Below are positions 1-64,000 of a stretch of 64,000 nt of DNA, piece after piece. The DNA is taken from NCBI RefSeq assembly GCF_963506605.1, contig NC_083277.1, positions 87,606,001 to 87,670,000 on the forward strand, in the 5' to 3' direction. A program made the position numbers and the translations under genes. Position 1 is the stretch's first letter. Each line of letters begins with the position of its first letter. The notes under the pieces are model-generated. The model had not been told where the DNA came from and ran no database searches. It saw nothing but the letters and a program-made list of their open reading frames with translations. The DNA is from Zootoca vivipara. Taxonomy: Eukaryota.

Positions 1-462
1 GATAGTTCTCCCGATTTGAAGCTGGGGTGGGAAAGGAACCAGAGATTGGGGGCTGAATGTAGATCAGTGTTTGACAGTAGATCCAGTGTGGTCCTGACAC
101 GAGAAAGGAACAGCTATTATGGTAGAAAGAGGGTTATTTTTTCCAACAGCCACATGTCTTTAGCTTACATGGAGCTTTCTGTGTAAGATTTTAAAAGGTT
201 ACAAACAAATATATCTGTTCAGATATAAAAGTATAACTATCAAGTTTATGTTCAGGTCTGTTACCACTAGGAAGAAGGAGGTGTATAAAACCTGCCATTT
301 CTCTACAATCAAAGGCTACTACAAAAGTTGGAATATCTTGGTCAATAGGATGTGTTTTTGTGATTGTGGTTAATTGATTTTGATTTTAGATAAACTCAGT
401 TTACCCACCTCTTTTAGAGAAACCATTCATTTCCCACTTGACAGGGAACACTTCCATTAAGC

Positions 463-598
463 CAGGCATGGCCAAACTTGGCCCTCCAGCTGTTTTGGGA
501 CTACAACTCCCATCATCCATAGCTAAAGGGACCAATGGTCAGGGATGATGGGAATTGTAGTCCCAAAACAGCTGGAATGGTAAGTTTGGCCATTCCTG
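463..598. mobile_element. hAT (Charlie-like) hairpin MITE, family A
   Basis: CAGG...CCTG ends, almost fully palindromic, 8-bp TSD cattaagc/ccttaagc. Confidence 0.85.
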
Positions 599-3500
599 CC
601 TTAAGCAGTCCAGTCTGCTTCTAGTGTTCAACATTATGTGATCATTTTCCTGTGTTGCAAGGCAGACAAACTTCTCTATTTTTTTAAAATAGCTACTCAT
701 TCTCTTTTGTTTACAAACTTCCTTTAAAGTATCATCTAATGATGCATTGTTTTGTAGAGGCTTGGAGAAGAGAAATAGAATTTAAGCCCCTTATTCATAG
801 GTCTTAGCATTTCAGTGTGTTGGGAGAAAACATCCATGCATTTATGCTGAGATGAGCATTGCTCAGTCCAGGATCACTTTCAGAGCTGTGCAACAACATG
901 CTGGGCTGAGGACCGGGGTAAGGGTGGGCAGACGGGGACAGAGTAGCACTTGAGATCATGCAATGTGTTGAGAATGGAAAGGGACTGAGGAAGATCCCTT
1001 GAGCAGAGAACAGGAAGGTTGGATTTGCCTTGTCTTCAGCCAGTTGAATTACATTAACTGTTCTATCTGGGCTTATTCACCACTACGGTTTTAGTTTTTC
1101 AACTGCAGAGTTCTTTTAAGAAACATTTTTTAAAAAATCACCGTAGGATGGAAATCTGTGCGGATACTTCGTGCTGTGAAGCCTTGAGTGCGCACAGCTT
1201 TGGTAAACAGTACAGAGTGAGATTGAGTATTTGTAAAATAGTCTCTTTGGGATAGGCTGATGAAAAACACAAGGAAACATAGCTGAAAGCCCGATGCAGA
1301 GGACATGCCAGCAGTGCAGCTGGATAAAGTAGTGGTTTAAAAGTTGGCAAGAAATGAGGCTATTCAATTAACACCTTCTTTTTTGAGCGCTCTAGACACA
1401 TATATTGGATGAAATAATGTTGACTAGATATCGGAAAGGCAAGAAGGCTGCTTATTCGCAGCTCCACTCTTCTCCACAGTGTCAAATGGTGTCTCAAGAT
1501 ATTAAAGGGTTGTTTTGGTAGGTTTTAAGTTTTGTTGCATGGAGTGGGAAATCTTCTTCTGTACATCAAGTTAATATTCCAGAACAATACTTCTATTTAT
1601 GCTAGTTCTCCAAAAAGTGAGGCACGTGCAGCAAAGTGATCAGTAAAGAAGAAATAGCTATTTTGACAGATCCATGCCTTTCATTTAACCCAGAAGCTAC
1701 AGCATTGGAATGGACAAAGAACAGATTCATGTAGCGTTTTTTAATTATTATTACCAGTAAATCCCAATTTTCAGGTGGGCACAACTGATTGTTAGCTGAT
1801 GACAGAAGCTGTATAGGAGACTTGTCCTAACAAGCAATAATTGTGTAATTAGGGGCTTTTAATCAAGTCATGGAATTCTAATTCATTCTTTGCCTTCATT
1901 CTGCTGAAAGTTAATATCATCCTCATTGAGTGAAATCCATCAGCAATCCTTTGTTCTCCAAACCCTTTGCAAGTGCTAGTGGCGCAGTCGGCCTTTATTT
2001 ATGTACAAGGCAGACAAGTGGTAAAAACTGTGCTATGTCAAAAACTAATATCCAAAAACAGTTGAAGGGTGCATCTTGTTTAATCCTTGCCACCACAAAT
2101 AGCCAAAAACTGCATTTCAAAATCGTATTTTGGGGAGTGTTTCAAAAGTAAAGAAAAGTGAAATCCATTACAGGAGTTTCCTGAGCAAATGTGATATTTA
2201 AGAGCAAGAAATACATGAAATGTTGACAAACAAGCAGTGATGAAGGTCCCCAGCATTATGGTTGTGTAACCCTTCCTGTGTGTGATTTCTCATAGAACTG
2301 GAAAAAACGTAGTGCTGCATCCTTTGCAAGCAGGTAACAGGTTTTAAGCCTGCAGGGGCTCCAGACTCTTAGCTTTCATTTAAGAAAGTAAGTCATTTGG
2401 AGACTTGTGAATAAAGCTAGGAAGCAAAGCATGCAGGCACCATTCTAAGACTGTAGATGGAGAGAAGCTGCTGCTGTTAACCAGTTAATCATGAGAGAGA
2501 AAAGATGCAGATCCCTCAAATATCTCATTCCATCCTTGCTTTACACAATCTTCTGCCATTGTTTTAAACCACCACTACCCCCCCCCCAGTCTTCATACCT
2601 ACTTGCTCCCATGCTATTGTTGTAAGCAAAAAAATGGCTTAATCTTCTGAGTTTATGCCAATAAAACTCAGAGACGTAAGGAGTTAGGAGTCCATCATTG
2701 TTTATTGCAAAGCAATAGGTTACAGTCAGATTGTTCTGCGAAACTGCAACCACGCCCAATGGTCGGGCAGTGGTATTTATAACATTTCAAGCAAAGCATT
2801 TCAGTTTTCACCAATCAAATAAATCACTACCTCATTTCATGTTTAATACGCATGCGCAATAAGCACTGGCAATTTATGGTGATTCAGGTTTGATTCTCGT
2901 CAATATCTGTTGACTAAGCTTTGATTCCCACTGTGTGATGTTACATTGTATTAGTATGCATGCTGGGAACCTGTGTTATGTGTAGCCATTTGCACAATGT
3001 AGCAACAGTTCTAGCTTTGAGCTGCATCTTTGTGATTCACATATTAGCTGTATTCTTGCCCTGGGGGGGGGGGGCAACTTGCAAAATCATCAGTTTCATA
3101 AAGCAATAGGTCACCATAACTGCTCTATTAGAAGTGCACTCTAAGATTTCCAGGGATACACATGATCACATTTATTTTGGCCCTTTGGGCCACCACCACC
3201 ACCACACTATGGACACTGTTGTGCAACCTGCCTACAATTTTGCTCCCCTATCCTGCCCTGACTTCTTGCAAATCCAGCATTGCAATGCCTCACTACAAGT
3301 CCTCCTAGCTGGGTGCACAATGTCATTATGACAATTTTTATTATAACAGAGAGACAAACTTGATATTAATATTTAGGCCTCAGCTTTCTGCTGAGGTTCT
3401 CCCCTTGTCTTTCCTCCCTCACACCTCCCTTATCAGCTCCTTTTCTCTCCAGTTCCCCAACTGTCAAATCTCATCTGACTCTCCCTCACCAACAAGTTTA

Positions 3501-3613
3501 CTTTCAATTGACTAGAATCTCGAATCTTATTCGGTCTCTCCTATCGCCCAGAGCAAGTGCAGTGAATTTGCCTGATCCAGGCCCTGCCTAACAAATTATC
3601 AATAACTAAAGAA

Positions 3614-3840
3614 GTTGGAGCAAAATAAAAAAAAAATCCTTCAGTAGCACCTTAAAGACCAACTACGTTTTTATTTTGGTATGAGCTTTTGTGTGCATGC
3701 ACACTTCATCAGATACCAAGTGTGCATGCACACGAAAGCTCATACCAAAATAAAAACTTAGTTGGTCTTTAAGGTGCTACTGAAGGATTTTTATTTTTAT
3801 TTTGCTTCAACTCAGACCAACACGGCTACCTACCTGTAAC
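3614..3840. mobile_element. Penelope-like element remnant with inverted pLTR (fold-back) and hammerhead motif
   Basis: About 93-bp inverted arms (3614-3706 / 3718-3811), PLE-type tail cagaccaacacggctacc, and an 18-bp direct repeat taactaaagaagttggag at 3603-3620 and 3837-3854. Confidence 0.75.
3676..3719 (-). ncRNA. Minimal PLE-type hammerhead ribozyme motif with one core mutation
   Basis: Minus strand reads UUGGUAU-CUGAUGA-A-GUGUGCAUGCACAC-AAAA-GCUC-AUACCAA: 7-bp stem I, intact CUGAUGA, palindromic stem II, and GAAA changed to AAAA. Confidence 0.7.
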
Positions 3841-4039
3841 TAAAGAAGTTGGAGTTCTTGATTGAAGCACACACAGAAATTGTGTAAAAGGGCAAGAACT
3901 CTGGCCACAGAAGTAAAATAGTGCTGTATTAATAGTTCAAATGATTCCAATTTTTCAGGAAGTCTCTTAGGATAGATTTCTTGAAGTTTATACACCAGGA
4001 GAGGGCCCTGTTTTGAAAATTATTCTTCAGCGAATAGTG

Positions 4040-4150
4040 AAAGAAAGAGGGAGAAGGAAGGAAGGAAGGAAGGAAGGAAGGAAGGAAGGAAGGGGTGAGA
4101 GAGAGAGAGAGAGAAAGGAAGGAAGAGAGGGATGGAAGGATGGAAGCTGG
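4040..4150 (+). repeat. (GGAA)n/(GA)n polypurine microsatellite
   Basis: Direct reading of the sequence. Confidence 0.9.
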
Positions 4151-5386
4151 GAGGAGGGGCGGAAGGGGCTCCCGTCCGTCCCTCCTCTCGCCTTGCTGTA
4201 AAGCAAGCAAAGCGAGAGCCGCTTACACGATCTTTGCTGCGCCTCTCCCAACGAAGCCTGCTCTTGCGAACGGCAGAGACTCAAAACTACCAGTACATGT
4301 TGACTCTAAGACTATATGCTGAAGAAGACTCTAATAAATTCTCAAAACAATGGTTTCTCTGCTCTCAGAACCTGTCACCAAGCAGCTGCTGCTGAACAGG
4401 ATAGCTGAACTTTGATAGTCACAGAGGTCACACAATATATTTTCCTTCATATATTAAATAATACTTTCAACATTTTTCCACACCGTGTTATAAGCGAAAT
4501 GTGGTTGTCCATGTTTAGCCATGGAAGCAGTTGTTTGGGTCAAGGGAATTCTGGCACAGCATTATCATATTATAATAACAACAACTTAGCTTTCATTGTT
4601 CTTTTGTGTTTTTCAAAATTAAGTGTGCAAGTATTCAGTACAATTGTTTTGAATACCTAGCAGTGAGTTAAAAGTTCAGGTTACTGGTGATATCTGATCT
4701 ATAATACATTTGACTGGTTAATTTTTATGTTTGGAAGAAATGCAAGGCAAGTTACACACATTAAATTAGTCTATAACGGAGAAATAAATTCAAGTAGGAT
4801 CCTAGCACAATTAGCCATGTAAAATAAAGATGATGGATAGCCTAGATGACAGACCCCGAGTCTAGATGCTTCCCCTCTGATTTCACTGGACAATTATTTT
4901 CGCATTTGCCAAGGAATATTTAGTGTCTTACAATGTAATTTTAGGATTTGCAGTACTATTGTATTATTCCAGAGATTGCTATAATTCTGAGGTTATTAAA
5001 GAAAATCTGGCAGCTCTTCCAAGTGCCTTAAACGCATTTTGTTGCAATATGAGACATAAAATGGCCTTTCTGAGGGCATCCTTATCCTGCATCCAGATTC
5101 CCATCAGATTTTTCTTAAGCAGCAACAGTCTTTGATGCTTATTAGTTCTGCCTGTTGGATCTTAATGGGATTTTCTCCCATCTACGTTACATTTGGTGGG
5201 GGGAACAGAGAAACTCTAAATTATTTCTGTAAATTTGAAGAAAGCAGCGATACTCCTTTTATACATCAGTGCCAGATAATGAATGTGGTTTGTTGGCCTG
5301 ATATGGCCAGTACAGGTCTTGCCGCATTGCCCGTTTCACTTTAAGCTGCTACTGCAATGTGTAGGCACTTTGCAGAAGTAGTTCAG

Positions 5387-6660
5387 CATAGAATCATAGA
5401 GTTGGAAGAGACAACAAGGGCCATCCAGTCCAACCCCCTGCCAAGCAGGAAACATCATCAAAGCATTCCTGACAGATGGCTGTTAAGCCTCCGCTTAAAG
5501 ACCTCCAAAGAAGGAGACTCCACCACACTCCTTGGCAGCAAATTCCACTGTCGAACAGCTCTTACTGTCAGGAAGTTCTTCCTAATGTTTAGGTGGAATC
5601 TTCTTTCTTGTAGCTTGAATCCATTGCTCCGTGTCCGCTTCTCTGGAGCAGCAGAAAACAACCTTTCTCCCTCCTCTATATGACATCCTTTTATATATTT
5701 GAACATGGCTATCATATCACCCCTTAACCTTCTCTTCTCCAGGCTAAACATACCCAGCTCCCTAAGCCGTTCCTCATAAGGCATTATTTCCAGGCCTTTG
5801 ACCATTTTGGTTGCCCTCTTCTGGACACGTTCCAGCTTGTCAGTATCCTTCTTGAACTGTGGTGCCCAGAACTGGACACAGTACTCCAGGTGAGGTCTGA
5901 CCAGAGCAGAATACAGTGGTACTATTACTTCCCTTGATTGAGATGCTATACTCCTATTGACGCAGCCCAGAATTGCATTGGCTTTTTTTAGCTGCTGCAT
6001 CACACTGTTGACTCAAGTCAAGTTTGTGGTGTACCAAGACTCCTAGATCCTTTTCACATGTACTGCCAGGTGTCACCCATCCTGTATTTGTGCCTTTGAT
6101 TTTATTTGCCCAAGTGTAGTACTTTAAATTTCTCCCTGTTAAAATTCATCTTGTTTGCTTTGGCCCAGTTGTCTAATCTGTTAAGGTCATTTTGAAGTGT
6201 GATCCTGTCCTCTGGGGTATTAGCCACCCCTCCCAATTTGGTGTCATCTGCAAACTTGCTCAGGATGCCCTCAAGCCCATCATCCAAGTCATTGATAAAG
6301 ATGTTGAATAAGACTGGGCCCAAGACAGAACCCTGTGGCACCCCACTAGTCACTACTCTCCAGGATGAAGAGGAGCCATTGATGAGCACCCTTTGGGTTT
6401 GGTCAGCCAGCCAGTTACAAATCCACTGAATGGTAGCATTGTCTAGCCCACATTTTACCAGCTTCTTTACAAGAATATCATGGGGCACCTTGTCAAAGGC
6501 CTTGCTGAAATCAAGATAGGCTATATCCACAGCATTCACTTCATCTACCAGGCTTGTAATTCTGTCAAAAAATGAGATCAGATTAGTCTGACATGACCTA
6601 TTTTTCAGAAACCCATGCTGACTTTTAGTGATCACAGCGTTCCTTTCTAGGTGCTCACAG
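5387..6660 (-). mobile_element. CR1 LINE, 5'-truncated, disrupted ORF2 (RT domain and C-terminus)
   Basis: ORFs 6102-6692 ([35 protein letters not shown]) and 5458-6003 ([16 protein letters not shown]). CR1-type ATTCTATG 3' tail; cagcataga repeated at both ends. Confidence 0.95.
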
Positions 6661-7894
6661 CATAGACACTTCTTTGAGTCCTGTCTGTTCATTCAGTATA
6701 CCTGCAGTACATAAGCTCCGCAGCATACATAGGCTGTTCTATTTATTACGAACCAATTTCATTTCAGACCTCACCAGCACTGCTGTAGGTCAACTTCCCT
6801 CCCTACCTGTGTCTGTTGAAATGTTCTTTGGGTTTCAGTTATCTTGGAATCTACATCTCAGGACTCTCTAGGTGTGCCTAGTCTTCATACAAAGAACTGG
6901 GGTGCTCATGGAAAAAAAATAAGTTTCCCATATCTCTAATGCCTGGAATATTCCACGATATTGTGCCTGTTGTCACAAGATAAATGGGAAAGGCAGGTGT
7001 GAGGGAGGAGGGATAGGCAAGGAGGGAGGAGTTCTCATATTACAATTCTGGTTGGAAAAGAACTAATGGGGCTGTAATACTCATCTCCCTTTATAGTCCA
7101 AACATGATGGATTTGAGTGACATCAGTAATGCCATGTTTTCTTGGCATACAAATTGAGATGAAAATGGTTCATTGAAGAGAGAATTTCGTCATCTGCTGC
7201 TGTGAAAACAATGAAGTAGAGGGGAAGAGAAAATAAAGAGGGAAACACATGCTGACTATAAAACATTTAACACAGGAAGAGGCTAAATACTGCAGATTGA
7301 GGTTTTCTCTAAACTTTTTTGTGGGTATATTCAGAATTGTTTGGGATTTATAGATTCTTGGTTACGCATAAAAAATAGAATTTCCACAAGGCAGCATGTC
7401 TGAAGTTGCTTAATAAAGGAACTTTTTATGTGCATAATGCTTGCTGGGTCTGGCATAAATATCAGCTTTGCAGAAGAATTTTATTTCTAATCTCACTTCC
7501 TGTCTCAGTGTTGAATTTGCAAGCAATGCTTTCAGATTATGCTTAGAGCAGTGTGGCACAAAGAGAAGTTGTCAAAGACTTCAGTGTTCAACAACAGTGG
7601 GCTGGTTGCTAAGGGAAGTGGTGCTTTTGGGTGGACAGGACTCAGCTTCTATGTCCCGTGGTATATTTATATCCCGTGGTATATTTTTCTGTCTACAAAA
7701 TATCGCAATACCATGTGATATATGTTTGAAGCTAAAATTAAAGCAGAGAAACAGTCCCCTTTTTGTATGGTACAACAAGTTGTGCTTCAGAGTTAATGTA
7801 AACGGTCTGTTTAAACAAGTACTACCCATATGATAGAATTTGATGCCTAAAAACTATGTTTTTATATTGAAATAATGATAATTGGATTTCTGTA

Positions 7895-7956
7895 CAGTCA
7901 TACCTCATGTTACGTCCGCTGCGGGTTACGTCTTTTCAGGTTATGGATGCGCCGAA
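7895..7956. mobile_element. Tc1/mariner (Tigger-like) MITE, left end only
   Basis: TA|CAGTCATACCTC start resembling the other TA-CAGT MITEs in the window; no right TIR found. Confidence 0.5.
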
Positions 7957-7977
7957 CAAGCACAAACTTACACAGTG

Positions 7978-8620
7978 TGCCCTCCCACCTTACCTCGGCC
8001 GGCAGTTTGACCTACATGCCGCCACTCTAGGGCCAGGGACTCCCGCAATCAGCCCTTTAACAAGCCCTGCAAATGCCGCCACCTGGGGATGCATGAAATG
8101 CCTCCCCCCAACTCGAAGATAGACTAAAGGATACCTTGCCAAGGTGTAAAAATCACCACCCAAGGGGCCTTGCCGCCAAGAAACCCACAGCTGAAGGACA
8201 AACAGCTTTCCCCCCACCATGTCATTCTCGCCCAGGAGCAGAGCCAATACTGTCAGTGGGCCATGTGCCACTGCCTCCCTCAGCAGCATGGGCATCAAGG
8301 CGGGCCAACGCATGCCCCGCCGGCCCATCCAATAGATGTGTAACTTGGGGTGGATGTCGATACTGCGGCCCCAGTCATGTGACGAGGCATAGGCCGCCAC
8401 TCAGTGAACGATGCTATGCCCCACCACCCATATCTTCGTTCTAGGCAGACCTCAATCTGGTTGCTCACCGGAACACGTCCTGCAACCTGGAAGAAAAGAA
8501 ACAAAGTGAGGTTTGGCTGAAGGGGTCGGCCTCCTTCCCCTGGCCCTGCCCCCTTCCGTCCATCCATTGTCCTCCCAGGCCAAACCCCGCCCACCTGTTG
8601 GAAAGGGAGGGTGGAAATTC
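7978..8620 (-). mobile_element. Ngaro/DIRS-group tyrosine-recombinase retrotransposon fragment with degraded SGNH hydrolase ORF
   Basis: Minus frame reads KIWVVGHSIVH*VAAY...IYWMGRRGMRWPAL...LALLLGENDM, giving SGNH block I (GHS), block II (G) and block III (GxND). GC-rich relative to flanks. Confidence 0.75.
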
Positions 8621-10519
8621 TCTCTTATATATAAAATCATAAGCATGTTGTCAGTTGCAGTTCACTTGGTCACAGGCAGGTGGTAGTTCAAACTTCAGGG
8701 AGACAACCTGCTGGGCCATCAACCTAGCCAAGGTGAGGAGAAGGAGGGATATGTAGAATAAAGGTACAGGTTCAGGAAAGGTGAGGAGAAGAGAACCAGA
8801 AGGTGGAGGAGTGAGCAGGCAAACCTAGGCAAGCCTTGGAGGTATGGCGAACTGAGGGTGAGGGGTTTTTTTTGGCAAGATGTAAAAGGGAGAGGGTTGG
8901 TGAGGGAGTGGGGTGGGGAGTAAACAGAGTTACAGCCCCTAGTTATGAATAAATGTATAAAATGAGATATTAGTGCTTGTAATATCATTTTTATTAGTGC
9001 TATTCAAATTCTTAATACTTGTTTCCTCACAAAGGAAGCTATTAGATTTTGAAACCGCATACCTGCACACATTCTGTTAGCTAAAGAATTGATTTTGCAA
9101 CTATTGCTTTTAATTATGCACGTTCTTAGGGTTGGCTGGACTTCCATTTGTGTGCATGTGTTTCCTCTGCTTTCCCCCATGTTTAGACATTGAAAATGAG
9201 CCTTATGGAAAGGAGAATTCCCCCCAGAACATCCTTTGATACGAATGTGAGTTGTGGGTTGTGCCAAAGGCTTATATTTCACATTTGCTTTAGACTCCAT
9301 GTCCGAGAAACAAGCGCCTTCCTGCTTTCAACAAGACAAAGTCTGTGTTGTGGGTAAAAGGTCCTCAAGGTATTCTTGACACTGCCTTTCCTAATGGTTC
9401 CTTGTTGATCCATATGTATGGCTATGATCCTTGACCAGCTCCCTATCTTAATAGGAACAACCTGTGATGAGAAGTATATGGAGTCTTGAGATGTATAAGA
9501 AATCCATTCATCCACACAAACAAAAATTGACCCGAGGGCAGGACCACCAAGAATGTAAAGGAGTCCCCAGGAGTACTTCAGATGTAACAGTTCTCTTTGA
9601 CTTGTTTTTACAATATTTTTTTACAATGTTCCTTATTTTATTATTTTATATATTAAGGTGAAATTGAAACTAGAGTGAATTATGATGGCACACGTTAACA
9701 TTTGCGGGGATAAATTTGAGACTCCTGGAGTGTACCCACCCAAACATTACAGATGAGAATGTACTGAAGCATTAATTCATACGAAGAGTTTTATTCTAGG
9801 TTTCTAAATTAAGTTGACATGCATAGTTTTCAATTTTTGATTGAATATTTATAGGAGTTGTGTTGTAAAATCTTTGCCTCTTGTACACCCCACTTATTTC
9901 TGAATATCTGTCGTTGGAAAGAATGAGTTACAAGTGAATATTGGATATAAAGTTTAAAAATTCTCCAGCTTCTTTTTGTATACTCTCTTGGAGTTCCAGA
10001 GGATGATAGCAATAAAGATCTGGTTTCTCTGAAGACTCGGGATTATAAGGAACTATAAAAATAAGCTGTGTTTAATGGTCTCTGAGATTTATGAATCCAA
10101 TCTCTTCCTTTGGGGACTGGACTGGCTTGGTTTTAAAACTGTAACTCTCTGATTGGCAAACTTATTTTCTCCCTATAGTCATAGATGGTATCTGATGAAG
10201 CCAGAACTGAGGAGTTGTAATAAAATAAGAGGCCTTTAGTGTGTGTGGGGGGGGGGTTCTGTTTGCTGCTAAGATACTTTTGTAAATGTGAAATTGCCAC
10301 TGCCAAGCAGACACATAAAACAGTAATAGTGAAAATCCTAAAGTGATCAGTGGAGTCTAGTTAATGGTCTGTTAATTTGTGGCAACGTAATATCACTTGT
10401 TTGGATTGACATTCTTGCCTCTTCATGTTTTTTTCATGGGGTATTGAAGACACCAAAAGTGCTTCTTTAGCTCCGCTGAGCATTTCTTTTGTTTCAAAAA
10501 AGAAAAGAAAAAGGGATTG

Positions 10520-10623
10520 TATTCAACTAAGTTTTACTCAAAATAAACCCACTGAAATTAATGAACATGACCAAATTGGGTCAATTATTTCAGCAAGTAC
10601 TTTGATAATAGCTTAGTTGAATA
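10520..10623. mobile_element. Old hairpin MITE (unclassified squamate family)
   Basis: Perfect 12-bp inverted ends tattcaactaag/cttagttgaata; related decayed copy near 57016-57115. Confidence 0.55.
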
Positions 10624-11437
10624 GCACTTGTGAGTTCTTTTTGTTTGTTTGTTGCTGGAAGCCCCAATTTCACCCCAGTGAACATATAAAAAATCCTATG
10701 CGGAAATACTTCATTTCTGTTCAATAAATGGTATTAGTAAATACATGATTACCCATTTTTGCAATGTCATTCTTGAATGATTTTTTTTACTTTGTTATAT
10801 GAAAAAAGTAGAATTCCACAGACCTGCAGTAGTTCTTACATGTATTCTTTCTCTCCTGCACACAGCCAGATCCATGTACATGCATGTAAGCAGAGCATTC
10901 AGCTCCATTCATTCATTCATTCATTCATGCACACACTCTCTCAACATCCCTCCTGTCTTTCCTAGAAATACCAGGGATTTCTTTAATTTATGAGAAGCAA
11001 ATAACAGTTTCTGAAATGTCCAGTGAAGTTTCATAGGGATTTCATGTCTGTCCCCCTCCACAGTCACTTGATACTTCAGTAACCTGGGAAATAAATTAAT
11101 ACTCCATCTCATGTCTTCTTCACCCAATCTCCCTGGAAATACCAAAGATCCCTTCTCACTCCATCACTGCATAATCAGCGTGTTTCTTCCTTCCTCTGAG
11201 CATGGAGGGAAAAGATTGGGGGAAGGCAGGAGAGATGCTTTATTGTCTCCCTTGTAGAATGGAACAGGCAAGACAAGAAACTATTTGCAGAAGCACAGTT
11301 TCTCCCACTCCTTCTCTACTCGGTCACGTTCCCTCTATGGCAGTGAGTGCACCATGGAACTTAGCACCCATTTTTCTAGCGAAAGGATCTGTTTCTCTCA
11401 TTCCATTTCCCTTCTTGGATCATTCCATGCTAAGATT

Positions 11438-12088
11438 GTTGTTGTTGTTTAGTCGTTTAGTCATGTGCGACTCGTCGTGACCCCATGGACCAGAGCATGC
11501 CAGGCACTCCTGTCTTCCACTGCCTCCCACAGTTTGATCAGACTCATGTTGGTGGCTTCGAAGAACACTGTCCAACCATCTCGTCCTCTGTCGTCCCCTC
11601 CTCCTTGTGCCCTCCATCTTTCCCAACATCAAGGTCTTTTCCAGGGAGTCTTCTCTTCTCATGAGGTGGCCAAAGTATTGGAGCCTCAGCTTCACGATCT
11701 GTCCTTCCAGTGAGCATTCAGGGCTGATTTCCTTAAGAATGGATAGGTTTGATCTTCTTGTAGTCCATGGGACTCTCAAGAGTCTCCTCCAGCACCACAA
11801 TTCAAAAGCATCAATTCTTCGGCGATCGGCCTTCTTTATGGTCCAACTCTCACTTCCATACATCACTACTGGGAAAACCATAGCTTTAACTATACGGACC
11901 TTTGTCGGCAAAGTGATGTCTCTGCTTTTTAAGATGCTGTCTAGGTTTGTCATTGCTTTTCTCCCAAGAAGCAGGCGTCTTTTAATTTTGTGACTGCTGT
12001 CACCATCTGCAGTGATCATGGAACCCAAGAAAGTAAAATCTCTCACTGCCTCCATTTCTTCCCCTTCTATTTGCCAGGAGGTGATGGG
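11438..12088 (-). mobile_element. BovB (RTE) LINE, 5'-truncated
   Basis: ORF2 C-terminus (LDSILKSRDITLPTKV...ELWCWRRLLRVPW), (CAA)n tail, 11-bp TSD atgctaagatt at 11427-11437 and 12089-12099. Confidence 0.95.
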
Positions 12089-12945
12089 ATGCTAAGATTA
12101 TTATACAGCTAATCCTTCAACACCTAGAACATAATCAGAACCATCTGATTAAAAAAATACATTTGAAAAAACACCCAATTTCCTATTCTAAATTGCAAAC
12201 TTCATCTTCACTTAACTACTACTTGCTCATGTTGCATTGTTATGTTTATCTAGTTTTAAAATCTAGAAATATGCAAGTGTTGCCTAGTTAGTTAATACTG
12301 TACTGTTTTAGGATGTACCATAGTGTGGGCTGCAGTGTCTGCATTTATCTCTGGGGTGGAAGTAATGAGAAATTATTCAGAGTGGCTTAAGATGGGTGGA
12401 AAGGCATGCAGTGAACACGTGGGGGAGAGAGCAGAATGAATGTGGGGTGGTGAGAGGAAAGACTGCAGCTGAAGGTGGGAGAAGGAAAATGAGATGATTA
12501 CTTGGAGAGGAAAAAGATAAGAGGGGGGAGCTGGTTAAAGTGCATCAGATGGGAAAAGACAGACATACTGATGGATTTGGTTAGTGATTTGAGACAGGAA
12601 AGGGGGTCTTGGAGAGTTGATACAAATAAGTTGATTCATCTGTCAAACGACTGAGGAGGAAGTAGGGAGGCAAGTTTAGGATTTGTGAGAAGGATATGAA
12701 AACTAAGTATTTAATAGCATGAAATAGATTAGGAATATTTTAATGAAAAATGAGATTAATTAGTACTAGGTTTTCTGGCCTTTTGAAATTATTATATTTA
12801 AATTATAAATGTAAACTATAAATCAGTAGGATTGCTTGATGCAATTTTGTATGCATTGTTTTCTTCATCCCCATTTAATTCCACCAATCTTATCTTAACA
12901 CCATCCCTTTTATTCTGGCGCTTGAGAGGCGAGTGCTGGTCCCTT

Positions 12946-13112
12946 AAAGGTAAAGGGTAAAAGGACCCCTGACCATTAGGTCTAGTAGTGACCGACTCTG
13001 GGGTTGCGGCGCTCATCTCGTGTTATTGGCCGAGGGAGCCGGCGTACAGCTTCCAGGTCATGTGGCCAGCATGACAAAGCCGCTTCTGGTGAACCAGAGC
13101 AGCACATGGAAA
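12946..13112 (-). mobile_element. Sauria SINE, 3' half
   Basis: (ACCTTT)-type tail; near-identical to the 3' part of the full copy at 45351. Confidence 0.9.
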
Positions 13113-15391
13113 ATAGACAAAATTGCATCATCCTAACACACCATGAAGATATTGGTAGGTTGGGTAAACCACAAGGTTTGCAGAAGTACCCCCAAACCCC
13201 AAACTCCTAATGCTTTAGGGGAAAGAACCCAAGGTGGTGAGTATGCAAATAGTCCAATAAGGACTGAACATGCTCATTGGCAGCAGAATGATGGTTTACT
13301 CTGGAGGGACAACAAGAAAAAACGAAAACCGGGTGAAAGGTGGAATGGAAGATGGCAAGTCTGGCTAGCTGGAACAGTGAACAGGAGCATTCCTTATACT
13401 TTCAGTCTTCTCTCTAATCATCCCCACACTCATGTATACATTAATACTGACTAAACAATGCTTGATGAAGCACCTGCACACTTGCTTATTCATTCACAGT
13501 AAACTTTTATTTATTTTTTATACTATCTCTTACCATGAAGCATGAACAAAGCCAATATGTTCCAAATTCTGAACTGCTTGCACAGAAGCATAACTTTTAA
13601 TATATCTTGCGCAGCTTTTAGTATGGTTGGAAGTGCATGATAAAGTGTTTGAAACTGTTGGAATTGTATGGTTGGAAAGTACTAGAATCTATTCTGGAAG
13701 AAATATAGTTTGGAACAACATTTTCCCCTTGTAATCATCTCTTCAAAGAATAATCCTTACACTATTACTTTTTCTTTGACAGATATAGGATGGGCAGTTT
13801 TGCGGCACTTGAGTAAGGACCTCATAAATTAAAAACTTTATGAATGGTTGCCATAGATCATATCCCTTTACTTTCAGTGTCTGGGAGCATTTAATGCTTG
13901 TTGCAATTAAGAATGATTTGATAAAAATGTTTACACTTTTTGGGAGGAAGAGGTCATTTCCAGTCACCTGTTATTTGTAGCCCCTCTGAGGTTAAGGGAC
14001 ATTACAAAGCAACACTTTTCAGTTGGGTTGGCTTAATGTTTTATTTATGTCATTTCTCAGAGTTTGTGTAGATTCCAGAGAGGTTGGGGGGGGGGTCATG
14101 ACACTTCTATATTCCAATCACTCAAGAGGATAAATATTCTATGAAATTCAAACCGTGGATGAATGCTGAAGGTGAAACAAAAAATACTTTTGTTTAGGCT
14201 TTGGTGATTTGTTACTGTTGCCATTATATTAAAAAATAGCATTCAAAACTCAGCCTTTTTTTCTTGGTTAGGGAAAAGGGATATCTTTTCCAGAGCGGGA
14301 TATGTTCATGTCATCTGACCCAGCGCTCACAGTATATGAAATCTGTAAAATATATTTCAGAGCTGTATTTAAAGTTTAGGAATAACCTAATTTTTCTATT
14401 TTGTGATAGAAAATGATAGATTGTAATGAAAACACACAGTAAAATGCCAGATTTAAAATTAAAGTATCAATTGGTAAAAAGAAGGTTAACATCCATAATG
14501 TATTTGGGTTGTTTCTTTCATTAGACTTTTTTATTAGTTTATGTGGAGTAGGATCAAGTTGAATAATAATGCATTATTGGGAATGTTAGAGGTTGTCAAC
14601 TTTTCATGCATGTGAGTAAGTGAGGGAGAGAGACTGTGTGAGAGAGATAATGAATAAGTGTGTGGGAGTTCTTTGGTTACTGGTCATATGTAGAAATACT
14701 ATTTTCCATTATAACTCTTCTCTCTTTTTTATCTCCAAACATAATTACTCTCTGTTTTATCATGTACTGGAAATTCATAGGTGAATTATAATTTTAATTT
14801 AGTTTAGTGGAAAGTAGACTCATAAAAATATAGTTCCTCTTATCTACGTCTTGAATTCTCTTTGAACAATAACTGCAATGATGCAACAACATGGCTTGTT
14901 TGCTAAAGTGAAATGGAATTAACTTTTGTACTATGGAATATAATTTTTTGCAGATTACATCTGGGGGAAAGGAGGGATAGTGAGAGAATGTGCAAAAGGG
15001 CACAGTTGGAAGATGGTGAAAGAGAACTATGTTGGGGTCGGAAGCAGAAGAGTAATTAATCAAATAAGAGTTCTGAAACCCAGAATCCATGTAGCATATA
15101 ACCTTATTATTGGAATCTGAGTATCCTGTTCTGTGAAGGAGCTCATGGAGCAAAGGAGGTTGGTTGTTGCAGCACCAAGGAGAACACCAAGGAGTTTGCC
15201 TGTTGCCTTACAATATTTTGTGCTCAAACTATGGCCCCACAATTGCTCTGGGGTAGAGCTGGTTTTTGCCCTTGGACCTTACCAAGGGGTTTGTTTTTCC
15301 TCCCCAATACCAACTCACCCATAAATTCCAGTGAGTAGGGCAGATCAGTCAGGGTGGGATGGGGCTCCTGAAAGAAGGAGCAAGGCCACTA

Positions 15392-15620
15392 CAGTGGTAC
15401 CTCTGGTTAAGAACTTAATTCGTTCCGGATGTCCGTTCTTAACCTGAAACTGATCTTAACCTGAAGCACCACTTTAGCTAATGGGGCTTCCAGCTGCTGC
15501 CGTGCCGCCACCTTATGATTTCTGTTCTCATCCTGAAGCAAAGTTCTTAACTTGAGGTACTATTTCTGGGTTAGCGGAGTTTGTAACCTGAAGCGTTTGT
15601 AACCTGAAGCGTTTGTAACT
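15392..15620 (+). mobile_element. Tc1/mariner MITE, right TIR missing
   Basis: TA|CAGTGGTACCTC start, internal taacctgaag repeats; reverse-oriented relative at 32711. Confidence 0.8.
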
Positions 15621-16981
15621 TCCCTTTGACACCCATTCCCTTTTGGAGATGTGGGAGGGAGACAGCATGGGGCATTAGGGTGTGTAAGAAAATCCCTCCC
15701 TCCCTCTCAATGTTCTTGCTCTTCCCTGCTTGCATGTGATATGCTGTTTAGAAGTGAACTGTTATTCTTCTTAGGGAAATTGGCTCTGCAGTCCAACAAT
15801 TTTTGTGGATAACACCTTTTGGATTGTCATTTCAAGATAACCTGCCTTTTTGTTATGCTGAGGATTTATTGTGCTCCGACTGTACTCTCTTGTCTGATTA
15901 CAATTAGCAGGTTTATTATCCCATTTCAGGTCAGAGGGGTCATTTTTAGCCAGCTGCTATAAGAAGTTCAACTACTCCCTTCATGACCAAATTAATATTA
16001 CTAAGAGTTGGCCATTATCTTGCCTTAAAACTCCCTCTAGGAGTGTATATTAGACTCATAATTGCTGTTCCTGGTTCCTGTATAATAGATTAAAATATAA
16101 CCAATAAAATTTGCAGTGTGAAGTTGTGCAATGGGCCAACAACAAAAAACTCTCCCACTGAAAGGTTTGTTTGCACTACTGATTCTACATTATGAAATTT
16201 TGCACCAAACATACTTGCTTCAGATACCTGGGAAGATGGCCCCCTGGAACACTGGCTTTGAAAGGTTTACTTTGCTCATATCTGAAGTCCTTCTGGAATG
16301 CTGAAAATATGAAGCAGATCTCTACCCTGTCACATTGCTTTAGTTTCAAAAACCAGCATTCCAGTGGTCACTAAACAGCTTAAAAGAGCTTATCAACGCA
16401 GTCATGTGTTTGAAGTCTGAAAGTGCTATATTGTTTTGTGTACAATCCACATAAGATGCACTTTCAGAACTGGATACCCACCATGCAATTTCTTAACTGT
16501 AGTGGTTTCATGACCACCTTAGCCTGTTCCTCCTCTCCTTTCAATGTGAGGATTAATATGCCTGATTATTTTGAGTTAGAGGTAGGGTAGGAGAGGAAGA
16601 ACAGATCAGAAACATCTGCTGAGCACCTGTCCTGGTGTGATTGGAGGAGCTGATGGAGCTGGCACTGATCCCTATTAAGCTCTAGCTTGCCTGGCAGGAC
16701 AGAGTACCAAACTGTGGCTCCCAGCTGTGGGAGCTCCAGTGTCCTGCTCCTCCAACCATAGCCCTGGTAGTAGAGGGAACCCAGGACCCAGAGCTTAATG
16801 GAGGCACCTCTTTCCCCACCTCTCTTACCTAAGTATTGTACTAACTGGGGAGTTCTCTAGTGGAAGAACAGTAAGGCTCAAATGTATTTATTAAGAGATG
16901 TGCATCTTGTTTTATTTTAAAGCAGTTTAATGCTGACAGCTCTGTTTAACAAACTTATGGAATGTGTTGATGAGGTCACTA

Positions 16982-16982
<1 letters not shown>

Positions 16983-17029
<47 letters not shown>

Positions 17030-17075
17030 GCCACCCATCTGACTGGGTTACTCCAGTCACTGAACGATTTCAAAC
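16983..17075 (-). repeat. (TAT)n microsatellite tail plus L2-like 3' end
   Basis: TAT run followed by cccatctgactgggtt..ccag.cact, a motif also found at 27862. Confidence 0.65.
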
Positions 17076-17164
17076 AAATGAAGGCAGCTCTGCTTGTTAA
17101 AATAAGCATTTTTGAGTTTTATTTACACTAAACTTAGTCTTGCTGAGGTGACCACCTTCTTCTA

Positions 17165-17273
17165 TTATAGAATCATCATAATTATAGAGTTGGAAGGGGC
17201 CATAAGGGTCATCTAGTCCAATCCTGCAATGCAGGAATCTTTTGCCCAGTGTGGGGCTCGCATCCAACTGAGC
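17165..17273 (-). mobile_element. CR1-tailed SINE or CR1 3' fragment
   Basis: tagaatc...atagagttggaagggg...gtcatctagtccaa resembles the CR1 3' end at 5387-5435. Confidence 0.6.
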
Positions 17274-17275
17274 TA

Positions 17276-17482
17276 CAGTGGTGCATCGCAAGACGAAATT
17301 AATTCGTGCCGCAAGTCGCTTCGTCTAGCGATAATTTCGTCTTGCGAAGCGCAGGTTGCTGCGGCAAAAACAAAACAACCCGCCGAAAAACTTGGTTTTG
17401 CGAGTCACCAAAAACATCGCAAGACACTTTTGTCTAGCAAGTTTTTCATTGTGCGAGACATTTGTCTTGCAAGGTACCACTG
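17276..17482. mobile_element. Tc1/mariner MITE
   Basis: TA TSD on both sides; TIR cagtggtgcatcgcaagac / gtcttgcaaggtaccactg. Confidence 0.85.
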
Positions 17483-18300
17483 TATTTGTATAATTGAAAA
17501 CTAGATCTTCACTTTATAGATTACATTCTTATTTCTACATCAGTGGGATTGTTGCAGAAATCTAGCGTGACTAATGAAGGTAGATTAGAGTAAAACAACT
17601 TTGCTGCTAAAACTGGGCAAGTGACCAAGATAAGCATAGTTCCAGTAAAGGTTTGGAGAAATAGTGTGTAAGATATTCTAGACTCTCGTGTCTGTCTGCC
17701 CCCCCCCCCGATACTTGCCTTTCAACGGTTAGAATGTCAGTTCCAGTGGACCAGCAGTAGAGTGGGAGCACATGTAATGTATCTACATGGGGCCATAGAC
17801 ATGATTCTTGGGATGCATACGTTTTACATCTTAAAATTGCATTGTGGCCAAGGAAAGCATTCTTTCTGCTTCTGAAAAGTGCCATTGTTTGGCATTCGTA
17901 ACTGCAGTCCAACTGACACAAAATCTTTCCCACACTTTTACTACATTTTGAAAACATTTTAATGCATTAATCTTCTAAATGCAGGAGAAGATATCCTTAT
18001 ACTCTTGCTGACTTCATCTTGGAGGTTAATCTGAAGAAAGATGGGAAGGACTTGTCCTAATAAATCTTGCAACAGACTTTGGCAGCAGGACGTTATGATA
18101 AACCATGGAGGCTAGGAGAGCGTCAGGTTCACGTGATCCCCATATCCCACTGTAGGTGCAAGAAAGAGTAGTACATCTAGTTTGTGTGTGGACGCTGCTT
18201 GAATAATTGTGAGCATACAGGGGTATGGAGAAATCACCTTTTATAATGCGTTCACTGAGACTGGGTTTGCTTTACATATAAAGTATAAGAGTTCATTATG

Positions 18301-19167
18301 TATGTGGGGTTATGTGAAGGGTTAAGTTTCCAATGGCAGCTGGCAAGTGGCAGTTACTTGCATGAGACTGGGCTGGGAAAAGTTGGGTTCTCTTTATACT
18401 GAGTCAAATTTTGCTTATGATTGGCCTGCTGGATTGAAGTTCTTTGTCACCCATTGGACAGGGGAAAATGGTCCAATGAGGGGAGAGAATTCTATGCCAT
18501 TCAGACATGATTAGTTGAAGGGTAGACTGGGTTGAACATAAAAAGGCCAGTTTTGCCACTGCTCAGGAGAGTTCGACTGCTAAGACTGTGGACTGGAAGA
18601 AGAAGAATCTGGAAGAGAAGTCTGGCGTTCAGGCAGGTAGAGGTTACTGAAGCTAAGGAAAGCCTAGAGCAGGCATCCCCAAACTTCGGCCCTCCAGATG
18701 TTTTGGACTACAATTCCCATCATCCCTGACCACTGGTCCTGTTAGTTAGGGATCATGGGAGTTGTAGGCCAAAACATATGGAGGCCCGCAGCTTGGGGAT
18801 GCTTGGCCTAGAGGTATAGCCTGCCCCCAAAGAGCTGAATCACTGGCTTAAACCAAATATCCACAAAGAGGCCATCAAATGCTGGTGAGCAATAAGGAAG
18901 AGTTCAGCAAGGAGTTTCTGGAACTGACCATAGAGGGAACTGCCTGCAAGCTTGACTCAGGGAAAACTAGCAAACGTTTTCTGTACCTGGTGGCGGCGAG
19001 ATTGCTGCTGCTTTTGAAACACATCTAAAGTGCTGCAATTACTGGGTCATATTTTAAGTTGTCGGTAAACAGCATAGTATAAATACATGGTGCCAGCAAT
19101 TAGAATGTTTTGAAATATACAGTATGTACTATGCTGGGGGTGAGAGTAAAATAGGAACCTCCACACA
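18301..19167 (+). mobile_element. Probable solo LTR
   Basis: Imperfect inverted ends tatgtggggtt / aacctccacaca, CCAAT at about 18473, TATA-like cataaaaagg at about 18537. TSD not clear. Confidence 0.4.
18670..18805. mobile_element. hAT hairpin MITE, family A
   Basis: Perfect 8-bp TSD gcctagag; TIR caggcatccccaa. Confidence 0.9.
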
Positions 19168-19225
19168 TAATTGGTGAATCAACAGTGGTACAGTAGATAG
19201 AAGCTGCTTCTCCGCTTATAAGGTG

Positions 19226-20108
19226 TAACTTATATGCAGAATTCATCATGCGAAAGGCTGGACTAGATGAATCCCAAGCCAGAATTAAGATTGCCGGAAG
19301 AAATATCAACAACCTCAGATATGCAGATAACACACCCTTGATGGCAGAAAATGAGGAGGAATTAAAGAACCTTTTAATGAGGGTGAAAGAGGAGAGCACA
19401 AAATATGGTCTGAAGCTCAACATCAAAAAAACCAAGATCATGGCCACTGGTCCCATCACCTCCTGGCAAATGGAAGGGGAAGAAATGTAGGCAGTGAGAG
19501 ATTTTACTTTCTTGGTCTCCTTGATCACTGCAGACGGTGACAGCAGTCACGAAATTAAAAGACGTCTGCTTCTTGGGAGAAAAGCAATGACAAACCTAAA
19601 CAGCATCTTAAAAAGCAGAGACATCACCTTGCCGACAAAGGTCCGTATAGTATAGTTAAAGCTATGGTTTTCCCAGTAGTGATGTATGGAAGTGAGAGCT
19701 GGACCATAAAGAAGGCTGATCGCCAAAGAATTGATGCTTTTGAATTATGCTGCTGGAGGAGACTCTTGAGAGTCCCATGGGCTGCAAGAAGATCAAACCT
19801 ATAAATTCTGAAGGAAATCAGCCCTGAGTGCTCACTGGAAGGACAGATCCTGAAGCTGAGGCTCCAATACTTTGGCCACCTCATAAGAAGAGAAGACTCC
19901 CTGGAAAAGACCCTGATGTTGGGAAAGATGGAGAGCACAAGGAGAAGGGGACGACAGAGGATGAGATGGTTGGACAGTGTTCTCGAAGCCACCAACATGA
20001 GTCTGACCAAACTGCAGGAGGCAGTGGAAGACAGGAGTGCCTGGTGTGCTCTGGTCCATGGGGTCACAAAGAGTCGGACATGACTAAACGACTAAAAAAC
20101 AACAACAA
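19226..20108 (+). mobile_element. BovB LINE, 5'-truncated, with stop and frameshift
   Basis: Reads NINNLRYADN...; TAG at 19488-19490; 5-bp tatag duplication near 19650; CAA tail. Confidence 0.95.
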
Positions 20109-23100
20109 ACCCTCTACACTGAGGAATAAGGGAGAGGACCACAAAGGACTTAGAGCTTTGAACCAAATTGGGGGGGGGGATATATTTTCATCCTTTTCAG
20201 CATGTACAGTCTGAATCTACATCTATTGTAACCCATACATTATTTAGACAAGTGAGATGTAAATAAGCATACTCAACTATCTTGGTCTGACTGCCATGCT
20301 ACCTCTGTACAGGGCTTCCTGATGGGAGGAAAGAGTGGGACAGAGGAAGTGTTCTATATTTTGTTACTCCTCTCTGTTTTTCAAGCTTAAATTTCTAGCC
20401 GAGTTTGAAGTCAACAAAAGTAGATTGTTTACTTTCTTGGGTGGGCCCTGCAGACAGACTAGTTATGTAAGAATTTGTTTGTGGACTTAAGCTCTCTTGG
20501 TATCTTTCAGACACAAGGCACCAAACCTTGCTGGTCCCCTATAAGCAGTGGCTGTTAAGTTATTTACATCTCTGCTGACAGATCTATTTATATGAAACAA
20601 AACTGGATATTTTAAACCGAGGCCTATTCCTCCCCAGGCAGTCTTACAGAAGTTGATGTTTTTGACCAAAACCTCAGTGATGCCTTTAAATATTGCCATT
20701 GGGGAACTTTACAGGTCTTGGCAATGATGTGCAATTCTGACTGTAGTTTCAGATGAAGCCAAGGGGAAACTGGAAAATATGGTACTAGCAGAAATGTAGA
20801 AATACAAGGGACAGTTTTTGTAATATCAGTTGTGTGCAAGAATGTACAAATGTTTATGTCCTGCGGTATAGGGGGAAATACTTGAAGGAAGTAAGCTTAA
20901 GGCAGAGGGATAGTTCACACCTACGTGGCTGTTTCTTCATGAAGATCTTAGGCTCATGCATGTCATTGCTCAGACATATATGTGGGATGTGTTGTGTGAA
21001 GTAGAAATACATATGTATATCAATGCACATAAATGTAATGAGTAAAAGTGGCATTTTTGTTCAACCTGGATTGTGCACAGGTATAATATTTTTGTACCTG
21101 AAAACTTTCCACATAGCTGGTGAAGTGTGCATCATCTGACAGTAAGAATGCACACAGCTGAGATGATTGCGTGGAGCCACAGCCATATAAACTGGCCCTT
21201 AAGGATAGTCTTCGACATATATCCAAAAATTTGGTAGGGGCTGGAATTTCTCTAAAAAGCATACATTTCATTATGCATGTGCTACTCAAAATCTAGCAAT
21301 TCTTGGTTGTGCCAAGAATTTTCATGTCAGATGAAAATGTCAACATAGCTATTACAATCAACACTTCCTGATGTATTGATGCAGATAACTTGAGACCAAA
21401 AATATTTTACCACTGGACAAGCCCACAAAATGTGTCTAAATAAGCCATTGTCGTTATTACACTTACAGCATCTATCTGTATTAGACATTGCCTTGCTATA
21501 CAGGCATTGTGAGGTCCAATATTTAAAATTTTAATTCTGAATTTCAAGTTTACGAAAAAATTTCATAAAGATTTTAAAGCAGTTTCCCACTCTTTAGACT
21601 GTATGATACCTTCCAGTTCCCTATTCTGCACCTCTGAGTTCTTTTGCTGACTTGTTTTAAAGCAGCACATCAGTGAAGAAACTTAATCCTGTTTTCTGTC
21701 TGCAATGCAGTGTAACCTGGAAAATATTGTTTTAACTGTTAGGGGAATTGGCAATTTTGTTGTTTCTTGCAAATATTAAACGTGTTGTAAGCTGAAGGAC
21801 AACAGCAAATTTATGAACATTTTTTGGCAGAATGTTAGCACATATGGGGGGGGGAATTGTCAAAGTACATTTGACAATGTAGTATAGTACATTGCAAGTA
21901 TGCAAAGGGAAAATAAAAAGACAAATTACTATGGATAATGTATGATGCCCACCATGAACTTGTTGAGATTATAGAAGTGCAGAACTGAAAAAAACCAGTT
22001 CTAGCCCAGCCCTCTGATCTGAAGTAAAAATAAATTATTTTCTGAAGGTTGACAAAATAAAGTAGCAGCTGGTGAGGCAGTGTGGATGGAAGTCCATTTG
22101 CTTTTTTGGCTTCCTAACACAGTGGATTCCTTACTCTTACCAAGAGAGAGAGTGGAATAGCAAGGCACGATGAGCTTGGCACAATGCAGCAGCTGACAGT
22201 GGAGTGAATCCAACACTCTTGCTGCCACATAGGGAGCTCACCTTGCCCCCCTACCCTTTCCCTCTTGGTAAGTTCCAGCAACCCGCTGTGTTGGGAAGTC
22301 AAGGGAGCATTGGAGCCCCACCCATGGTGCCTCAGTGGCTGCTACTTGCAAGATACAAGGTACATCTGCAGTATATGTCCTTAAGATTTTTGGATTACAG
22401 TATATAGAACACCAAGGATTTTAAAATGCATGTGGAAAGGGAGTAGTCTCATTTGCAGATTTCGCTTTGCTGGCCTTTCCTGAGGCAGCTGATCCCATAG
22501 CCCAGTGCTCAGTCCCATCTCTGTGTTGGCTTGCTTTGCTGGAATTGCGAAGGCAGAATTCATGTCCTGAGTTTTGAAGGAGGGAGATGAAAAGGTTGTG
22601 TTTCTAGACCTTCCTAATAATCAGAATATGTTGTACAACATGTGTTCCATTTCATCTTTTTTTTTTAAAAAAAATCTGTCTTGGAAGTACCTTAATGCAT
22701 TAAAACTCACGCAAGGAATGTATATGATAAATTGAGTTGGCTAGATCTGGTTTCTGCCATGGGACTGAAATGTCCAAAGTGCAACAGTTATTTTAGAGCA
22801 CATGCATTGTGTTATTCTGGGCTGTTAAGATGGTTGTATAAACATGTGATTAAATGTATTCCAGCACAGACAAGAGGTGGTATTCACAGCTGGGACATCT
22901 GGGGGGGGGGAGTTCATAGTGCATTTCTCTTTAAGTTTTCCATAAGCCTTCGCCTCTGCACCACTGTTATGCCTCCTATTACTAAGGAAGTCGTCCCCAC
23001 CAACAAACAAAAAACCACACCTTTCATTATCTTTAAATGTCACGAGTGGCCACATTTCTCTCTTTAAATGATGGAAAGTGGAATAAAACTGCCTGCTTTT

Positions 23101-25025
23101 GACTTGGTAAGCATAGAGCTATGCATGCTCTGTCGGACGTATGGCCAAAAGAAACAGAAGGCAAAAATGTTGACAAAAGACTGTCTGAGGCTTGAACAAG
23201 GAAAGGAATGCCTTGTTCAAATCTAAAATTTCTCTCGCTCCCCTTTTTTTTAATTCTGAAATATTCAAGATCATAAAGTATTGCAGTGCTGTGAAAGTAT
23301 TTCAATATTCTATGAATGCTGAATGTCTTCTTCATTTTCTGAGGAGGCACTTGCAGCCAAGTGAAAGGGGTGTGTGCAGTTTGATGTTGTGCCGGAAAGA
23401 CTATTCAAATATGGCAACTTTGCCACTGCAAAGAAAAATTGAGGATTTTGTTCTGTTCATTGATACTAACTGATATTGCTCCTGTTAATTTAAAAAAAAT
23501 GAGTTCAATCTCTTGAGGGGAGAACATGTGTACAAATTCAACAGGGCTTTGTTTGTTTGTTTTGTTGCTATTTTGTTAATGTTGTTTTATAGATATGAAT
23601 GCTGTAGTACTTTGTGAATCCTGCAATATGATTTTTGGTGTAACTGTGGTGTTTAGCTTATTTTTTTAGTTGTTTTGTTAATAGTGCTACCTAGATGGCA
23701 ATTGTTTTATCTGTGATTTGTGATAGTGTTGCTGATGATTTGCTAAGTATTCTAGGCGATTTATGCGGTATTTGTGATGTTCCATTTTGTTTATCTTTTG
23801 TTTGTAAGCTGCTTTGGGATTTATTTGAATAAAAAATGGCATAGAAATAGAATCAGTCAATCAGCGTATCAAGTTTCACACTAAACCATGGCTTCCTATC
23901 ATCAAATGAATAAACAAAAAAGTATCAATGTCACAATTCTTCAAGTCAGTCTAGTTGGCTGCAGCCCTTCCAAGCATTGCAAGGGAGAATGGAATGTAGA
24001 ATATCTGGAATAATATCTGGTATAATCCAATAGTATTGCCCAGCCTGCCGAGCATGATATTGTGGCTAAAGCTGGGGGTAGAGAGGTGCCTATGCATGCA
24101 GATTTCCGTAAATATTTGTAAATTACCCACGGGCTGGTGTTTACTTTTAACAACATGATATTTCATGAAAATAAGTTATTGAATAATTGGTTCCATTCTT
24201 CAGACTGAGCACCATAATGATCTTCATTCTTGATTCTGTGCAAGTTGGATTTATATCTGTAACTTTTAAGAAGATTAAACCTCTTGCCTTATCTATATGA
24301 CCTGCTGCTTACCTCTGTAGACAAAAACCTCTGGAGGGCACCAGCTTGGGGAAGGTTGTCCCAGCACCAAGATAATGCCCTCAAGTGTATTCTAGACTCT
24401 AGAGGTTCATGAATATATCACTTCAAAGTCAAGCGTTTTTTAAAATATCTCATGTTTCTTTTGAACAAATTATATTGATTTTTAAAAATATGTATTTATA
24501 ATCTCCTGGAAATTAGAGGTTTTCTTGGGGGAGGAAATAGAATTCCCCAACCACAAACATGTAGATGAGAAGCTGAGGCCAAGGACCTCATGCCACCAGT
24601 TAAAAATTATTGGGTTTTAATATTTTGATGTTTTAAATATAGTTAAAACTGCTTTGAGCATTGGAAAAGTAGATGGCTTAAATAAAGGCCGTGTCTGCTT
24701 GAAAAAGGATAGTTTCCTCCATCTTCTCATCCCACTAGATGCAGTATACTGTATTACCAACTGCTTACCTTTGCTTTGGTATGTAACTTTTAACCCACCC
24801 CCATACATTCCCTTGCTGTTTTTCCATAGCTCTTTGCCTTCAGAGATGCCTTATATAGGAGCTTTCATTGACTAATTTCAAGAGCAACCCACAGTCAGCT
24901 GGCTTATTCTTAACTGGATTGAGGCTTTTTGCCATCCATGATTAGAGCAACAGAAACAACAAATTTATATTTAAAGCATTCCAGGAGCAGAAAGGTTACT
25001 AGCATACACATGGGTTCAAGGGGTG

Positions 25026-25189
25026 NNNNNNNNNNNNNNNNNNNNNNNNNNNNNNNNNNNNNNNNNNNNNNNNNNNNNNNNNNNNNNNNNNNNNNNNNNN
25101 NNNNNNNNNNNNNNNNNNNNNNNNNNNNNNNNNNNNNNNNNNNNNNNNNNNNNNNNNNNNNNNNNNNNNNNNNNNNNNNNNNNNNNNNN
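25026..25189. other. Assembly gap (164 N)
   Basis: Run of N. Confidence 1.
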
Positions 25190-25814
25190 AGTTCTCAATT
25201 TCTGAAAATGGACGTTTCTGGTCATTTAGTGGAATAAACAAGGACTACATAATATACTGCTCATTTCATTGTGGCCTTTAAAGAACTTCTAATTATTTTC
25301 AGCGGCAGGCTGGAAGCTTTTACAACACTGCAATTGTGGTAATCTGCAAATAGAAAACTGTTGCTGAAGTTGGTGTTTTCATTCCAGGAGCCTGCTAGTT
25401 GACATCCTTCCTCCAACCTTTCCTGGCACATCAACAATGGTTGAAGGCTTTGAGCAGGCTGTGCTTCACAGAAATCATTTGCGTCATTTTGTACAGGGCT
25501 TTGGGGCAAAGTGTGGTAAAGTGTGTCACGAAGGGCCTGTAGGTTAGTGGCTGAGCACATAATTTGTATGTCTCAAGTTGTATATCTCTATCTGACAGGT
25601 TGGTAAACTACTACCATTCAGAGTAGACAGTACCAGGCTTGATGGACCAGTGATTTGGTTCTGTTTAAAGCAGCTTTCAGCATTCATGCTCCTGCCTCCA
25701 CACTATGTTGCTTAACCAGAAATGATTTAACAGTTCTGGAGCAATGCAATTTCATCACCCACCCCTAAGGTTATCTCTCCTTCCTCCCAGCATTCTGCAT
25801 TCAGAATTATTGGA

Positions 25815-26547
25815 GTCGTCATCGTCTTTGGCGATCACTCGTAGCTGAGTAAGATTGTCTTCCATAAACACGGTTTTAACAATGGGTCCGTAAGTGACTG
25901 TGGAGGCCAATTCTGGATCCACACGTCCTTCCACAGTGGGGACATTGGTTTCCATGCAGGAGTTGATCACGGTGTGGATTTGCCAAGCGTGCCTTCCTCT
26001 TAGCACGTTTCTCCCTTGCGTCCTGAGATCGAGTTTCTTCAAAGCCCACGACACCTTTGTTAAAGGCTGTTCTCCAACTGGAGCACTCGCAGGCCAGTGT
26101 TTCCCAGTTGTCAGTGTTTATACTACATTTTTAAAGATTTGCCTTGAGACAGTCTTTAAACCTCTTTTGTTGACCACCAGCATTATGCTTTCCATTTTTA
26201 AGTTTGGAATAGAGTAGTTGCTTTGGAAGACGATCATCAGGCATCCGCACAACATGACCAGTCCAACGAAGCTGATGTTGAAGAATCATTGCTTCAACAC
26301 TGGTGATCTTTGCTTCTTCCAGTACACTGATATTAGTTCGCCTGTCTTCCCTAGTGATGTGTAAAAATTTTCGGAGACACCGTTGATGGAATCCTTCGAG
26401 GAGTTTGAGATGGCGCTTATAAGTGGCCCATGTTTCACAAGCATATAGTAAGGTTCGTAGTACAATAGCTTTGTAAACAAGCATTTTGGTTTCCCTGCGA
26501 ATGTCCCAGTCCTCAAACACTCTGCACTTCAATCGGGAGAAAGCCGC
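25815..26547 (-). mobile_element. RTE-clade LINE (distinct from BovB), 3' fragment
   Basis: ORF 26131-26562 (TKMLVYKAIV..LLYACETW...FHQRCLR...QLRWTGHVVRM.DDRLPKQLLY) followed by a 3' UTR ending in a GAC/GAT-type short repeat. Confidence 0.9.
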
Positions 26548-27807
26548 AGTCACAGAGTACATATGGTTTCAGTTGGGTAAGTTCAGCGTAGTTTAAAGAG
26601 GAAATAGCTTAGCCTGCAGTAGTAAGTGTAGGATTGAATTAGAAGCATCAGGGGTTTTAGCAGGGGTTTTGCCAGCTTTCTATTGATAAACGCCTTGCTA
26701 GGCTCCCCACCCCCTTTATCTTTCCGTCCTCTGTCAGGATATTAAGAGCAGAGAACGTTTTCAGCATGCCTATTTGATCGATGATACATAATTCCAAGTC
26801 AGTGATGGGGAATACTAAAGGCAAATAGGATTGAAAGCAGGAACAAACACTGCTAGTGACTTTAAGATGCAGTGTCTGTTTCTTTCTTTCTTCTTCTCTC
26901 TCTCTTCCTGTAGTAGATGTTATCTTCAGGCTATTAGCAGTGGGAGGATTTCTCTTTTTTTGGTGGACCTAGTAAACAAAACAGAATTTTTCAGCCGTGC
27001 TTCTGAGCAAACAATACTGAATGAAGCTGCAAAGCTAATCCTGGGAGAGTAAACCCACGGAAGGTTATTAAAGAGGTTGACACTGGGGAATGTTGATGGG
27101 CTTTTTACTCCTCTCAGCTCTGGCTTTTCTTTGACCATGGCAAACTAATGGACACTTTATATTTATTTCCGCTTCATTCAGAGTCATGGTAAAAGACTTG
27201 TAAAGCTTCACCTCTTGCCCTGCTGCAGAACAAGTTGCTGTAACAGATCAGAGTGTTCTTGGCACAAGCGATGCCCTCTCCCCACTGACAAAAAATCCCT
27301 TTGTTGAAATGCTTGGTTTCTTCCCATAGCTTTGGGAAGGGAAGGTGCCGTGGTGATATTTAATATATATATTTCAGTAAAGCTGGTTTTAAACATAAAA
27401 TGAAAGAAGTTACTAGTGATATTCAAGCAGGAAGACTTTGCATATAGCCCCTGTATTTGGCAGTCTCTCTCTGTGTGTGTGTGTGTGGTGTGGGTGTGTT
27501 ATGTTAGAATCCTTGTTTTATGTTGTTAGGTAGCAGTCAGCTTTAACGTTTGAAAGGGCTTTCTATTTTTAGTACTTTGGCTCTTTGTTGTTGAGAGCTA
27601 TTTTAAAATAATCATTAGAATGGCACAACTTCCCTTCCCTGTTGTATCCTTGCACCTGTTATGTAGACAGAAGGAAGAAGCCGAAGGGGGGAAAGTGCTT
27701 CCGGTGTCCCGTCCCCCCCTAAAATAATTAATGCAGTTAATAGTTAAATATTTATCTTTTTAAAAATTGTTCAGGCATTTAGGAGTACAAATGAGACATG
27801 CTGAATA

Positions 27808-27839
<32 letters not shown>

Positions 27840-27940
27840 AATTTTATTTGTACAGTACCTTACCCATCTGACTGGGTTGCCCCAGCCACTCTGGGTAACT
27901 TCCAACATATATAAAAACACAGTAAAACATTAAACATAAT
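27808..27940 (-). repeat. (GAT)n microsatellite plus L2-like 3' end
   Basis: GAT run then cccatctgactgggttgccccagccactctggg. Confidence 0.65.
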
Positions 27941-30263
27941 AATAATTTTATAATAATAGTAGCAGCAAATCAGTACCCAGTTTAGTAAAGGTCTATGAAT
28001 GTGTTATCATGTGGTGTTTCAACGAACCGTTTCAAAGTAAGGGGGAAAACAGGAAATAGTGCATTGATTGGTATAGGATGTTTTTCTGTTTTGTACCACT
28101 GGCTGCTATATTTCTTATTTTTACTGCTTTTATTCGTTCAGCTTAGTTGATTTTTTGTTATGGTATGTGGGTGCTTACATTATTTTGTTGAATTGAAATG
28201 AAACTATGATCAAGATGCATTAGAATATTAATTTAGGTGTGCTGTTACATTAGTAGTAACTGGAGGCGATGAGACATGAATATCCTGTTAAATGAAGAAT
28301 TACATAATATTCCAAAAGTACATACACCAAGTAACTTATCAAGTAACCCTAGCATTAAATAACTAATCCAGTATGAGAACATTAATTTCTTAATGGGTGG
28401 CAATTCCAAGTATCATGCAAACCATGGTTAACTTTGCTTTGGTGTGATAACTGAATGCAAAGGTGGACCTAGGGGAGCGTGACTGGGCACGTTGCTTCTG
28501 AGGCGCTGCAACGATGAAGTCTAATGGAAGGCTGGGTTGCCAGATTTTGGTGTTGCACAGATCACTACTGAAATCTGAGATGCAAAGGTCTGCCACTGTT
28601 GAATGGGTAGCATCATGGTTTGCAACTGGCCTGCAAACTGGAATCGTAAGCCAGGGTTTGAAGGAAGTTGGCAAACCATGCTTTGTGCTAATGATGTAGT
28701 TGGACATAATATCTGATTTGACAACCCATAGTTAAAGGTACTGTACGGTGCAACCTACTACTTGACACAAGAATGGTGAACTAATGGAAAATGAAAACAA
28801 AGAAAGTAGCTCCAAGTTGTGGTTTGACATCTAAACCATGTTTTGGGTGTGCATAAAGTCTGAATTGATCCTAAGCCAGATTGTCTCCCATGGCAGATCG
28901 CAAATTGTGCTTTATTTCCATGACCCAAAAGGCTTGACATCCAGTTATTGCAGTTCTAATGATGTTTGCATTTGTGTATAATTTCTGTTAAGTTGTAAAA
29001 GTTTATGGTTAGAGATCTCTTTTCTTTCCTATAGTTTGTTAACTGTTCTTTATATGATTTATTCTAAAAGCACTACTAGTTTGTGCATGCTTTGGGAGGG
29101 TATATAATAGAAATATTAATGTGTGGTTTCTAATTTTTACAGTCTAGCATAGTGTCAAAACCACCAGTAGCTTAAAGAAAAGCACATGTCTGTACAGTAC
29201 ACTCAAAATAAGACCATGGATAATGTGACTATCGAAACTAATGGTTAAGAGATACAGAAGTACTGTACAGGCATTGGGCTTCATAGAAAAGGAGGCTGAA
29301 CAGGAACCCTTAACGGTGCTCTAAAGATGCTATTTTGATTGCTACCCAATTTGACCTATACGTGACACAAAGTGGCATATTAAATTCCTTTCTGAAGACT
29401 CAAGAAGCTGGAGTCGCTGGGAGTGTTCAGACGTAACAACCATCCATTGTTTAGCACAATATGAACCACCTTGGCGTTGCACATTTGCTCCTCTTCACTT
29501 GTATGCTGCTATCCCTTTCTCTACCTTCCCCCATGGCTCTTGGGAAACCTTTAGTTTGCTCCTGTACTTGCCCTGCAAACTAGGGATGGAAGTTTTGTTT
29601 GCAGGAGAAGCACAACCCATAGTCTCAGGGGAGAGAAGGAGAGCAGGAAGCATACAATTTTGAAGGTCCTTTCAAGAGTTGAAGCTACCCTACTAAAAAT
29701 GTCACTCCCTGCTTAAGAGATCTTGAATAAATTTGCTTTCTGGAAGGTAGATTCAGTAGAATGTCAACATTAATGATTGAGATTGAACAGGAAGACTGGA
29801 TGCCAGAAAAATCGATGGTGCTGTTAATTTCAGAAAAGGTCTATTTCCTGCTAATTGAAATATTCTGGCAGGAGCTTTCCAACCTATCACTAAAAAAAAA
29901 TTCTTCAGAAAATGTCATGTTTATATAAAGAAGTGTTTCAGAGAAGAGAGCTACTTAGCGTTACCAATTAGTCTGGAAGACTGTGTTAAAGGCACAGGCA
30001 CTGAGAGATAATAGCAAGTTGAATCCTGAAATATGTAGCTTTAAAATATGTAAGTCGTATTTAGCTAATTAATAGGGCTGGACTCTCATTTTTAAAAAGT
30101 CACTATAATGACATTAATAGAGCTGAAACAATAAGTAACAAATAAAGTGCTATGTTGAAGACAGATGAGTTCCTCGTCACACACCCACACACCTCTAAAA
30201 GGCAAGGCATCAAATACCAGAAGCTATTTTTAAAATGGGTTATGGACTTTCTATATGATTATA

Positions 30264-30520
30264 CAGTGGTGCCTCGCTAGATGAATTTAATTTGTTCTGT
30301 GAGTCAATTCGTTTTTCGAAAAATTCGTCTTGCGAATCCCATTGATTTTTATTTTTTATTTTTTTCCCATAGGAACGCATTAATTGAATTTCAATGCATT
30401 CCTATGGGAAACCGCGATTCGCTAGACAAATTTTTCACGAAACAAATTTGTCTTGCGAGGCAACCTCCGCTCGAAAAATCTCTTCGTTAAGCGAAAAATT
30501 CGTCTAGCGAGGCACCACTG
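30264..30520. mobile_element. Tc1/mariner MITE
   Basis: TA TSD; perfect 18-bp TIR cagtggtgcctcgctaga. Confidence 0.9.
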
Positions 30521-32710
30521 TATTGCTTTCTTATGCTGTGGCTACCAGGTACGGTATTTTTAGCAACATGCAAATAACATTATCTGTAGGAAATGCCTCT
30601 TTTGCAGGGTCAGGAGAGGCCGCAGTTCCATAGCATCCAGTGTGCTAAACTGAACGAGTGAGAACTTGGTCTTGTTTATCAAGAAATGCACTCACTGTAA
30701 CTGTAAACTCTGTATAGAATATGTCTGTATGACTTCACCAATGTGTCACAAGATTAGTGAACAGCAGCACAATTTTCCCCCTTCCAAGCACAGCGCCATG
30801 GGATAGGCAAACCTGTGGTACCGCTAAGATGGCAGCCAGTATTCCAAGGAGTAACCAGGTCAAGTGGCCTATAAATTTTATGAAATAAACAAACGCAAAC
30901 AGCAGCATAGCCAAAAGCACAATACCTACAAAAACAGTGAAGTTTGAACACTTCCACTGCTTGCCAATTCCAAGTCCTACTTTAGTAACAGTGCCCCCAC
31001 ATAGACAATTATCTGAGCACTCCATGCAACAAATTTCTATTGGTTGTACAGTTGTAGGAAACCAGTTATACTCTACCACCCACAATACAATTTGCATGTC
31101 ACAAAGGATGAGGCTTGAGCTCCCAGCATATTGCGGAAACTGTATAAGATGAAGGCCTGAAGTTACAAACGCTTCAGTGAGGGAGCCGAGCACAATGGCA
31201 TTTTCTGTTTGGGGGAAACTAAAAATCATGCTCTTCCAAATAATCAGCTAGTTGTGGAAGAAAGCTTGTGGTCTGACATAATCAAGGATTTTTGCAAAGT
31301 TCCAAGGAGGCCAATAGCAATGCTGTAGTTTGGGGGAAAGACAAAAACAGTGCCTTATTCTTGACAAATAAAGTGGAGTTTAACCACGCAGGGAAATGCT
31401 GGCTTTGTTGGCTGTATTTTGCTTAAAAATAACATAGTGGAGGAGGCACTTGTCCAGGATTTCGTGGTGTCGTCTGGAATTCTGAGCTAAGGAAGAGAGG
31501 TTTTAAATTCCATTATATATTTTTCTTGTGCTTCACATTAGTCATTTGCCATGAATAACATCTAGAGCCAATTGTGATCATATACTATATATTTCAGGGT
31601 ACCAGTTGGAAATACACATTTGAAATCCCGTCAGCAGAAAAACAGTGAAGGTGGAAATTAAAGTGGAGAAATGTGCCTATTTCCCTGCAGATCCCCCATT
31701 CTCAGTCACTTTCTCTTGGTGTCTTTGGATGCGTTGCTCGTTAGCAACTAGCATAGTTCTGTCCACAGAAAGAGTTGATAAATCTTTCTCTCTATGGTAA
31801 CTGAATATGGTAAGAGATGTAATTTGCTTCAATTGAAGGAAATTCAGCTAAATGTCATGAGAAAGGTAGAAGGCCAACAATAGAACTAATTGTGCTGTCA
31901 TTCAGAATTCGTAATGATTCTCATTTTCAGAGGGGATTGTTGTAGGTTACCCATAGATCAAAACTTTTGAAAACGTATCAGCTAACAATATCAGACAATT
32001 TAAGTTGTTTTGGTTGGACTTTCTTTAGTATAGTGAGTTCGGCCAGAAGGTGATTTAAGACTCCTTTCTAGTCCTGCAATTTAATAAATAGCCAAGATTT
32101 GTCTTTGGCTTATAAGTACGCCACCATTTTCTTAACAAGTTTCCATCAACTTTCTTGATTCCCCAGGCTCTGACTCAAGTTAAACGTTCTTTCTCGTGAT
32201 CTTGGAGTCTTCTTGTCATGCACCAAGGTGTCATATAAATATTTTAAATAGGAATGGTACAGTACACACTTACTGGGAGTAAATGCAATTGAAAATGCAT
32301 AGCTCTCTTTTTTTAAAGCTACATTTTAATTTGCACATTTAACAAAGAAAAGGAAGGGGGGAATGATTAAAGAAAGGAAAAGAAGAAAAAGAAATAACAT
32401 ATGAATAATACTAACCAGTTCACATTATGGATACAGTAACTATCAGTGCATGCATTTTAAGTTACACATATAAAAGAATTAATATAAGCTGTCTAGTTGT
32501 CCAAATAGGTATCCACATGAAATTGACGTATAGATGAAATATTTTCAAATGTAGCCAAAGCAGACCATTGTGTGATACATGGTGGGTATTTATCCTTTCA
32601 AGCTCTTAGCAACCATAAAGGCGTTACAAAATCCACTTTGATTATCCTGCCATTAATCGCTATATGTACTACAGGAATCTAATTTAAATCTGTATGAACT
32701 TCTGCAAATG

Positions 32711-32949
32711 CAGTGGTACCTCGAGTTAAACACCTGAGGTTACAAACGCCTCAGGTTACAAACTCCGCTAACTTGGAAGAGTTACCTCGAGTTGAGAACT
32801 TTGCCCCAGGATGAGAACAGAAATTGTGTGCTGGAGGTGCAGTGGCAGCAAGAGGCCCCATTAGCGAAAGCACGCCTCTAGTTAAGAACAGTTTCAGGTT
32901 AAGAACGGACCTCCAGAACGAATTAAGTTCGTAACTAGATGTACCACTG
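32711..32949 (-). mobile_element. Tc1/mariner MITE (same family as 15392)
   Basis: cagtggtacctc...gtaccactg|TA; interior is the reverse complement of the 15392 copy. Confidence 0.85.
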
Positions 32950-33759
32950 TACTGTTAAGGATTTCGCTTATACAAAACTGAAGCATGTAACTACTAGACA
33001 AGTCCTTATTATGTGCCTCAATGAGGCATTCTCAGCATTAACATGCCATCTTATTTGTATTAGGCAGTACCTTCCTAGGCAAATGCTGTGGAGTCCAATA
33101 TATTCTAAATATTGTTTTTTGTGTAGCTGAATCTCAATTACAACTCTAAGGAAACAGTCTGTATAGATTCTAAATAATTTTCCATTGTTAAGGCTCTATG
33201 ATACAATCTAATTCCTCATTCCACACCTCTCTGAGTTCATGAAAAGTTACCTAATGATATCCATTTATAAGCAGTGCTAAGTTTATAAGCAGTTATAGGT
33301 TTAGCTTTCTGCAAGGATCCAACAATTTAAAAGATGCTGAAGTGTTGAAAGGAGAATGGGCCAGAAACAGACACAAACAGATGTTGTAATTGAAGATACT
33401 GCCATTCTGTTCGCATTGAAATTGATATTTACACTGTAAAATTGGAAATGACAAAAAAATTATCCATCTGAACCTATCAGCTCATCTAATATATATATGT
33501 CCCACATTCAGCTCATTGCTTCCACAAAAAGGTTGCCTCTTGCTTTCAATTCTGGATTACCCCATAAAGTTAATTTGTGAGCCTATGGGTCAGCTTGTGA
33601 GTGACAACCCGGTTTACACCACATCTCTCTGGTTGCTAAAACTGAAGCTGGTATAGGTACTTTCTTTTTATTATACTTTTTTATCTTTTAAGTAGACCTC
33701 AAATATAGATATCCAAATGGGGGTGTTAAATAATCCGTGTCTAAAATTACTCCACATGG

Positions 33760-34330
33760 GGTATTCTTAGCAGGAAGAACTTACCAGTGATTTGTACATG
33801 AGACAAATATGCCTTATGATATAAACTAATATCTGGAAAATTAAAATCTTCTGATATTGACAGCAGCCTTTTCTTAAGTTAAAAATAAAGTGGAGAATTA
33901 TCCCCAATAAACTCCCTAAATAATCTTAATAATAATGTGAAATTAATATTTTGAAAACATACTTGGGGAATATATAGTGATGTATATTATTTGCGGCAGA
34001 ATATTCATCTTAACTGAATTAACCTTACCCCAAATACTAAATTTAAGTGATGCCTGCCTTTCCAGATCATTGGAAACCTCCTTTATTAGCCTGTTCAAAT
34101 TCAATTTAACTATTTGAGACATATCTTTTGGACCCAAAATGCCTAGATATGTTAAGATCTCTGGGTACCAACAAAATCACCCGGTGGTATATGAAGTTGC
34201 TGATGTACAATTGCCCATTCTTGTTTTGATCAATTAATTGTATCCCCTGACATTCCACAAAAACTACTAATTGCTTTTATTAATTCTGGTATAGACGTTT
34301 CATGTCTAGTAAATAAATAAAACTAAATTC
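33760..34330 (-). mobile_element. Old L1-clade ORF2 remnant
   Basis: Minus-strand YLG motif and DLER..SLKFSIWGKVNSVKMNILP, matching the L1 pattern LS..GRI..IKMN.LP. Boundaries approximate. Confidence 0.6.
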
Positions 34331-37154
34331 TACTAGTTCATGAATAAAAACATAAATTTCCCTATTCTGTCTGATTGTACATGCCATTGGTTGCATTTGG
34401 TTCGTATTGGTGGAGGGTCTGCAGGGGTTTCCCCCCTTTAAAATAGAAAGAGTACCTGCATGGGTTGGATAATCCACCGAGTGTGTTAACACATACAACT
34501 GGTGTTGTGGGAACTATAGTGACAGCCGTAAAGACTTCTGGGAGGTATTTCCTAGAGGTTAGCCAGAATATAGATATGACCTAAAATGTGCACATGAGCA
34601 TTAACACCAGAAGTTACACTTAATCTTGTTTACTTTTTTAAATCCGGTACTCTGTTAGACCAATTGAAACAGCTTGAGCTGTTTTGTACTAGTTTTTGAG
34701 AACAGTGTGCCCCTATGTTATAGAACTCAGCTCAAGCAAAATCTTGTTGTTTATTCCCATGAAGATTTTATCCTCTATGGAACCATAAACCTCTGTTAGA
34801 ATTTACTGAATCTGTAGATTTTATGAGCACAGTTCATAGACTTGTTACGTTATGGGCTCCATAAAAGGAGAGTTACTGTATATTTTTATACAGCTTTTCA
34901 GTCTCCAAAGCCGCTTAATGCTTCACATGTGATGTAATAAATATGTGTATGTCTGCAAATAACAGGATTTGTTTGGGGGGGAAATGGAAAACAGGCAAGT
35001 ATCTAATCATGTGTGGACAGTAAATTTGTTATCTACCAGTTATTTGTCTTCACTCGTTTTTTATTGTTTTATTGTTTTTTATTGTTTTGTTGGGATTTAA
35101 ACCAAAGGATTGGTCATTTTTTATTTCCTGTGGAAAGTTGCTGCTCAGTTCAAGGACCAGCTTATTTCTTCAAAAGAGAGAGGATAAGAACCAACAGTTT
35201 AATATATTAATTCATTATACAGTGCACTGTTAAATGCCAAATTATGTGCAGAATTAATGAAAGCAAGGCAAGCTATGCCTGCAGGCTTACAATCTAAATG
35301 AAACATAAAACATGATGAGAAAGAAAAGGTGATGGAGAGGCTAAGGAAGACAACACCAGGTACAAAAAGCCAAGGCAAATGTATGTGTTTAGACACATTT
35401 TAAAAATTTGGCAATATTGGGGGGCAGCGAATCCCAACAGTATATTGTTGGGAAAGGCCTGTAAAAGAGAGTTAGAACTGGATATCCTGGGTTAAAGAAA
35501 TGACTTGTCCCTGAGGACCGAAGCATGCAAGATGTTTTATAGTAGAACTATGGAAGAAAGATAAAGAAAATACTAAAGTAAATACTGGTAGCTTATAATG
35601 AATTGGATAGGGTAGGAGAAAGTGAAGAAAACAGATAAAAGAGGGGGCAGACAGAGAAGATCAAACTGGTGCCACTGGTAGGTGGGGGGGGAGGGAGGCC
35701 AAGAGGAACACAGTGATCAAGATCAGACAGCCTTTTCTTATCAGACAGAGGCATCTGCATTCATTACCCAAGTTGGTTTTAATAGGCATAACCTACAAGA
35801 GCCATTTTTATGCAAACCTTGTGGAATTGGAAGCGGAATTAGAGTCTAGAACAGTGCATTTTGCACAGGAACTGTTCTCCATAGATTCTTTTCTACCTAC
35901 CCTTACAAGTTGTTTACAACTTTCCCAACAATTTATTGCATATTGAAGTCACTTATAAATATATAGCACTTTGAATTTACCCTTCTTCCCCTTTAAGATT
36001 GCTATTGGGCTTCCTTTTCTCAACTTTTTTCATATTCCTGTATTCAAGAATATTAATTTTGCTTCTGATATTGTTTCTATTATCGTGTCTATTCTCAAAA
36101 TGTTTTAAGCTGCTCCTCACTCCCATTCATTCTCATCTTAATTGTGATAAACATCTACCCACAATGAACTCTTAAGTGAAAATTCAGCCAAATGCTGCTG
36201 TAGTTTGAAACACCCTGACTACATTTTAAAAGACGTTATTGTATCCTCAAAGTGAAGGCTTGGACATTATTATTTGTGAAGGTTCAATGTCAACCACTTT
36301 TAGCCTCCAGACATTCATGCTTCCTAGCATAAACATGTGGCGTCCTCTGTTTCTTGAAATATTTTTCCTACAATTTTCGTCCTGGTCCTGGCAATAAACA
36401 TGTGGTCTAGATTTTCCCAGCTGTTACTTCAAAACAAAACAAAATCCTTACATCATTGTTCATTCCAAAATGTTTGAATGGGCAAAATCATGGTATCATT
36501 ATGATTTCTAAACACACAGGTAGCATGGGGTGGTGGGGTTTTGTCTCTATGGTTAATAAATATAAATAACATTGCGATCAGATGAACACTCCACTCCAAA
36601 AGGTTATTCAGAGCTGAATTGGAGCACATATTAGAGAATCAAGGAATGAATCAAGTGTGCTATTTTTTGTTACACTGAGAGCTTTTTCCTACAGAGATGT
36701 GGTATTAAATTTAAATGTTTTATTATGAATAATGTGCTCTTTAAAACTGTATCTTTTGTACGCCACTGCACAAATACCAATCAATCTCTCTCTTGTAGAA
36801 AAGAGATTTTGTGGTATCTGTTTAGTCTTCATTGTGGTACCTTAAAATGGAGGAGACTGGTGGAATCGGTTGATTTCAAATGTTTGTGTTGTTTTTAGAA
36901 GTGAAACTGTTTTCCATCGTTTTAACATTTGCTTTATTGTTGTAACCTTTATTTGTTTTATAATTGCATTTTTAAATTCATTTATAAACTGAATATATGA
37001 CAAAATGGCTTTTAAATGGTTTACAACTAGAAAATGAACGATAAAATTCATGCATAATGAAAATGTGCAATAACAATTCCATCAGATCATTAAAATATCC
37101 TTAATGCAATAAGACAAACCAGTTAACAATTAACACAATGAAAAAAAGATAAAG

Positions 37155-37285
37155 CCAGCTTTGGCTGGCACCTAAAAATGTGTAATGATAGCACCAGGTG
37201 AGGCTTCCTAGGGAGAGCATTCTATGAGCTGGAAGCCACCACTGAAAAGGCCCGTTCTCATTTTGCCACCCTCCAGGCCTCCTGT
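37155..37285 (-). mobile_element. L2-like fragment
   Basis: gggagagcattc...gccaccactgaaaaggccc motif typical of squamate L2. Confidence 0.5.
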
Positions 37286-38309
37286 GGGTTATGTGTGACA
37301 GCTTGGTTTGCGTGTATTGTTATAAAAGCATTTAAGGTTACAGAAAGGTTGTTTTGACATGCCATTCTTTTAATGTCAATTATCTGCAAGTCTAAATTAT
37401 CTCTGCTGTGTCATCATCCTATAACATCATTAGAAAGATAGTAAATAATACAGAGCACAGGTAGCTTTTATTATGTACAAATTGTGGTGTTTTGAAATAG
37501 TCTGGTTGAGAATAGAGAAATGGAGTTTAAGATCTATTATCTGAATGGCAGTGCCTCTGAAATGTCCTGAAGCTCTGGCCTCCCTGTGGGCTAGGAGTGT
37601 ATAATAAATGAAAAACTGACCAGGCATTTCAGATAATCTTAGTGAAAAGGTGCTGCTTTGCAGATTTCTGCTACCTATAAAACCATAATGGCTTTAGGCA
37701 ATGTTCCTAGTCTCGGTGGAGATTTTTGAAATTCTTTCTGTTTCCTTATATGGATTGGATTCCTTTATTGAGATTTCAGTGAACTCGGGAGTTCAGAGTA
37801 TGTACATATGGCTTTGATAATAATGGAATCTCTTCCCCTAGGTGAGATGAAGGATATTAAGAAGTCAACATGAAGGGAATGGAGGATATTCCAAGAGTTT
37901 AACGCCAAGCCACACATGACAAGACAATTTATGCTACTACAGTTTGTAATTCTAAATTCTAAATTGAATTATCAATCACCAATAAGATGTCAATTATTGC
38001 ATGGTTATGTTAAATCCTTTCAAAATCCATCAGTGATGTGTCAGGGCTGCTTTTGTTGTTGCTGCTATTTGCTAATTTCCTTGCCCACCCTTCACCATGA
38101 AGTTGCAGAGCAGTTTGCAACAATTTAAAAACGCATTATTACGAACAGTTAAAATAGAGAATAGTCTTAAAAATTATATCTCAGGTGTCACAGTAAACAG
38201 GTGTGTTTTCAGTATCTGACAAAAACTACATAATGAAAGAGCCAGGCACACCTCTCTGGGAACAAAGAGGACCTCTTCATATGATTTTAACCCCCAAGAG
38301 CATCTATTG

Positions 38310-38445
38310 CAGGCATCCCCAAACTTCGGCCCTCCAGATGTTTTGGACTACAATTCCCATCTTCCCCAACCATTGGTCCTGTTAGCTAGGGATCATGGGA
38401 GTTGTAGGCCAAAACATCTGGAGAGCCACAGTTTGGGGATGCCTG
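38310..38445. mobile_element. hAT hairpin MITE, family A
   Basis: TIR caggcatccccaaact; TSD atctattg/acctatag. Confidence 0.9.
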
Positions 38446-39224
38446 ACCTATAGGGAATGAGGTTGTCTTTCAGATATTTGGGCAGTAAGTCTTTTAGGGC
38501 TTTAACCATGAATGTGAGCACCTTGAATTGGGCTCAGAAATGAACTGGCAACCAACACTATGTAGGATTAGATTCTTTGTAGGTTCCTGGCAGTGCCTAA
38601 GGGTTTCTGGTGAGTTTTGCAACAGGTGAAGAAGAATGCGAAGTTTGTGGGACTGGGACAGGTCCAAAATCAATAAAGCTGCCCTCAAGTAGAAAAGTAC
38701 AGTAGTTGGACCGGCCAAAAAAAGTCCTTTTGGGGGGGGGTATTATAGGGCTGGCCCTAGAATAAATAGCACCTGAACAAGGAGCATGTTTGGCTCCCTA
38801 CCCACTTCCACTTAGTTTTGCAGCTTTGCCAAATTGTGTGGCTTGTGCAGGTTTGCAAAAACCTAGTGGTGTAATAAGCCTTACTGCTCCTACGCTTTCC
38901 CAGAAATGACAATGAAAAGCGCCCAGAACTACTTTTCAGCAATTTCCTGCTTTGTTGCCAGTGCTTTCCTGTTCTGTTTTGGACAGTAGGCCTATGTTTG
39001 TATTTTCCCCCCTCTTCAGCTGGAACTTGCTGGAGCTCAGTTCTGGCACCTCTCAGGTGGGCTGCATTGCCATTCTAAGAACAAGGGCCTCGAGGCATTC
39101 ATAGTGAGTTCCAGCTCCTCTTTTTCTAGAAAAATAGCACTGTGCTTCTCTCTCCTTTTTGAGATGCTTCTCTTTTGTGGGCATGTTACTATAGTTACAG
39201 AATAACTATAACCTGACTGCTTAT

Positions 39225-39340
39225 AGTATTAATAAATCCCAAAATCCATTTTAGGGTAGTGTCTTTATTAAGCCAGCCAAAATTACTCAGGCTGGTGTGC
39301 AAGCTTCCAAATTCCCCAGAACTCTTCATCAGGCTAGATA
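39225..39340 (-). mobile_element. Second, older Penelope-like remnant with degenerate hammerhead
   Basis: Minus strand reads gcCTGATGAagagttctggggaatttgGAAgcttgca, followed by an AATAAA-containing tail. Confidence 0.5.
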
Positions 39341-39429
39341 GTAAAAATGAAAAAGGGGTGGGGGTGGAGAGATTGTTGGGCATGTTAGCTGTTCCTGCAT
39401 CTTCAAACAGAATAAGTATTATATGATTA

Positions 39430-39430
<1 letters not shown>

Positions 39431-39474
<44 letters not shown>

Positions 39475-41212
39475 GTCGTTTAGTCGTGTCCGACTCATCG
39501 TGACCCCATGGACCATAGCATGCCAGGCACTCCTGTCTTCCACTGCCTCCCGCAGTTTGGTCAAACTCATGTTTGTAGCTTCGAGAACACTGTCCAACCA
39601 TCTCGTCCTCTGTCGTCCCCTTCTCCTAGTGCCCTCCATCTTTCCCAACATCAAGGTCTTTTCCAAGGATTCTTCTCTTCTCATGAGGTGGCCAAAGTAT
39701 TGGAGCCTCAGCTTCACGATCTGTCCTTCCAGTGAGCACTCAGGGCTGATTTCCTTCAGAATGGATAGGTTTGATCTTCTTGCAGTCCATGGGACTCTCA
39801 AGAGTCTCCTCCAGCACCATAATTCAAAAGCATCAATTCTTCGGCGATCAGCCTTCTTTATGGTCCAGCTCTCACTTCCATACATCACTACTGGGAAAAC
39901 CATAGCTTTAACTATACAGACCTTTGTAGGCAAGGTGATGTCTCTGCTTTTTAAGATGCTGTCTAGGTTTGTCATTGCTTTTCTCCCAAGAAGCAGGTGT
40001 CTTTTAATTTCGTGACTGCTTCGTGACCATTGCTGTTGCTTACACCATCTACAGTGATCAAGGAGCCCAAGAAAGTAAAATCTCTCACTGCCTCCATTTC
40101 TTCCCCTTCTATTTGCCAGGAGGTGATGGGACCAGTGGCCATGATCTTGGTTTTTTTGATGTTGAGCTTCAGACCATATTTTGCGCTCTCCTCTTTCACC
40201 CTCATTAAAAGGTTCTTTAATTCCTCCTCGCTTTCTGCCATCAAGGTTGTGTCATCTGCATATCTGAGGTTGTTGATATTTCTTCCGGCAATCTTAATTC
40301 CGGCTTGGGATTCATCTAGTCCAGCCTTTCGCATGATGAATTCTGCATATAAGTTAAATAAGCAGGGAGACAATATACAACCTTGTCGTACTCCTTTCCC
40401 AATTTTGAACCAATCAGTTGTTCCATATCCAGTTCTAACTGTAGCTTCTTGTCCCACATAGAGATTTCTCAGGAGAAAGATGAGGTGATCAGGCACTCCC
40501 ATTTCTTTAAGAACTTGCCATAGTTTGCTGTGGTCGACACAGTCAAAGGCTTTTGCATAGTCAATGAAGCAGAAGTAGACATTTTTCTGGAACTCTCTAG
40601 CTTTCTCCATAATCCAGCGCATGTTTGCTATTTGGTCTCTGGTTCCTCTGCCCCTTCGAAATCCAGCTTGCACTTCTGGGAGTTCTCGGTCCACATACTG
40701 CCTAAGCCTGCCTTGTAGAATTTTAAGCATAACCTTGCTAGCGTGTGAAATGAGCGCTATTGTGCGGTAGTTGGAGCATTCTTTGGCACTGCCCTTCTTT
40801 GGAATTGGGATGTAGACTGATCTTCTCCAATCCTCTGGCCATTGCTGAGTTTTCCAAACTTGCTGGCATATTGGGTGTAGCACCTTAACAGCATCATCTT
40901 TTAAAATTTTAAATAGTTCAGCTGGAATATCATCACTTCCACTGGCCTTGTTATTAGCAATGCTTTCTAAGGCCCATTTGACTTTACTCTCCAAGATGTC
41001 TGGCTCAAGGTCAGCAACCACACTACCTGAGGTGTACGAGACCTCCATATCTTTCTGGTATAATTCCTCTGTGTATTCTTGCCACCTCTTCTTGATGTCT
41101 TCTGCTTCTGTGAGGTCCTTACCACTTTTGTCCTTTATTATGGTAATCTTTGTACGACATGTTCCTTTCATATCTCCAATTTTCTTGAACAGATCTCTGG
41201 TTTTCCCCATTC
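39431..41212 (-). mobile_element. BovB LINE, 1.8 kb, 5'-truncated, RT domain open
   Basis: ORF 39972-41285 (NYRTIAL, QAGFR.GRGT.D, FIDYAKAFD, GVRQGC.LSP, YADD) plus C-terminal ORF 39472-39975; about 14 CAA units in the tail; TSD tatgattat. Confidence 0.97.
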
Positions 41213-42134
41213 TATGATTATACTCCATTGGTAATAGAGTGCCATTGATCCCTATATAAAGCTGGCTTGTTAGGAGACAGACCACTCACTGATCTACTTT
41301 CTGCTCAGATAAGCAAGCAGGTTTCCCAGCCTTGATACCCAAGTTCACTTATTATTATTTAAAAAAAACCTGGAGATCTGAATTGGGATTGAACCTGGGA
41401 TCTTCTGCATTCAAACTGCCATTGCACCTCATCCCAAAAATCTAAAAAATCTAAGTAAGTGACCCTTACAACAACCCTTTAAAGTAGGTCTTATAGTCTG
41501 AGGGATAAAAGGGTTGTCAGGTCATCCAGTGAATTCATGTCTGAAGGGAACGTGGAATCATAGCTCATGCTGTTAACCCTTATGCTGCATCATGTTGTTC
41601 GCACCTGATTCTTAAGTTGCTTCTTTTACCGGTACTCCTACAGTACCATGTTATGGTGTGCTATTTTATTTTCTACAATGTAAAGCCATGTTCTTCTGTT
41701 CCTAGTATTAAATGCTGAAATGCTGGTCAGTCCTCAATGCATCCTGCCAGCATATGCCACATTGACTTAATTGGGATTTACTGAATATTTTTTTAAAAAA
41801 TAAATAAAATAAAGCATTTATATATCACTTTTCAAGTTGTATCTAAATGGTGTAAATAAACCTCCCAAAGCATACAATTTTTGAAAAGCAATGTGGCATC
41901 AGGAAAAATCAATGCAATAAACAGGAGAAGCTAGAGGCCTATTCTTTGTGAAATAGGTGATCTACTTGAGGAATCTTGGCTGCTCAAGGAGTATTATTTG
42001 CTCTTTAGCACCACCTTTGGAGAAATTCAAGGTAAAAGAGAAAGCCATGTGGTTTGGTCGAATTGAATTTTGTTCATTGTATGTAACTCTTGTTAAATAG
42101 GGTCCCTTTGAACTCTACAATTCTGTGACTAGGG

Positions 42135-42270
42135 CAGGCATCCCCAGACTTCGGCCCTCCAGATGTTTTGGACTACAATTCCCATCTTCCCCGACCACTG
42201 GTCCTGTTAGCTAGGGATCATGGGAGTTGTAGGCCAAAACATCTGGAGGGTCACAGTTTGGGGATGCCTG
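42135..42270. mobile_element. hAT hairpin MITE, family A
   Basis: Near-identical to the 38310 copy; TSD gactaggg/ctctaggg. Confidence 0.9.
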
Positions 42271-42900
42271 CTCTAGGGTATCATATGTTGAAATCTGTTC
42301 ACGCAAGGATTCCACTAAACTCTTTATAATTTGATATAATTTGATTAAAAGTAGAAACGGCACTTGTAACAATAGAACACAAAGCATCACAAGCAAAATA
42401 TTAAGATCAAGTTTGATATGAGTGTTTCCTTTTTTAAAAAAATTAAAGAATGAATTAGCCCAATGAAACAAAAAGCTGGTGCACTTTAGTTGCCGAGTTC
42501 CTAGCTTTACTGGATGGGGAAATTCTTGCTTATAAATTCTCTTGAAACTTTGAATCTGGAAACTTTCCAAGCAGTGTAGGGGAACTTGTTGAGACGTGAA
42601 AGGTACCAGCATGCTTTTCAGAAGGTTGCAAGTGGCACGTCCCCTTTGCTCCTAGTGCCAAGCTCTTTGAATCATGCACCTTATTACTGTATTTTAGATA
42701 AATGAGTGAGTTTTACAACTTTAGAATGGGGCTAGTGAATTGGCATCCTCATGAATGTTCTTTATTAGAATACAGCTAGATTTGGTGGCACCTTGACCCA
42801 CATTCATAAAGTGTGGGGTGGGGTGTTTTTGTTTGGGCAATTTAAAGTCCAACACGGGCAAGAGAAGAGTGCTGCCCCCTGTCTGTAGTCACCCCCCAAC

Positions 42901-42990
42901 CATAGCTGCCAAGTTTTCGCTTTTCTCGCAAGAAAGCCTATTCAGCATAAGGGAAAATCCCTGTAAAAAAGGGATAACTTGGCAGCTATG
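42901..42990. mobile_element. 90-bp hAT MITE, family B
   Basis: 14-bp TIR catagctgccaagt; perfect 8-bp TSD cccccaac. Confidence 0.9.
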
Positions 42991-43853
42991 CCCCCAACCC
43001 CTTCTATTTGAAAGCAGTTTTTCTCTTAATAAGTGACACCCAATACCAAAGGAAAAAAAACTGCTTGTAAACAGTGTTCGGTGAGAAGGACAGCTCATCT
43101 ACTCACGTAGTTCTTTTAATACCTCTGCCACTTTACGGGGATTCAACTACAAACCTGATTTTGCACACAGAAAACTGCAGTGCTGGCCTGTCTAGTTTGG
43201 CTCTTAAAAGGTGAATCATAGATCACTTATAGCCACTTATAGCCACTTCCATTCCATCTTTATGGAATGGAGAGATACGGCTGCAAATGTTTGAGTGCAT
43301 AGAAATGTTGTGGGAAAGGAACATTTTCCTTTTTTATGTTTAATTTCTTATTTAGAGTTAGAAAAATATTTAGAAGAGGCAAGAGCAAGTGAAATACTAA
43401 TGAGAAAAATATATATTCTAAATATATTGCCTTTATGTGTATTTAGTGCTCCATTAATTTTTCTCTGTGTGTGTCTTGTCTTGTTACTTTGTTTAAATTG
43501 TTACTGTGAAAGTTGCTCCTGCGAAAAATGCTTTCGTCCCTTGGTTAACAAGGTCAGAAATATTGCAACAGCTTGAAAATGGGAACACCTCTAATAAACC
43601 TCACTTCATCTTCCCTGCTTACTCCTGCTCACAGAGCTGTACAGCTCCTGTGTCCATCACTAGGCAGTGTTTGCAGAACTCGGCAATGGGTGATATAAGT
43701 GGGGAGATCTCCAGAATTATTCAAGAAAAGCTGATGCGAATGAAAGTGATGGTGGAGTGCTCATTTTCCAACTTAAGTGCACAATCCAGGGATTCTGTAT
43801 GCAGGCCAGTACAATGTGTCATTCTCAACAGGATTAGCATGAAGCCAGTAGAC

Positions 43854-44105
43854 CATGGGTAGGCAAACTAAGGCCCAGGGGCCGGATCTGACCCAATCGC
43901 CTTCTAAATCCAGCCCGCAGACGGTCCGGGAATCAGTGTGTTTTTACATGAGTAGAATGTGTGCTTTTATTTAAAATGCACCTCTGGGTTATTTGTGGGG
44001 CATAGGAATTTGTTTACCCCCCTCCAAAAAATATATAGTCTGCCCTCCCCACAAGGTCTGAGGGACAGTGACCGGCCCCCTGCTGAAATAGTTTGCTGAC
44101 CCCTG
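43854..44105. mobile_element. hAT-Charlie non-autonomous element, OC1/OposCharlie-like
   Basis: Ends ca.ggg..ggcaaact...ggccc and gagggacagtga.cggccccctg...agtttgctgacccctg; TSD cagtagac/cagtggac. Confidence 0.75.
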
Positions 44106-45350
44106 CAGTGGACCAAGTGAAGAGGCACCATTGAGAAATGACAGAAGAACCTTTGTTGCATGGTCATTTCTGCATAGCAGTAGGGCTGATACACCCTGAA
44201 CCGTGCCACTGAATAAAGACACCCACACACTGCTTTCAAAGCCTCGAGTCAGTTTATCTACTGAGTCGAGGATGCTCTGAAACATAGTCAGTTGGTGTTT
44301 TCCCTCTGAAACCCTAGGAAATCAACTTTCTGTGGCTGACCAAGTCACAGTTTGCTAAAAATATAACTTAAGCTTCCTTGAGGCAAGGCAGAAAATGAAG
44401 AATAAACTCATTATCCTACTGAAGAAGCCAGATCTACTCCTACGGATTAATTCACAAAGTGTTTCATAATGCAGTTTTACCAGTTCGTCTTGCTGACTGC
44501 AGAACTTGGCATAGTTTACGTGTGTACGAGTGTCTTATCCACTTCTCATGATCACTGCACAGAATTTTAGAGTTCCCATTGCTCTAGGGTTTGGCAGTAG
44601 CTGCAGATGAGTAAATGCGTAGAAGTTTGAGATGCTAGGGGAAGTGTTATTCCCAGCTATTTAAAGAAGAAAAGACTGCTTTAATGTTCTTTGTTTTGTT
44701 TTAGTTTTATTTTATTATTTTTATTAAAAAAAGCTGTGAAGAAGAGTGAATCTATTCCAAGTGTGTTCTCTCCCCCTGTTTCCTTTTTCTGTGTGTGAAT
44801 GATGAGAGGTGAGTATGAGATTGAAAATCTCAAGCCGCCTTGATTTTATCTCTGTGCGCAAAACTGAACGTTTCTGATCTTTCAGGGCTGGATCTAGTAG
44901 ATTGCCGGAATATAACTTCAGAAATCAGGAAAATAAGAATTTGTTTATTTGTTTAGTGCATATTTAATGCAGGCCTGGCCAGGATGCAGGCCTGGCCAGG
45001 ATGCGGGGGCACAGCTGAGTCTCTCAGCCTGTGTGCGTGTGCGTGCGCATGGCAATGTGTGGCAAACTGGGTCTTTGGCTGGATCTAGACCCATCAAAGA
45101 AGTGTGTCAAACTTTGTGTGAGAAATCGAGTAAGCAAAAACAGAACTCCACAGCGCCATTGGGTGTCACAGTGTTAGAATGCATAAACAACTCATATAAA
45201 GTGTTCTTTCTTTGGCAATGTAGCTGAGTCTTGGGACCCACCAAGGTGACACTGTCTCTTCCAAGGCTGTATCGCCACACTGTGGCTCCAGTCCAAATAA
45301 TGTGTCAGGAGAGCTATGGCCTGGCCAGGACGCAGGACTCTGCATGGTTT

Positions 45351-45706
45351 AAAGGTAAAGGGTAAAGGGACCCCTGACCATTAGGTCCAGTCGTGACCGA
45401 CTCTGGGGTTGCGGCGCTCATCTCACGTTATTGGCCGAGGGAGACAGTACAGCTTCCAGGTCATGTGGCCAGCATGACTAAGCCGCTTCTGGCGAACCAG
45501 AGCAGGACACGGAAATGCCATTTACCTTTCTGCTGTAGCTGTACCTATTTATCTGCTTGCACTTTGACATGCTTTCGAACTGCTAGGTTGGCAGGAGCTG
45601 GGACCGAGCAACGGGAGCTCACCCCGTCACGGGGATTCGAACTGCTGACCTTCTGATCGGCAAGCCCTAGGCTCTGTGCTTTAACCCACAGCGCCACCCG
45701 CGTCCC
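45351..45706 (-). mobile_element. Sauria SINE, full length
   Basis: Minus-strand head GGGACGCGGGTGGCGCTGTGG (A box) and GTTCGAATCC (B box), ACCTTT tail, TSD tgcatggttt. Confidence 0.95.
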
Positions 45707-46299
45707 TGCATGGTTTCCAAACCCATTCAAAGTACAACAGCAGCAGGGCCTTCGAACTTTGTTATATCCACATCACCTCGTTCTACCACCTGTGCACTGG
45801 GAGAGGGAAGCCAGAAGTGAGACTTTGCATGCAATTTAGAATCCTTTGTGCTTAGGGCTCTGATCTCCCAAATTCCAAATAAGAGAGATCCTGGGGTTTT
45901 TTTGAGTAGTGAAATAAATATCATTATCATGTAAGGAATGTCAGAATATTTGGAATACTCTTAGTGTTCTGAGGGGGGGGCAATAATAGAGAATGGGGGC
46001 TGATAGTGTTGCCCCTAGGAATGTTCCACTCTCAGCAATACTCTAGTTTCGTTGTAGAGGATAATGTTGGGGTATGCAGATCTTGAAATAGGACTTTCTG
46101 AGTCAGGGGCCTGACCCAGGACTGTATGAAAATTGATCTCGTTAGCCAGAGAAAGGAAAAGGCCTGTGGACCATTAACTATTGTGATTGGCAGTCAGAGT
46201 GAGGCCTCCAGATTGACTAACGGTAGATGTTATACTAGGAGTTTGGCCTTCCATTGCTCAACAGAGCAGGCCCTCTTATATGTCTGCACTTAGAGCTCT

Positions 46300-46590
46300 G
46301 GTAAAAGGTAAAGGACCCCTGGACAGTTAAGTCCAGTCAAAGGCAACTATGGGGTACGGTGCTAATCTCTCTTTTCAGGCTGATGGAGTTTTTCCACAGA
46401 CAGCTTTCCGGGTCGTGGCCAACATGACTAAACTGCTACTGGCGCACGGAGGACTATAACAAGTGCCAGAGCTCATGGAAATGCCGTTTATCTTCCCATT
46501 GCAGTGGTACCTATTTATCTTCTTTCACTGGTATGCTTTCAAACTTCTAGGCTGACAGAAGCTGGGACAGAGCAACAGTAGCTCACCACT
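46300..46590 (-). mobile_element. Sauria SINE, older subfamily, 5'-truncated
   Basis: Same tail and gtacctatttatct core; flanks acttagagctc/acttggagctc resemble a TSD. Confidence 0.8.
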
Positions 46591-46631
46591 TTACTTGGAG
46601 CTCCTGCTCAAGTTCAAGACATAGCTTAGAC

Positions 46632-46710
46632 CAGACATCCCCAGACTTAGCTAGGAATCATGGGAGTTGTAGGCCAAAACATCTGGAGGGCCGCAGTTTG
46701 GGGATGCCTG
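46632..46710. mobile_element. hAT hairpin MITE, family A, internally deleted
   Basis: Both termini retained; perfect TSD gcttagac. Confidence 0.85.
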
Positions 46711-47439
46711 GCTTAGACTCTCAGCTCCCAAGGGATCCTGGAGCTGCAGGCGTGGCTCTTGTCGTGACAGAATGCCAGCCAGCCTGCACTCTTGCCCTTC
46801 AGAAATTTGCTCAATTTTTACAGGATTTCCAGTGTGCTCACATTGATTGCACATTGACTGCACAATGTGCACATTGATTGCACATTGAAAGCGGAAGTGT
46901 CCACAGCTCTGAAATTTGACATCTGCACTGGTTATAGTGCTTGAAGGGTGCTAATTACTCTATGAAAAAAACCCAAATTCTTAAGCTCCCCTCAAAATAA
47001 AGTTAACCCAATTTCCCAAATTGAGAACCAAACAGCCTGTTTAAAAATAGCCCACAGCACAGCCCACATGAGACCGCATTACATTCAGACTGCAAGGAGT
47101 GCAAGAATCACATTTTAAATTCTCACCCCCCCCCCAACACACATAACACTCCCTGGACAAGAAAAGTTAGCATATGAAAGAAAAGGGATCTGACCTAGAT
47201 TTTCTCTCTCGAACATGCCAATTTCTCTGAACAGGGCATTCAAACACGTGTTTCCTCACTAGGGATAGAGGAAGAATCCATTTTAAGTGGATTTATACAC
47301 AGAATCTGACAGCTGTAACATGATTAAGCTTTGCTGTCACTGGATTGACTCTTATGTTGAGCATTGTCTTACATCCAAGCTGCTCATACATTGCTGGGTA
47401 TTTGAAAACTGACTAATACTTTATATCAAAAATTGTATG

Positions 47440-47572
47440 CAGGGCCGGCTCTAAGGCAAGGCTGGGTGGCGCCAGGCGCTGGGCCGCCAGACAGCCGCGC
47501 TGGGAAATGGGGCGGGGGGGGCGCCAGAGGGATCTTCGCACCAGAGCGCCAGATATGCTTAAGACGGCCCTG
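47440..47572. mobile_element. GC-rich hAT MITE
   Basis: TIR cagggccg; perfect 8-bp TSD attgtatg. Confidence 0.9.
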
Positions 47573-47659
47573 ATTGTATGCAAAAATACATCTAACATAC
47601 ATAAGTCTAAAAGTCAAGCCCTATGCTCACTTATACTTCTACAGTGTGCGTACATTGTT

Positions 47660-47705
47660 CTACCTACCTACCTACCTACCTACCTACCTACCTACCTACC
47701 TATCA

Positions 47706-47752
<47 letters not shown>

Positions 47753-47753
47753 C
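47660..47753 (+). repeat. Compound (TACC)n(TGTC)n microsatellite
   Basis: Direct reading of the sequence. Confidence 0.95.
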
Positions 47754-50700
47754 TACCCACCCCACCCCACACACCCCAGAATATATGTGTATGTAATTAA
47801 TAATTCATGTAGTATGTTGGAATTGTTCATATTTTTAGTGGACCAATGAGGGTGCAGGGACTTATTTCTCATTTAGATTAAGGAGTGAGACAGGAAACGG
47901 ATAAACTCAGCATTGAGATTTACAAAAAACTCCCTATACTTCACTCTGATATGGGGTACTGTCCAGGATCCATCTATGCTATGAAATACAGTCTGTATTA
48001 CATAGGGTGTTTTGTTCAAAGTGGAGTTTGGCTCTGTGAATGTTTTCAGAAATGTTCTCTGTTCCAGTGATCAAGTCATTGTTCACAACACTTGGACCAT
48101 TTGGATGTCATTTTAGTCTTGGTTAATTTTTTTTATAGATTTCATTTATTTCAGTTGAGTCTGGGTACTGCATCAGTGTGCATAGGATTGTGGCAAATGG
48201 TTTTACGTATGTACAGTATTTGTAATTAGCTTCCTTGTTAATGTGGGGTGCTTGTTTTAATGTACAAATTTGACTATGCTTTTTTTTAAAAAAAAAACTT
48301 ACTGAATATCTTCATGTAAAGAAACATTATTTTTTCCTAGTCATAGTATGGGCTGAACATAATAAATGTGATTTATGCAAACTCTTGCCAAGAATGGTTC
48401 CATTGATCTACCCTGACATGCATGATTCACAATATGCCTGACTGATAAAACTGCTCCCTCTTCTGTTCAGTCACAGTTATTTCTGTGACTCTAATTATTA
48501 TTCAGAGTGAAATATTTAAATGTTTATGCTACAGAAACAGTTATAGAACTGTATTTCAACAGATTTTGAATGGGACCCCAGATGAGTTGTCTGTGATTTG
48601 ATCAGAATGTGGTACTAGAATTTTGTGAGTTCCATTTTAAAAATAAAACATAAAAATATGACCTGCAGCTTCTTCTTACACTCTATTATTTTATGCCCAC
48701 ATTTCTTTTGAGTCCCTTACACTGTCAGTCTGTTTCCAGAAGCCCTGTCTATGTCTGAACTCACTTTTCATCCACTTTTGTCTTGTTGATTCTTTGCATT
48801 CAAGTCTGTGACAGTTGGGCAGATGTTGAAGATCACCATTCAGCCCAGTGTTGACAGGATTATTTCAGGCCACTGTAAAAGAGCATATTGCATTATAGGT
48901 CAGATGTATGCATTTATGTTCAACATGGTGAGTATTCTGCTACCCTCTGGAGAACATTGTGACCCTTGGAGAGGAAGTAGGGATCATTACTACAGGGTAC
49001 CTCAGATACATCAGAACAACTTGAGGGACAATCCCTGCCCCATTACTATTCCCTCTCTCCATAGTTGGAAGGATAGCTGGGATTTGTTGAGTGCTTCCAT
49101 TCCAGCTTCAACATGAAAAATGCCATTCACCCTCTCTAGCACTGAGCTTGCTTTTATGCTGTTTCCAAGTAGTACGATTCCAAGAATGTTCCAATAAGCT
49201 TCTTGGGAGATGACAGCTTGGAGCTCAGGAGAAGAACCTGACTTGGTGCTGTGCTTCATAAGTGTAGTACATGATGAGAGCCAGACTCTACCGTATGGGA
49301 GAGAGTGTGTGTCTTAGCAGTGAAAAATCCCTGGGAGGTCATCCACTCCTTACCTTCAGGTGGCTGCCGGTTGGGGAAGTGTGCAATCACATTAAGTTAT
49401 TGTATGTACTTTATGGTGGGTGTCTTGGCATTTGGGTACCATGGCTCTCTTTTGCTATCTGGAATAATTGGAAAATCAACCTCAGAGCTGGTGCCTCTTG
49501 GGTGATTCATTCATTGATCTCAATTGCTCTGCTAATTAGGTTGTATTTCTTGATTGAAATTCATATCTGAAGATTCACTTTCCTCTTCCCTTCATATTAT
49601 CTCATGTACTGCAAAGAATCTCTGTTGAAGTTTCCATGGATCATTGTTTGTGAAGAAAGAAAAATACATATCCTTGATCTGTCTAATCATAGATTACTGT
49701 TCATTTTTCACAGCTAATCTGCTTTCATATTTAAGGTTGCTGAAGCAGTATTTGCTCTAGTAGGCTTAGGGATTGTTATCCTTTCCCTTATGTTTTAGTG
49801 AATGCAGTCTAGTAAGGTATCACGTCACCTGTAGTTATGTTGTTATTTTAATTTAGTAGTCATCTCCCTGGTGATTAACTACAAACGGATGAGCATCCCT
49901 TTCTGTGCCTAAGTTGTCTTTCTTTGTGAGATGATTATATCATCTCGAGACACACCTGTGTGGCCTCAAATATATATGTATTGCTAATTGTCCTGAGGCA
50001 GTTGAATATCACAAGGCCTTCTTTTTCACAGTGGGTCTTTCAGGATTAATACAATTGCTGCCTTTTTCATTCTGGGATCTGAACATTCTATGTTGGGATT
50101 TGTATTGATTCCGCTAAGAATGATTAGTGAGCACAGACTGTATTAAACCATAAAACCAGAGAGCTGCTGCTGCTCAATCTTAAGAAAGAAACACACTGAC
50201 AGTATGAGATTGTTAGGGCTAAATGGTTTAACAGATTATGACCCTAAATTGTTAAAATTGCCTCACAATTAGACTATTTTCTTCTCGGGAGGCTTTGTCC
50301 TGCCAGTTTGCAGAATGTCAGCTGCAAGGAACAGAGTATGTTGAAGACCTTCATGGCAGCCAGAAGGGTTTCCATGAATAGCATTTCAGCAAAAATCAGG
50401 AAGTGCAGAGCAGTCGTGCATTTTTCTACAAATCCACAAGGCCATTGATTTATATATGCTGTGCACTGTGCAGTACCTAGCATCTAGCACAGAGGACTTT
50501 GGGATAAGCCCAGCTTCCATTATTATTACTATTTTAAAATAAATCTTGGCTGTATGGGAGGAACTCAGCACTGCACTACGTCCGTTGTTCCATCAGTGCA
50601 AGAATTTCAGCCAGAGGTGCCGAGTTGCACCCAACATGGGGGTGGGGCCTATCGTGTGTGTGACGTCACACAATGTGCATAGGGAGGAGGTCGCCACAAA

Positions 50701-52674
50701 TATATAGATACTTGTCTCATTTATGGTTGCTACTTTTTATTGCTGTTTTGTTTTTCTGGCTTTTCATGGTTAGTGTGGAAAGGGCTTAACCATACATCCC
50801 AGTACAGTCAACATGCTTCGCAAACCTTCGCTTAGCTCAACTCAGGAGGGGGGGGAGCAAAACAACTGTGAGCTCCTTTCCTGGAGCCCACACACTCACA
50901 CAGTCTGGTCCTGGTAAGCCATTGTTTGCCCTACTATGTTGTGTGAGCCAGGCCAATGTGTCTTGTACTAGGTTTCAACCCTGGTTTCAACATAAACAGT
51001 AAGCTGGGATTCTGTAGAAGTGCAGCTGAACTCTGTCACAGTCCTTTCCCCACCCATGTGGGAAAAGGAGCATATGAACTGCACTTGGGCTCATTGAGGC
51101 TTGCCCATATAGTGCCAAACCATAGTTTAGCCTCAGAGGTTATGTGTTTCATATCACTTGAAAAATAAGGATGCTAGTGTAGATTTAGGAAGTTGGTGTT
51201 CATGTTAGCCTTTAGAAGTTTTAATACCAGCGATACCATCAATAAATTGTTTTGCCATGTAGGAAAAATCATTTTCAATGAATAGAAGGCAGTCCTTTTG
51301 TTTTTTATGTCTTTGTCTGCTTAACCAGCTCATAGAATATCTTTGTTCAATACTTAAGGCAGAGTGCATCATGGTTCTTTAACTTCTTGTCAACAAGATT
51401 AGTCTATAAACTTGCTAGACATTTGGTCTTTTATTAATGGAATGAACAGGTTTACCTTACATAATCCGGATATTCTGGTTTATTTCAACACAAGGTTTGA
51501 AACATATTTGTTTAAAGCAGAAAAGGGCGATTATAAACCTTCCTGGTTTTGTTGGTATTACTCAGTGAAGCTGTCAACATTAAAAAATATACAAATTGTG
51601 GGCTACATTCATTGTATTTCCAAGACACTAGTTTCATTCAGATATCTTTTTTCCAGGTACCAAAAGGCTATCTGTGTTCATATGTGTGTGCATGTTCAAA
51701 TGTTTTCTGTTTGGTTTGCATGCAAGTCAGTACTTTCCATTGGCTGTTAATTTTGGCATGTTCTTTGCAAATACCAGTAGTAAAACACCCAGGTGTGCTT
51801 GATTCCCAAGAACTTCATTTCCGACCGCAAATCTTCAAGCTTTATAGAGATCTTGCTACACATCACCGAGGAGCAAGTAGAAGATGTTTGCTTGAGCCTC
51901 AATCTTGTACTCAGGTAGCAAGCAGTCTTAGCAAACCCCATGGTCAGGTTGATATTTGAGGGCTTCTTTATAAATGCTGCACACAGAAACAAGAATATAC
52001 GTAGAGAATGCAAATCAATCTCTGAACAGAATACAGTATAGCATTTATAGTGTAAACTGTGTGTTGTGGAGTGTGTGTGTGTTTTCTACACATACAACTT
52101 AGGACACAGCAACTTAGGAGGGTAGACTAGATAAAATGCTAGGAGACTCTTGAGTTTTGTTCTGCTTTGCTTTGTTTTTAGCTGAAACAAGTCATGAGTG
52201 TAGAAAGCGTCAGGCCAGAGGAATGGATGTCCTGCACGTGGGGGGAGTGGATGTGGTAATTTCCTAATTTAAATTCCCTCCCTGCACCCCCTCCAAAGGT
52301 ACTACTTATGGTACCTACTAGGGGATACATATTTTTTTTTTAGGGGAAGGGGGGCAGGAAAAGAACAGAGAAAAGTTTACATTATTGTATTCCTCAGCCT
52401 GTTCCACTAATCTTACTCCTCCTCCACCATCTATTGCTGCTTTGAGCTAAGAAAAACGAAGCACGGGAGATAATGTATCCCAGCATCTCTTACAATTTGT
52501 CCTCGTACACTGCTCATAACAGGGAAAAGGTTTATGCCACACTTGCTACAGTTTGCATGCTATTAGATTAATGTGAATGAAGGTAATTGTCATGCACATG
52601 GTTTGTAAACATACTTGTTAAGAATGGGACTCTTAATAATAGTAATAGTGTGTGCTTTAATGCTTCTTTTTCAG

Positions 52675-52770
52675 GTTTTTACCTCCCATGGACCAACTGT
52701 AATTATGCCAACTTGGTTCTGTTCCCGAGAATGGTTTTGTCATGTGGGCAGATTTGATGAAGCGGGAAAG
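52675..52770 (+). CDS. B3GNTL1: Internal coding exon of B3GNTL1/QTGAL (queuosine-tRNA galactosyltransferase), 96 nt, phase 0-0
   Basis: Acceptor tgcttctttttcag| and donor AAG|gtaagc. Translates [32 protein letters not shown], close to the remembered human B3GNTL1 segment [32 protein letters not shown]. Confidence 0.95.
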
Positions 52771-53295
52771 GTAAGCACTGTGAAGATGAGCAAAAATCTT
52801 AAGTGTGGTTTAATGTTACCTGTGCTGAACTCTCGAATACAGCTGGAATCCCCCTTCAAATAGAGAGTTCAGTTGTACCTAATAAAGATGCCCTCTTGGC
52901 TCCCATACAATAATTGGAACACAAATGAAAAATGCATGAGCAGACAAAAACTAAGGGGCAGATCTGTTTTCATGAATTTATTTCCATAGTGTTAAAAATG
53001 ATAACATTGTCATTAGCAACATTGGCACTGGGACTGTGTCCTAAGGTGCCGGTACTAGTATGAAACCATTTATTGGCTGTGTTCACCTGTAATGCTGCAC
53101 CAAAGCAAGACTTAAGCAAAAGTGCTGGCTTTCATGGAGCCTCCTCCCCAGTTCCTTTAGCTCAGTGTGGTATGGGATTGTGTTTAAGCTTTCTGCTCCT
53201 TAACCTTGATGTGCAGCTGAGGTTGTTTCTTGGCTACAGAGGTGATCACGAAGAAGTACCAGATTGAAGTGCCAATGAGGAATATGGTTCTAGGA

Positions 53296-53430
53296 CAGGA
53301 TTTCCCAAACCTGGGTCTCCAGCTGTTTTTGGACTACAACTTCCACCACCCCTAGCTAGCAGGACCAGTGCTCAGAGATGACAAGAATTCTAGTCCAAAA
53401 ACAGCCGGAGACTCAAGTTTGGGAAACCCT
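53296..53430. mobile_element. hAT hairpin MITE, older family A variant
   Basis: caggatttcccaaac ... gtttgggaaaccct. Confidence 0.8.
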
Positions 53431-53434
53431 AAAG

Positions 53435-53570
53435 CAGGTATCCCCAAACTTGGCCCTCCAGACGTTGTGGGACTACAATTCCCATCATCCCTGACCACTG
53501 GTCCTGTTAGCAAGGGATGATGGGAGTTGTAGCCCCGAAACATCTGGAGGGCCACATTTGGAGATGCCTG
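53435..53570. mobile_element. hAT hairpin MITE, family A, inserted at the end of the previous copy
   Basis: Perfect TSD ccctaaag overlapping the neighbour's terminus. Confidence 0.9.
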
Positions 53571-55823
53571 CCCTAAAGAGAGGCCAGATGACATTTGGTC
53601 CTAGCCACGCTGATGGAGTGGACCTCTCTTGTCTCCTCTTTCACTCTGATGCAACCAAATGAAACGCTCTTGGCAGAAGATGGTTCTAGAAAACGAAAAG
53701 CCAAATGACACTGCATCCCCACAAGGTCGATGGAGTGGGCCTCGCTATCTCATATCCTCCTGAAATGTAAAGAGGTGACCATGTTTATACAAAGATAGAC
53801 TCATTGCCTGAACAAGTAGTGCAAGCTTTATCTTCATAGGGGAAACTAAACACACATGACACTGAGGGACAATGCTTCTTCCTTAGAAGCCACTTTCCTC
53901 TTTAAGGCAGAGGAAGGCTGCATAGTGTTCTCCCACCAACTACACCCCTAATATTAGGGGGTGTGCCTCACCACAGGAGAGAAAATGCCACAGAAATGAG
54001 GGAAGAGAAGCAGCCCCAATTTACCAGATGCTATGTTAAGTAACCATCTCCTTTCCTTCTTTTAGTATCTAGCGGTGTAACTTGCAGGTGTCACGTTGCT
54101 GCCAATAAGTATAGAAACAGGCTGAAACGGCTGCATTCCAGTATTGCCATGCACCGAATAGTCTCCATAGCAGCAACCTGCTTTTCTCATTTGTGACTAA
54201 ATGTGTACACCTGCTCTTCAAATGTTGAAATGAAAGGCATACACCAGAGACATGAAATAAAGATCTTATTGCGTAATACACTTAGAATGCACGATCAAAA
54301 GCTTTTTGCAGATCCCTTTGATAGCATTTCCTCCATTTACATTTTTAAAAAAGCTGTAATGGGTTCTTCTGCAGTTAATGTGCAACTCCCAAGTTTCAGA
54401 ACGGTGTTAATTTATTGAGGGATGCGGGAGTTGCTGCAGTAGTCTTGTGGCATCATAAGAACAAACAGATTTATTGTGAAATAAGCTTTGTGGATGATGA
54501 GACAGACTCTAATCTACAAATGTTTACACTACAATAAACCTGTTCGTTCCTTATACAGTCCCAAGATTTCAGGTCGTCTATGTTTTTAAATAGGTCAGTA
54601 AGGAGGACTGTTCCGTAGAATTGATAGAAGTCCTTTCCTAATTTACGGGAGTTGAGTTTCGCGTTACAGCCTTGATTGAGAAAACACAACTTTTACTGCT
54701 CAATAAGTGTAGTTCAATAAGTGTAGCTTTTTGTGTGCTTTTGAACCATTTCCAATCTGAATTGTTTACCTTTCTGGCCTTCCCTCCTTCTAGTCAGCCT
54801 CCACTGGAGACTGAGTAATTCAATCACTCCTGATGCAGAGAATTCCTGTGCTCCTCAGAGGAGGATGCTGATTTCCCCACAAGTCATTGGTGTAACCTTC
54901 TTTTCATTTCAAAGGCATGCCCAGATCAATAACCCAGGCAGGAACATGAATGGCGGGGATGGTATCCTTTTTCTGACTCTTATGTGCTAAAGCAGAAAAG
55001 AAAAGTCGAGTTTTCATAAGAGTGAAAGATGCCACTCTTATGAATTCAGAAAGAGTGCTTAGCAGAGGTGTGTGAAACATTGATCTTTGCTTGAGACTTT
55101 AATACATTTTATCCCAGGTTTTCTTGACTTCCCCATGGTCTATAGTTATCTGCCAGAAGTTCTGCCTCTGGCTTATGCGATATCTTCCCTCATTATTTCC
55201 AGACTTAATGTTACGCATGTCAGTTTTCAAAAATCTTCAGGAGAGAGTAATTTTTAATGACTCCCAAGAACAAAAGTATATTGGAAGCTGGTAGTGTTTC
55301 AACTGCAGCCTGTGAATTAAGTGGCTTTGTCCTTAATTTTGTTTCTTTCCTTGCAAGTGATCAGAAAATAAATCTACAGAGCTAAGCTGCAATATGTAAT
55401 TCGGTGAGGATTATTAGAATAGCCTCACTTCTGTTTTGTCAGTGAAAGTGGGAGAGGGTTGTTATTTATTATTTAAGCTATGAAATGGGGGGGGAGAGAT
55501 TTGGTTCAGCTTTGCCTTTTTTTAAAAGAAGAAGAAGAAGCTGAATTAAAGTATTGTAAGGTTGTCAAATGATTTGTCAAGGGGCTCTAGGGAACAATCA
55601 AGACAAAACACAGACTCTGATATTCTTGGCACATGGGTAAAACTGAACAGAGATCTGTACTTGAGATGTGTCCAAGAAAGAAAGTGCTGGAGCCAAATAA
55701 ATTAGGCTTATGAACTGCTTTAAAACAAGCCCTTTTAGCGACGTGTCTTGATAACATGTTACTAAGCATGCTGAGGTGGTCACTGAATTTCCACCTCTTT
55801 CCATGTTTAATTAGAGTATTATT

Positions 55824-55913
55824 CATAGCTGCCAAGTGATCCCCTATTTTAAGGGCTTTTCCCTTATGCTGAATAGGCTTCCTCGCGAGAAAAGGAAAAA
55901 CTTGGCAGCTATG
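55824..55913. mobile_element. 90-bp hAT MITE, family B (opposite orientation to 42901)
   Basis: Same 14-bp TIR; perfect TSD gtattatt. Confidence 0.9.
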
Positions 55914-56640
55914 GTATTATTTGCCAGTGCTGCTCACATATTTCTGTTTTGGGAGACTAATCCTTTAACTTTATTTCCCAAACAATGCAGCAATTATAAC
56001 TTCATCACAGATTTCCTGTTTTAGGATCAGGTCAAAATGATTTAAAGGCCTATCAGGACAGGACAATGGGGTTCAGTCACACAGCTAGCAAGAGGCTTAG
56101 CAGGATTTGTATAATTCTGGGGAAAGTGGTTTTTAAAACAGTCTAATCATGAAATTAATGTGCTGGGTCTCCGGTGAGCATGTCTCTGCTGAGATTTAAA
56201 GCACCTATGAAATAAAATTGTGCTACAGGCCTAACACAGGCATGCCTACAAATACGCATAGTGATGTGAGGGCTGTACCCTCCTGCAATTGGTTTACAGG
56301 AGGAGCAAATACATGGTTGGAGAACATGCATAGGAGACTGTCACTCTGACACATCCACTTGACTTTTGTATGTTGTGCTTCAGCTTGAGCCAATTGTTTT
56401 TCTGAGGTCAGATATGTCCTCTGCCAGATACACATTGACCATTGTATCTCTATATTCAGTCTGTGTGCTGAATACGGACTTGGACTGTCTTGAAGCACAT
56501 TTGATCCTTTCTACAAGTCAGTCTTAGACTCGATTCTTTAATTCTAATGCTTCCAAGTTGATAGTATTGGACTAAGTTCCAGTCATTTCAGTGGGGGCAT
56601 TTAGGATTTCACCATTAGTCTATTCAGATGAATTTTTGTA

Positions 56641-56885
56641 CAGGAATTTTTCTACTTACGAATTTAATGCGTTCCGAACGCACATTCGTAAGTCAAAAAA
56701 AAATTGTAAGTCGAATTCCATATGAATGCATTGGGAGAAAAAATTCGTAAGTCAAAGCAACCCTATCTAAAAATTCATAAGTAGAAAAAATCCTATCTAA
56801 ACCGCATCCAAGATGGCGGACGGAGCTTCGTTCGTAAGTAGAAACATTCGTAAGTAGAGTTATTTGTAAGTAGAGGTACCACTGT
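56641..56885. mobile_element. Tc1/mariner MITE
   Basis: TA flanks; right end gtaagtagaggtaccactg; internal ttcgtaagt repeats. Confidence 0.8.
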
Positions 56886-57932
56886 ATTATATATCTTTTG
56901 AAGGATTCTTGGTATGAATCAAATTCGTGTGATGTTACTATTTGCTAAGCCACACATTATTTATTTTCCTATTCCTCTCCTGATAAGTCTTGCTCACAAG
57001 CATTCAAGAGGTCATGGGTTGTAGTCAACTAGCTTTTTAACTCAGACAAATTAAAAGTATTGCTCACGACTAACTTAGGTCCATTAATTTCATTGGGTCT
57101 ATGTGGGTGTATCCAGGCACATGTGCTTGCATCTGGTGATACTGCACTTTCACTATTGGGATACGTGGCCAGTGGGTCTGATGCTTAGCTGCTGAACCAT
57201 TCCATATGTAAGAAATACTTTGGCCAAGTGTGGATGCACAGGCTGAAGCTGCTTCCTCCTGCAGCTGCTCTCGGAACAAAGAGAAAGTTAGGTTCTGCAT
57301 CTAGACCTGGCCAACATCATTTCTTCCTTGGCTACCTATTAAATGCCAATCTTTATCGGGTTAAAAATGTTTAGGTATCAGCACCAGAATTCTGGGCACT
57401 TGGAATATTTCTAGCTCTGTCTTCTGCAGTCCTTTTTTTTTTTACTGCACTCATCCACTTTGTTCCACTGCTTACATCCACCAGACATGGTCGATGAAGA
57501 GTTGCACAATATTCTTAGTTATGGAACTTGATGAAAATGATTGCATCATATGTGTGTGAGTGGGGGGGGGGGACCTTAAGTACTCAGTACGGTATGTAGT
57601 GTAATGGAATCTACAAACAGGCATGTGACCTTGGGTAGCAAGCTGCTAGATAATTAGAACCAGGTGCCTAACTTGACTTAGCTTGGAGCGTGACATGAGG
57701 AACAGAAGCAGGTTTAAATTTTGCAGTTGACACAAAGCAACACCACAGAGCTGAGCACAGGGGAAGCATAAATCTAGCTAGATGGTAGGTTGGAGGAATT
57801 CTGGTTTTCTCCTTCTGGCGGTTATGTCTTCTTTCACCCTCCCACTGCGCAGTTTTGTTACTGCACACCATGTTACTTAATACACCTATTAATACAAATT
57901 ATAGAAACCTGAATACAATATCTTTCATGTAA

Positions 57933-58078
57933 GGGCTGCAGCTCAGAGGTAGAGCACCTGCTTTGCACGCAGAATGTCCCAATCCCCAATCTCTAAGTAG
58001 GCCTGGGAGAGATCCCCATCTGAAATTTTATGAAAGCTACTGCCAGTCGGTGTAGACATTACTGAAATAGATGGACTT
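57933..58078 (+). mobile_element. tRNA-derived SINE (Squam3-like), decayed
   Basis: tRNA-like head gggctgcagctcagaggtagagcacctgctttgca and 3' ctgccagtc.gtgtagac...gatggac. Confidence 0.65.
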
Positions 58079-59232
58079 ATTGCATTGTACTCATTAACCA
58101 TTATTTGCATCTATTAAAAGTTGTTGTTTTTTATACTAGGGGCTCTGCTCCTGCTTGCTCCACTCAACCAACCCCATCTACCCCACTAGGCCAGCTCCTA
58201 GCTCTTTACCCCTTACCCCCCAAGTCCCACAGCTCCTTCCAAACCCGCTGTCAGAAGCAAGCCAGCAGTAAATCATACTGTGCAAGTTGGAGCAAACTCT
58301 TTATTAGCAAAAACACGATCTGTGCAGGAGTGTCAGGCCTAATGAGCACAGGCAACTCATCTCCAGTAGGTCTTGCCCCCATGAAACCAATGCTGAGACT
58401 GAAGGTCCCTGCCTCCCCACAGCTACCTAAATCCCCTCCTCTCCAGGGTTTTCACCCCAAGCAAATGGAGACAGCAACTGCACATTGCCAATCTCTCCTC
58501 CACCCTTTTCATGGTGGTTCTGGTTCTGGGAGACAAGGGAGAAGAGGAGCTTGTCTCAGCAGGAGGGAAGACACCTGTGCCTCTTCACCAGCCGGATTCA
58601 TTTCCACCTTTTAGCCTCCCTTCTTCCCTGCTTCAGCTTTTGCCTTTGATTCTGGACTTCTTTCTGCCACAGACTCCCAGCTCACTAAGCCTCGTTACCC
58701 CTTCAGCTTCCCCTTCTTCCCAGTTTTCTCCCTCTTCTCCCTGTGACCACTCATCATTTTCCCACCACTGGTAAAACCAGATCTTTAACATTTCTAAACA
58801 ATATAATTAACTGTGCCTCTGGCAATTCATACCCTCTTATAAGTTTAATCTCATTTATTGCAACTTTCCAAAATACCACAATATTAGGGCATGACCAAAA
58901 ATACAAATATATCAGCACTCAATGCTCCACACCTCCAAAATGTATTAGCTACGCTGTTATATATGTAGTTCATGGGACTGAAACTGCCTTCGTCGCGCTG
59001 GTCGATGATGATTGTTCTAGGTTGCCACTCCTGCCAACCTAGAACAATCTCGTCACCCGATAAGTGCCAAACTCACTTCCATACTTATTCAGGAATAGTT
59101 TCTCTTAATTCATTGTCCCAATGGTGTTGATATGTATACTTTTTAATGTGTCCATAGTCATAATACTATAGATTTTACTCTGTAATTGTTGTTTCCATTC
59201 TTCTATCATTAGGCTTTCAAATTAGAAAAAGT

Positions 59233-59725
59233 ATTTTTATTTTTATTTTTTTATATATAAAATTTTGATTTTATTGTTTAAAAACACAAAGAATAAGAAC
59301 ACACAAGCATACAAAAGAATGCCAGAATATAACAAAATACAAATGCACCAAATACAAAAGAAAAAAATAAGAAAAAAAAGGGGGAAAGGGAAGAAGAAGG
59401 AAAAATTACGTCTAAAAACACACAAATCTCATTTCTATCATACCTGTTATCGAAAAAAGATAAAGAATGAACACAATCATTACATAAAACACAGATACTT
59501 CCCGTCCCTCTTATTATACATTTTTTATATCTTGTAGTCCACAGGTTTTTACTTATAGTATCCTCTCTTTTTTTACTTTTCGTTTTCACTTTCACCGTTC
59601 CTAATTTTCTCAAACGTCACTCAATGTCTGCAAGTAGAGAATTGTTTGAATAATACAGTTTAAGGTAATTTTTATACATACTCCACTCTTTTGTTACTTT
59701 TTGCTCAGGTAAGTCTCTTATAGAA
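59233..59725 (-). mobile_element. L1-clade 3' end
   Basis: T-rich tail on +; minus frame IRDLPEQKVTKEWSMYKNYL resembles the squamate L1 ORF2 terminus. Confidence 0.55.
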
Positions 59726-60244
59726 AAAGTAATTTTAGAAACCCAAAGTCTGGGTCCATGGCACTCCTAGATGTATGATTCAGCCTTAAATTATAGGGCA
59801 ATTGCTGCAGGCACACTGACTTTTTAGAGAAGAGGCGTCTCTGCATGTATTTGGCATTAATTGGAGGCCAAGAGCATCCAGCTGAGATTTGGAAGAAGGA
59901 GAAATGCCTGAATCAGAGTAAGAAGGCTTCCTTAGAACGTTGTCTCAGAAAATGAGGAGAAGGGAGGTAATTAGATCTAGAGGCTTGGTAATGTTGGCGT
60001 GGGCATGTTGGGAGTTGGCGCAACGACTGCCATCCACCCCATCCCAGTTGGGAACTGTAGTGTTTGCTTCATATAAGTACTGAATTCCAAGTTCTTGTTT
60101 GCAGTGCCACTGAAGAGGAACTGTAATTTCAAAATGCATTGGACCAATAAACCCTGCAGTGGGGGAGAGAAATCAGCATTTCTCAAATTCAGTCGCAAAG
60201 GTTCATTTAATATATACGATATTTCTCTTCATAATCTGAAGCCA

Positions 60245-60845
60245 AAGGATTTTTTTTTAAGGTTTAAAATAGATCTTTATTTCCGTTTTTTAAAACGTTA
60301 CCGAATGTAACAAAAACAATATCAAAAACAGAGAATTTACAAAATATAAGAGAACCGAAATAAAGAAAAGAAAAATATATAACAAATGCAGAACATAAGA
60401 ATATATACTTAAAATAAAATCTCCTCTGAACTTATACTCAACATAATACATATCAAATGATATACAAAAGGTTTAAATCAAGATGAATTCCAAAAAGAAA
60501 ATTTCAAAAAGAAAACAAAGAAAAGGGAAGAAAAAAAAAACCAGAGACAAGACAGTTACAAAATAAAAGATTTAAAATATTCCGATTGTTAGCATATCGC
60601 TTCCTGTGTTTGTCACCCATCTTAACTCACTTTCTTAAATTCTTCTATTTGAACCACCTTCCCTGGGTGTACCTTCTTCCTTTATCTAATAAATATCTCT
60701 CCCTATACGTTACTTAATTTAAGCAAATCACCAAATTAGTTTTTATACCTTCTTTTTTCAGATAGTCCTCTACCCATTTCCACTCGTTTTGATTTTTTTG
60801 TTTAGGAGTGTTCCTTATAGCTGCCGTCATTTTGGCTAAAGCCAA
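60245..60845 (-). mobile_element. L1-clade 3' end
   Basis: T-rich tail on +; minus frame LAKMTAAIRNTPKQK.. followed by ..EDYL. Confidence 0.55.
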
Positions 60846-61366
60846 AAGAAAATCAAGCAAAGTAACACAATGTTCTAATTATTTTAGCGGTTTCATTTTG
60901 TACAGGCATGTGTAATAAACAGCTAACATGCTCCTCGAATAAATATTTAGCCACCTAGTGTGTGGATAGGCATGTAGCGATTCATTTTCATTCTGATGCC
61001 ACAATGCTTGAATAAATATTCCATGCCGAGTAAATCAGTTATTTATTTACGTAGCACCATCACTTGACAGCTTGGTAACAGAGAGTGGGATGAGAAACAA
61101 ACAATATTTTGAGAACATTTGACAATTATATGGGTTGTTTTATAGTCTCAAGAGGCTGCAGCATTGCTAAATTCAAACAGATGTTGTTTAGTCATCACCT
61201 TCAGTTATATGAAAACAAGAGGGCAGGATTTTGAAATGGTTGTGCGGCTTAATTTGCAGCAGAATGGTGCTGGGGCATGCCCAAAGGCCTACCCATTGAA
61301 ATGGACTCTTGGATCCAGAAACAATATTGCACATTTGGGAGACTAGAAACATCCTCTCCCCACTTT

Positions 61367-61427
61367 GCCGAATCAACCCTGGCGATCAATGGGGTGACAG
61401 ATGTCGCAGCAAGATCGCCCTCACATC
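61367..61427 (-). pseudogene. RN7SK: 7SK snRNA retrocopy, nt 2-62 only (3'-truncated, tailless)
   Basis: Minus strand GATGTGAGGGCGATCTTGCTGCGACATCTGTCACCCCATTGATCGCCAGGGTTGATTCGGC matches the remembered vertebrate 7SK 5' end at 60 of 61 positions. 12-bp TSD tccccactttgc at 61357-61368 and 61454-61465. Confidence 0.9.
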
Positions 61428-61974
61428 GGTCGGTCCCCAAAGTGGGGAGTCGGTCCCCACTTTGCTAAAATACTACTTTCATGGCAAAGGGATATTTCTG
61501 ATCAGATCTCTCTTTCTTATTCTCAAGAAGTTTTTGTGATGAGATGCTCATTCAGCACTGTGTTGTGGGGATGTATTGAGACATGCCACCTGCTTCTTAG
61601 CAATTTTACGACAAGCAACTGGAGATCTGGAAGGTTTGCCATTCACAGTATTATTATTTTTTACAGTGAGCATCCAGGTGTGCTTTTGACATTGATAAAG
61701 TACAACATTTGATCTGTGGATGTCCTGTGCAAGAGTAATGCTCTATATTAAATTAGCTTTAGGGAATGTCTCTACATATGCATTGGTTCTGATGTCGAGA
61801 TTTTTTTAGATGTCATTGAACACAATCACATAATATATCACACAGAATTCTCACTCCACTTTCCTTGGAGTAAACCCTCTTAAATTCAATACAACTTGCT
61901 TCTGAGTAGGCACAGTTACACTTGCACTATTATCTGCTTTTAATTTGAAAAAAAAATGTGGTGTTTTTTCCCAG

Positions 61975-62099
61975 GGCACCCCAGAAGACCTGCTGTTCTT
62001 TTACGAACATCTCCGAAAAGGTGGTGGAGTATTTCGAGTCAATCAGTGCCTCCTTCTGTACCGTTACCATCCACAGGCGGCAACTCATTCAGTTCTAGA
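61975..62099 (+). CDS. B3GNTL1: Next coding exon of B3GNTL1/QTGAL, 125 nt, phase 0-2 (absent from the ORF track)
   Basis: Acceptor gttttttcccag| and donor GA|gtaaga. Translates [41 protein letters not shown](E); remembered human is [42 protein letters not shown]. Joins in frame to the 52675-52770 exon and contains the GT2 ED motif. Confidence 0.95.
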
Positions 62100-62193
62100 G
62101 TAAGATATGTTTTGTATCAAACTGCTTAGAGTTTTGGATAGCATTGGTGGGTGGGGAATCCTCCCCCAACAAAATGTGCATGTGGGTTCGTAT

Positions 62194-62598
62194 CATACCT
62201 GCCAAGTCTCCCACTGAAAAATGCGGGATCAGCAGTGGCGCGGCACCGGAAGTTGCATAGAAGCAACTTCCGGGGCCGCTCTGAACATGTTTGGGCACTG
62301 GAAATAGGGCAGAGTGGCACCAGAGTTCGCTTCTACACATGCCCAGTGGCCATCTTGGTGACGGCCGCCGCCATGCAGCCACCACCAAGATGGCTACCGG
62401 GCATGCGTAAAAGCGACTTCCGGTGCCGCTCTGCCCTATTTCCGGTGCCCACACATGGGCAGAGCGGCACCCAAAATGGAGGCTCCCTGGCAGGTAGGAA
62501 ATCCAAGGGATTTCCGGGATTTTTCTCCATTCGGGAGAACAGGAAACGGATTAAAATCCGGGGGTTTCCCGCGAAAAACGGGATACTTGACAGCTAAG
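62194..62598. mobile_element. 405-bp CpG-rich hAT element related to family B
   Basis: TIR catacctgccaagt / acttgacagctaag; TSD gttcgtat/tttcatat; long internal inverted repeat. Confidence 0.8.
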
Positions 62599-63925
62599 TT
62601 TCATATATATTTGATCATTTGTCTGTATTCCCAAGCCATTTGCAAGCGTATGTGACTTGAGAATGTTGGCCTTTTAAGGCTAGTTTCTTTTATTTCCTTA
62701 TAAGCTACGCACCCTTATGTCTCAATACATCGTGAATTTGAATAACTACTTTTTCAGTGGTCCCGTGATTTGGTTCTGGTATTGCTTTGGTTTAGGCAAA
62801 TCTGTTATTCAAAGTTTTTAAGCCTGGAATGCAAGGCCACACTGGTTAGGGGTTTTTGTTGCAGGGGGCGAGGGTTATTGTTGCTGTTGCTGCTGCTTTT
62901 TGTATTTTTATTTTAGTTCTTGTGATTTATGTGGAAATTGTTCAGTTCGGTTGTGTATTTTTTAGTGTTTATTGTTTATGACTACTTTTGTTAAGTTGTA
63001 GTTACATTTTTTTAAAGGTAAGCTGCCTTGAGCATGGTTTGAACTGGGGAAAGGGCGCCATACAAATTAAATGATGTGTGTATATATGTACAGTATACTG
63101 CTTGTTATGCTAAATGTGTAGTATGCAGCTATGTCTGTGTTTTTTTATTTATTAAATTATAAGCCTGTGTGGAGAGGGGAGGAATTGTCATCCAGACCAC
63201 ATTGTGCAGGGAAAGGTTTATTTTTTCTTTACCCATCCATGATCAGGAGAAAAATCCCTTACTCACCCGGGCCCAACATTGAGGTTGGGGAATAAATCTC
63301 CCGATGTCACTCATTTAATTACAGGCTCAGGAGGGAGGGAGGGTGGGTTTCCTTCTGATAGCATCTGGGGAATACGTTTTCCCTCTTCCATGTTGCCATG
63401 ATAATCTCTTGCCTCTTTGAGCCTATATATTAAATGAAGGGGGGAAAGAGACATTGTTGCTTGCTACACAATTAAAATAACATCAACTTTGACTCTCATT
63501 CTCACGTTGAATTCCTTTTCACTCTGCAGTCATGTATTGATCCCAATAATTTGGATTCGGGACATAGGATAGATTTTATTTTTTTTCAAATTTGAATCCT
63601 TCTTGTCAAACATGCCTATTTAGAATGCAGGTTTGCAATGGCCCTACAATAACGTTTGAACAGATTGTTTCTTTGGTTGGGTTGCTCTCATTGTCTCTCT
63701 TAAATTTGTCTTAGAAAAGCCTTCTCCAGCCTGGTACCCTCCAGATGTATAATTTCAGACTATAACTCCCACCAACCCCAGCTAGCACAGTCATAGTAAT
63801 CCAAAACATCTGGAAAGCACAAATTCGAGGAAGGCTGCCTTGGAATGTATAGTGTAGGTGCTCTGTGTCCCTCTAGGTAGGACTGGGGTTAAGGTAGGGC
63901 TGTTTTCCGCTATATGAACTAAGAC

Positions 63926-64000
63926 AGGGTTTCCAGCTGTTGTTGGACTTACAACTCCCATAATTTCTAGCTAGCGGAACCAGTGGTCAGGGATGCTGGG
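63926..64000. mobile_element. hAT hairpin MITE (family A variant), cut by the window end; older relative at about 63720-63838
   Basis: cagggtttccagctg...acaactccca...accagtggtcagggatg. Confidence 0.7.

What the first reader, a model, noticed from the sequence alone, without database searches (positions are those of the whole stretch)
3603..3854. Penelope fold-back carrying two complementary, individually broken hammerhead ribozymes
Seen: a hairpin with arms of about 93 bp and an 11-nt loop, flanked by an 18-bp direct repeat. The minus-strand copy has stem I, CUGAUGA, palindromic stem II GUGUGCAUGCACAC and the GCUC site, but GAAA has become AAAA (consistent with CpG decay). The plus-strand copy (3718-3748, host pre-mRNA sense) keeps GAAA-GCUC-AUACCAA but lost CUGAUGA at the inversion junction. 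Established: Penelope-like elements carry minimal hammerheads with very short palindromic stem III that are thought to work as dimers. Inference: the two copies together reconstruct the ancestral active ribozyme. They could in principle complement in trans through palindromic stem II, although the long hairpin or a sense-antisense duplex would compete. The host pre-mRNA strand carries no complete core.
Basis: partly seen in the sequence, partly recalled or inferred. Interest (0 to 1): 0.7.

Follow-up and report, generated by a model that had tools for sequence, protein, structure and literature searches.

The report
Ordinary decayed Penelope hairpin insertion
This is one of many thousands of short mirror-image stubs left by a lizard jumping gene that carries a small self-cutting RNA; the two broken halves here are likely a by-product of how the stub was made plus one common mutation, and they are predicted to be unable to repair each other.

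Summary
The hairpin, the 18-bp direct repeat and both hammerhead remnants are real. The locus is a short head-to-head insertion of a young Neptune-type Penelope-like retrotransposon (900-aa RT + CX4CX2C + GIY-YIG ORF, 3,030-bp tandem arrays) in a 77.6-kb intron of QTGAL/B3GNTL1. The genome holds 18,426 exact intact cores and 1,800 with the same G12A change; the mirror CpG change occurs 1,488 times. The truncated arm is a stock junction (228 loci). G12A is not enriched at such junctions (39 of 342 against 8.9% genome-wide, p 0.10), and 11 of 30 inspected G12A-junction loci have the same 'complementary' layout. Trans rescue is predicted not to work: each half costs about 55 kcal/mol to free, the pair gains 35, and a rebuilt unit still lacks helix III. 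One useful by-product: arm 5' ends pile up tenfold just below a TATA/initiator-like motif (35 of 99) and not at the cleavage site (1 of 99), so these stubs are likely run-off copies of the first 100-130 nt of uncut RNA, primed twice. The scan has noted such Penelope hairpins before on other genomes (8 notes). Ordinary; low interest.

The parts
3603..3620 (+). Left copy of target-site duplication (12 bp unambiguous, 3609-3620; the first 6 nt also match the element's tail end)
3619..3716 (-). Tail-less arm of the Penelope pLTR end, positions -3 to +92 relative to hammerhead C3
   Evidence: BLAST to natural full-length unit L186
3679..3716 (-). Minimal type I hammerhead with G12A: stem I 5' 3716-3713, CUGAUGA 3712-3706, extra A 3705, stem II 3704-3691, A12 3690, A13-A15.1 3689-3687, G15.2-C16.2-U16.1-C17 3686-3683, stem I 3' 3682-3679
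   Evidence: sequence; intact form in 18,426 exact copies
3707..3717 (.). 11-nt hairpin loop = 5' half of the hammerhead plus one junction base (3717) not templated by the family sequence
3718..3842 (+). Tailed arm of the pLTR end, starting at +7 relative to C3; host-sense
   Evidence: 118 of 119 nt match locus L017
3718..3748 (+). 3' part of the hammerhead (stem II, GAAA, GCUC, stem I 3'), no CUGANG
3813..3842 (+). About 30-nt 'tail' present on one arm only; in full-length units it lies just before the ORF start codon
3837..3854 (+). Right copy of target-site duplication
52675..52770 (+). Context: next QTGAL/B3GNTL1 exon; the previous exon ends about 24.9 kb before the window, so the insertion is in a 77.6-kb intron

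Best explanation
This is a short head-to-head insertion of a Neptune-type Penelope-like retrotransposon, likely made by priming reverse transcription twice on one uncut RNA, and it is predicted to have no ribozyme activity. Shown: family identity, one tailed and one tail-less arm, 12(+6)-bp duplication, G12A at a CpG, intronic position. Inferred steps: the endonuclease nicked both strands about 12 nt apart; each nick primed cDNA at one of two internal start sites about 35 nt apart (hence the tail on one arm); both cDNAs ran to, or near, the RNA's 5' end, which lies a few nt before the hammerhead; the two cDNA ends were joined with small trimming, which kept CUGAUGA on one arm and removed it from the other. 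Later, methyl-CpG deamination turned G12 into A on the complete arm. Any transcript of either strand would fold into a 93-bp hairpin that buries both remnants.
For: Family: hammerhead module sits in the pLTR of 900-aa ORFs with RVT_1 (E 3.5e-12), GIY-YIG (E 5.9e-5) and CX4CX2C, in 3,030-bp tandems and in large inverted pairs. Abundance: 21,476 exact matches of a 3' motif, 18,426 intact cores, 1,800 G12A (15), 1,488 mirror CpG change, 228 short-loop junctions, 292 stem-II-centred fold-backs. G12A at the junction 39 against 303 intact, Fisher p 0.10 versus genome. 86 of 94 head-to-head pairs have exactly one tailed arm, 8 none, 0 two; a subfamily marker agrees between arms in 76 of 81 pairs against 32 in shuffles (loci partly chosen by junction pattern). 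5' ends: 35 of 99 arms chosen only by a 3' motif end at -10 to +14, about ten times the per-base rate elsewhere, 1 of 99 at +26 to +35 where the cut site lies; a TATA-like box starts at -34 and TCACT/TCAGT lies at -8 to -4. Folding: forcing the hammerhead fold costs 40 kcal/mol; opening either copy 55. Literature: inverted truncated copy plus one-sided tail is the typical layout (PMC8557442, PMC3846280); two internal RT starts on both strands and uncut RNA as template in vitro (PMC11167929); G12A slows cleavage >500- to 10^6-fold (PMC2553840).
Against: No transcription start was measured; the pile-up could instead reflect RT pausing or self-pairing at the hammerhead stems. The 99 arms come from the first 2.9 Mb of one chromosome. 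Arm concordance also fits one cDNA folding back or later gene conversion. G12A exceeds the mirror change 1.21-fold (p 6e-8), which simple symmetric CpG decay does not explain. PMC11167929 studied a Poseidon element, not a Neptune, and reported priming without homology, whereas tail ends here share a mean 1.9 nt with the target (no chance control was run). PMC3846280 proposes self-priming on an antisense template for head-to-head inversions.
Confidence: 0.85

Rival explanations
1. The two broken copies complement in trans through self-complementary stem II and cut RNA.
For: Isolated 44-nt and 31-nt fragments co-fold with a 14-bp intermolecular stem II and stem I, -35.3 kcal/mol, placing CUGAUGA and GAAA at one junction. 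Protein help for a Penelope hammerhead is reported (PMC11167929).
Against: Freeing each half costs about 55 kcal/mol; the sense-antisense duplex is -454. The rebuilt unit has no helix III, so a third or fourth strand is needed; in the usual double-hammerhead fold CUGANGA, stem II and GAAA come from one strand, so neither core is complete (from established topology, my reasoning). It needs an antisense transcript; flanks had no read depth in 3 runs (about 6% of each read). The layout arises at chance rate, and thousands of intact copies exist.
Confidence: 0.02
2. One cDNA folded back on itself at the hammerhead stems and copied itself (self-priming), rather than two primed cDNAs being joined.
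For: 292 fold-backs are centred exactly on the 14-nt stem II palindrome; the commonest short-loop junction (15 of the first 100 listed) extends stem I by the bases that self-pairing would add; arms share markers; PMC3846280 argues for self-priming from junction palindromes.
Against: The tailed arm is about 30 nt longer than the other, so it cannot be a copy of the tail-less arm; in long inverted pairs arms of unequal length join far from the hammerhead; many 5' ends lie upstream of the stems and also in insertions with no close inverted partner. The tail-less arm could still be a partial copy of the tailed one where the tailed arm is the 5'-longer one, but here it is the shorter.
Confidence: 0.1
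3. The hairpin matters as host double-stranded RNA (editing substrate or small-RNA source), and inactivating changes are favoured by selection inside genes.
For: A 93-bp stem in host-sense pre-mRNA is predicted. G12A exceeds the mirror change 1.21-fold genome-wide. Intron depletion of tandem hammerhead repeats is reported in Xenopus (bioRxiv 10.64898/2026.07.22.740005).
Against: No reads could be assigned to this locus: reads on the element carry other copies' letters at 3666, 3788 and 3809 and the flanks are empty. The G12A arm is on the strand opposite to the host transcript, so its loss would not protect the pre-mRNA. miRNA-family hits are all below gathering score.
Confidence: 0.03

Closest known systems
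EN+ Penelope-like elements, Neptune clade (PMC8557442, passages read)
   Same: Single ORF, RT then CX2-5CxxC linker then C-terminal GIY-YIG; partial tandems forming pLTRs; inverted 5'-truncated copy; 30-40-bp tail on one end; hammerhead in the pLTR.
   Different: This copy has no ORF sequence and is at the short end of the range. No tree and no Repbase comparison were run, so the family name is unknown.
Minimal hammerheads of metazoan Penelope-like elements (PMC4209133, results and discussion read)
   Same: Type I, 4-bp helix I, extra nucleotide between 9 and 10.1, G10.1-C11.1, palindromic 15.2-16.2 with no loop III; that paper also notes pairs on opposite strands 100-700 bp apart and motifs in reptiles.
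   Different: Both copies here are defective; stem II with its loop is a perfect 14-nt palindrome.
Poseidon_Ac of the green anole (PMC11167929, main text read)
   Same: Hammerhead at the pLTR-ORF junction, two 3' end points that define the tail, no reads piling at the cut site.
   Different: Other clade (no zinc-finger linker in Poseidon); here the start codon lies after the tail, not in stem II.
Adineta vaga Pen2a (PMC3846280, passages read)
   Same: Head-to-head inverted pLTR, 31-bp tail on one arm, short duplication, TATA about 20 bp before an initiator-like TCACT.
   Different: Those are full-length inserts in a low-copy family; no hammerhead was discussed in the passages seen.

Membership tests
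EN+ Penelope-like element | Single ORF with RT and C-terminal GIY-YIG endonuclease in the parent family | tested here: met
   900-aa ORF in L186, Pfam RVT_1 and GIY-YIG, DKG and YIDD motifs; window arms 93% identical to its pLTR
EN+ Penelope-like element | Tandem arrangement forming pseudo-LTRs | tested here: met
   3,030-bp tandem units in L186, L190, L193
EN+ Penelope-like element | Inverted 5'-truncated copy with a 30-40-bp tail at one end | tested here: met
   this locus; 86 of 94 pairs have exactly one tail
Neptune clade | CX2-5CxxC linker between RT and EN | tested here: met
   CX4CX2C at residue 760; shared with Nematis and Naiad per PMC8557442
Neptune clade | Placement in an RT tree with named Neptune elements; match to a repeat library | not testable with these tools
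   no Repbase or Dfam library on hand; no tree built
Minimal type I hammerhead (intact family form) | CUGANGA, extra base, G10.1-C11.1, GAAA, palindromic 15.2-16.2, UH, helix I | tested here: met
   18,426 exact copies, backward control 0
Minimal type I hammerhead (this locus) | Complete catalytic core on one strand | tested here: not met
   G12A on minus, CUGANG absent on plus
Rfam hammerhead families | Score against Rfam models | tested here: not met
   no hammerhead family at E up to 10 for this copy or an intact copy
Hammerhead ribozyme | Self-cleavage | not testable with these tools
   no pile-up of read starts or ends at the cut site of an intact unit in 3 RNA runs; such libraries are a weak test
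Non-LTR retrozyme | Tandem repeats with a complete hammerhead in each unit | tested here: not met
   inverted, not tandem, and both cores broken

The most novel reading that the evidence does not exclude
The thousands of short Penelope hairpins in this lizard are twice-primed run-off copies of the first 100-130 nt of an uncut pLTR transcript: their junctions map the element's transcription start just ahead of the hammerhead, show in the genome that hammerhead cleavage is not what sets the template's 5' end, and extend the in vitro Poseidon result to a Neptune element that still has many intact ORFs.
Probability: 0.55. Interest if true: 0.35.

Novelty: new member of a known kind. Interest (0 to 1): 0.12.

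Why it matters
The locus itself matters little: it is one decayed stub among more than 20,000 arms. The split-ribozyme idea would have been striking but the counts and folding argue against it. What is of some use is the family: it is young, has many intact 900-aa ORFs and tens of thousands of datable ends, so it offers a large natural data set, and a protein for bench work, on an open question: how Penelope-like elements make inverted ends and what their hammerhead is for.

Tried and rejected
Rfam search of the locus and of an intact copy: no hammerhead hit; miRNA-family hits are hairpin artefacts below gathering score. Pfam on 150 of 170 window ORFs of 70 aa or more found only RT fragments and a weak C2H2 hit, no host gene; Pfam on 4 single exons found nothing; PDB search of one exon found nothing; the host gene was found by a splice-site scan and a homolog search. 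Run search: no RNA holder listed. RNA reads from 3 runs of one study showed no splice joints in window 1-20000, where no exon lies. A cap-derived G as origin of the junction base was considered and dropped, since the likely start lies at about -6, not -3. Run-off from the hammerhead cut site was rejected (1 of 99 ends). A separate self-copying mini-element was considered unlikely: junctions vary from copy to copy and arms match several subfamilies of the parent. An intron orientation test was not possible without annotation; in the 284 kb held only 5 arms matched a strict motif. Whether the insertion is polymorphic was not tested. The paper on dimer cleavage by Penelope hammerheads (PMC5785218) is not held; it was seen only as cited in PMC6765202.

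Full report
Observation. The window shows a hairpin with arms 3613-3706 and 3718-3812, 93 predicted pairs and an 11-nt loop, between two identical 18-bp repeats. The minus strand carries CUGAUGA, one extra A, a 14-nt self-complementary stem II, AAAA in place of GAAA, and GCUC; the plus strand carries stem II, GAAA, GCUC and the 3' strand of stem I but starts just after CUGAUG. Two details change. The family's stem I is 4 bp; the three further pairs come from the junction. Six of the 18 repeated bases also match the element's tail end, which leaves 12 bp; duplications of 12-14 bp were found in 42 of 50 sibling loci.

Identity. A search of the genome with the right arm gave 1,112 candidates (40 scored). 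Copies that reach further upstream run into a GIY-YIG reading frame. A protein search listed many 925-codon open frames, and 8 fetched regions show 3,030-bp tandem units and large inverted pairs, with the hammerhead in the pseudo-LTR and the start codon just after the tail. The 900-aa protein matches Pfam RVT_1 and GIY-YIG and has CX4CX2C between them, the linker that marks Neptune and Nematis according to PMC8557442 (passages read). No tree or repeat-library match was possible, so 'Neptune' rests on that motif and on the vertebrate host. A flanking exon is 98% identical to a lacertid QTGAL/B3GNTL1 protein; mapping that protein places exons on + at about -24,950 and at 52,675, so the insertion lies in a 77.6-kb intron and the plus arm is host-sense.

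Is the pair of defects special? Exact pattern counts over the genome, each with a backward control of 0: 21,476 for a 3' motif, 18,426 intact cores, 1,800 with this G12A, 1,488 with the mirror CpG change, 228 with a short-loop junction like this one (15 of the first 100 listed have the identical junction, this locus included, counted by eye), and 292 fold-backs centred on stem II. Exact matches are lower bounds. At the junction pattern, 39 copies have G12A and 303 are intact, 11.4% against 8.9% genome-wide, Fisher p 0.10; the pattern also catches some junctions where both arms are complete. Of the first 30 of the 39, 11 (this locus included) have the same layout: G12A on the complete arm, GAAA kept on the truncated arm. 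The layout is therefore what a stock junction plus ordinary CpG decay produces. One result does not fit symmetric decay: G12A outnumbers the mirror change 1.21-fold (p 6e-8). Sequence context, editing of cDNA or host selection could each cause this; I did not test them.

Can the halves complement? In context either strand folds at about -152; opening either copy costs about 55, forcing the hammerhead fold costs 40, and the sense-antisense duplex is -454. The rebuilt unit would have no helix III. PMC4209133 (introduction, results and discussion read) reports no cleavage by a single minimal motif and low activity for dimers; PMC6765202 (passages) says the same. PMC2553840 (passages) gives a >500- to 10^6-fold loss for G12A. 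In the usual double-hammerhead fold each core takes CUGANGA, stem II and GAAA from one strand (established topology, recalled), so the A-form and the truncated form give two dead cores; a working complex needs three or four strands. Three RNA runs (one study, about 6% of each read) gave no depth in most unique flanking bins, and reads on the element carried other copies' letters, so transcription of this locus is not shown on either strand.

How it was made. In 94 distinct head-to-head pairs among the 285 loci held (partly chosen by junction pattern), 86 have exactly one tailed arm, 8 none and none two; a subfamily marker agrees between arms in 76 of 81 scorable pairs against a mean of 32 in 5,000 shuffles. 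PMC11167929 (main text read) found that an anole Penelope protein nicks and extends both strands, starts at two internal sites that bound the tail, and uses uncut RNA. For 99 of 100 arms chosen only by a 3' motif (first 2.9 Mb of contig C1; one lacked flank), 35 have their 5' end at -10 to +14 relative to C3, 1.4 per base against about 0.14 elsewhere in -177 to +50, 36 reach beyond -178, and 1 ends within 5 nt of the cut site. A TATA-like box begins at -34 and TCACT or TCAGT lies at -8 to -4, the spacing PMC3846280 describes for a rotifer pLTR (passages). I infer that transcription starts at about -6, that internal priming in the first pLTR yields cDNAs of only 100-130 nt, and that joining their ends trims a few bases. 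The hammerhead's 5' half sits in the first 15 nt of the RNA, so one arm often keeps it and the other loses it. The start site is inferred, not measured; pausing or self-pairing at the stems is the rival, and the 292 palindrome-centred copies suggest that self-complementarity does guide some joins. Reads laid on an intact unit showed no pile-up at the cut site or a clear start, a weak test.

Comparison with what is known. The layout is the textbook one for endonuclease-positive Penelope-like elements (PMC8557442, PMC3846280, PMC2377424 passages), and opposite-strand pairs of minimal hammerheads were noted in PMC4209133. Six literature searches showed no paper on split or trans-complementing Penelope hammerheads, nor on 5' ends piling at the pLTR start; the library lacks most subscription papers, PMC5785218 is not held, and no supplements were read. 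The scan's own notes list 8 similar hairpins in other genomes; they are unchecked notes, and I ran the arm-concordance test after reading them.

Verdict. Real, ordinary, most likely dead. The family is a convenient system for studying Penelope insertion, which is the only part worth following. Interest 0.12.

Noticed in passing
genome-wide: The inactivating CpG change (G12A, 1,800) exceeds the mirror change (1,488) by 1.21-fold, p 6e-8; cause unexplained.
   Followed up: partly
L186:3568-9657, L190, L193: Tandem arrays of full-length units with intact 900-aa ORFs and identical pLTRs; the family looks recently or currently active.
   Followed up: partly
L230 (G000:C1:2777435-2779741): Four 598-bp tandem units, each with an intact hammerhead and the ORF's 3' end: a retrozyme-like array derived from this family.
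   Followed up: no
about 11 kb past the window end (window coordinate 75149-75180, in L277): A second fold-back of the same family in the same gene, centred on the stem II palindrome, with the G-to-A change on both arms.
   Followed up: no
L211, L216, L038, L255: Junctions with several short repeated pieces of the region just before the hammerhead, as if synthesis restarted more than once at the RNA's 5' end.
   Followed up: no
L186:3553-3700: RNA reads cover the hammerhead-tail module hundreds of times deeper than the ORF, mostly as reads running into unrelated flanks, i.e. short copies inside host transcripts.
   Followed up: partly
window 6105-6692 (-), 19197-19487 (+), 39975-41285 (-): Reverse-transcriptase fragments of other retroelements in the same intron (Pfam RVT_1).
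   Followed up: no
window 25879-26130 (-): Weak C2H2 zinc-finger match below Pfam cut-off, next to the N stretch.
   Followed up: no
window 4141-4197: Small G/C-rich hairpin beside a purine microsatellite; only sub-threshold Rfam hits.
   Followed up: no
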